From contig NZ_CP147990.1 of NCBI RefSeq assembly GCF_037902255.1, positions 2,040,001-2,072,000 on the forward strand: DNA of 32,000 bases, in the 5' to 3' direction. Of the stretch, positions 1-32,000 are shown one piece after another. The DNA comes from Candidatus Electrothrix sp. GW3-4. GTDB taxonomy: Bacteria; Desulfobacterota; Desulfobulbia; Desulfobulbales; Desulfobulbaceae. Each line of letters begins with the position of its first letter. Within the stretch, counting starts at the first letter, position 1. The notes under the pieces are model-generated. The model was not told where the DNA came from. It made no database searches and saw only the letters and a list, made by a program, of their open reading frames with translations. The translations under genes and the position numbers were made by a program.

Positions 1-241
1 GACCATTATAGAGCAAATCCCCTTTGGCCAAACCAGGACCTATGGTGAGATTGCAACGCTGCTCGGTAATAACAATAAGGCCAGGGCCGTGGGTGGGGCA
101 GCCAATAAAAATCCCCTGCCCATTGTCATTCCCTGCCATCGGGTCATTGGGAGCAGCGGAAGCCTGACCGGGTTTGCCGGAGGATTGACAATAAAGCGAT
201 ATCTCCTTAACTTGGAGCAGCGGGTTGCAGGGCAACAGTAA
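1..241 (+). CDS. ogt: Methylated-DNA--protein-cysteine methyltransferase (MGMT/Ogt family), C-terminal part; 5' end lies outside the window
   Basis: The frame beginning at nt 2 reads ...[67 protein letters not shown]. It contains the PCHRV active-site motif. Stop TAA is at 239-241. It is absent from the ORF track because there is no start codon in the window. Confidence 0.9.
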
Positions 242-381
242 TTCAAGATCTCCTTTTTCTTTGCTGAATCCCGCTTCCTGTCTTTTTTTTGAGCTGCTCA
301 TTATAGCAGAGTTATATGCAGATTCTAATAATTTACCGGAAATAATAATCTTTTTCATCGCCAAAATACGCATCCTTCCTA

Positions 382-410
382 TTGACTTTACGTTATTTTC
401 CTTATATCAT
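382..410 (+). promoter_or_regulatory. Candidate sigma70-type promoter upstream of the PPC-domain gene
   Basis: TTGACT (382-387), a 17-nt spacer, then TATCAT (405-410), in an AT-rich intergenic region about 190 nt upstream of the ATG at 599. Sequence match only. Confidence 0.3.
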
Positions 411-598
411 CAACTCAAAACAGATCGTAATTTTCTTACTCCGGGTAACCGGACAACTATTACCTACATCTAAATAATAGAATAAAATTACCTTACCAAA
501 GACTATCCATCCAAACACCGTATTATATTTAAGCAAAAACAAATATTTTCTTATGCGGTTTCCTACCAAGAATAATACATAGAAAGGAGAGAAAGGAT

Positions 599-1624
599 AT
601 GAAGATAACTCAGATCAGAACAGGACTCTTGATAATCATAGGGGCCTTGTTTTGCACTGCGACTGCCGGAGCTGAGGTCATATCAGAAATCGAACCGAAC
701 AATGACTTTGCGAATGCTCAGCATATTGATGTTTCCTCGTTTACTGTCGGCTTGGATTCTGATATCACCAACTCAGACATCTGGCCTTGGGTCTCCATTA
801 TAGGTACAGGTGATGGCACCTTTGATTATTATTCCTTTGAGGTCTCGCTGGCGGGAACGACTGCCAGCATTGATATCGACTACAATACCTTCGATACCGT
901 CGTATTGCTCTATGATGCTGACGGCAACCTACTTGCCGAAAATGATGATAACTGGTCTGACCCTGGCTCAAATTCCTGGGCTTCACTTATTGAATATACC
1001 TCTTTACCACCGGGAACCTATATTGTTGCTGTCGCTAAAATTTCCCCCTTCGGCGAGCCAGTTGGCGTATCTGGTGGTTATGGGGTACACATTTCACTCT
1101 CCCAAGTTGGAGTTTCTCTTCCGCCAGACACACCTGGTCAGGACACTCCAGCGATAGACATAACCGATCAGATCATTATGCCGATGGAAGCAACCGGTCA
1201 GATCATTATTAAACCCTTTAAATACGATCGTGACAGGGCGAGCTTCCATCTCCGAGATATGGAGGGCATCGATATTGCGCTACTGGATGCCATGGCCAAT
1301 GGCACGGGTTTGTCATTCAGTAGCGCAACGATCGCTGATTCTCCCATATACAGCTTTTCAGCTGACAGCAACGAGCTTGATGCGGATGCTCAATCCCTTG
1401 TCTATAATGACGGCGTCAATTCACTGCATTGTAGGTTCAACGAACAAGGTTGCGTTGTCCAAATTAGCCGTGCCAATCTTAGCGCAGAGGCAGTTGAGGA
1501 ACTTTTTACTGAAGAAATGACGGTACGTCTTGCTCTCGGGGAAAATCTCTATCTCAATACCTCAATGTGGGAAAAAGTAGAGAGTAAGGGGACCCCCGTG
1601 CTCAAGTACCAAAAAAAGAATTGA
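599..1624 (+). CDS. Exported protein with an N-terminal PPC (pre-peptidase C-terminal)-like domain; function unknown
   Basis: RBS GAAAGGAGAGAAAGG lies directly upstream of the ATG. The N-terminal signal peptide is MKITQIRTGLLIIIGALFCTATAGA. EIEPNNDFANAQ...GDGTFDYYSFEV...AENDDN...PPGTYIVAV resembles the PPC-domain pattern. A terminator follows. Confidence 0.7.
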   Translation: MKITQIRTGLLIIIGALFCTATAGAEVISEIEPNNDFANAQHIDVSSFTVGLDSDITNSDIWPWVSIIGTGDGTFDYYSFEVSLAGTTASIDIDYNTFDTVVLLYDADGNLLAENDDNWSDPGSNSWASLIEYTSLPPGTYIVAVAKISPFGEPVGVSGGYGVHISLSQVGVSLPPDTPGQDTPAIDITDQIIMPMEATGQIIIKPFKYDRDRASFHLRDMEGIDIALLDAMANGTGLSFSSATIADSPIYSFSADSNELDADAQSLVYNDGVNSLHCRFNEQGCVVQISRANLSAEAVEELFTEEMTVRLALGENLYLNTSMWEKVESKGTPVLKYQKKN

Positions 1625-1654
1625 TCAACCGCCTCATTTGATCATCAGCAGCAA

Positions 1655-1685
1655 GCCCCTTTCCTTGGTTGAGAGGGGCTTTTTC
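1655..1685 (+). terminator. Rho-independent terminator of the PPC-domain gene
   Basis: GCCCCT (1655-1660), a 13-nt loop, AGGGGC (1674-1679), then TTTTT. Confidence 0.6.
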
Positions 1686-1753
1686 CGTATACACACCTTT
1701 ATCATTTTCCCCGAACCTCAACATATCGCCAAGCATCAGCCGCATGCCGTAGT

Positions 1754-1797
1754 GGCGTTTCTTTTGTGCTAGGCTCTTTTAGCACAAGAGAAACGCC
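1754..1797. repeat. 17-bp inverted repeat (long hairpin) of unknown function
   Basis: GGCGTTTCTTTTGTGCT (1754-1770) pairs with AGCACAAGAGAAACGCC (1781-1797) at 16/17 positions, with a 10-nt loop. There is no flanking T-tract on either strand. It sits at the boundary of the AT-rich HEPN locus. Confidence 0.6.
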
Positions 1798-1834
1798 GCG
1801 GAGGTATGTCGGCTGGATGCAATTGTTAGATTTT

Positions 1835-2542
1835 TTATCCCACAATGCTAGATGACTCAATTATTATTTGCTCCGCAATAAATCGTAAAAGAGGGATTTC
1901 CTTTACGAGCATTTTGTCATCTTTAAAAGGCGTGTATTTACTTTTCTCAGACTCTTTGCTATGCACTATGGAATTTCTTGTTTTATATATCCTTCCAGCG
2001 AGATTCTTGAATATGAGCTCTTCATCAGAAGACACTAAGTCAACAGTATTTCCATCGGAAAAGGAAACTTTCGTATTCTTATAGTAGTCGAGAAGCGTTT
2101 CATCATACTCGTCCAATTTATTTTTAAGATCTGTAATATCTACATATCCGCTAATCGTTAACCTAAGTGCTTCAAGCTCACTAAAAGTTATGGTTTCATT
2201 CCTTATCTGTAACGACTTACTAATATCCTTTATTAGCTTACCGATATCTTTCTTTCGCTTATAAGAGAAATCAGGTTGGGTGATTTTATCTTTAATTCTA
2301 AGTACCAAATCTTCGTTAAAAACCATTTCAAAGAAGTGTTCTGCTACATGGTAGTAGGATATAAACTCTAAAAATGGGTTGTCAGCACCTACAGCTAGCT
2401 GATAATGATAGATAAGGTCAGGAACATAATGTCTTCTAGGTGGATCTAAATCCTCCATTGAGACGCGCCTAACTCTATTAATTCTTCCCGTTCTTATTAC
2501 TTCCTCTAGTGCTAAGTCATGACTAAATTTTAGGGTTACCAT
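1835..2542 (-). CDS. HEPN-like (Rx4H) protein, putative RNase or abortive-infection effector
   Basis: 235-aa ORF in a markedly AT-rich segment. The C-terminal part contains GRIYKTRNSIVHSKE, which is the R-N-x-x-x-H HEPN catalytic signature. The family was not identified beyond this motif. Confidence 0.6.
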   Translation of the reverse strand: MVTLKFSHDLALEEVIRTGRINRVRRVSMEDLDPPRRHYVPDLIYHYQLAVGADNPFLEFISYYHVAEHFFEMVFNEDLVLRIKDKITQPDFSYKRKKDIGKLIKDISKSLQIRNETITFSELEALRLTISGYVDITDLKNKLDEYDETLLDYYKNTKVSFSDGNTVDLVSSDEELIFKNLAGRIYKTRNSIVHSKESEKSKYTPFKDDKMLVKEIPLLRFIAEQIIIESSSIVG

Positions 2543-2595
2543 TTCCGGACCAAATCGAAAGATGGAACAATTACGGAAACGACCAATCCTAAATT

Positions 2596-3228
2596 TTAGC
2601 TTTTACAGAGCACTAGGTGCCTCTGAGGGACTAACGCTGCATCCATGTTGTAACTAAGTTGAAAAAGAAAAGCGCTACTGTACTTTTCAAACTCAGAAAC
2701 CGTTCTATTCTTAGTAGAATCCAGCCTCAACGTTAGAAACCGGCCAATTATTCGTCTCAACACATCAAAGATGTTTGTTATTTCTTCTTCCCGAGGCCGT
2801 TCAAACACACGCCTTAGCGGCATAGGCATAACCAGCGACCGTGTCGATGCTACCTCCGATACCTTAATCAATAAGAAGACCAAATATTCGTTAGATGGGC
2901 TTGATAAACAGTACTCGATATTGTTATCAGAGTCTGTAACTCTTAACGCATCATCCCGCACCCTGGGACGCATTCTAGGAAATGAAGATTCTTCCCTAAC
3001 TAGAGTTTCATAAACTTTGTTGGTGGATATAATGGTTTCATCTTGGCTTTCAAAAAGGCTTAAGCTATCAATAATTTGCTGAAGTTCATCTTTTGGCAAA
3101 TGAATTATTTTATCTACATTGACTTCATTCAGGTTAAACACATACGCACCTTCGTGCTCACTAACGTGTATACGAAGAGCCTCAGCTATTAAGTCAGCGA
3201 TCTCGTCAATTGTTTTTTCGATAACCAT
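2596..3228 (-). CDS. Hypothetical protein, upstream partner (or N-terminal half) of the HEPN-like protein
   Basis: 210-aa ORF with the same strand and AT-rich composition as 1835-2542. I recognise no motif. Its stop lies 53 nt before the next ATG, and the downstream reading frame opens exactly where this frame closes. Confidence 0.55.
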   Translation of the reverse strand: MVIEKTIDEIADLIAEALRIHVSEHEGAYVFNLNEVNVDKIIHLPKDELQQIIDSLSLFESQDETIISTNKVYETLVREESSFPRMRPRVRDDALRVTDSDNNIEYCLSSPSNEYLVFLLIKVSEVASTRSLVMPMPLRRVFERPREEEITNIFDVLRRIIGRFLTLRLDSTKNRTVSEFEKYSSAFLFQLSYNMDAALVPQRHLVLCKS

Positions 3229-3371
3229 AGGGATTACTCTTCACTCTCCAAAAAATCTAACAGCGCTAATAGGGATGCCAGGCCCACATTGAACGAGTCC
3301 ACTATAGCCTGACAACAGAAAATTTGGGTAAAATTCCAAAGCGTTCGAGATGGAAAGGGGTGAGGCAGCAT

Positions 3372-3416
3372 AAAAAAAGGGCTCGACATCTGCCAGTGCA
3401 GACATCCGAGCCCTTT
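3372..3416 (-). terminator. Rho-independent terminator of the glutamate synthase operon
   Basis: On the minus strand: AAAGGGCTCG, a 21-nt loop, CGAGCCCTTT, then TTTTTTT. It begins 27 nt after the stop of 3443-5800. Confidence 0.75.
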
Positions 3417-3442
3417 CACTCTTCGAACCGTAAGTATACTCT

Positions 3443-5800
3443 TTAATAAGGTCGCATGGTCCAGATACCGCAGGGACAGGTATCAGCGCAGAACCCACAG
3501 GCAATGCATTTATTACCATCAGACACATACTCAAAGCTCACACCGCCCGCATCCACAGGTTCCACTTCCCGCCGGGAGATGGCATGGGTCGGACAGATGG
3601 TCTCACAGAGATGGCAGTCACGACAGGAGCCGCAACTCAGGCAGCGGGCTGCCTGCTGGCTTTCCGTATCGCCTTTTTCCTCTGCCGGATCATAATGGGC
3701 TATGGTCAGGGCCTCGTACTGGATCAGTTTTTGGGCAAAGGGCTTCCACTCTTTGTCTGCTAATACAGAGGCGAGGTACTCAGCTGTCCGTTTGGCCGCT
3801 CCCAGGGCATTGGTGGCCAGACCAGGCCGCTCCACATCACCCACTGCCAGGATTTTTTCGTCAGTGGTCCGACCGGCATCATCGGTCTTGATCCAGGAGC
3901 CACCAGCAATCTCAACGCTCTCAACGCTCTCCGGCAGGAAGGGCAGGCTAGGGACATCACCGATGGAAATAATCACGGTCTGGGCCGGAATCAGCTCATC
4001 CTTATCCGTGACCAGCCCTTCTTCCGTGACCTCCTTAGTCATGACCGGCCATTTGAAGGTGGCCCCTAAGGCCTCAGCTGCATCCCGCTCCTTGCCAAAG
4101 GCCAAGGGCTTCTGGATATCCACCAAGGTCACTTCCTCAGCACCAAGCCGGTAGCATTCCGCAGCCACGTCACAGCCCACATTGCCTGCGCCGATAACCA
4201 CCACCTGCTTACCGGTCGCCATGGGCGCGTCACTCTTGGCCGCCTTTAGGTAATCCAGGGCCGGGATAACCCGTTCATGACCCTGAAAGGGGATGATCTT
4301 GGGCTGATGGGTCCCCACGGCAATAATAACATAATCATATGCTGCCTTGAGTTCTTCCATCTTTTCCCTGGTCATTTCCACGCCAAGGTGAGCCGTGATC
4401 AGCTCGGTCTTGAGAAAGCGCTCGACCTCCATCTGCCAGACCGCCTTGGTCAGGCGTTCCCAGGGGATAGTCTGGGCCAGCTTTCCGCCCAGTTCCTCAC
4501 TCCGCTCAAAGATATGGGCCTCAATGCCTGCCAGGGCCAGATGCCAGGCCGCTCCCATACCCGCCGGACCACCGCCGATAATAGCGACCTTATGCCCGGT
4601 CGCAGGCTTGCATTTGGGAGGGTCAACATTATGCACGGCCTGTCCCAGCACAGCAACATCAATGGAATAATCCACCTTCTTGCGGGAACAGTTCTGGATA
4701 CAGAGGTTGGGGCAGATGGTACCGCAGACCGAAGCCGGAAAGGGGGTATAGCGGAGCAACATCTCATAGGCTTCCTCATTTTTGCCCTCACGGATCATCC
4801 GCAATCGATCAATGGTGGGGATGTGCATGGGACAGTAATAGGTGCAGGGCGCTGCTGAATCACGATTCACCCAATAGGGGCTGCGGCGACGCATCTCACC
4901 GGTTTCCACCACCCCGATCAGGGAACGGTCCAGGCCCGGAGCCAGGTCACGCAGGGGGTCACCACCGCCAAAACCATTATTCCAGATACGGGCCGCAAAC
5001 TCGGACATGGACATGGGACCAGAGAACATCAGGGCCCGCTCCTGGGCTGTGACGGCACTGAGCAGATTCCACTCCTCGCGCTGACTCAAGCTCTCCAGCA
5101 GCTCCGGGCGACCAATGGCCTCCAGATAGGCGGGTAAACGATCGATGAGCCATTGCCATTCCTCGTCAGTGGGTTTGCTCAGTTTTGCATTATTGCGGGA
5201 GTAGCTGTCATCGGTCGTGCCGCGAAAATAGACCTGACCACCAACCATACCGACACAGGGCCGGTAGCCCAGGACGTTATTCGGGTTTTTGGCCTCATGA
5301 CCACAGATAACCGCAATACCGCCGCAGTTAAACTCGGCAAAGGTATCCCCCACAGAGCCCAAGACCCACATCTCTGGTTTTTCATACTCTGGATTCCACT
5401 TCGTCATGGTCAGACCGCGCGCACCGATGGAACCACCGATCATCACCCGGCCACCAGCCATGGCGTTACAGACACCGTTGGTGGCATCGCCTTTGACAAT
5501 AACGTCTGCCCCGATGTTGAGGTAGCCCACATCGTCTGAGGCTGAGCCTTCGCAGATGATGGTGGAACCGGGCATGCCCATACAGCCCACCCGCTGTCCT
5601 GCTGGGCCGGTGATACGGATGGTCAGGGGACGCTCTACCTTACCGAGTCGCAGACCGATATTATGCTGACCAAAGGACTCCAGAACCAGTTCGTCGGCAT
5701 CAGCAGCTGCACCGCGCACCTCTTCTTCAAAAATCTTGGATGTCAGGCGCAGGCCCTTTGCATCTTTGCCGCTTACAGTTATTATTTTTCGCTCACTCAT
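3443..5800 (-). CDS. Glutamate synthase subunit: GXGXG (GltB C-terminal) domain fused to a GltD-like NAD(P)H/FAD oxidoreductase and a C-terminal 2x[4Fe-4S] ferredoxin
   Basis: The N-terminus has the glycine-rich repeats GQHNIGLRLG...GPAGQRVGCMGMPGSTIICEGSASDDVGYLNIGADVIVKGDATNG. Dinucleotide-binding motifs are VAIIGGGPAGMGAAW and VVVIGAGNVGCDVA. The C-terminus has CLSCGSCRDCHLCETICP and CIACGFCADTCP. Confidence 0.9.
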   Translation of the reverse strand: MSERKIITVSGKDAKGLRLTSKIFEEEVRGAAADADELVLESFGQHNIGLRLGKVERPLTIRITGPAGQRVGCMGMPGSTIICEGSASDDVGYLNIGADVIVKGDATNGVCNAMAGGRVMIGGSIGARGLTMTKWNPEYEKPEMWVLGSVGDTFAEFNCGGIAVICGHEAKNPNNVLGYRPCVGMVGGQVYFRGTTDDSYSRNNAKLSKPTDEEWQWLIDRLPAYLEAIGRPELLESLSQREEWNLLSAVTAQERALMFSGPMSMSEFAARIWNNGFGGGDPLRDLAPGLDRSLIGVVETGEMRRRSPYWVNRDSAAPCTYYCPMHIPTIDRLRMIREGKNEEAYEMLLRYTPFPASVCGTICPNLCIQNCSRKKVDYSIDVAVLGQAVHNVDPPKCKPATGHKVAIIGGGPAGMGAAWHLALAGIEAHIFERSEELGGKLAQTIPWERLTKAVWQMEVERFLKTELITAHLGVEMTREKMEELKAAYDYVIIAVGTHQPKIIPFQGHERVIPALDYLKAAKSDAPMATGKQVVVIGAGNVGCDVAAECYRLGAEEVTLVDIQKPLAFGKERDAAEALGATFKWPVMTKEVTEEGLVTDKDELIPAQTVIISIGDVPSLPFLPESVESVEIAGGSWIKTDDAGRTTDEKILAVGDVERPGLATNALGAAKRTAEYLASVLADKEWKPFAQKLIQYEALTIAHYDPAEEKGDTESQQAARCLSCGSCRDCHLCETICPTHAISRREVEPVDAGGVSFEYVSDGNKCIACGFCADTCPCGIWTMRPY

Positions 5801-5810
5801 AGGTATAAAA

Positions 5811-6548
5811 TCAGTGATTATGGGCAGCCTGCCCGTGTATCTGGTTTTCTTTCATTATATTGATAATTTTTTCATCCAGGCAGGAACGAAGAAAGCTGTT
5901 CATCGCCTCCTGCTCCCCGGTTGTGTACAAATCAAGCATCAGCCGGTTGAATTCCAATTGTCGCTTTGCCGAAAGATTGATCGCCGGAAAGCCGTTTTGC
6001 AGCAGAAAACCGTTCATCATAAAACGGCCTATCCATTTGCAATTCAAACGCTTGTTGACGTCATAAAAAAACTGACACCGAGCCATCATCAGAAAATAGA
6101 AAATAGCCCGGTCATATACATCTGAAATCTATTCCGCCTCTTTGATCATCCTTGAAAACAACTCGGGTAGCTGGTCTGCCGATGGCGGCATATATTCTGT
6201 TCCGGCTATCATCACTCCGCTGGAACGAAATCGGCCTCACTCCAAGGCATCTTCTTTGGCCGCGATCCCGTGCAGCTTGCAGGCAATCTCAGCAGTAACG
6301 ACAAACTGATCGCTTTTCACCAGGGCAAAGACTTCCTGCCAGGCATTGGACTGGTTTAGGACAATCTGCTGATCACTCAACTTATGACCGCCAACGGTTA
6401 TGCCGTCCAGCAGGGTCTGGACTTCGGGCAGGGTATAGTTGATTCCCTCAAGATTTATCGCATCGCAGACCAACTCGGATAATTGCCGTTTGGCCAGCAT
6501 CAGGGCTTTGGCCTTGCTGGGCGGCATGTGCCAGTGGGAGTCGTTCAC
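5811..6548 (-). pseudogene. Fic/Doc-family pseudogene (two in-frame stops, degenerate active-site motif)
   Basis: ORFs 6237-6548 and 5811-6089 are in the same frame (459 nt apart). The gap also translates in that frame as ...DALE*GRFRSSGVMIAGTEYMPPSADQLPELFSRMIKEAE*ISDVYDRAIFYFLMMARCQFFYDVNKRL.... The stops are TGA at 6237-6239 and TAG at 6129-6131. QFFYDVNKR occupies the position of the Fic/Doc HxFx(D/N)GNKR motif, with the H and G residues replaced. Confidence 0.6.
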
Positions 6549-6568
6549 TGAGGATAACCTAATAAATT

Positions 6569-6958
6569 TTACGATAAATATGTCCTGATATTATCGTAAA
6601 CTTCGGTCGCTATGCTAAAAAATTCTTCGGCAATTTCTTTCGATGGCTTACCATCCGGGAGAAATCCCATATCCATCGGGTAGCGGGAATCAATGTACAA
6701 TTCGTTAATTTGACCAAACAGCTCTCGGTCAACAGAGAGTTCAATGTAATTTTCTATTTTGCCTTGAAGATTTATGATGTTATGAATTCTTGGTACAGTC
6801 CCTTCTTTTTCTTCCAGTACAGCCTTGATGCTTTTTTCTATTGCCTGTTGGGAATGAAAGGCTACCATGTTGGTCAGATGCTCATTACCTATAATTTCTT
6901 GTATGAGCATCAGATCGTCTCCGGCAGAGTTCAACCAATATTCAGTCTGTTTTTTCAT
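6569..6958 (-). CDS. HEPN domain protein (toxin-like partner of the MNT nucleotidyltransferase)
   Basis: FHSQQAIEKSIKAVLEEKEGTVPRIHNIINL and LYIDSRYP fit the small HEPN family that pairs with minimal nucleotidyltransferases. It overlaps the upstream MNT gene by 17 nt. Confidence 0.85.
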   Translation of the reverse strand: MKKQTEYWLNSAGDDLMLIQEIIGNEHLTNMVAFHSQQAIEKSIKAVLEEKEGTVPRIHNIINLQGKIENYIELSVDRELFGQINELYIDSRYPMDMGFLPDGKPSKEIAEEFFSIATEVYDNIRTYLS

Positions 6959-7286
6959 ACAGTAATTTTCCCGTCTTCTTTATCTCATTACAAAAAGAAT
7001 TTTCACTCTTCAGGACAATATCGTACTCACCTCTTGTATAGACCAATAAATCAATAGGTATTCTTTTGCTCAAATTGTAAATTTTTCTGCGAACCAGCAT
7101 CTTGTTTCGCATTTTCTCATCATAATTTTTTGCTATACCCAAGGAGTCCAGCACGACGAGTAAATCAAGATCGCTGTCCTCTGTAAAGGAATCGCCAGCA
7201 TATGAGCCGAACAAAATTATTTTATAGGGATCAGTCTTCCTTATACTTCTTACTATTTCAGGAAGATATTTCCTTTTGTCTTCCAT
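6942..7286 (-). CDS. Minimal nucleotidyltransferase (MNT-type antitoxin)
   Basis: ILFGSYAGDSFTEDSDLDLLVV matches the G-S...D-x-D nucleotidyltransferase motif. The protein is 114 aa, and the gene lies upstream of and overlaps the HEPN gene. Confidence 0.85.
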   Translation of the reverse strand: MEDKRKYLPEIVRSIRKTDPYKIILFGSYAGDSFTEDSDLDLLVVLDSLGIAKNYDEKMRNKMLVRRKIYNLSKRIPIDLLVYTRGEYDIVLKSENSFCNEIKKTGKLLYEKTD

Positions 7287-7397
7287 ACGTAATCACGCCG
7301 GAAAAGATTTTTTTCTCTTGTCTTATCTTAGAACACATTGGAACGTATAGGCCACTGCACCGGTCCGTTCCCGATATGCAAAATTAGAGATAGAGTA

Positions 7398-7425
7398 CAC
7401 TGTCTCACATACATGCAAGACAGTG
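7398..7425 (-). other. Hairpin directly downstream of the FMN-subunit gene (possible intra-operon terminator or processing site)
   Basis: CACTGTCT (7398-7405) and AGACAGTG (7418-7425) form an 8-bp stem with a 12-nt loop. No U-tract immediately follows on the minus strand. Confidence 0.3.
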
Positions 7426-7443
7426 CATACAAAATCGCAGCTA

Positions 7444-9084
7444 TCAGCAGGCGTACTTAATCCCCAAGCGCTCTGCCGCATCTGCATCATCAATGCCAAG
7501 GGCATCGGACATGCCGATGGGCAGGCTCTGGGAGCGACCGAGCGGGGCCATGATCTTCTTCATCTCGGTTCTGATGGAGGAGAAGGTATCAGCCACCCGC
7601 TGGGCCACATCATCCGGGTCCAGGCGACGGAACAATTTTTCGTTCTGGCTGGTAATACCCTTGGGACAAATCCCCACATTACAGACATTACAGCGGCCCA
7701 GCTCGTTACCCAGACAACCGGCAGCGGACTGCATGATGTACTTACCGATATGCACACCGGAGGCGCCCAGCATGATCAGGGCCATACCGTTCTGGGTTAC
7801 GTTGCCGTTCTTGCCCACACCGCCTGCGGCAAAGAGCGGGATCTCGTTCTGGCGGCCCTGGGCAACCAGTTCCTGATAACACTCACGCAGGTTGGAGGCA
7901 ATGGGGTAGCCGGTCGCATCCATAGATACGTTATAGGCTGCACCGGTTCCGCCATCAATACCGTCAATGAGCAGCCCACCGGCATAGGGGTTACGAACCA
8001 GATTATTGAGCACGGACTTGGCCGAGGTCGAACCGGAGATCTTGGGATAAACCGGGACCCGGAAGTTAAAGGCCATGGACAGGGTCTGGATCATCTTCAT
8101 GACACTCTCCTCAATGGAGTAGAGGGTCTGGTGGACCGGTGGAGAAGGCAGATCGACCCCTTCCGGCACCCCGCGCAGGCGGGCAATGAGCTTGGAGACC
8201 TTGAACCACATCAGCAGACCACCGTCACCGGGCTTGGCGCCCTGACCGTACTTGATCTCAATGGCGGCCGGATCACATTGCATATCCGGGATAGCCCGGA
8301 TGATCTCATCCCAACCAAAATAACCAGAGGCGATCTGGAGGATAATATATTTGAGGAACGGGCTCTTCAGGACCCAGGGCGGACAACCGCCCTCACCGGT
8401 GGCCATGACCACAGGGATCCCGAGGACCTCATTACAATAGGCCACACCCTGGAGCAGGCCCAGCCACATATTGGGCGATAAGGCACCAAAGGACATGGAG
8501 CCGATCACAAAGGGAAAGATCTCCCGGGTCGGCGGAATCCACTCGCCAGCGGCCTTACGGCGGATGTACTCTTCCGGCGGCAGCACCCGGCCAAGAATAG
8601 TATTGGTGCTGAACTCGTGCCGTCCCGCATCCAGGGCAGGGTCGGTGAGCATGGAAATCCTGCCAAAGGAGATGCGGTCCAGGATCGTCTTCCCCGGAGC
8701 ATTGCGGCGGCCACCACGCTTCCAGGAATCACCTTTCTGATCCATATGAAAACGGGAGCGATGCTCATTGGGATTAGGCTTTGGCCCTATAGCCTCATTG
8801 GGGCAGACCTCGGCACACATGCCGCAACCAATGCACATCTTATCCACTTCGGTATTCTGGCGAATGCCGACAAAATGACGGTACTCGTTGCCGCGCTTTT
8901 TCTTGAGGATATCCAGCTTAGGCACCCTCTGTCTGCGGTAGGTCAGGAAAATAGCCTGCTTGGGACAGACCGCTGTACACTGCCCGCACAGGGTGCAGCG
9001 ATCCTCACGATGCTCTATAATCCAGGGCAGATCACTGTAGGTCAGGCTGCTTGGCTGAGTGTAAACTGATCGAACTGAGACCAT
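7444..9084 (-). CDS. Glutamate synthase FMN-binding subunit (GltB domain 2) with an N-terminal 2x[4Fe-4S] ferredoxin domain
   Basis: Ferredoxin motifs are CTLCGQCTAVCP and CIGCGMCAEVCP. FMN-domain motifs are ATGEGGCPPW, KYGQGAKPGDGG and IDGIDGGTGAAY. It overlaps the upstream GATase gene by 43 nt. Confidence 0.9.
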   Translation of the reverse strand: MVSVRSVYTQPSSLTYSDLPWIIEHREDRCTLCGQCTAVCPKQAIFLTYRRQRVPKLDILKKKRGNEYRHFVGIRQNTEVDKMCIGCGMCAEVCPNEAIGPKPNPNEHRSRFHMDQKGDSWKRGGRRNAPGKTILDRISFGRISMLTDPALDAGRHEFSTNTILGRVLPPEEYIRRKAAGEWIPPTREIFPFVIGSMSFGALSPNMWLGLLQGVAYCNEVLGIPVVMATGEGGCPPWVLKSPFLKYIILQIASGYFGWDEIIRAIPDMQCDPAAIEIKYGQGAKPGDGGLLMWFKVSKLIARLRGVPEGVDLPSPPVHQTLYSIEESVMKMIQTLSMAFNFRVPVYPKISGSTSAKSVLNNLVRNPYAGGLLIDGIDGGTGAAYNVSMDATGYPIASNLRECYQELVAQGRQNEIPLFAAGGVGKNGNVTQNGMALIMLGASGVHIGKYIMQSAAGCLGNELGRCNVCNVGICPKGITSQNEKLFRRLDPDDVAQRVADTFSSIRTEMKKIMAPLGRSQSLPIGMSDALGIDDADAAERLGIKYAC

Positions 9085-10178
9085 ATCTGAAGTTCCTTTC
9101 TTTCGGGTGGAATAATGACTGTATGTTCACGCATGGGCTGAAAATCAAGGGAGGGGTCACGATCTGGAACCAAGGCCTCCACACCGCACATCTCCGAGGC
9201 AATGGCCCAGGCACCGGGCCGACCGCCAACCGTGGCAGGACGCATCTTCTTCGCATCCATGACCAGCATGCAGGTTTCATCGGGCAAGGTACCGATAACC
9301 GCGTTAGGGCCATCAATGATCAAGCGACGGCAGGCAGTCCGCAGGCCCTTAAGAAAATCCCCCTGGGGATGGGCATTCATCTCCTCTGTTTTCAGCGGAG
9401 TAATAACATGTTTATAGGCTGCCAAGGGCAGGTTGAGCCTCTTGGTGACATAATGGAGAATATGGGCAAAGACCTCGGAGTCAGACTGGTAGCCCATGTA
9501 ACCGGGGAGTTTTTTCCCTTCCAGCCATTCCTTGATCGGGACAAAGGCCGTGTTCTCGCCATTGGTCATGGTGGCAATGCCCTGGATAAAGAAGGGATGA
9601 CAGGCATAGAGGTTAATGCCATAGTTGGTATTCTGTCGTCCCTGGGCCATAACCACTCTGGCCTTGATCCGATCGTCGTTGAGCCCCAAGGCATCACCGA
9701 CCTGGAGGGGCCAGCCCACCTCTTTGATGGTCACCACATCGGGCCAAAAGGAAAAAATAGTCAGGTCATTACCGTGCTCTTCCCCGTCCTTGCGGAGAAA
9801 AAGCCGGGTCTCCATCAGCCGGTCTTCCAGCTCTTTTTCAGTCAACCCTTCCGGTTTCTTATAGACCCGGACAATGTACTGGTAGCGATCCTTGGATTCA
9901 ATCAGATCAGCATTGACCTTAAAGCGGTGATCATAGTCCTGCTCAAAGCCCCGCTCCTCCATAAGCCGCTGGAGGCGCTTGAAGGCGGCCTCTGTATGGG
10001 CAATACCAGACAGGATGAGCTGGTCCTCTTTTTTATACTTATAATCCTCAAAACTGACACCACGCAGCAGCAGTCCGAGACCGCTGCCGTCATATCCCTC
10101 CTGCATGGCCTCCATGCCGGTCAGCACCTCATACGGTGAGAAGGGTATATCTGCGGTTTTCAGGGCTAATCGACACAT
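9042..10178 (-). CDS. Glutamate synthase glutamine amidotransferase subunit (class II GATase, GltB domain 1)
   Basis: I moved the start from 10232 to the ATG at 10176-10178. The protein then begins MCRLALK, giving the N-terminal nucleophile Cys required in class II amidotransferases. GGGAG lies 7 nt upstream of that ATG. GYDGSGLGLLLRG follows. Confidence 0.9.
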   Translation of the reverse strand: MCRLALKTADIPFSPYEVLTGMEAMQEGYDGSGLGLLLRGVSFEDYKYKKEDQLILSGIAHTEAAFKRLQRLMEERGFEQDYDHRFKVNADLIESKDRYQYIVRVYKKPEGLTEKELEDRLMETRLFLRKDGEEHGNDLTIFSFWPDVVTIKEVGWPLQVGDALGLNDDRIKARVVMAQGRQNTNYGINLYACHPFFIQGIATMTNGENTAFVPIKEWLEGKKLPGYMGYQSDSEVFAHILHYVTKRLNLPLAAYKHVITPLKTEEMNAHPQGDFLKGLRTACRRLIIDGPNAVIGTLPDETCMLVMDAKKMRPATVGGRPGAWAIASEMCGVEALVPDRDPSLDFQPMREHTVIIPPERKELQIWSQFDQFTLSQAA

Positions 10179-10286
10179 AAAATGACTCCCGGAAATTCTA
10201 TAATGCTCTTTTCTTTCAATAGGAAAATGCACCGAATTTTATGGCAAAACTTGAGTCAATTTCACCATCGGCGCAAAAAATACTTG

Positions 10287-10315
10287 ACAATACAAAAAAA
10301 GCTGCGATCTGTCAA
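10287..10315 (-). promoter_or_regulatory. Candidate sigma70-type promoter of the glutamate synthase operon
   Basis: On the minus strand: TTGACA (10310-10315), a 17-nt spacer, then TATTGT (10287-10292), about 110 nt upstream of the corrected start. Sequence match only. Confidence 0.35.
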
Positions 10316-10406
10316 ACAGAAAGCGCGCTCGCTCAAAGGAGAGGAGGCGAACCCGCAGCTCTCACAGCTTCCGAGTATCGTTCCATCCTGTCTCCTTTTT
10401 ACGTTT

Positions 10407-12449
10407 TTACGGCAAGGGCTTGTAGGTCCAGGCCCTGTTAAGCAGGCTAACCGGTACCCAGGCCCGCCAGATAAAACCGCTGTTGAGCCAGTCTGCCTGA
10501 AGCCTTCCGCCAGTGTAGTTGATCGGTGAAGAGTTGACCACATAACGGCAGGCCTGATCCTGGATAATCTTTACCGAGACCATCCGGGCAGGCCCTGGAA
10601 ATTGTTGTGTATACAGCTTGTACACCACCTGGGCCATGCCATAAAGCAGTTCAGCGGCATTGGCAAACATCTTTTCTTCCTTGACCTGTTCTTTTCCCTG
10701 GCCCTTCTTGGCCGGGGAGGGCAAAAAGATCTCTATACTTCCAGGAATATGGCCGTTCTTCCTGATAAAGCCTGCGGCATCAATGGCCGCCTGCATCACA
10801 CTGACCTCGTTGGCATCCACGGCAAAGGGGCGAAGCGACACCGGAACAAGCCCTTGCCTGAACACGATTGCAGGATCGGGGAAATACTTTTTATCCAACT
10901 CATAGGGCTGCCAGCCGCTCACAGCGGTCAGCTTTTCCACGTCCAGCCTGGGCTCCTCCGCAAGCTCATAGAGCGGGTAATCAATGGGCCCCAGGACATC
11001 TTGAATAACGATCTGCTGCGGGATCTGCTCCTGCACAGCAAAGTGTTCCAGCACAAAGGCAAAGGCGGCAAAGGTCTCAGCCAACGAGAGATCCTTTTTC
11101 CCGCTCTGGACATAATCCGGCGGGCCGCCAAAATCACCATCATGATTCGGCCGGGGCCAGTGCAGCAGCAGATCCTTTGCCGCTGCTGCCATACTTTCAG
11201 CAGACAAGACCTGTTGCTCTCCTTTGAGATAATCAGGGATGGCCCGCCGGTCTTCAAAGACCCCGATGAGATAGTCCTGCCAGTCAGGTGCTTCAGCACT
11301 GGTGAGCATCCGCTGGGACCAGGCCTCCGGCCCTTCTTTTTGGCGCCGTTCCTCATTTTTGGTCATTTTCTTGATCACCCGCCGAAGACGCTCTTCCTCC
11401 TCTGGTGTCATGAGCGTCTTAATAACGTCCACTGGGCATTGCATCTCCAGGACCTCTTTAAAGCTATTGACCCCGTAGGTCTCGTAAAAAAAGGCAAGGG
11501 CTGATTTTTCCGCTTCCCATTGGTATTGTTCCGGGTCAGGGGAAACCAGGGTGAAGTCGTTGGGACGGGCAAGGATCTCTTTGATCTCCCGACTATTGAT
11601 GAGTGGCCGGGCATAGAGCGCCTTGTCTCGTGGCCAGTTTGCCTCGACGATCCGGGCACCTAATTTTATTGGCAATGGCCTTCCAGCGCTATAACTAACC
11701 TCATAGCTGCCCATGCCCAGGGCTCGTTTCACAGCAGTCATTGTCATGACAGTGTGCTCCTCATTACGCCCGAGATTACGGAACGGAGATTGAAAAAAAT
11801 CCAGCGGAATCACTCCTAACAGATGCTCCACAGCCAAAATCCCCCCATAGAGCCAACTCTCCTTTTGCGGGAGGTTATACTCTGGCAATTCCTCCAGGGT
11901 GATGGGTTCCCCTGCCCTGGGATTCCCCAGGACCAGCCTGCCGTCCTCAAGGTGCCAGTTGGGAATAAGGGTATGGGTCTCGGCATTCCACAGGGCACAG
12001 AGGGCTTCATCCAGGGACATGCCTGCCAGATTTTTGAGGCGCCCCACTGCAGCGGGTTCGATATGCCCTGCCCCATCATAATGGCTGACAGGGAGCTTTT
12101 GTTCCTTGATCTGCTCTATCAGCTCTGGATAGGCATCATTGAGCTGCTGCAAGGCAGCCCCAATAGTGGAATATTCTCCTCTGATCTTATTTTTTTGCCA
12201 GGTTTCAAGAAGCGTTTTTGCCTGTTCCGCGTATCGACCTGGCCCGCGAGCCCAAGGCTTCCCTTGATGCTCCAACGCGACATCAAGATCGCGTATAAAG
12301 GTGTCCTGTTGATGGGTGAAATAGGAGACATAGACCGGTTTTTTCAGGGGCTGCTCAGCCTCAGCGTTGTTTATTGTTCCTGCAAGGGAAAACATGACAA
12401 GGAATAAAGAGAACAGAAGAAAGGAGATGAGATATCGCATATATAGCAT
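10407..12449 (-). CDS. Large exported protein of unknown function
   Basis: 680-aa ORF with an N-terminal signal or anchor sequence (MRYLISFLLFSLFLVMFSLAGTINNAEA). I recognise no domain motif. The long uninterrupted ORF has host-like composition. Confidence 0.75.
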   Translation of the reverse strand: MLYMRYLISFLLFSLFLVMFSLAGTINNAEAEQPLKKPVYVSYFTHQQDTFIRDLDVALEHQGKPWARGPGRYAEQAKTLLETWQKNKIRGEYSTIGAALQQLNDAYPELIEQIKEQKLPVSHYDGAGHIEPAAVGRLKNLAGMSLDEALCALWNAETHTLIPNWHLEDGRLVLGNPRAGEPITLEELPEYNLPQKESWLYGGILAVEHLLGVIPLDFFQSPFRNLGRNEEHTVMTMTAVKRALGMGSYEVSYSAGRPLPIKLGARIVEANWPRDKALYARPLINSREIKEILARPNDFTLVSPDPEQYQWEAEKSALAFFYETYGVNSFKEVLEMQCPVDVIKTLMTPEEEERLRRVIKKMTKNEERRQKEGPEAWSQRMLTSAEAPDWQDYLIGVFEDRRAIPDYLKGEQQVLSAESMAAAAKDLLLHWPRPNHDGDFGGPPDYVQSGKKDLSLAETFAAFAFVLEHFAVQEQIPQQIVIQDVLGPIDYPLYELAEEPRLDVEKLTAVSGWQPYELDKKYFPDPAIVFRQGLVPVSLRPFAVDANEVSVMQAAIDAAGFIRKNGHIPGSIEIFLPSPAKKGQGKEQVKEEKMFANAAELLYGMAQVVYKLYTQQFPGPARMVSVKIIQDQACRYVVNSSPINYTGGRLQADWLNSGFIWRAWVPVSLLNRAWTYKPLP

Positions 12450-12600
12450 AAGTCAAGAGGTTGCACTGTCAACCGTCATCATGTATTTGATTTATATTTG
12501 ATCTATATGATATGCTCAGGGTGTTTTTCTGAGCAAAGAAGAGACAACACCCTTTCAGGGTTGGGACATTTCATCCTCCAGGAGGAGCATGTCGGCGTTG

Positions 12601-13020
12601 TCAGCAGAGCAGCTTTTCGTCCTGCTCCAACAGCTGTTTAAAGATGTCACAGAACTCTTCCCAGCCCAGGGCCTGATTGATGCCAGGGCAGGACTCACGA
12701 ATAGCACGAAAGTTACTTTCATCACTGAGAATACTCGGGTGAAGAGGCCATTGGCCGCAACGCCAGGGCCGTCCCTCATGCACAGAGCACCCCATATCCT
12801 TGTTGTAAAAAATGCAGTGATGATCCACGATCTTCATCTGCACCATCGCACCGGTAACCCGCCAGTATTTTTCCTCAACCTCTTGTTGACTCAGGCCCAG
12901 TTTGGCGACCATCCGCTCCTGATCGTCCTGGTCCAGCGAGACCGTTGTTTCGCCTTGACAGCAATAGCCACAGCGGGTGCAGTTGAAGATATCAGAGAGC
13001 TTAGGGGATACTTTTTTCAT
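12601..13020 (-). CDS. YkgJ-family (UPF0153) cysteine-cluster protein
   Basis: The N-terminal CTRCGYCC (CxxCxxCC) motif plus later conserved Cys residues (HHCIFY, GCSVH, RCGQWP) are typical of the family. The protein is 139 aa. Confidence 0.8.
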   Translation of the reverse strand: MKKVSPKLSDIFNCTRCGYCCQGETTVSLDQDDQERMVAKLGLSQQEVEEKYWRVTGAMVQMKIVDHHCIFYNKDMGCSVHEGRPWRCGQWPLHPSILSDESNFRAIRESCPGINQALGWEEFCDIFKQLLEQDEKLLC

Positions 13021-13468
13021 GTTGGTTTTACCAGGTTCTTGCCAAGCATCAGGATATCTTTCCTGCTGCGCTGGGCGTTATTGATAAATCACTTCAGGGT
13101 CGCCGAGCTATCGCCCCAAGGGCGACGAGAGGGATAATGCCGTCCCAGCATAGAAACGATCGTTTTCTTTGTCAAGGATGGCGAGAGGCTCGTCGCCTTA
13201 ACGAGCAGTTTCTGCTTCTTGGACATTTTTGCCAACGCTTGCAACGAGGTTTTCATCCCGGCCTTAAAACGCCGGTCTCTTTCCTTGCCGACCAAGTATA
13301 TTCATTTTTACAATAACGGTGTAATCTCATTCTGTTGATTGCTTCAAGGCTTGGCCGATGACTGAAAAATTGCTATACTGGCCATCATTGATTTTTTCCT
13401 GATGCCTAAGTACGAGCTCTGAGCAAAGAAGCAGCGCTTGACGTAACCTCTATTATCTCCTTTTAGCT

Positions 13469-14722
13469 ATGTCTAAACCCAAAAAAACTACCCTTTTGCC
13501 TGTTCAACAAGATATCTTCACAAAGCAGACCATTAATCAGGATGGCCCAGGGAGTCTTTTACAAGACTTTAAAACAATACTTAATCTTCTCGGAGAAAAA
13601 GGAATTCCTGTCTCTGGGGTAAAAAAGCATTTTCCCATGGCCCAGCTTGCGGAAATCAACAACCAACTTTCTCATCCTGTCACCCTGAAACTGAAACGTC
13701 CTGTCCAAAAGTCTTATCCGCACATTAATGCCCTGTATTTGCTTGTTCGAGCTTCAGGAATAGGAAGGATTGCTGGCACAGGGAAAAAACACCGTTTGGT
13801 GCTTGAGCCAACCTTGATTCAGCTTTGGCAAAAACTCACTCCAGCAGAACAGTACTTTTCTTTATTTGAAGCATGGTGGTGCAGGGGAAGTGATGAAATC
13901 CTCGGGGAGCGGGAGGGCGGTGGGATGTTAGATTATTTGATTCGAAGCTTGAATTATTTTATCAAACTGCCGGAGAAGGGTGTCAACATGGCAGGAAAAA
14001 AACAAGAGGAAGAAGGTCTGCGATATTATCCAGGTCATCATTCGTTGGCTTTATTAGAATTATTTGGTTTTATCACCATACAGGATGGTGAACCGGAGCA
14101 AGGGAAAGGGTGGCGCGTTGAAAGCATTACGCCGACAGAGTGGGGGAAGGCTGTCCTGAACAGTATCTATAAGGGAAATCAACAGACAATGGATACATTT
14201 TGGGGTGCATCTGTTGAGGAAATGAAGGCGGCTGCTTTTGCACAATGGAGGACAGCGGTTCAGCCGTATTTTCCTGATTGGAATAACATATTGACGCCAC
14301 CTGAAGCCCCATTTCAGCAAGGTGTTCATGTTGTTAAAATATCAATGGACAGGGCATGGAGAAGGATAGCCATCTCAGGAGAGGCCACCTTTGACGCACT
14401 TGCAGAGGCAATTTTAAGGGCCTTTAATTTTGGTAATGATCACCTGTATCAGTTTATTTATAGCGACTCGTACGGGTTGAAAAAATACATAAATCACCCT
14501 GCACTGGAAGAAGAGCCCTACACAGACGACACTCGTCTTGGCAAAATTTCATGCTATGCTGGCATGGAAATGGTTTTCTTTTTTGATTTTGGGGACTCAT
14601 GGGAATTTCAGGTGATGGTGGAAGAAACCGATGCGGATACCCCTGTTGGATCGGAGCCTGTGCTCCTTAAAAGTCACGGCAAGGCACCTGAGCAGTACCC
14701 GGAATATGATGACGAGTGGTGA
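13469..14722 (+). CDS. Plasmid pRiA4b ORF-3-like family protein
   Basis: The C-terminal region reads FDALAEAILRAFNFGNDHLYQFIY...MVFFFDFGDSWEFQVMVEE. This matches the HLxxF and (Y/F)DFGDxWxh signature of the pRiA4b ORF-3-like domain, which is often linked to mobile DNA. Confidence 0.75.
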   Translation: MSKPKKTTLLPVQQDIFTKQTINQDGPGSLLQDFKTILNLLGEKGIPVSGVKKHFPMAQLAEINNQLSHPVTLKLKRPVQKSYPHINALYLLVRASGIGRIAGTGKKHRLVLEPTLIQLWQKLTPAEQYFSLFEAWWCRGSDEILGEREGGGMLDYLIRSLNYFIKLPEKGVNMAGKKQEEEGLRYYPGHHSLALLELFGFITIQDGEPEQGKGWRVESITPTEWGKAVLNSIYKGNQQTMDTFWGASVEEMKAAAFAQWRTAVQPYFPDWNNILTPPEAPFQQGVHVVKISMDRAWRRIAISGEATFDALAEAILRAFNFGNDHLYQFIYSDSYGLKKYINHPALEEEPYTDDTRLGKISCYAGMEMVFFFDFGDSWEFQVMVEETDADTPVGSEPVLLKSHGKAPEQYPEYDDEW

Positions 14723-16306
14723 AACGAGCAAAGAAGCAAATAACAAACAAATCTTTCCTGCAACCACCCTGAAGGAGGCTGTGTTCTGCAGTACGAGGGA
14801 GCACCCAACAGGTCAATCAAGCCTCCGAAGGAGGGTGATGAAGGGCTTTTCCCCTTGTTTCGCCGTTTTTTGTACGCAGCTGCCCGTATGATATTGAGTG
14901 CTGTTGCCTTCATGCTCGCTGCGAAACGAACCGCTTTCATACCTCGAACCCGGAGGTGCTTGATTCCCGTGCGTCGATCAAGTTGCGACATGGTCGCCTC
15001 GACTCCGGCCCGGAACCGATACTTGTCTTTGAATTCATCGGTTCGCTCGTTGGCTCTTCTTCGGGTGAGGCGGACGACCTTCTCGTTATAGCGGAGATAA
15101 ACGAGGTCTTTTTTGCCGGGTTTAACAGGGCAATGGTTGACTCTCGGGCAGGCATTACATTTTTCTGACGAAAAGGCTATGGTGAACCTGTCTTTTTTCT
15201 TGGATTTTTTGACCGGCTGGCATTTTTCAGGGCACGAGATGACAAAACCGTTTTCAGAAAACTCAAAATCGGTCAGAGTGCAGAAGAGATCTTTTTGTCG
15301 ATCCAGAGTGGGGGCGATCAGATCAACGCCTTTTTGTTTTGCCGCCTCGTGATTGTCATCGCTCCCGTAGAGCGTATCGGCTGCTATTTCTTCCGGTTTT
15401 ACACCACGTTGTTCTGCGGCCTCAAGATACGGCATCACTTTCATGGGCAGCCTGCACATCAACATAGGTGATCAGGGAAAGAGTTCCAGCATCTTTCTCA
15501 TTGCTATATGTTTCAGCGACCTGAGCCTGGTATCCTTTGCCTTTATGACCGCTGTATCCGGCATCGGGATCAGAGGGATTCTGAAGAGAGTCGGAGGGGA
15601 TATCCTTATTCGCCTTCAGGATGACACGCGGTTCATCAGTATTTTCTCCCTGCTCTGTGATGCATTGTTCTTTCAGAACGCGCGTCATGAGCTGATATGT
15701 TTTCATGGACGCGATGTCAGGACGCGAGCAGAACCTGTTGATAAGAAAAAAAAGGTCTTCAGCAACCATTTGCAGGGTTTTGGTCGATTCGGACGGTTTA
15801 ACCATAGAAAAGGCACTTTCCTCTTCTTTTTTCAGGTAGCGATCCCGCAAAGTTAGATCAAGTTCATTGAAATCGTTTTTGTGCTGCCGCTTGAGGTTGA
15901 CCAGGAATCTCTTGATAGCTTCTGTAAAGATACAGATTCTACCTGAGTTGTTTGTGATATCAAGAGCATAATGCCATTGTATATTAAAGACAAACTGCTC
16001 GGCTGTTTCTTGGTCTGTCAGATTATGCATCTGCTGCAACAACATCGCTCCCATCATGGCAACGAGCTCATTGGTTGGACGTCCCATCTTCGCACTGAAA
16101 TACCGGGCAAGGAGGTCAACAGGAAGCACGTGGCGGACATGATCCCGAAAAATCCCCGCCCATGACTCGCCCAGCATTTTTCGACGTTTCGGCCCGAGAA
16201 AATCAAAAGGGTCGAACATGTTAATGGTTTTGTGATCTTTGATGTTTAACATGGCTACATTGCTTATCTGTTTATAATATTGATCTATTAGTACCAAGAC
16301 AAACAA
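14674..16306 (-). mobile_element. IS1182-family insertion sequence remnant; transposase split by a frameshift; element ends not determined
   Basis: The N-terminal ORF (likely start ATG 16250-16252, MLNIKDHKTINMFDPFDFLGPKRRKM...GRPTNELVAMMGAMLLQQMHNLTDQE) resembles the DUF772-type N-terminus. The C-terminal ORF (ADTLYGSDDNHEAAKQKGVDLIAP...CNACPRVNHCP...YRFRAGVEATMSQLDRRTGIKHLRVRG) resembles the DDE part. The two frames overlap at 15422-15465. The C-terminal frame runs on past any plausible IS end into the 3' end of 13469-14722. I could not find terminal inverted repeats by eye. Confidence 0.7.
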
Positions 16307-16380
16307 TGTAAAGCAAGAGTAAAGTTAATTATAATCAAATAAATTCAAATAGATGGAGTATTGCACTTTTTACAAATCCA

Positions 16381-16641
16381 TCAATAATGATACCGACATG
16401 AAATGATTGTAATATATTGATCAGTCACAGCATAAACCAACCTGTTCTGTTCATCAATTCTGCGGGACCAGAAACCGGATAAATTTTCCTTTAATGCTTC
16501 AGGCTTGCCGATTCCCCTAAAGGGATCACGCTTGACCGCATCAATCAGTTTATTGATCCTTTTCAGGGTCTTTTTGTCTTGTGACTGCCAATAGACATAA
16601 TCCTTCCATGCTTCATCCGTCCAGGCAAGCTGTCTATTCAC
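16381..16641 (-). CDS. yoeB: YoeB/Txe-family toxin
   Basis: 86 aa: LAWTDEAWKDYVYWQSQDKKTLKRINKLIDAVKRDPFRGIGKPEALKENLSGFWSRRIDEQNRLVY...CRYHY. It has an 8-nt overlap with the upstream antitoxin gene. Confidence 0.9.
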   Translation of the reverse strand: MNRQLAWTDEAWKDYVYWQSQDKKTLKRINKLIDAVKRDPFRGIGKPEALKENLSGFWSRRIDEQNRLVYAVTDQYITIISCRYHY

Positions 16642-16888
16642 GGATCAGCTCTCTTTCCTTTATCTGGCCGTTTTTATACTGCATGATAGATTTTGCCAAG
16701 TGTTCGGCATTAGCCGGTGTTTTGAGGAGATGAAAGGTTTCCATCAGGCTGTTGAAGACCTCCAGCGACATCACGACGGTATCCTCTCTGTCGCGCCTTG
16801 AGATGATTGTGTAATCGGCATCGTCGGTTACCCGATCCAATACCGCTTTCAGGTTGTTTCTTGCTTCGCTAAAATTGACTACTTTCAT
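16634..16888 (-). CDS. yefM: YefM/Phd-family antitoxin
   Basis: I placed the start at ATG 16886-16888 (MKVVNFSEARNNLKAVLDRVTDDADYTIISRRD...), which has a G-rich RBS upstream. The longer track ORF adds 17 implausible residues. Confidence 0.9.
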   Translation of the reverse strand: MKVVNFSEARNNLKAVLDRVTDDADYTIISRRDREDTVVMSLEVFNSLMETFHLLKTPANAEHLAKSIMQYKNGQIKERELIRE

Positions 16889-16914
16889 TACCGCCCCCAG
16901 ACTTGTTCTATTTA

Positions 16915-16922
16915 TTGTACAA
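16915..16922. promoter_or_regulatory. Candidate YefM-YoeB operator palindrome
   Basis: TTGTACAA lies about 30 nt upstream of the yefM start. The TGTACA core is the hexamer described for E. coli yefM-yoeB operators. Confidence 0.35.
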
Positions 16923-17003
16923 GTATAGCTCGGCAGCATGCAATTAGCAAATGAATAATCGTGACGGTGGACAGAGGGATCAGTTAAATGCGGATTTTTG
17001 TCG

Positions 17004-17206
17004 GGCCGGGTTGAATCGAGAGAGCCTGTTCAAGGCTCTTGCCGGAGAGGGTAATCCGAGATTTTCCACAGTCAGCGGGGACATCAAGACATTTTTTTTT
17101 GGGGGGGGACGACTGGCTGTTGCGTGAAGACGGGAAACAAAGGAGCCGGATGCTGTTTTTGCAACAATTCCAATTCTGGGATCAATCGAGTCCGACCCCA
17201 TTGACC
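17004..17206 (+). repeat. TA-island repeat, copy A (antitoxin 3' remnant plus conserved tail)
   Basis: It starts at GGCCGGG and encodes AGLNRESLFKALAGEGNPRFSTVSG...RLAVA* (stop 17125-17127). The remnant is disrupted by a T9G8 tract (17092-17108). The tail is GGGAAACAAAGGAGCCGGATGCTGTTTTTGCAACAATTCCAATTCTGG, followed by the hairpin GATCAAT-N13-ATTGACC (17180-17206). Confidence 0.9.
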
Positions 17207-17228
17207 TTCAGGAAGGAAGGAGAGTGCG

Positions 17229-17558
17229 CTACGTCGGTGCCGGAGTGCGAAATCCAGAACCTGCCATAGGTCGAATTTCCCGTTTTATCCTTTCTTCCGA
17301 AGCATCTTCGGCCATATCCAGCTCAAAGTCCATCTGGAGACCAAGCCAGAACTGGGGAGACATATCAAAGTATCTGGCCAGCCGCAGGGCCGTATCAGCA
17401 CTGACCCCTCTTCTGCCCAAAACAATTTCATTAATTCTTCTGGCCGGGACATGAAGTGCCAAGGCCAATTTATTCTGGCTCAGGCCCAGCGGTTTCAAGA
17501 ATTCCTCCTGGAGCACCTCACCCGGATGCAGGGGTGCTATTTTCTTTGTTCCCATCAT
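17229..17558 (-). CDS. higA: HigA-type antitoxin (XRE-family HTH)
   Basis: PLHPGEVLQEEFLKPLGLSQNKLALALHVPARRINEIVLGRRGVSADTALRLARYFDMSPQFWLGLQMDFEL is the canonical HigA/VapI HTH. Its start overlaps the higB stop (TAATG). Confidence 0.9.
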   Translation of the reverse strand: MMGTKKIAPLHPGEVLQEEFLKPLGLSQNKLALALHVPARRINEIVLGRRGVSADTALRLARYFDMSPQFWLGLQMDFELDMAEDASEERIKREIRPMAGSGFRTPAPT

Positions 17559-17845
17559 TACCCCCTGTGATAATCTACAATTTCCACATCAAACGCATCT
17601 TCGTTTTTCCATGTGAAGCAGATTCTCCACTGATCATTGATGCGAATTGAGTATTGACCTGCCCGTTCCCCTTTCAGTTTTTCGAGATGATTTGCAGGCG
17701 GAATGCGCAGGTCATTAATATGTTGCGACCTGTTTATCATGCGCAGTTTTCTGAAGGCGGATCTTTGGATATCATTCGGTATCTTTTTAGAATGCGACCG
17801 CTTGAAGATCTTTTCCGTTGCGCTGTTTTTGAATGATCGAATCAT
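17558..17845 (-). CDS. higB: HigB-type toxin (RelE/ParE superfamily killer protein)
   Basis: I placed the start at ATG 17843-17845 (MIRSFKNSATEKIF...). LEKLKGERAGQYSIRINDQWRICFTWKNEDAFDVEIVDYH is the HigB signature. Confidence 0.9.
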   Translation of the reverse strand: MIRSFKNSATEKIFKRSHSKKIPNDIQRSAFRKLRMINRSQHINDLRIPPANHLEKLKGERAGQYSIRINDQWRICFTWKNEDAFDVEIVDYHRG

Positions 17846-17918
17846 ACACTGTATGTTACAACGGGTAACGTTTAACGTCAATGGTTAAAGGGTTGGTGCG
17901 AATTTAACAGCGGTGGGT

Positions 17919-18047
17919 GGCCGGGCTAAACCGTGGGAGCTTGTACAAGGCTTTTGCCGGAGATGGTAATCCGAGATTTTCCACGGTCAGCAGGGGCAGC
18001 GTGAAAACGGGAAACAAAGGAGTTGGCCGCTATTTTTGCTACAATTC
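17919..18047 (+). repeat. TA-island repeat, copy B (internally deleted and 3'-truncated)
   Basis: It starts at GGCCGGG and encodes AGLNRGSLYKAFAGDGNPRFSTVSRG. About 30 bp are missing relative to copies C and D. Homology ends at ...TTTTTGCTACAATTC, where the vapC gene (18039-18443, minus strand) begins its 3' end. Confidence 0.85.
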
Positions 18048-18443
18048 AGCTACCTCAATGGTGCATTCCTTGGCAGTCCTGATCAATTTTTTATCCAAGG
18101 TCAAAAGAACAGCATTATTTCTTCGAGCTGCGATTAAGTACATAATGTCATACACACTGTGACCCACCAAGGTACATGACAGCTTGAAAGCCTCTCGAAA
18201 AAAGTCATGTTCATCAATAAAATCATCAGGAAGAGCAATAGCTTGTTCAAGGCCTCGCTCACAGTCCTGCAAAGAAAGGTCTGTCAACCGCTGATATTTC
18301 CAAAAAACATTCGTGACTTCCGAAACAAACAGAGTCGGCGCGACCACCCAGTCCGCCTCACTCAGATACCTACTCAACTGCCCTGCCATAGGGCGTTGCA
18401 GAACAACTTCCACTGCCGCACTTGCATCAAGGACAGCGATCAT
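18039..18443 (-). CDS. vapC: PIN-domain toxin (VapC family)
   Basis: MIAVLDASAAVEVVL... has the N-terminal acidic PIN signature. The protein is 134 aa. It has a 4-nt ATGA overlap with the upstream antitoxin gene. Confidence 0.85.
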   Translation of the reverse strand: MIAVLDASAAVEVVLQRPMAGQLSRYLSEADWVVAPTLFVSEVTNVFWKYQRLTDLSLQDCERGLEQAIALPDDFIDEHDFFREAFKLSCTLVGHSVYDIMYLIAARRNNAVLLTLDKKLIRTAKECTIEVAEL

Positions 18444-18691
18444 CGCTCACGATCCTCCCTGACAAGTTGAACAGGATCCACAGATGCCATTTTTTTGCCT
18501 ACAAAGCATGTTTGCTCAGCAATTGTCTGAAGCAATTTTCTCCTGCGATCTTTATGGGAAACAGCGGTCTCCATACCTCTTGCCAAGGTAACGACAGCCT
18601 CCTGGGCAAGACTGCGATGTTCCGCTTTCGCCCTTTTTTGCAAACGATGATAAATATTAACCGGCAACTCTCTCACTTGTAAAGATGGCAT
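18440..18691 (-). CDS. vapB: RHH/Arc-type antitoxin (VapB/FitA-like)
   Basis: MPSLQVRELPVNIYHRLQKRAKAEHRSLAQEAVVTL is a ribbon-helix-helix N-terminus typical of PIN-partner antitoxins. The gene is translationally coupled to the PIN gene. Confidence 0.75.
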   Translation of the reverse strand: MPSLQVRELPVNIYHRLQKRAKAEHRSLAQEAVVTLARGMETAVSHKDRRRKLLQTIAEQTCFVGKKMASVDPVQLVREDRER

Positions 18692-18846
18692 GGCACTTCT
18701 CCCTAAAGATGTATTTTCAACCTGTTATTTAAACCTCTTTTGAGAATAATGCATTTTTCATCATTACGCAAGCAGCTGTGCCTTTTATTCTAATGGAGTC
18801 TGGGTCTGTGCGAACTTTCGGGGGATGCACAATTGGATCTGTTTAA

Positions 18847-19020
18847 AGACCGGCGGGTTTTGATCCGAACTCGGTGCTGAAAAAAAGCACTAAGGTGGCG
18901 AGAAAGGCCGGGTTGAATCGTGAGAGCCTGTACAAGGCTCTTGCCGGAGAGGGTAATCCGAGATTTTCCACGGTCAGCAGGGGTATCAAGGGCTTGGGGT
19001 GCCGACTGGCTGTGGTGTGA
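18847..19020 (+). pseudogene. 5'-truncated remnant of a HigA-family (addiction module antidote, HTH) antitoxin gene; longest surviving copy
   Basis: The in-frame translation is RPAGFDPNSVLKKSTKVARKAGLNRESLYKALAGEGNPRFSTVSRGIKGLGCRLAVV*. This matches the C-terminal GLxRESLYKALSxxGNPxxxTxxxVxxALGxRLxV pattern of that antitoxin family. No start codon or N-terminal half is present, and a TAA sits immediately upstream. Confidence 0.7.
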
Positions 19021-19099
19021 AGACGGGAAAGAAAGGAGCCGGATGCTCTTTTTGCAACAATTACAATTGTGAGATCAATCGAGTCCGACCCCATTGATC
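18906..19099 (+). repeat. TA-island repeat, copy C
   Basis: Full-length copy. It runs from GGCCGGG through the tail GGGAAAGAAAGGAGCCGGATGCTCTTTTTGCAACAATTACAATTGTGA and the perfect hairpin GATCAAT-N13-ATTGATC (19073-19099). Confidence 0.9.
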
Positions 19100-19128
19100 A
19101 AGCAGATCCTCCACTGATCATTGATGCG
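19100..19128 (-). pseudogene. 29-nt fragment of a higB-like toxin gene
   Basis: AAGCAGATCCTCCACTGATCATTGATGCG matches 17616-17644 inside the intact higB at 28 of 29 positions. It encodes RINDQWRIC on the minus strand. It is fused directly to the end of repeat copy C and overlaps the stop of the PIN gene. Confidence 0.7.
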
Positions 19129-19534
19129 GAATGACCTCCAACATGGAACCGTCCGAAAGGCGATAGATATAAAAATCACTATCAATGGTAAAAATATGTT
19201 TTATTTTAGCATATTCTGCCAAGGCGACCAAGGATGAATCAGCCAGATCCATCGGCGTATCCTGATATCTTTTCATCAACTTATGCATTGTCTTGGTCTC
19301 TGAAAGGGTCGGCTCATGAAGTTCCAGCTTCATCTCCTCTACTAACTTCCAAAGAACAGCCTGATAACGATAGCCGCCGACCGCTCCGAGAAGATGCATG
19401 GCCTCGGTAAAGCACGGCCATGTTGTCAGCATGGGTTCAGCAGGCAAGGTCTTCACGGTATCAACACAACGTCTATGATGATTGTCCCTTTTATCAAGCA
19501 GCGCAATAAGCGGCCCGGTATCGGTCAATATCAT
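19118..19534 (-). CDS. vapC: PIN-domain toxin (VapC family)
   Basis: MILTDTGPLIALLDKRDNHH...DLADSSLVALAE...IFTIDSDF shows the conserved acidic PIN residues. It has a 4-nt overlap with the upstream gene. Confidence 0.85.
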   Translation of the reverse strand: MILTDTGPLIALLDKRDNHHRRCVDTVKTLPAEPMLTTWPCFTEAMHLLGAVGGYRYQAVLWKLVEEMKLELHEPTLSETKTMHKLMKRYQDTPMDLADSSLVALAEYAKIKHIFTIDSDFYIYRLSDGSMLEVIPHQ

Positions 19535-19821
19535 ATTTTTCCCTGTCGACGTTTTGCCGCAAGGATATCAGCAAATCTTTTTCCGGTATTTGCGGACATC
19601 TGCGCACCACCCGGAACAACTTCTCCGCTGTCGATGGTGCCGATATCTCCTTGCAACATATCAGCCAAACTGTTCATCCCGGAATCTTCCTGTTTTTTTC
19701 TCTCTTTTTGAAAGAAACATTCCCGAAGTGTTTTCAGGACAATTGACTCGACAGTCGCTCCCTGTTTCCTGGCCACCCGAATTAATACCTGCTCAATTTC
19801 CGGCGTTAAAGTTATATTCAC
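19531..19821 (-). CDS. Putative antitoxin partner of the PIN toxin
   Basis: 96-aa ORF with a GTG start, preceded by GAGGA 6 nt upstream. It overlaps the PIN gene start by 4 nt. The call rests on position and size only. Confidence 0.6.
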   Translation of the reverse strand: MNITLTPEIEQVLIRVARKQGATVESIVLKTLRECFFQKERKKQEDSGMNSLADMLQGDIGTIDSGEVVPGGAQMSANTGKRFADILAAKRRQGKI

Positions 19822-19961
19822 AAAAAATCCTCGCTATATTTGGCACTGTTATTTTTTGCAGCAGGGTGATGGCCTGACCGCATACCACCCAACAGTTTGT
19901 TCTCTGCTGTTATGCTGCCATATTTATCTGTATGATGCAAGGTCGTTTCTGTTCAGGAGGA

Positions 19962-20149
19962 GGCCGGGCAGAATAGTGAAAGCCTGTACAAGGCTCTTGC
20001 CGGAGAGGGTAATCCGCGATTTTCCACGGTCAGCAGGGTCATCAAGGCATTGGGGTGCCGACTGGCTGTTGCGTGAAAACGGTAAGCAAAGGAGCCGGAT
20101 GCTGTTTTTGCAGCAATTCCGGGGTCAATCAAGTCCGCCTCCATTGATC
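19962..20149 (+). repeat. TA-island repeat, copy D
   Basis: It starts at GGCCGGG and encodes AGQNSESLYKALAGEGNPRFSTVSRVIKALGCRLAVA* (stop 20074-20076). The tail has one CAATTC unit deleted. The hairpin is GTCAAT-N13-ATTGATC. Confidence 0.9.
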
Positions 20150-20286
20150 TTACTCCGCCCCCTATTATTTCAGGGTGAATGCAGTAGCGGCTGAGGCAAA
20201 GAAGAAAAATCTTGACGGATACCCTGATTGCAGCTAGCCTGTCTAGGTAGAAGGTGTTAGAAAAATAACTGCAAGGAGAACAATAT

Positions 20287-20547
20287 ATGATAAGAAGAAC
20301 AACTTGGGCACTTCAGGATGCCAAAAACAAATTCAGTCGAGTGGTTAATGAAGCACTCACGCACGGGCCGCAATATGTCAAGCGGCGAGGTGTTGATACC
20401 GTCGTTGTCCTGTCGGTCCGTGACTATGAGAAATTGACCTCGCAGAAACCATCGTTTACCGACTTTCTGTTGAGCATTCCAAAAATCGACAATTATACCG
20501 ATCCGTTTGAGAGGCAGCATGAATATCCGAGGGAACTTGATTTATGA
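20287..20547 (+). CDS. Phd/YefM-family antitoxin
   Basis: TWALQDAKNKFSRVVNEALTHGPQYVKRRGVDTVVVLSVRDYEKL is the Phd/YefM N-terminal fold signature. RBS AAGGAG lies upstream. It has a 4-nt overlap with the PIN gene. Confidence 0.85.
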   Translation: MIRRTTWALQDAKNKFSRVVNEALTHGPQYVKRRGVDTVVVLSVRDYEKLTSQKPSFTDFLLSIPKIDNYTDPFERQHEYPRELDL

Positions 20548-20966
20548 ACTATCTGCTGGACACATGCGTGATCTCCGAGCTGGTCAAACCTCGACCAAAT
20601 ACAGCGGTGACTGACTGGCTTGCCCGGACTCCTGCGGACCGCCTGTTCCTGAGTTCCCTCACAATAGGAGAGTTGAAACGAGGTATTACGCGGCTACCTG
20701 AGTCAAAAAAGAAAAGCCACCTGATGATGTGGCTTGAGACGCTGCTGGCAGATTACGGTGACCGGATTCTTCCTGTTGATCGTGCTGTGGCTGAAGCATG
20801 GGGGATTATGCAAGCGCGGGCGGAGGATTCAGGACAGAGGATGTCGATTATTGACGGGTACATCGCCGCCACGGCATCAGCGTATCAGATGACTGTCGTG
20901 ACACGAAATGAAGGGGATTTTTCCCCGAGTCATCAGGCAATACTGAATCCTTGGAAAATGCTTTGA
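20544..20966 (+). CDS. vapC: PIN-domain toxin (VapC/FitB-like)
   Basis: MNYLLDTCVISELVKPRPN...LSSLTIGELKRG...DGYIAATASAYQMTVVTRNEGDF is the canonical VapC motif set, including the C-terminal TRNxxDF. Confidence 0.9.
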   Translation: MNYLLDTCVISELVKPRPNTAVTDWLARTPADRLFLSSLTIGELKRGITRLPESKKKSHLMMWLETLLADYGDRILPVDRAVAEAWGIMQARAEDSGQRMSIIDGYIAATASAYQMTVVTRNEGDFSPSHQAILNPWKML

Positions 20967-21045
20967 AGCTGCTTGGAAGCTCTGTTGATGGCTGTTCTCA
21001 CTCTGGATAAACATTTTCGGCATCTTCCGGTTGGATGCGTGAAGT

Positions 21046-21516
21046 TCAGGTGAGAAGGTAATCCTGCTGGAGTCCCCGGTCGAATAAAAACGAAAACGTG
21101 GTCTGTCCCCTATTTACTTCTACAGGGATGGTAAATATCCCTGTAGCAATCAGGCAGAAAAGGCCCATCGCCAGGGAACCAATTAATATAACTGGGAAAT
21201 CTTCGAGGAGGAACCATAAGCCTTCCTTGAAAACCCCTATTGTAACCGCCATGAACATTAATGAGAAGGAATGAACAAAGTGCATCGCAACACCGACAAT
21301 ACATCCTGCCCATACAGTTCGGCGTGCCCGATTTTCATCTCTCCCGGCAACCAGTCTGCCCCATGTTAAATATCCTGTAATAAAAGCGGATATTCCATAA
21401 GATAAAGGCCACCCACCGTTGTATCCACCTAAGAAGATAAACATAAGTGATATTGTTAGCAGGAAGCAAACAAGAGCAAATAGACCTGCTTCCTTCCAGT
21501 GTTCTCTCGTTACCAT
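21046..21516 (-). CDS. Small integral membrane protein (about 4 TM segments), unknown function
   Basis: 156-aa ORF with four long hydrophobic stretches. I recognise no motif. Confidence 0.55.
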   Translation of the reverse strand: MVTREHWKEAGLFALVCFLLTISLMFIFLGGYNGGWPLSYGISAFITGYLTWGRLVAGRDENRARRTVWAGCIVGVAMHFVHSFSLMFMAVTIGVFKEGLWFLLEDFPVILIGSLAMGLFCLIATGIFTIPVEVNRGQTTFSFLFDRGLQQDYLLT

Positions 21517-21594
21517 ATGCGAATACTGTGTCTATTTATAGCAACTTACCGATGCAGCTATATTTTACTCTTCTCAATAGAGACATGATCAAAG

Positions 21595-21698
21595 AGTCAG
21601 CAGATTAACCGGGGTCTCGGCATAGTTATAGGTAGTGAAGATGGTACCGGACTGGCTACGCTCGGTGACCTCCGCCTTTCGCCGCGTCAGGAGGTGAA
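21595..21698 (-). pseudogene. Diverged duplicate of the 3' part of the formate dehydrogenase gene
   Basis: The region aligns by hand to 23322-23434 of fdhA. A 64-nt core is identical at 56 of 64 positions. The fragment encodes ...KAEVTERSQSGTIFTTYNYAETPVNLLTL*, compared with fdhA ...KAKITERSQPGTIFTTYNYEETPVNFLTLDAL.... There is no upstream coding continuation. Confidence 0.7.
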
Positions 21699-21713
21699 GC
21701 GTCCTGTTTTTCC

Positions 21714-21787
21714 GGGCAACAAAGGAGCCGGATGCTGTTTTTGCAACAATACCAATTATGGGATCAATCGACTCCGACCCCATTGAT
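21714..21787 (+). repeat. TA-island repeat, copy E (tail only)
   Basis: GGGCAACAAAGGAGCCGGATGCTGTTTTTGCAACAATACCAATTATGGGATCAATCGACTCCGACCCCATTGAT. The antitoxin-derived part is absent. The copy is joined on its left to the fdhA-like fragment. Confidence 0.85.
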
Positions 21788-21790
21788 TTC

Positions 21791-23053
21791 TTACCAAGGA
21801 AACCATTTAGTTCCAAGAGGTGGTAGGTTACATTTATCATAGCTTTGAACTAAAAAATACCAGTTTACAAGAATTACATATATAGCAAGAATTCCTTTTG
21901 TAAAAAGCATACTATGAATAAAAAAAGATATTTTTAGTGTTAGAGATCCAAAATGCCATTTTCTCGGGCATTGAGAAAGACAATTTTTTACACACCCACT
22001 AATACACCCCCCTTCATTATCCATTAATCGAAGTTGATTACCAGCATAAAGAAACAATATCCATGATATAATACTGCTTATGACCAAAGCTAATTGCCAA
22101 CGAGGAATTATTTCAGGAGCAACGATAAGTTCAATATGCTTTAATGGTCCCTCAGAAAGATGTGTTAATTTTTCATAAAAAAAAGACATCAAATAAATTT
22201 TCAAGGAGAAGCATATTAATATAACTGATGAATATATAAGTGTAATAATACTAGTGTCACTTTTTCTGATGGAAGTGAGTTGGTTTTTCAAATTTAGATT
22301 ACCTGGAAAGGTATAATTAATAAGCCACAGAAGAGGGCTATATAATAAAGCTGTGCTTTTTAATGACCACCTGTAAATAAGCGAAGGAAAATATACTAAA
22401 AATAGTAAAAAAACGGTGTATATGAAATGTAAATTTGATGTTTCTTGGTAGAAATCAAAACTCGAAAATTTTAAATCACTCCACTCTCCTTGATAATCAA
22501 TACTTTCTATGCCAGGAACTGGTTCTGGTGGGTGAGCAAAATCGATACAAAGAACTTGCTTCTTCCAATTCCTTGGAATTGATTTTATACAATCTAAAGG
22601 ATTTAATACAATCTGCACAACAATAGAATAACATCTCGATATTAATACAATTAACGGAAGTAAAATAAGAGATAAAGGGGAAAGATACAATACCTGCCTT
22701 TCTGAAATGTCAAATTTCAAAAAAAAGTTTCTTAATTTTAAAGTCAATTTGTCTAATGTTAAAAGTCCTAGTTTAACAGAGTTATCTGTTCTCAACAACA
22801 ACATCGGTGCAAATATTAATCCTAGTGCTACATGAATAAATACACCGTCAAGTATAAGAGCCAATGAAATAAAAAATAATATTATTGTCTCAATAATAGC
22901 AAGAATTGTAACCTGATTATCATTAAATGTTTTGGGAGAAGAATAAAGAATCTTAGTCTTTCGTTGAAATCCATACGCCTCAGCGTAATACCGAAATGGT
23001 CTCAAAAAAACTATTTCAAGCGACTTGCTCAACCCAGAATCTGGCTTAATCAT
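21791..23053 (-). CDS. Polytopic membrane protein (about 8-10 TM segments), ORFan in a very AT-rich segment
   Basis: 420-aa uninterrupted ORF despite roughly 30% GC, where random stops are frequent. It has many long hydrophobic segments rich in I, L and F. I recognise no motif. The stop lies 3 nt from repeat copy E. Confidence 0.65.
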   Translation of the reverse strand: MIKPDSGLSKSLEIVFLRPFRYYAEAYGFQRKTKILYSSPKTFNDNQVTILAIIETIILFFISLALILDGVFIHVALGLIFAPMLLLRTDNSVKLGLLTLDKLTLKLRNFFLKFDISERQVLYLSPLSLILLPLIVLISRCYSIVVQIVLNPLDCIKSIPRNWKKQVLCIDFAHPPEPVPGIESIDYQGEWSDLKFSSFDFYQETSNLHFIYTVFLLFLVYFPSLIYRWSLKSTALLYSPLLWLINYTFPGNLNLKNQLTSIRKSDTSIITLIYSSVILICFSLKIYLMSFFYEKLTHLSEGPLKHIELIVAPEIIPRWQLALVISSIISWILFLYAGNQLRLMDNEGGCISGCVKNCLSQCPRKWHFGSLTLKISFFIHSMLFTKGILAIYVILVNWYFLVQSYDKCNLPPLGTKWFPW

Positions 23054-23164
23054 GTTGTTTTCCCCCTCCTAACATACCGCCAATTAGTGATGTTTACTAA
23101 AAATATAAAATAAGATTCCCATAGTAATTAGGTTCGAATAGTGTCGCACAATAACCAACTGAAC

Positions 23165-23198
23165 AAAAAAAGGGGCAAACCCAAAGGCCCGCCCCTTT
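23165..23198 (-). terminator. Rho-independent terminator of fdhA
   Basis: On the minus strand: AAAGGGGC, a 14-nt loop, GCCCCTTT, then a T-run. It begins about 48 nt after the fdhA stop. Confidence 0.75.
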
Positions 23199-23245
23199 CA
23201 ATTACTCCACAGAGCAACCGAAGTCACTCAATTTTTACCCGCAAA

Positions 23246-26200
23246 TCACCCCAAAACCTCAACCCGAATAGCACAAAGCTTATACTCCGGCGTACGAGAA
23301 AGCCGATCCAGCGCATCCAAGGTCAGGAAGTTAACCGGGGTCTCCTCATAATTATAGGTGGTGAAAATGGTGCCGGGCTGGCTCCGCTCGGTGATTTTCG
23401 CCTTAATATCCACCGTTCCCCGGCGGGAGGTGAGTTTCAGCATATCGCCCGACTTGATCCCCATCCGCTCGGCATCAACAGGATTAACTTCGGCCAGAGC
23501 CTCGGGTGCGATATCATCAATCTCCTCGGTTTTGCCGGTCATATTGCTGAAATTATAGCGGGCATAATGGCGGCCCGTGGTGAAGAGCATAGGGTACTCA
23601 TCATCCACTGGCTCCTTGGGTGCCATGTAGACTTCCGGTACAAACAGCCCCTTACCGCGCGTAAAGGACTCGGTATGGAGAACCGGGGTGCCCGGATGCT
23701 CAGTATCAGGCACCGGCCATTGCAGACCGACATCCTCAATGCGGGCGTAGGAAAGACCCTTGTACTGCGGTAAAAGTTCGCAGACTTCATTAAAGACATC
23801 TTCCGGACCTGCTATACCCATGGAGTAACCCATCCGCTCAGACAGCTCGCTGATGATCTGCCAATCCGGCTTAGCAATTCCCGGAGGTTCAACCGCCTTA
23901 CGTACTCGCTGTACCCGCCGTTCCGTGGAGGTGAAGGTGCCGTCTTTCTCGGCAAAACAGGCTGCTGGGAGAACCACGTCCGCTGCCTTGGCCGTGTCAT
24001 TGAGAAAGAGATCCTGGACAACAAGGAACTCCAGATGATCAAGGGCCTTGTGGACATGCCCGATATTAGCATCAGCAATGGCCGGATCTTCACCAAACAC
24101 GTAGAGGGCTCGGATTTCATCCTGGAGGATATTATCCCAGATCTCCGTGGCCGGCTTGCCGGGCTGCCGGGGTAATTTGACCTGCCAGCGTTCTTCGTAG
24201 CGGTCAAACAGCTGATCATTATCCAGCTTACCGTAACCGGGCATGGTGTTGAATAGAGCGCCCATGTCGCAGGCTCCCTGGACATTATTCTGTCCACGCA
24301 ACGGATTGCACCCGCCGCCTTCAACCCCGACCTTGCCGCAAAGCATGGCCATATTGGCGATGGATTTGACTCGGTCCGTACCGGTGTGATAATGGGTGAT
24401 GCCCATGCCGTGATAAATCGCATTGCGACCGGGAGCCGCATACATACGGGCGGCCTGCTCCAGTTGACTGATCGGGAGACCGGTGATTTCGGAAACCAGC
24501 TCCGGCGGATAGCCCTCCGCCATCTCTTGCATCTCCTCAAAATCTTCGGTGCGCTGGGCAACAAAATCCTTATCCCAGAGGTCTTCCTTCAGGATAATAT
24601 GCATCAAGCCGTTGAGCAGAGCCACGTCCGTGCCCGGTTGAATCCGCAACCAGAGATCAGCCCGTTCTGCCAGCTTGGTCCTGCGCGGATCAACCACCAC
24701 CAGTTTTGCATCCCCTTTATCCAAGGCCTGATGAATACGCAAGCCGATGGTGGGATGACTGGTGTCTGGATTGGACCCGATCATGAAAAAGAGATCTGTT
24801 TTGTTATTAACAACATCGGCGATTGAGTTGGTCATTGCGCCGGAACCGAATGTGATGGCCAGACTGGCCACCGTGGGAGCGTGTCAGAGCCGGGCACAGT
24901 GATCGATATTATTCGTCCCGATCACCGTGCGCATGAACTTCTGCATGAGGAAGTTTTCCTCGTTGGTTGCTCTGGCACAGGAAAATCCGGCAATGGAATC
25001 CGACCCGTGCTCCTTTTTGACCTTGGTCAGCCGCTCCGCAATAACATTATAGGCCTCGTCCCAGGAGGCTTCCACCAGCTTGCCGTCACGGCGAACCAGC
25101 GGAGTGGTCAGGCGTTTTTTATCCTGAGCAAAGTTAAAGGCAAAGCGACCCTTGACGCAGAGGGCTCCGTAGTTGGGAGCCAAATGCGACTCTGAGGTGG
25201 CCTCCATGATGGTGTCGCCCTTGACCTTGAGCTGCATCTGGCAGCCAGCCCCGCAGTAAGGACAGGTAGTGCGTACCTTACGAGTTTCCTCATAGAGGAT
25301 GGGAGAGAGCACATCCTTTTTGCAGATAGTGCCGGTAGAGCAGTTATCTGCGCATTGCCCGCAGTTCACACAGTTCTCATTAAAACGCAACGAGATGCCG
25401 GTGGCCCTGCCCTGCTCATCTACTGAAGCCTTCAGCTCCAGGGCATCATATGCACAGGCATTGACGCAGCGGCGACAGTACACGCATTTGTTCAGATCCA
25501 CATTGAGCATGGGATGCGAGCTGTCCAGGCTGTACACAGGCTCGGTGGCCATGCCGGTCTTGTTCAAATTGATATTATTATCAATACAGAGCTGCTTAAA
25601 ATCGCAGTCATCATAGGCCATGCAGCCGCATTCCAGACAACGATCCGCCTCCTGTCGGGCAGCCGCCTCATCAAAGCCCAGCCTGACTTCCTTGTTGTCC
25701 AGGACCGCGACCTCCGGGTGCCGGTCCGGCATAGGGGTCCGATCCCGCCTATCAAACCGCTCCAATACCCTGGTATCCACAGCATCAAAGGACTTACCGC
25801 GGCTGAAGTTAAAACGACTTTCCGCCGAAGGGGCAGCGATCCCCATCAGATCGGTGTGAATGTTCTCTGCCGCCTTGCGCCCGGAGCTCACCACCTGAAT
25901 CAGGGCACGGCTACCGCTGGCTGCCTCACCTGCCGCATAGACCCGATCCATACTGGTCATTGAGGTCTTGATATTGGCCTTGATCAGATTCTTCGGGGTG
26001 AAGTCCACCGGAACCGGGGGCTCGCCCTGTTCCTCTGTATAGGCCATCTGTCCCTGAGCATGAATGATTGTGTCCACCAGCAGGACCTCAAAGACATCCG
26101 GGACCGGCTGCAGCTGCCGTTTTCCTTTATCATTCGGTTCCCCCAACTCCATCTGGTTCAGAACCAGCTCCAATCCAGAGCCCAGCTGTCTGATTTCACA

Positions 26201-27364
26201 GGGGTCAACCATAAACAGGAAATGCACGTTTTCCTTGACAGCTTCGCTGACCGCCTTGGGGCTGGCAGGTAACTCGGTTTCGTCAGCGCGCAGGCTGACC
26301 ACCGTGACCTCCTCATACCCCAGCCGGATCAGACTGCGGGCGTTTTCCAGGGCAATATTATTGCCGCCGATCACTGCTGCTGTTTTCCCCTTGCGCAGTT
26401 GGCTGGTGTCACCAACATTGTACTGTCGAAGGGACTGCAGCCCCGGCAACACCCCAGGCAGGTCGACGCCTGGAATCTCCAGGGGCTGATCAATCCCGGC
26501 CCCGATGGTCAACAGGACGGCATCAAACTGATTCTTCAACTCGTCCAGGGTGACATCCTGGCCCAGACGATGATTGCATCGGACCGCAATGCCAAGTTTG
26601 AGAATGGTCGCGATCTCGTAGTCCAACACCTTTTTCGGTAGTTTAAACTCCGGAATGCTGTAGCGGAGCAGACCGCCCAGCTCCTCCTCTGCCTCAAAAA
26701 TGGTGACCGCATGCCCGTTTTTGGCCAGATAATAGGCTGCTGATAAGCCTCCGGGCCCACCACCGATCACGGCAATCTTTTTGCCGGTGGCAGGTTGGGA
26801 TTGAATACCAAGATCAATCGTATTGCTCATGCACCAATCAGCAGCAAAACGCTTCAGATGGTTGATGGCAATGGGCGCATCCAGCAGGACCCGACGACAA
26901 CGGCTCTCACAAAAACGGCGGCAGAGCCGCCCCACGGAAAACGGCAGCGGGTTCTTCTCCATAACCAGTCGGACGGCCTCTGCGTACTGCCCTTTGGCGA
27001 TATGGGCGATATAGCCCTGGACATTGATCTGGCCTGGGCAGGTCAGGCTGCATGGAGCTTTGCAGTCGCCAAAATGGATGGATGCCAGCGCAGCAACCCG
27101 TTCTTGACGATGCGCTTTGAGCTCATCATTATCCGTGATAATGACCATCCCCTCCTCGACCAGGGTTGAGCAGGATTTGATAAAGCCCTCCCGTCCCTCG
27201 CAGGCAACAACACAGACCTCGCAATGGGACTCCTGAGATTTTTTTTCCGGGAGGTGGCAAAGAGTCGGAATAGTGATTCCGGCTTGGCGGGCAGCTTCCA
27301 GTATGGTTGCGCCCTGTTCGACCGAAACCTGAACGGCATCAACGGACAGGCTGATTTTTTTCAT
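23246..27364 (-). CDS. fdhA: Selenocysteine-containing formate dehydrogenase fusion protein: 2Fe-2S ferredoxin, GltD-like NAD(P)H/FAD oxidoreductase, 4Fe-4S clusters and the molybdopterin FdhA catalytic domain (1372 aa, Sec at residue 827)
   Basis: Track ORFs 24884-27364 and 23246-24871 are in one frame, joined by TGA (24884-24886) in the context [29 protein letters not shown]. This is the conserved Sec/Cys position of FdhA/FdhF enzymes. Domain evidence is as follows. The N-terminus has ITIPTLCH...CEVCVV. The GltD-like part has KIAVIGGGPGGLSAAYYLAKNGH. The ferredoxin motifs are CVYCRRCVNAC and CVNCGQCADNC. The Mo-enzyme 4Fe-4S motif is TTCPYCGAGCQM. The C-terminal part ends ...TIFTTYNY.... 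Confidence 0.9.
24850..24886 (-). promoter_or_regulatory. Candidate bacterial SECIS element downstream of the UGA codon
   Basis: The mRNA reads UGA CAC GCU CCC ACG GUG GCC AGU CUG GCC AUC ACA. GGUGGCC and GGCCAUC form a 7-bp stem (24854-24872) with loop AGUCU, starting 12 nt after the UGA. The geometry and loop resemble the E. coli fdhF SECIS (GCAGGUCUGCAC). Confidence 0.6.
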
Positions 27365-27457
27365 ACGTTTGATGTCCTCAGCGGTAACTTTTTAGAAAAA
27401 TGACAACGGCTTTTGGGCTCAAAAATAATATTGAACAGATATGTTAAAAACACCGGT

Positions 27458-27485
27458 ATAATAACAATTTTGAAAAAAATGTCAA
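27458..27485 (-). promoter_or_regulatory. Candidate sigma70-type promoter of fdhA
   Basis: On the minus strand: TTGACA (27480-27485), a 16-nt spacer, then TATTAT (27458-27463), about 95 nt upstream of the fdhA ATG. Sequence match only. Confidence 0.25.
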
Positions 27486-27589
27486 CATTACAAAGAGGTG
27501 AAGAAAGAATTCCTGTGAATAATTATCATGATAGATAATATTTTTTCTCACTCGCCCGCTCAAAGAGAGGACAACCAGGGGATATATGA

Positions 27590-30340
27590 TCAAGATTGAT
27601 GCGAGGCGATACGCCTGAGAACCTCTTGGAGCTCAGCCTCCATCTGCGCAACCAGATCAGCTTCCGAAGCCTTATTTACGGACTTGATCTTGCAGAGACG
27701 ATGTTCCAGCTCTTCCGAGAGTCTATTCAACCAAGGTGCTCCGATAGCACCAGCTGCTGATTTCAGATTATGGGCCTGGCGATGTGCTTCTTCGCCATTA
27801 CCGTCAGTAAGGGCCTGACGAATTCGCAAAACTGTCTCGCCATGATTATCGACAAAGGCTTTCAGGATAATAGGATTATCAAGCAAGGCCACAACATGCT
27901 CTTCCGGTTCAACCTGCTCAGCTGACTCATCCTGCAACGAGGCCTCTAGGGGAGCTAAAGGAGCACAGACCGCACTGCATTCGTCTTTTCCCTCTTTAAC
28001 GGGTTCTTCAGGTGATTCTTCAGGTAACCAGTATTCAAGGGTATTAAAGAAGGTCTGGGGATCAATGGGCTTACTGACGACATCATTCATTCCACTCCGA
28101 AGACAGTTTTTTCGGGTTGTTCCGCTTGCATCGGCTGTTAGGGCGATGATCGGCAGATCTGCACAATCCGGCAGTTCATGAATAGCCATCCCTGCCTCAA
28201 CACCGTTCATCCGGGGCATATTCAAATCCATCAGCACCAGATCATATCGCTTTATCTGCACCATTTCAACCGCCTCGACACCATCCTCGGCACTTTCAAC
28301 GGTCAGACCAGCCAGCTTGATCAACTCCTCGGCAACCAAACGATTAAAGGGATTATCATCCACCAGCAGGACCCTTCCCCCTGCAAGAGGTTTGGGCAAA
28401 ATATTGCCATCTCCAGGGACATACACGGCCTTACCGCCCTTTTCTTCTGGCACTGAATTTAACGGCAGCACAACCTGAAAAATACTCCCCTGATACAATT
28501 TACATTCAGCCTGGATACTTCCTCCCATCAGCTCGGTGAGCTGGCGAGCGATGCTCAACCCTAAACCAGTGCCCCCGGGTCGCGTAGCAGATCGACCCAC
28601 CTGCTGAAACGGACTAAAAATACTTTGTAATTTATCATCGCGAATCCCGACCCCCGTATCAGAAACCCTGAACAGGAGCCACTCTTCATTATCCTGGTAG
28701 AGTTCAACACTCACCTTTACCCGGCCGCTTTCGGTAAATTTTATGGCATTACTCACCAGGTTAATCAGAATTTGCCCAACCCGTTGTTGATCACCGTACC
28801 AGTATTCTGGCATCTCTTTTTCCATGCTCATCTGAAAATCAAGCCCCTTCATCTGAGCACTGATCTTATACGGCTCAAGCTTATCCAGGAGATCTGCGAG
28901 CCTGAAAACGCCCTGGTTCAGCTCCATTTTTCCTGCTTCTACCTTGGCAGAATCAAGGAGATCGTTGGTCAGGTCCAGCAATGACTCGGATGATCGTCGA
29001 ACGATCTCTAACCAGTGTTTTCGCCTGCTGTCAAGCGGGGCACCGAGGTCAGCACCAAGGCATAATCTTGTCAGATTGATAATGGCGTTCATCGGGGTAC
29101 GGATCTCGTGGCTTATGGCTGCAACAAAAGCACTTTTCGCCTCATTGGCATCCTCTGCCTCTTTCGCAGCGCTTTTCAGACGCTGTTCACGCTGCTGAAT
29201 CTGCTCAAGAAAATAATTTATTCCCGCAGCTAGCGAGGTCAACTCATCATCTCCTGTTTCCCGAACAGCAATCATCTTATCTGCTTCCTCTGTACTGTAT
29301 TCAATCAACTCCCGTCGAAGCACAAGAATACGCGAGATAATAGAACGGCGCACAAAGATATAAATCGCAGTTAAAGAAGCAATCACCAAGACCGCCAGAA
29401 AAGAGAGGTAAAAACGAAATCTATGCAATTCCACCACTGTTCCCTGTTCATCCCCCATAGTGACCTTCTTTGTATCTACATGCAGATGACGAGAAGAGGC
29501 AAGTAACACAGCAGCATAACTTCGCCCCTTAAAAAGGCATTCATCTATGCGATCCTGCAACTTCATCTTCTCAGAGCAAAGAAAAAAAAGTCCATTATCA
29601 CCAAGAGCATAGGCGGTCATCTCTCTTTGATACCCACGGAGTTTCTCGCTGGTTTCCCCAGGAAGCTGCTCCAATATCTTGGTTGCATGAGCCATATCCT
29701 GTTCCAATTGCCAGGCATAGGTCTCAACATGCTGCTGATATCGACTTGTATACGAGGTCATCAGGAGGGATATGGCACGAAAAATCGTTGCATACCACTC
29801 CTTGAGAGCAGCGGATTGGGACATTGTTGATTGGGGAACAGGCAGGGGATTATCGTCAGTAACTTCTTTGAGTAAGACAGCCAAGCGCTTATGGACCCGC
29901 TCCAGTTGCCGCTTAATCCGCAACTGCTTTTCCTTCAAAGCAACCAGATCCAACTGATTATCAGCGACACGACGATATTGACTGGCAAGAATTTGTAGAT
30001 TAATATTAGCCTGATGACCAGGATCAACCTGGGAGACAATATCCGTAATGCGCGTCATGGATTGCTCAATCAGGCCTTGAATATCCACAAAAAGATAGTT
30101 TTCCTGCGACATCAAGATGTCCTGCGTATGAGAGACCAGCACCCTGGCTTCCTGCTCCAGCTCGGCGGCAGTCATCAACGCAGGCATTTCGTGAGTAATT
30201 TTCTCGAAACGAATATGAAAGGAGTTGAAACGAATAAGGATAAAGAGGACACTACCACACAGAACAGCCGCAACCAAGAAAAGGCCAAAGAGGATACGCT
30301 GGCTGATTCCACAATGCATTATAGAGAGGTCCTCGGACAT
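27590..30340 (-). CDS. Hybrid sensor histidine kinase (two-TM sensor domain, HisKA, HATPase_c, REC, HPt)
   Basis: The H-box is [16 protein letters not shown] and the G-box is [19 protein letters not shown]. The REC domain has [12 protein letters not shown]...[14 protein letters not shown]...ALTADA. The C-terminal HPt motif is [17 protein letters not shown] took the start as ATG 30338-30340; the track uses the preceding TTG. M9 (MHCGIS..., with GAGGA upstream) is an alternative start. Confidence 0.9.
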
Positions 30341-30415
30341 CAACGTCTCAACACCAGCAGATTTTGGGAATGGGAAACATCCAGAAAACGCATAACTGCC
30401 TTCCTTGAGGAGATA

Positions 30416-31285
30416 TTAATCCATCGAACTCAAATAATTATACAGATTCACTTTTCGATTCGTGATATTTAATTTCTTCCTGATTGTTTTACGGTGAGAG
30501 GCAATCGTACTGACAGAGATATTACAGATCTCAGAAATCTCTTTACTTGATTTTCCCTGTTTTATCAAATTAACAATCTGTAATTCCGTGGGAGAGAGGG
30601 CTTTTCCCAGTTCAATCCCACCAGGGACAAAGGGTTTTGTGAGCTTCTGAAAAACATGCTCAATCTCCAACAACAAGGCCTCTTGCTTCTCAGCGTCCCG
30701 TTCCTCACTTAGCTCCCGCACCTTGGGAAGAATGAGTTTTTCCGCCTTAAATTGGACCCGTTCTGCCAGCTCCTTTTTTTCTTCTTCTATTGCAGAGAGA
30801 AGGACCTTAAGCGCTGTATTGGCATCCTGCACCTTGCTCTCCTTATTTTGCAGTTCTTCATCCCTGTTTTCCAGCTCATGCACCAATCGTTTATTCACCC
30901 GATGCAGGGTCAGGTGGGTGCGCAGCCTGATCAAGACCTCTTTTTCTGAAAACGGTTTGGTGATATAATCTACTCCACCTGCCTCAAAGGCATTTATTTT
31001 TTCCTCAGTTGAATGCAAACCACTCAGAAAGATAATGGGAATACCCTCAGGTCCCTCATTCTCCTTCAGACGTTGACAGGTCTCATAGCCGTCCATGTTA
31101 GGCATAATAATATCAAGAAGAATAATATCAGGCTGTTGCCTACTGACTATTTCAATGGCTGAAGCTCCATCCGATGCAGTGATCAGTTCATATCCTGAAT
31201 CTTTGAGCAAGATCTGCAACTGAATAATTCCAAAAGGATCATCGTCAACAATAAGTACTGTACACGGGCTGTCTGGAAATTCCAT
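30416..31285 (-). CDS. Response regulator: REC domain, coiled-coil linker, LuxR/FixJ-type HTH
   Basis: The REC domain has VLIVDDDPF...PDIILLDIIMPNMDGYE...SGLHSTEEKINAFEAGGVDYITKP. The C-terminus, LSPTELQIVNLIKQGKSSKEISEICNISVSTIASHRKTIRKKL, is a LuxR HTH. The start at ATG 31283-31285 is preferred over the TTG at 31312, but neither has a clear RBS. Confidence 0.85.
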   Translation of the reverse strand: MEFPDSPCTVLIVDDDPFGIIQLQILLKDSGYELITASDGASAIEIVSRQQPDIILLDIIMPNMDGYETCQRLKENEGPEGIPIIFLSGLHSTEEKINAFEAGGVDYITKPFSEKEVLIRLRTHLTLHRVNKRLVHELENRDEELQNKESKVQDANTALKVLLSAIEEEKKELAERVQFKAEKLILPKVRELSEERDAEKQEALLLEIEHVFQKLTKPFVPGGIELGKALSPTELQIVNLIKQGKSSKEISEICNISVSTIASHRKTIRKKLNITNRKVNLYNYLSSMD

Positions 31286-31527
31286 ATTGTTTGCAAAGGC
31301 TAAGGTGAGCAAATAATCTTGTATACTTTATAAGTATAATTTGTTTAATATTTTTATCATAGCGAAAAAGTAAATACAAGATTTGAAACTGCTTATTTAA
31401 TTTTCTTTACAACCCGTTTCTATAAGGAAAAACAAGATTATTGGCAAAATTTACTCCTTTTTTTCAAGAAAAAAACGACTATACTTCCTTTTTCTTCCAA
31501 ACTGTTACCCTCTTTTTTGGAGTGACT

Positions 31528-32000
31528 ATGCAACTTGCATGCAACAATCTCAGCTTCCAATATCCAGACAGTGGAGCGAGAGTGCTTGATCGCCTCTCTT
31601 TTAGCCTGCAGGGCCCTGGGATTCATGCCGTGTTTGGTCCTTCCGGGATAGGAAAGACCTCGTTGGCTCGGATTATCTCCACCGGAATCACCAGGTATGA
31701 GGGTGACCTCTGTCTCAAAGAGATCAAGACGGTCCTTTACACCTATAATATGGAACGGTTACCGACCTGGGCAAGCATCCAGAGCTTACTGAAACAGGTA
31801 ACACCATCAGGACGCGAGCCCTTGCTTGAAGAACTGGTGAGAGTTTTCGCCCTGGAGGAGCTGATGGATGCTCGTTTTTCTCGCCTCTCGTTGGGTCAAC
31901 AAAATCGAGCCAACCTGGTTCGCTATCTGGTGCAGGACTTTGACCTCCTGATCCTTGACGAAAGCCTGGCCAATGTAGATGAAAGACTGCGCCAGATCAT
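31528..32000 (+). CDS. ABC transporter ATP-binding protein, N-terminal part; continues beyond the window
   Basis: ATG at 31528 with GGAG 5 nt upstream. The frame stays open to the window end. Walker A is GPSGIGKTS, the signature is LSLGQQ, and Walker B is LLILDE. It is absent from the ORF track because there is no stop in the window. Confidence 0.85.
   Translation, partial: MQLACNNLSFQYPDSGARVLDRLSFSLQGPGIHAVFGPSGIGKTSLARIISTGITRYEGDLCLKEIKTVLYTYNMERLPTWASIQSLLKQVTPSGREPLLEELVRVFALEELMDARFSRLSLGQQNRANLVRYLVQDFDLLILDESLANVDERLRQI

Follow-up and report, generated by a model that had tools for sequence, protein, structure and literature searches.

In the cable bacterium Candidatus Electrothrix sp. 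GW3-4, the interval that separates a glutamate-synthase-like gene from a PPC-domain gene contains two minus-strand open reading frames, one of 210 aa (3228..2596) and one of 235 aa (2542..1835), which raise a simple question: are these two proteins that act together in defence, or the product of some other history? Both are located in a 32,000-nt stretch of contig NZ_CP147990.1 (positions 2,040,001 to 2,072,000), hereafter termed the window. A first-pass annotation had read them as a candidate abortive-infection locus, comprising a proximal protein without a recognizable motif, taken as the sensor partner, and a distal effector carrying the HEPN ribonuclease signature R-N-S-I-V-H near its C-terminus.

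The physical description given there has held up well. Both reading frames are present, as is the motif (Table 1), and the GC content over 1835-3228 is indeed low, at 37%, compared with 48% for the window and 55-60% for the adjacent glutamate-synthase gene. The two flanking terminators were recovered as hairpins with T-runs, and the inverted repeat noted at the edge of the locus forms a hairpin with 29-nt arms (RNA fold z = -6.8), which is possibly a 3' end structure or an island edge; an Rfam search over window positions 1-6000 returned only chance-level miRNA-model matches on it. It was also correctly observed that no MNT gene adjoins the locus and that a HEPN/MNT pair, which is canonical, occurs elsewhere in the window (6569-7286). 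The gene at 1835-3228 is a horizontally acquired, low-GC accessory insert. What has not survived is its division into two proteins. The best overall explanation, to which we assign a probability of approximately 0.8, is that the locus holds a single gene split by a MITE, and that this gene is probably a dead copy of a candidate single-gene defence family.

Table 1. Positions within the window of the disrupted gene, its insert, and the flanking structures
Feature	Position	Strand	Basis
Terminator of the convergent PPC-domain gene (hairpin and T-run); downstream edge of the low-GC insert	1653..1681	+	
Strong hairpin without T-run, about 30 nt 3' of the gene stop	1743..1808		RNA fold
3' part of the disrupted gene (codons 206-428 and stop; linker and helical C-domain)	1835..2505	-	PADLOC DzbB; AF2
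R-N-S-I-V-H, restored residues 382-387; candidate catalytic Rx4H motif	1961..1978	-	Invariant in family
MITE, 111 nt including CTAG at both ends; net insertion 107 nt	2506..2616		Inverted repeat, ORF restoration, related copies
Terminal inverted-repeat arm (CTAGTGCTAAGTCATGACTAAATTTTAGGGTT)	2506..2537		
Element-encoded ATG and 12 residues (MVTLKFSHDLAL); false start of the 235-aa ORF	2507..2542	-	
Terminal inverted-repeat arm (AATCCTAAATTTTAGCTTTTACAGAGCACTAG); Logan contigs stop after its 30 outermost bases	2585..2616		
Element-encoded tail V-L-C-K-S and TAA stop; end of the N-terminal fragment	2596..2612	-	Translation
5' part of the disrupted gene (codons 1-205 of the restored protein; N-terminal alpha/beta domain)	2613..3228	-	ORF list; collinear N-termini; AF2
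Terminator of the glutamate-synthase-like gene (hairpin, then T-run); upstream edge of the low-GC insert	3376..3416	-	

The split reading frame

Deletion of 107 nt in silico joins the two frames into one uninterrupted ORF of 428 aa, which shows no other defect and is collinear, without gaps, with intact homologues. The latter read ...ALVPQRH(L/I)EE(L/V)(V/I)R(T/S)GRI... straight over the break, whereas the 5' part of the window gene reads ...ALVPQRHL and then enters the insert. This 5' part is collinear with the N-termini of five family members (P0024, P0042, P0098, P0099, and P0010); the supposed proximal protein, in which no motif had been recognized, is in fact the N-terminal domain of the restored 428-aa product. 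Such a length is normal for the family. Intact ORFs at three genome loci (L001, L003, and L004) measure 425, 434, and 423 aa, and an exhaustive profile search yielded 1,930 family representatives (approximately 1,900 clusters at 50% identity), more than 140 of whose top 150 are single chains of 410-455 aa, each matching in one stretch. The two-ORF locus is almost certainly one gene split by a MITE, and the pairing of a sensor partner with a HEPN effector is an artefact of the insertion, across which homologues are continuous.

According to the AF2 model of the restored protein (pLDDT 87), an alpha/beta N-domain (residues ~1-205) is followed by an all-helical C-domain (~228-428), with the insertion point lying between the two, beside the sole segment in which pLDDT falls below 50 (residues 211-216). 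A cut in a low-confidence interdomain linker would also suit a genuine two-component system, in which a 210-aa sensor or partner and a separately translated 235-aa HEPN effector result from a functional split that the MITE made or that was co-opted afterwards. The element supplies an in-frame ATG for the second protein, both halves are free of further stops and frameshifts and retain all family-invariant residues, and the 3' part of a second paralogue (P0009, described below) is likewise read in frame from the same element. This reading is opposed by the prevalence of single chains among the top representatives and by the junction itself, at which a stop codon and 53 nt lie between two halves that are also in different frames, and where no Shine-Dalgarno sequence is evident upstream of the element's ATG (...GGTCCGGAAATG). 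Moreover, related MITE copies do not share the outward-reading ATG as a conserved feature, and the insertion in the paralogue falls within a domain, so that the in-frame start found there is no designed split. A functional division into two components is thus improbable. Given this separation of the halves, and because the second half has no ribosome-binding site, the window copy of the single gene is probably non-functional at present. Translational bypassing over the insert, which has identical CTA codons at both ends, was considered as well and judged unlikely: the take-off CTA is followed by GTG rather than by a stop, the gap amounts to 107 nt, and the element occurs elsewhere without such a context.

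Repeats can be misplaced in assemblies, and the window is a single genome record; the interruption might then have arisen artificially in sequencing or assembly, or might represent a minority allele, with the real gene intact. However, three separate short-read assemblies (Logan SRR28154588/89/90) give the same junction between gene and element base for base, and all of them end at window position 2587, at a depth of 30 nt (k-1) inside the element. A break of all three at this depth is the signature of a repeat, whereas a coexisting uninterrupted allele would make contigs branch at the CTAG and not 30 nt beyond it. As the element also has full MITE anatomy and relatives elsewhere, an artefact is the most improbable of the explanations weighed here, far more so than a functional split.

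The inserted element and the CTAG bias

The insert at 2506-2616 is a CTAG-targeting MITE. Its two arms, of 32 nt each, are 75% complementary, and its hairpin reaches -34.7 kcal/mol (z = -5.2). The target is CTAG, and the duplication is either the whole of CTAG (IS5-like) or its central TA (IS630/Tc1-like). Metagenomes contained no match to an exact 26-mer of one arm; a degenerate arm consensus then matched 17 metagenomic loci, seven of them with both arms, spaced 108-122 nt apart. Among these copies the ends are conserved, the cores vary, and the flanks are unrelated; one copy is 88% identical over the full length. The arms differ from each other (GTCATG versus GTAAAA) in a manner that is conserved across copies, indicating that the asymmetry is inherent and not a product of decay.

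These features resemble those of bacterial MITEs derived from transposons that target CTAG, either of IS5 type with a 4-bp CTAG duplication or of IS630/Tc1-mariner type with a duplication of the TA inside CTAG. The insert is approximately 110 nt in length, non-coding, and hairpin-forming, with terminal inverted repeats of about 32 nt; CTAG lies at either boundary, there are several copies whose flanks differ, and excision in silico is precise. It differs in lacking an identified parent: the only IS within the window (DUF772 and DDE_Tnp_1_6, 14674-16306) was rejected as the source of the transposase, its ends being unrelated.

The history of the locus follows from these observations. The horizontally acquired gene encoded a two-domain protein of 428 aa. 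A 107-bp MITE then entered the CTAG of codons Leu205-Glu206, in the interdomain linker, bringing with it a stop five codons in and, by accident, an ATG in frame, placed 12 codons short of its far end. The combination of this stop and this ATG causes gene callers to see two ORFs.

The same element appears to have struck twice. Paralogue P0009 (WP_339138289.1, locus WGN25_08565), encoded in the same genome, begins with the identical element-derived MVTLKFSHDLAL and joins the family sequence at ...AYL|VW..., a CTA-G codon context situated about 85 residues upstream of the window junction; this second junction is known from the protein. The insertion there lies inside the N-terminal domain, in an SxxxxYL|V segment, rather than at a domain boundary. 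A search for the N-terminal fragment predicted for P0009, which should end in ...LVLCKS, found nothing. A further relative, P0099, is cut at GAG-CTA-G by another element, which encodes what we take, from its N-terminus, to be an IS5-type transposase.

The distribution of the target is consistent with such repeated hits. The window contains 16 CTAG sites, compared with approximately 124 expected from base composition, and seven of the 16 lie inside the 1.4-kb gene, at a density of 5.0 per kb versus 0.29 per kb elsewhere (about 17-fold). The rarity of CTAG in the host genome and its density in the foreign gene may explain why both GW3-4 paralogues were hit, and selection against a costly or toxic gene possibly reinforced these insertions.

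The helical C-terminal domain

The C-domain, modelled with a pLDDT of 88.7 and a pTM of 0.81, matches the PADLOC profile DzbB at 1.7e-16 in the 235-aa ORF and 1.8e-14 in the restored protein, over profile positions 185-338 of 341. The same profile matches 48 of 50 family members (best 1.5e-15), always in its C-terminal half, and no PADLOC match was obtained for the N-terminal 205 aa. In Pfam, the best match is MauJ (PF17419), which is found in 37 of the 50 members at E ≤ 0.01 (best 4.6e-8); the scores for the 235-aa ORF (26.5 bits) and the restored protein (23.4 bits) are below the 28-bit gathering threshold. Judged by these profile similarities, the C-domain is homologous to the C-terminal half of DzbB and to MauJ. 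The likeness to MauJ resides mainly in a conserved S-Y-Y-H-x-x-E-H block, although the match usually spans profile positions 5-30 only and the genomic context is not one of methylamine utilisation.

DzbB is known as a component of Dazbog, an abortive-infection system that consists of DzbA (DUF262) and DzbB and has been demonstrated experimentally, its protection against phage being set off by a DNA methylase of the phage (Millman et al., 2022; Stokar-Avihail et al., 2022). Attempts to transform a dzbB deletion failed, possibly owing to toxicity, which would fit a restraining or antitoxin-like role of DzbB rather than an effector role. The window protein shares with DzbB the helical C-domain (restored residues 228-423, matching at 1e-14 to 1e-16) and the status of an accessory gene near other defence genes. 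However, its N-terminal 205 residues are unrelated to the N-terminus of DzbB, and no DUF262 (PF03235) DzbA adjoins it, either here or at the roughly ten loci of intact homologues (L001, L003-L010, and L014). Since the DzbB match is partial and DzbA is missing, the locus is not a Dazbog system. The rules of PADLOC and DefenseFinder, as we understand them, would presumably not call it Dazbog either.

The assignment to the HEPN superfamily had been made from the motif, which is well conserved: among the family members covering these columns, R382 is present in 42 of 42, N383 in 40 of 42, and H387 in 43 of 43. The invariant R-N-x3-H fits the HEPN signature Rx4-6H, in which a polar residue is usual after the Arg. 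As in ApeA (Apea-like HEPN, PF18739), the domain is helical and C-terminal and the gene stands alone, and several weak matches point to HEPN models. HEPN_Apea matches at E = 0.0025 for the best member and 0.3 for the window protein (11.7-13.4 bits, below the curated cut-off of 24.4 bits), and PADLOC profiles for Cas13a (3.3e-4) and Cas13-ApeA (approximately 1e-3 to 6e-3) match only 2-4 of 50 members; all of these weak matches overlap the motif. The N-domain is unrelated to these proteins, and none of the curated HEPN profiles scored above threshold. AbiJ, AbiD/F, and other named Abi classes gave no match at E ≤ 10 in PADLOC or Pfam models.

Structural comparisons were of a similar kind. Foldseek with the full-length model found nothing usable in the PDB, a result attributable to dilution of the signal by a two-domain query. 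With the C-domain model, no match at E < 0.1, let alone E < 0.01, was obtained in the PDB or BFVD; among the weak matches were the HEPN-fold proteins MtlR, YggD, and HepS (E of about 2) and a MAE_28990-like HEPN in BFVD (E = 0.33). Comparison by hhalign with the canonical HEPN protein of the window (PF05168) gave no match, the family profile found only chance lipase matches among PDB sequences, and NCBIfam and PHROGs contributed no matches of value. In the literature searched, MauJ was nowhere connected with HEPN, and DzbB had not been given a fold. With the HEPN_Apea scores under the cut-off and no significant fold match, the HEPN fold claimed earlier is not demonstrated, and we regard HEPN RNase chemistry of the C-domain as a tentative assignment, at somewhat less than even odds. 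In the proposed mechanism, the N-domain would sense or regulate, while the C-domain would act as a HEPN-type RNase by means of R382, N383, and H387.

Gene neighbourhoods and the role of the family

The genes surrounding intact homologues are mostly those of restriction-modification (R-M), Abi, toxin-antitoxin (TA), and mobile elements. A type I R-M system lies directly downstream of one homologue and a type IIG R-M system directly downstream of another; elsewhere, the homologue has AbiEi_4 upstream, AbiE and SIR2-STALD occur in the vicinity, and an ICE bears Abi_2. Other neighbours include IS66, NB-ARC/TPR, relaxase, resolvase, and PIN genes. No conserved partner was found, the small ORFs that flank two of the homologues (135 aa at L003 and 136 aa at L004) being mutually unrelated and without a PADLOC match. 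The family itself is scattered over Desulfobulbales, cyanobacteria, Vibrio, Streptococcus, Actinomycetota, and Bacteroidota, a sporadic distribution that is typical of accessory genes; one intact homologue is a 408-aa protein of Streptococcus anginosus (P0073).

These neighbourhoods, at about ten loci, are the ground on which a defence role is suggested for the stand-alone family. The intact gene may thus be a single-gene defence or abortive-infection factor borne by mobile genetic elements, and an ancestral role in defence is a possibility that we place slightly below an even chance. The earlier proposal of a defence locus is therefore retained in part: the low-GC accessory insert, the C-domain homologous to DzbB, the invariant R-N-x3-H, the absence of an adjacent MNT, and the defence and mobile-element genes adjoining intact homologues speak for it, but the window copy is interrupted and most likely inactive.

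The family could instead have no effector function at all, being a MauJ-like protein with regulatory or housekeeping duties, or else a neutraliser or antitoxin in the manner of DzbB, in which the R-N-x3-H is no nuclease site. The top Pfam match is, after all, an uncharacterised protein of methylamine-utilisation clusters; the unobtainable dzbB deletion suggests that DzbB restrains toxicity; no nuclease was matched significantly by structure; and housekeeping genes are mixed into the contexts of some homologues. Nevertheless, the phyletic distribution is that of an accessory gene, no metabolic neighbour is conserved, and R-M, Abi, TA, and mobile-element genes adjoin the gene repeatedly. A gene that stands alone also has no partner toxin to neutralise, and its invariant R, N, and H are typical of HEPN active sites, with weak matches recurring to HEPN models only. 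A non-effector role is unlikely on these grounds, although less so than a functional two-component split.

If the defence reading is taken further, the intact proteins of about 425 aa might constitute an undescribed single-gene abortive-infection family, in which a DzbB-type, HEPN-like effector is fused to its own alpha/beta sensor in place of the pairing with DzbA, and which CTAG-targeting MITEs or IS silence as a selective filter in CTAG-depleted genomes such as those of cable bacteria. This fuller scenario is speculative and rather unlikely as a whole, more so than the ancestral defence role by itself.

For the annotation of this genome, the finding corrects a public record in which the locus appears as two "hypothetical proteins" and in which the start codon of a paralogue is derived from a transposon. 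It also describes, in a cable bacterium, a MITE family specific for CTAG; the literature searched held no description of MITEs in these organisms, and the family seems to be undescribed. The two struck paralogues offer an example of how depletion of a tetranucleotide in the host can channel transposons that prefer this target into genes of foreign origin. Beyond cable bacteria, the analysis brings to light a large unannotated family of approximately 1,900 representatives with a DzbB C-domain, which stands alone at the loci examined and is thus a tractable candidate for single-gene defence, as well as a handle on the role of the uncharacterised DzbB domain.

Reading frames of the low-GC block

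A first-pass annotation had proposed, from the sequence, a two-gene HEPN defence locus lying in a low-GC block between two terminators. The block itself is borne out, with a G+C content of 37% versus 48% for the window and 55-60% for the adjoining glutamate-synthase-like gene, and both ORFs and the RNSIVH motif of the distal ORF are present. However, judged from their homologues, these are not two genes but one gene split by an insert. Searching with the 235-aa ORF gave 96 homologous proteins, many of them 370-408 aa long, and the long homologues are continuous across the point where the window ORFs end and begin; the 210-aa ORF is homologous to their N-terminal parts. In the homologues P0004 and P0024 this stretch is ...VPQRH(L/V)EELVR(S/T)GRI..., whereas the window reads ...ALVPQRHL|VLCKS* and, 53 nt on in a different frame, MVTLKFSHDLAL|EEVIRTGRI.... 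Removal of 107 nt (the element and one CTAG copy) yields a single 428-aa ORF with no further lesion, and intact ORFs of 425, 434, and 423 aa were found at three genome loci of relatives. An exhaustive family profile search covering 1.84 billion representatives recovered 1,930 relatives, with 523 of them at E ≤ 1e-30; the best 150 are nearly all 410-455 aa long and matched as one stretch. A contiguous protein is the rule in this family and the split the exception.

Features of the studied locus and of the remainder of the window
Feature	Window position	Strand	Remarks
210-aa ORF	3228..2596	-	ORF listing
235-aa ORF	2542..1835	-	ORF listing
RNSIVH motif	1961-1978	-	Sequence
Terminator hairpin and T-run of the convergent PPC-domain gene	1653-1681		Low-coordinate edge of block
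Terminator of the upstream glutamate-synthase-like gene	3376-3416		High-coordinate edge of block
Inverted repeat (hairpin)	1743-1808		29-nt arms
MITE	2506-2616		111 nt; 32-nt terminal inverted repeats, CTAG at each end
MNT/HEPN pair	6569-7286	-	NTP_transf_2/Polbeta, 114 aa; PF05168, 129 aa
PRiA4_ORF3-domain protein	13469-14722		Adjoins transposase
IS5/IS1182-type transposase	14674-16306	-	Two overlapping ORFs: DUF772 (294 aa), DDE_Tnp_1/DDE_Tnp_1_6 (263 aa)
Tandem repeat array	17000-21800		Four to five diverged units
PIN-domain toxin ORFs in array	18039-18443, 19118-19534, 20544-20966
Low-GC islet	21791-23053	-	420-aa protein
Oxidoreductase ORFs	24884..27364, 23246..24871		Molybdopterin/Fe-S/flavin type
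In-frame TGA	24884-24886	-	Between the oxidoreductase ORFs

The inverted repeat noted earlier at the block edge was confirmed, and its predicted RNA fold is strong (-33.8 kcal/mol, z = -6.8). It lies ~30 nt 3' of the gene's stop, carries CTAG at its loop edge (1769), and is not followed by a T-run; an Rfam search of this hairpin gave chance-level matches at most. Possible identities are a Rho-independent-like 3' structure, a protein-binding palindrome, and the remnant of another small repeat.

The window also holds a large, apparently split oxidoreductase. The context of its in-frame TGA, C-A-R-L-[TGA]-H-A-P-T-V, is that of the classic selenocysteine site in formate-dehydrogenase-type enzymes; most likely, the two ORFs belong to a single Sec-containing protein of about 1,370 aa rather than to separate genes.

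The restored protein and its relatives

For the restored protein, AlphaFold2 produced a confident two-domain model from an alignment of 50 sequences (pLDDT 87.1, pTM 0.67), in which an alpha/beta N-terminal domain (about 1-205) and an all-helical C-terminal domain (228-428) are separated by a low-confidence linker (211-216); the MITE sits at the predicted domain boundary (residue 205/206). The C-terminal domain matches the PADLOC profile of DzbB, the second protein of the Dazbog anti-phage system (Millman et al., 2022; Stokar-Avihail et al., 2022), at 1.7e-16 (235-aa ORF) and 1.8e-14 (restored protein), as do 48 of 50 family members, with only the C-terminal part of the profile ever aligned (185-338 of 341 for the window protein). 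Pfam MauJ is matched by 37 of the 50, the window protein falling slightly under its gathering threshold, and the N-terminal domain gave no match in profile searches.

Invariant residues include R377, Y379, R382, N383, H387, and K389, along with the block S255/Y257/H258/E261. HEPN models were matched weakly (Cas13a, 3e-4; Cas13-ApeA, about 1e-3 to 6e-3), and Pfam HEPN_Apea reached 11.7-13.4 bits against a 24.4-bit cut-off. Foldseek with either model returned no match at E<0.01; MtlR, YggD, HepS, and a MAE_28990-like HEPN (BFVD) were HEPN-fold entries recurring among the insignificant matches. The family profile found no relative of solved structure, and hhalign no match to the window's own PF05168 HEPN. 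Because the model matches are weak and the fold matches insignificant, the HEPN assignment is a reasonable hypothesis resting on the motif and not on a demonstrated fold.

That PF05168 protein belongs to the HEPN/MNT pair reported earlier, a canonical toxin-antitoxin pair, which occupies a low-GC pocket flanked by two glutamate-synthase-related genes. Further along the window, the repeat units of the tandem array lie about 0.9-1.9 kb apart, with segments 60-95% identical, and look like duplicated VapBC-like modules.

The neighbourhoods of intact homologues vary, and defence and mobile-element genes dominate; the family's taxonomic spread is sporadic. No DUF262 gene was found beside the window gene or any intact homologue examined, nor any other conserved partner among the latter. 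Directly downstream lie a type I R-M system at one locus (L009) and a Type IIG R-M enzyme at another (L001); elsewhere the neighbours are IS66 with NB-ARC/TPR, MobA with ParB and a resolvase, a relaxase with a SUKH-LRR protein, or PIN toxins. In Streptococcus (loci L006-L008, 7105-9227), a solitary AbiEi_4 gene (antitoxin/regulator-type) is found directly upstream of the 408-aa member, at a distance of 300 nt; SIR2-STALD lies nearby, an ICE carries Abi_2, and in L006 and L007 there is also a complete AbiEi/AbiEii pair a few kb away. In this lineage, the family protein may take the place of the toxin in an AbiE-like pair. At L003 (8397-11852), the intact 434-aa gene and a 135-aa ORF lie between a complete class-I tRNA synthetase (tRNA-synt_1b) and its duplicated 3' fragment, an arrangement that marks a small integrative island targeting the synthetase 3' end.

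The CTAG-targeting element

The insert is a MITE targeting CTAG, present as a single copy in the 32-kb window, where it folds as a long hairpin (z = -5.2). A metagenome search with a degenerate consensus built from both arms matched 17 loci. Seven of these carry the two arms at a spacing of 108-122 nt. The terminal ~33 nt are conserved and the cores vary; the copies have unrelated flanks and are bounded by CTAG, with one end degraded in one copy. Another measure of kinship is one metagenomic copy that shows 88% identity over its full length. The copies share the difference between the arms (GTCATG vs GTAAAA), so this asymmetry characterises the family and did not arise by decay. Logan assemblies from three read sets carry sequence identical to the window and all end at 2587, exactly 30 nt (k-1) inside the MITE counted from its CTAG; this is how a de Bruijn graph behaves on entering a repeat, and the gene-to-element junction is present in the reads. 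The target duplication is either CTAG (IS5-like) or the central TA (IS630/Tc1-like). The element is of an ordinary type, its family apparently undescribed, and its metagenomic copies show no association with the DzbB-like genes. Two copies from one metagenome (RCNA01), at L026 (2532-2642) and L016 (69-177), have near-identical flanks with opposite MITE orientation and different cores; the two may be allelic, from a single site in related strains; alternatively, that site may itself form part of a larger repeat. The IS with the window's IS5/IS1182-type transposase, whose split into two ORFs marks either a frameshift or a pseudogene, was rejected as parent of the MITE, its ends being unrelated.

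A 63%-identical paralogue from the same organism, P0009 (WP_339138289.1, Candidatus Electrothrix sp. GW3-4, Desulfobulbaceae), begins with residues 1-12 that are exactly the element-encoded MVTLKFSHDLAL and joins the family sequence at ...AYL|VW..., where the codon context is once more CTA-G, ~85 residues upstream of the window junction. At the protein level, an element-encoded start at another position points to a second insertion of this element, independent of the first. This genome segment strongly avoids CTAG: 16 sites were observed in the window vs ~124 predicted by base composition and ~27.5 by a Markov estimate, and 7 of the 16 lie inside the 1.4-kb gene (5.0 per kb vs 0.29 per kb elsewhere). 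Few other targets therefore remain for a CTAG-specific element, which would be a simple explanation for both paralogues having been struck; a costly gene may, in addition, have been selected against. The low-GC islet (~30% GC over 22001-23000) carries 3 of the 16 sites and looks foreign and CTAG-rich, like the studied gene; its protein has no Pfam or PADLOC match.

A relative in another organism, P0099 (239 aa; L033-L035, about 6640-6812), is truncated at GAG-CTA-G by an IS that begins GGGAAACTGCGATTAAG... (its end also given as GGGAAACTGCGATTAAGTCTCC...) and encodes MNQLSFADTEFTSKRRKTRKELF, presumably the N-terminus of an IS5-type transposase; the contigs stop inside the IS. P0005, P0002, P0100, and P0024 diverge abruptly at one end, which suggests that the family is disrupted frequently.

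Role and state of the window gene

The first fragment of the interrupted gene stops 5 codons inside the element, and the ATG of the second is accidental, without a Shine-Dalgarno sequence and not conserved in other MITE copies; we therefore infer that the window gene is inactive. Both halves are otherwise intact, so the insertion is probably recent; the same intactness leaves a small probability that the halves form a functional split, inactivation being the preferred reading. With the locus a disrupted single gene, the proposed two-component system falls.

Dazbog is a two-gene abortive-infection system in which DzbA carries DUF262, toxicity is set off by a phage cytosine methylase, and transformation was not achieved for the dzbB deletion (Millman et al., 2022; Stokar-Avihail et al., 2022). 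The window gene, in contrast, has no DzbA and matches only half of DzbB, so it does not make a Dazbog system. Nor does the protein belong to the AbiJ or AbiD/F classes to which it had been likened, and it is not a demonstrated HEPN family member. ApeA and other single-protein HEPN defence factors would be closest in mode, if the motif is catalytic. The best reading of the intact family is a stand-alone candidate defence or abortive-infection protein borne on mobile genetic elements, in which the N-terminal domain would be the sensor or regulator and the DzbB-like domain the effector, probably a HEPN-type RNase. The interest that remains lies in this large, unannotated family of stand-alone DzbB-like proteins and in a double insertion apparently funnelled by CTAG.

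Follow-up and report, generated by a model that had tools for sequence, protein, structure and literature searches.

The module array and its surroundings

A 32,000-nucleotide stretch of the Candidatus Electrothrix sp. GW3-4 chromosome, referred to below as the window, contains five type II toxin-antitoxin (TA) modules separated by repeats A to E, and we tentatively interpret the locus as a lineage-specific hypervariable module array of Candidatus Electrothrix in which direct repeats would supply portable stretches of homology to both homologous and illegitimate recombination, a reading that we hold with slightly less than even confidence. The five TA cassettes had been proposed in a preliminary description and are borne out by Pfam matches. 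Module 1 (16381–16939, minus strand) consists of yefM (Phd/YefM antitoxin; PhdYeFM_antitox, 1.8e-21) and yoeB (toxin; YoeB_toxin, 6.4e-42), with an ortholog in genome YB6 at 93% nucleotide identity; module 2 (17229–17881, minus strand) is higB-higA (HigB-like_toxin, 4.8e-23; HTH_3 for HigA, 1.2e-9). Module 3 (18039–18691, minus strand) is a vapBC-type pair of FitA-like RHH antitoxin (2.3e-6) and PIN protein (4.6e-7), found too in AU1_5, L003 and Rat3, and module 4 (19118–19821, minus strand) combines a PIN toxin (2.9e-7) with a weak ParD-like antitoxin (E 0.0013, below the cut-off). Module 5, phd-vapC (20287–20966; PhdYeFM_antitox, 4.5e-12; PIN, 1.5e-15), is alone in lying on the plus strand; besides the window, six of the other loci examined from cable bacteria contain it (L001, L002/L037, L003, L006, L007, L040).

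Non-TA cargo comprises a 156-amino acid predicted membrane protein without a family match (21046–21516, minus strand) and, in the slot adjoining the formate dehydrogenase gene fdhA, the gene for a 420-amino acid membrane protein with a GC content of about 30% (21791–23053, minus strand). The conserved anchor fdhA itself (23246–27364, minus strand; an fdhA-like molybdopterin oxidoreductase by Pfam) is a single reading frame with an in-frame TGA at 24884–24886 within the motif CARL-TGA-HAPT; the array typically lies just downstream of fdhA, which adjoins it in five genomes (GW3-4, YB6, Rat3, AX2 and AUS1_2).

Anatomy and origin of the repeat

The repeats are genuine and far above chance: cores of 26–30 nt occur three to four times at no more than one mismatch where shuffles give an expectation of zero, and the repeat families D1–D4 from the repeat search agree with nhmmer E-values of 1e-20 to 1e-75. 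A full unit of approximately 190–240 nt is composed of the C-terminal half of an antitoxin gene, recognisable as a pseudogene and accounting for more than half of the unit, followed by a tail of about 80 nt. All copies in the window are direct and on the plus strand, as initially described, and one orientation is shared in every genome; neither inverted partner ends nor target duplications were found for the repeats.

The sharp boundary of the repeat is its 3' end (...CCCCATTGATC), which falls at an imperfect palindrome closing the unit, ATCAATGGGGTCRGASTCGATTGAT, whose 10-nt arms flank a 5-nt spacer (the box). In our own reading of the aligned copies, around 13 distinct right-hand contexts start directly after ...ATTGATC, including joins to gene-internal fragments, and in eight independent contexts an unrelated convergent gene (in one case a foreign gene of 30% GC) has its stop codon within about 22 nt of the box; base-by-base reading in the window gives 2–22 nt, and the distances elsewhere are estimates from hit ends and gene coordinates. 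The 5' ends, for which a sharp start at GGCCGGG in four copies had been claimed, are instead ragged: an HMM of intact antitoxin genes places the start of repeat C at gene nucleotide 133, not 166, and those of copies from other genomes at nucleotides 93–167, 209 or 212, while a diverged extension on the 5' side of A and B recurs in other copies; the apparent GGCCGGG edge is due to a GGCCGG-AAA-GGCCGGG slippage deletion. The tail had also been thought to be conserved at least as well as the coding remnant, but the two are about equal, with the tail not better (mean pairwise identity of 86% versus 89%). Many copies are cut off at arbitrary points inside the unit, and several remnants contain frameshifts or deletions.

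Within the window, A, C and D are full copies, B is damaged and E retains only the tail, so that the last 35–40 codons of the antitoxin, originally attributed to each copy, are absent from E and incomplete in B. Repeat A (16960–17206) comprises the diverged extension (16960–17003), a remnant with a T/G homopolymer insertion (17004–17127) and a tail ending in the box (17178–17206), 22 nt from the higA stop codon of module 2; its ORF is identical to P0015 (WGN25_09185). In repeat B (17919–18048), an internal deletion of about 38 nt over the last codons of the remnant has removed about 12 codons, and the tail ends early at model position ~159, overlapping the 3' end of vapC. Repeat C (18882–19099, core 18906–19099, box 19071–19099), whose ORF at 18874–19020 is identical to P0001, shares 97–100% identity with the YB6 copy Y4, yet their left neighbours differ. 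Between its box and the 3' end of the PIN gene lies the scar of a higB-like toxin gene (19100–19134, minus strand; direct repeat D6), which is 91% identical to 17616–17650 within higB and is kept in YB6. Repeat D (19962–20149), full apart from a 6-nt tail deletion, looks like a hybrid, agreeing with the YB6 copy Y5 in the 5' flank and initial bases and sharing the tail variant GCAGCAAT with copies linked to phd-vapC. Repeat E (21713–21788, model positions 119–194, box 21760–21788) is fused on its left side to a scar of the fdhA 3' coding region (21589–21700, minus strand; direct repeat D5) that is 93% identical to YB6 fdhA versus 83% to the window's own fdhA (23322–23404); the stop codon of the AT-rich 420-amino acid protein gene lies 2 nt to the right of the box, and this gene is bracketed by the fdhA 3' duplicate.

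The remnant had been assigned to a HigA-family HTH antitoxin lacking its toxin and 5' half; the lack of both holds, and the remnant matches the HI1420 family (PF21716/TIGR02684 dnstrm_HI1420, profile positions 47–88 of 90). Intact 92-amino acid antitoxin genes of this family, accompanied by an HI1419/Gp49-like toxin and without the tail, are present in an Electrothrix MAG, in Electronema and in metagenomic relatives. With a pN/pS of 0.57 versus 0.09 for the intact genes, the remnant evolves as a pseudogene, nearly neutrally. Neither a toxin gene nor the first ~30 codons of the antitoxin was found at any array position in the genomes examined, and intact HI1419-HI1420 operons are confined to other loci or other lineages, in agreement with the earlier view that the copies are not paralogs that decayed independently in situ.

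The repeat is restricted to cable-bacterium TA arrays in the data searched here, with one exception. An exact-pattern genome scan returned three loci, all Electrothrix arrays and one per genome; all 15 remnant proteins came from cable-bacterium genomes or short metagenome contigs, and every locus fetched for them was an array except for a near-full-length orphan copy in E. communis (L004/L005), which does not lie in a TA array. Outside arrays, no repeat copy was found in the window or, by our own tally, in about 80 kb of other Electrothrix DNA, where the box is likewise absent; box-only copies occur at L003 901–925 and L006 7483–7510. The unit persists in at least nine genomes in which synonymous sites of fdhA are half saturated.

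Exchange of modules between genomes

Across nine genomes we observed at least 11 different TA modules, and the slot adjoining fdhA holds a different non-TA gene in each genome examined. Gain, loss and reordering of cassettes in relatives, which the preliminary description had suggested as a check, are seen around the repeats: the order C-parD/PIN-D-phd/vapC of GW3-4 corresponds to rep-phd/vapC-rep-parD/PIN-rep in YB6, the parD/PIN module and its repeat occupying different slots. The repeat body follows the module that has its 3' end against the box, as copy C does with parD/PIN. Taking a single core gene, fdhA, as the divergence yardstick, pS between GW3-4 and YB6 is 0.50 for fdhA and 0.08–0.21 for six shared module genes, with nucleotide identities of 81.7% for fdhA and 88–93% for the module blocks; the shared modules are far less diverged than the flanking gene and are therefore of recent horizontal origin. 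The fdhA scar beside repeat E, closer to the YB6 gene than to the window's own, points the same way. Orthologous repeat copies differ by 1.5–11%, which does not exceed the divergence at synonymous sites in the genes next to them.

Illegitimate events have left many scars in the array. In L008, a 2.6-kb island is bracketed by an 83-nt, 98% identical duplicate of an antitoxin 3' end, and in YB6 a module absent from the window lies between the copies Y1 (cut off at 143) and Y2 (full); together with the fdhA duplicate around the AT-rich gene, these brackets can be read as Campbell-type signatures. A fixed junction at GGCCGGG or at the hairpin had been anticipated, but junction positions appear to vary, falling left of repeat position 8 for C/Y4 and right of position 9 for D/Y5, and copies cut within the unit likewise speak against it. 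The different inter-module repeat X of the L008 array resembles the unit solely in the ~21-nt box, a similarity marginally above shuffles (reached by 1–8 of 500).

Proposed recombination at the repeats

According to the reading that we tentatively favour, the repeat descends from a single 5'-truncated HI1420-family antitoxin pseudogene with an acquired tail of about 80 nt ending in the imperfect palindrome, and this unit would have been copied as modules accumulated. Recombination between neighbouring repeats could then delete a module or loop it out as a circle of one repeat plus one module, which by a single crossover with any resident copy would re-insert and recreate the flanking repeats, whilst DNA uptake followed by crossovers in two conserved anchors (repeat-repeat or repeat-fdhA) could replace the intervening module. 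New modules would enter a slot by illegitimate joins, and deletion would then pare older DNA down as far as the palindrome, with scars and ragged 5' ends as the result; the palindrome may have a role of its own, such as that of a 3'-end element serving the convergent gene. The work would be done by RecA-type recombination and not by a dedicated enzyme. Exact runs of 20–39 nt shared by each pair among A, B, C and D make homologous recombination feasible, and the pattern agrees with recombination that uses the repeats as homology no less well than with a dedicated site-specific system. The sharp 3' end is, however, hard to obtain by homologous recombination alone and needs the extra assumptions of selection on the box and deletional trimming, and this reading gives no mechanistic account of how each new repeat-flanked module originates. 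Also weighing against it are the related box that punctuates the L008 array, the reliance on a single core gene as the yardstick of divergence, and a hairpin without significant stability (z-scores of -0.2 to -1.9).

An enzyme-driven cassette system is, in our view, possible although rather unlikely: here, a recombinase, HUH nuclease or transposase with its gene elsewhere in the genome would recognise or cleave ATCAATGGGGTCRGASTCGATTGAT, modules would be inserted and excised precisely at the outer edge of this palindrome (integron-like and site-specific, or one-ended, with one exact and one ragged end), and the antitoxin remnant would be carried along or serve as an accessory arm. The sharp boundary in about 13 contexts including the gene-internal higB scar at 19100, the eight stop codons close to the box, the uniform orientation, a repeat body that goes with the module abutting the box (copy C with parD/PIN) as an ORF does with its attC, the punctuation of the L008 array by a related box inside a different repeat, and the fixed locus beside fdhA in five genomes all agree with such a system. 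Against this, no tyrosine recombinase, serine recombinase or HUH enzyme was found in the 32-kb window or within 10 kb on either side of three other arrays, and no transposase in the window, a broken IS aside, or in the 10 kb on each side of the YB6 and Rat3 arrays; the differing junctions, the many truncated copies and the marginal, short box-X similarity are also unfavourable, as is the lack of any attC-like fold, pairing or covariation in the repeat. Improbable in our view is that the repeats are passive scars, left behind when a single decayed TA locus was duplicated in tandem, in a permissive region or TA "graveyard" where other TA operons landed by chance, with no role in turnover. The pseudogene-like evolution of the remnant, the divergence of orthologous repeats at no more than synonymous levels and the abundance of illegitimate scars would fit this, but not the same module and repeat in different slots between genomes, the hybrid repeats, the duplicated repeat-bracketed insertions, modules much younger than the flanking core gene, or the retention of the unit in at least nine genomes.

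REP elements often sit just after stop codons, and a dispersed mobile repeat of the REP, MITE or IS-end type, lying between TA genes by chance, would explain a short imperfect palindrome in this position and the box-only copies; the lack of copies outside arrays in the window and in about 80 kb of other Electrothrix DNA, the one locus per genome in the scan, and the uniformly direct copies make this very improbable. Least credible, and largely refuted, is a classical integron array or integrase-less attC cluster (CALIN) with the repeats as attC sites. Sedentary chromosomal integrons have compact modules, many of them TA, between similar repeats of one orientation, and GTTGAAT, which fits GTTRRRY, marks the 5' edge in A and C. 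However, this motif is not kept in B or D and its side is wrong whichever strand is read, attC sites measure 57–141 nt, the ends of the much longer unit are not complementary and form no end-to-end stem in the alignment fold, intI is absent nearby, and over half of the unit is antitoxin pseudogene. The array is therefore not an integron, and in the reading that we favour it is integron-like in its outcome, in line with the functional analogy first drawn.

Comparison with known systems

TA-rich sedentary integrons (such as the Vibrio superintegron) and CALINs likewise occupy a fixed chromosomal locus, with a repeat that travels with the gene whose 3' end abuts it and with module content and order that vary between relatives; the Electrothrix array differs in the lack of R''/L''/L'/R' structure, in its ragged 5' ends and in modules that carry their own promoters, one of them inverted. 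The pdif modules of Acinetobacter plasmids (XerC/XerD sites) are also discrete units, including TA pairs, that have short recombination-type sequences at their borders, encode no recombinase and are shuffled among replicons, but pdif sites are 28 bp long (11-6-11), alternate in orientation and are plasmid-borne, whereas the Electrothrix repeats are long, direct and chromosomal, and their palindrome has 10-nt arms around a 5-nt spacer. In integrative islands at gene or tRNA 3' ends, tandem arrays included, and in Campbell-type single-crossover insertions, a duplicated gene 3' end brackets the insert; the counterparts are the antitoxin 3' end in L008, that of fdhA in the window, and the antitoxin 3' halves that recur through the arrays. 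Here, inserts have no integrase, the 5' half of the target gene is not kept in the arrays, and duplicate lengths and end points vary.

The remnant corresponds to the C-terminal half of the antitoxin of HI1419/HI1420 type II TA systems (Gp49-like toxin and PF21716 antitoxin), but unlike the intact systems of related cable bacteria, the arrays always lack the toxin gene and at least the first ~30 antitoxin codons. Replacement-type flexible genomic islands and homology-facilitated illegitimate recombination share with the Electrothrix array a variable cargo, younger than its flanks, between conserved anchors (here fdhA and the repeats), and the scars left by one homologous and one illegitimate end; in Electrothrix, by contrast, the anchors are internal, multiplied repeats that divide the island into many exchangeable slots.

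Organisation of the array and anatomy of the repeat

Five type II toxin–antitoxin (TA) modules lie between a broken IS and an fdhA-like gene in GW3-4, identified by Pfam as yefM-yoeB (16381-16939, minus strand), higBA (17229-17881, minus), a FitA-like RHH protein with a PIN protein (18039-18691, minus), a weak ParD-like protein with a PIN protein (19118-19821, minus) and phd-vapC (20287-20966, plus). The IS at the left border (14674-16306; DDE_Tnp_1_6 and DUF772) is split into two transposase ORFs, the DUF772 N-terminal part (15422-16306) and the DDE part (14674-15465); a gene for a PRiA4_ORF3-domain protein (13469-14722) adjoins it, so that the border region spans 13469-16306. Unlike GW3-4 with its IS, Electrothrix YB6 has a type VI secretion gene cluster at the left border of its array. 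The other border is the fdhA-like gene (23246-27364), the 3' end of which abuts the array in GW3-4, YB6, Rat3, AX2 and AUS1_2. The minus-strand ORFs 24884-27364 and 23246-24871 form one gene with an in-frame TGA (24884-24886) in the motif CARL-TGA-HAPTVA: formate dehydrogenases have selenocysteine at this position, and hence the gene probably encodes a selenoprotein. The slot beside fdhA holds a gene (21791-23053) for a 420-aa multi-pass membrane protein with no family match and ~30% GC within a region of ~50% GC, which is clearly foreign cargo; this slot is occupied by a different, non-TA gene in each of YB6, Rat3, AX2 and AUS1_2.

The modules are punctuated by a direct repeat of 190–240 nt, comprising the C-terminal remnant of an antitoxin gene and a tail: copies A (17004-17206), C (18906-19099) and D (19962-20149) are full, B (17919-18048) has an internal deletion of ~38 nt and a truncated tail, and E (21713-21788) is tail only. 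The coding remnant, which the preliminary description had placed in every copy, is thus present in A, C and D, whilst E has none and B lacks the last codons. Units and their boxes (see below) share one orientation. Core 26–30-mers occur three to four times at ≤1 mismatch, versus none in shuffles. Compared pairwise across 15 copies from six genomes, the remnants are on average 89% identical and the tails 86%.

A common 5' breakpoint at GGCCGGG had been proposed, and this part of the description did not survive alignment to an HMM of the intact 279-nt genes: the remnants start at gene nt 93, 94, 109, 111, 118, 126, 133 (copy C), 144–150 and 165–167, with two truncated copies starting at 209 and 212, and A and B carry a further diverged 5' extension common to copies in YB6 and AR4. 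The apparent edge results from a 9-nt slippage between GGCCGG...GGCCGG. The sharp edge of the repeat is its 3' end, where, in our reading of the aligned copies, ~13 distinct right-hand contexts directly follow ...CCCCATTGATC. This sequence forms the outer one of the two 10-nt arms of an imperfect palindrome, ATCAATGGGGTCRGASTCGATTGAT (the box), whose spacer is 5 nt long. Convergent genes come close to the box: in eight independent contexts (higA, two PIN genes, VapC133, an M35 peptidase gene, a 289-aa gene, DUF6875 and the 30%-GC gene at 21791) the stop codon is no more than ~22 nt away from it. Base-by-base reading of the window gives gaps of 2–22 nt; those elsewhere are estimated from match ends and gene coordinates.

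Two further inter-module elements were noted by eye: a short motif AAACGTGGTCTGTCCCCTATTTAC (reverse strand GGGGACAGACC...) at 21094-21117, in an uncultured Electrothrix locus (L003, ~4549-4580) and in a second fetched locus (L006, ~7590-7620), and GAATGCGTGAA.TTCAGG...TAATCCTGCCGGAATA at ~21032-21070, also found in L006, L007 and L039. Away from the array, a HEPN-nucleotidyltransferase (MNT) TA-like pair (6569-7286, minus) lies amid glutamate-synthase-type oxidoreductase genes, with no repeat copy nearby.

Origin and constraint of the remnant and tail

The coding part matches PF21716/TIGR02684 (dnstrm_HI1420), and only over profile positions 46/47–88 of 90. ORF 16951-17127 is identical to the GW3-4 protein WGN25_09185 and ORF 18874-19020 to WGN25_09210. 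Members of the HI1420 family are full-length HTH antitoxins of ~90 aa encoded downstream of an HI1419/Gp49-like toxin gene, and intact operons of this type, with a Gp49/HI1419-like toxin and a 92-aa antitoxin, were found in an Electrothrix MAG, Candidatus Electronema and sediment metagenomes; the C-terminal halves of these antitoxins show 80–86% protein identity to the remnant. A near-full-length orphan copy is present in E. communis. The remnant has a pN/pS of 0.57 versus 0.09 for the same codons of the intact genes, and several copies contain frameshifts or deletions; the remnants are thus under relaxed constraint. Given the partial profile match, the missing 5' ends, the lack of a toxin gene and the pN/pS value, we reject the repeat ORFs as genes of the HI1420 family: they are a derived pseudogene fragment.

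The preliminary description had argued that the copies are not independently decayed paralogs, and this is borne out: since no array position contains a toxin gene or the 5' part of an antitoxin gene, in situ decay of tandem paralogs is rejected. Nor is the tail the native 3' flank of the intact operon, as it is absent from all ~10 of these. A reverse ORF crosses copy D (best match WGN25_09225, 79% identity to the consensus query), and when the tail's reverse-strand ORF was used as a protein query, the only matches were in the GW3-4 genome. For purifying selection on the repeat at the DNA level the copies give an inconsistent picture, C being 1.5% diverged from its YB6 ortholog versus ~10% for A and D, and the idea was set aside. 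Structured RNAs and intrinsic terminators are marked by a stable, conserved hairpin with covariation, which in terminators precedes a U-tract, or by an Rfam family match. The tail and repeat had no match in Rfam (Rfam and tRNA scans of the whole window were empty), compensatory changes were not seen, single-sequence folds gave z-scores of -0.2 to -1.9, so that the hairpin is no more stable than in shuffles, and a terminator scan flagged copy E alone among the repeats; these explanations were thus rejected.

Distribution

Scanning one genome per species for the exact pattern returned three loci, all of them Electrothrix arrays and one per genome, whilst exact 21–22-nt repeat patterns had zero matches in JGI metagenome contigs and IMG/VR viral contigs. 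The 15 short ORFs matched by the remnant protein belong without exception to genomes of cable bacteria or to small metagenome contigs, and the fetched loci contain arrays in YB6 (five copies), AU1_5, the uncultured Electrothrix L003, Rat3, 'Desulfobulbus sp. TB', AX2, AR4 and AUS1_2. There are no repeat copies elsewhere in the 32-kb window, and by our tally no box is seen in ~80 kb of non-array Electrothrix DNA. The array is specific to cable bacteria.

Turnover of modules and exchange between lineages

Comparison of the arrays of GW3-4, YB6, AU1_5, L003 and Rat3 confirmed that module content and order differ around the repeats, with at least 11 distinct TA modules across arrays. GW3-4 has the order fitA/vapC, C, parD/PIN, D, phd/vapC; YB6 has a repeat, phd/vapC, Y4, parD/PIN, Y5 (Y denoting YB6 repeat copies), without fitA/vapC and higBA; and fitA/vapC adjoins phd/vapC in AU1_5, L003 and Rat3. 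Copies C and Y4 are 97–100% identical although their left flanks diverge from just before GGCCGGG, which indicates that the repeat body travels with the module whose 3' end abuts its box. Repeat D looks like a hybrid, with few informative sites for the crossover position: its 5' flank and 'GGGCAGAA' are as in Y5, and its tail variant GCAGCAAT is as in copies linked to phd/vapC. The junction is therefore not fixed, albeit on few sites: for C/Y4 it falls to the left of repeat position 8, and for D/Y5 to the right of position 9.

One YB6 module that is missing from the window is flanked by two repeat copies of the A subtype, Y1, which stops at position 143, and Y2, which is full; this is exactly the outcome expected of a single-crossover insertion. 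The window itself shows the same signature, with a fragment of the fdhA 3' end (21589-21700) and fdhA itself flanking the AT-rich gene. Scars of illegitimate events are common, including a vapC fragment in AU1_5, several truncated repeats and a higB-like fragment (19100-19134; 35 nt, 91% identical to 17616-17650) fused directly to the palindrome of repeat C, where, in another frame, it contributes the stop codon of the PIN gene and the five codons before it; this scar is also present in YB6.

Divergence between GW3-4 and YB6 differs strongly along the locus: fdhA has 81.7% nucleotide identity and a pS of 0.50, whilst the module blocks have 88–93% identity and six shared module genes a pS of 0.08–0.21, making the modules 2.5–6 times younger than the neighbouring core gene at synonymous sites. 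The PIN gene contains a small mosaic patch. Furthermore, the fdhA scar (21589-21700) is 93% identical to the fdhA of YB6 versus 83% to the window's own (23322-23404), which implies that a past recombination event imported or displaced a foreign fdhA end. The low divergence of the modules and the YB6-like scar together show that modules moved between lineages after their split, as did part of the anchor gene on at least one occasion.

HI1419-HI1420 loci outside the Electrothrix arrays

The sediment metagenome contig Ga0316189_10003747 (L008, 5421-8861) carries a small TA array that begins with an intact HI1419-HI1420 operon and is interspersed with four direct copies (5421, 6164, 7786, 8700) of a different ~85-nt repeat; a 9-bp hairpin and the box TGGGGTCAGAGCCCGATTAAT lie within this repeat. 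An island of 2.6 kb containing two TA modules is flanked on one side by the intact antitoxin gene and on the other by an 83-nt duplicate of that gene's 3' end (98% identical); the island is absent from the relatives L012 and L004. The duplicate ends the array and is followed by a PDDEXK_2 (Rpn-like) gene. This bracketing is the same signature as the single-crossover pattern of Y1 and Y2.

In L004, L008 and L012, which come from different sources, the next gene after the HI1420 antitoxin gene or remnant encodes a PDDEXK_2 (YhgA/Rpn-like) protein, and this adjacency may be the ancestral neighbourhood of the operon. Candidatus Electronema sp. V4 (L035, 9365-10279, and L036) has a full-length gene for the 92-aa antitoxin with no toxin partner, and a MazE-PIN module 32 nt upstream in the toxin gene's expected place. 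Seven metagenome contigs (L041-L047) encode an identical 92-aa antitoxin (P0027), but what lies downstream varies, with at least four kinds of neighbour that are either other TA modules or hsdM; in L041 and L042, loci unrelated to the Electrothrix arrays, a divergent serine resolvase gene precedes it. HI1419-HI1420 seems often to head variable TA regions.

Comparison with known systems and possible mechanisms

The array had been likened to an integron built on a different repeat, and its behaviour is indeed that of a cassette array; an integron is nonetheless rejected on structural tests, and the junction, judged from few sites, is not fixed. An attC site is 57–141 nt long, its complementary R''-L'' and L'-R' boxes pair into an imperfect hairpin, and GTTRRRY is conserved where crossover takes place; an integron array is headed by an intI tyrosine recombinase with attI, absent in CALINs. 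The repeat unit is longer, its alignment folds on both strands gave local stems with no end-to-end hairpin, and compensatory pairs numbered one and zero on the two strands. Only A and C contain GTTGAAT, where B has GCTAAAC and D has GCAGAAT, and the motif is located at the wrong end for attC. No intI or Phage_integrase domain was found in the window ORFs, and Pfam and NCBIfam searches of all large ORFs revealed no recombinase other than the split IS transposase. Neither intI nor any other recombinase is listed in the 10 kb on either side of the arrays in YB6 and Rat3. An array of pdif/Xer modules, whose 28-bp XerC-spacer-XerD sites (11-6-11) alternate in orientation, is ruled out by the same-orientation units and the geometry of the box. 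REP/BIME families comprise many dispersed extragenic copies genome-wide, and MITEs are further marked by terminal inverted repeats and target-site duplications: the scan found one locus per genome, and neither feature was seen. An island accreting in tandem at a gene 3' end would have an integrase in the island or a helper, an intact target gene at the array end and attL/attR with a fixed core; L008 resembles this in its intact gene at the head and 83-nt duplicate. In the Electrothrix arrays there is no integrase, repeat end points vary and no intact antitoxin gene stands at any array end, and this explanation was rejected. Tn3-family ends have terminal inverted repeats of ~38 bp with GGGG at the exact tip, a Tn3-type DDE transposase and 5-bp target duplications. 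The box contains GGGGTCRGA, a likeness that we take only as a lead; the homology boundary lies 7 nt outside GGGG, and no transposase or resolvase is found near the Electrothrix arrays. The array is thus neither an integron, a pdif array, a REP family nor a set of independently decayed paralogs. It falls under the known theme of repeat-bounded accessory/TA module arrays, with a new recombination system as a possibility. That no system of this architecture had been described agrees with the searchable literature, where we also found nothing relevant on Electrothrix or cable bacteria with TA modules, integrons or repeats.

Two explanations hold most of our confidence. We give slightly less than an even chance to the repeats serving as portable homology for module turnover. 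Exact runs of 20–39 nt are common to A, B, C and D in every pairwise comparison, within the range of the minimal efficient processing segment of RecA; looping-out between repeats, Campbell-type re-insertion at them, double-crossover replacement of modules and illegitimate replacement with trimming would jointly explain the hybrids, bracketing duplicates, scars and ragged 5' ends. The exact 3' boundary and the unrelated gene ends tight to the box are not easily explained by homology; they need either selection on the box with deletional trimming, or an enzyme at the box. An enzyme-driven cassette system is the less likely of the two in our estimation. It is hinted at by L008, whose different 85-nt repeat shares only the ~21-nt box TGGGGTCAGAGCCCGATTAAT with the tail, but this hint is marginal, as 1–8 of 500 shuffles reach the box similarity. 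More specifically, we think it unlikely that a gene-cassette system as yet undescribed, with an enzyme acting at the ~25-nt palindrome, operates in cable bacteria and their relatives: a recombinase or nuclease encoded elsewhere in the genome would recognise the box, which ends the pseudo-antitoxin repeat in Electrothrix and sits within a different repeat in the related lineage, and compact modules, mainly TA but also other genes, would be inserted and excised precisely there. Passive scars, a REP/MITE family and a classical integron share the remaining probability.

Implications

The short 'addiction module antidote' ORFs annotated in Electrothrix MAGs are pseudogene fragments, and the repeats explain assembly breaks in these MAGs, several contigs of which end in them. 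Were the system enzyme-driven, the box would be the defining site of a new recombination system, which would be a functional analogue of the integron on a different site and with a different enzyme. If the repeats are the substrate of turnover, the end of a dead antitoxin gene would have been recruited as portable homology or as a recombination site, and the chromosome would have a platform for shuffling TA modules and other accessory genes that lacks an integron integrase in its vicinity. The youth of the modules relative to the core gene provides a concrete marker of gene flow among these uncultured, multicellular cable bacteria.
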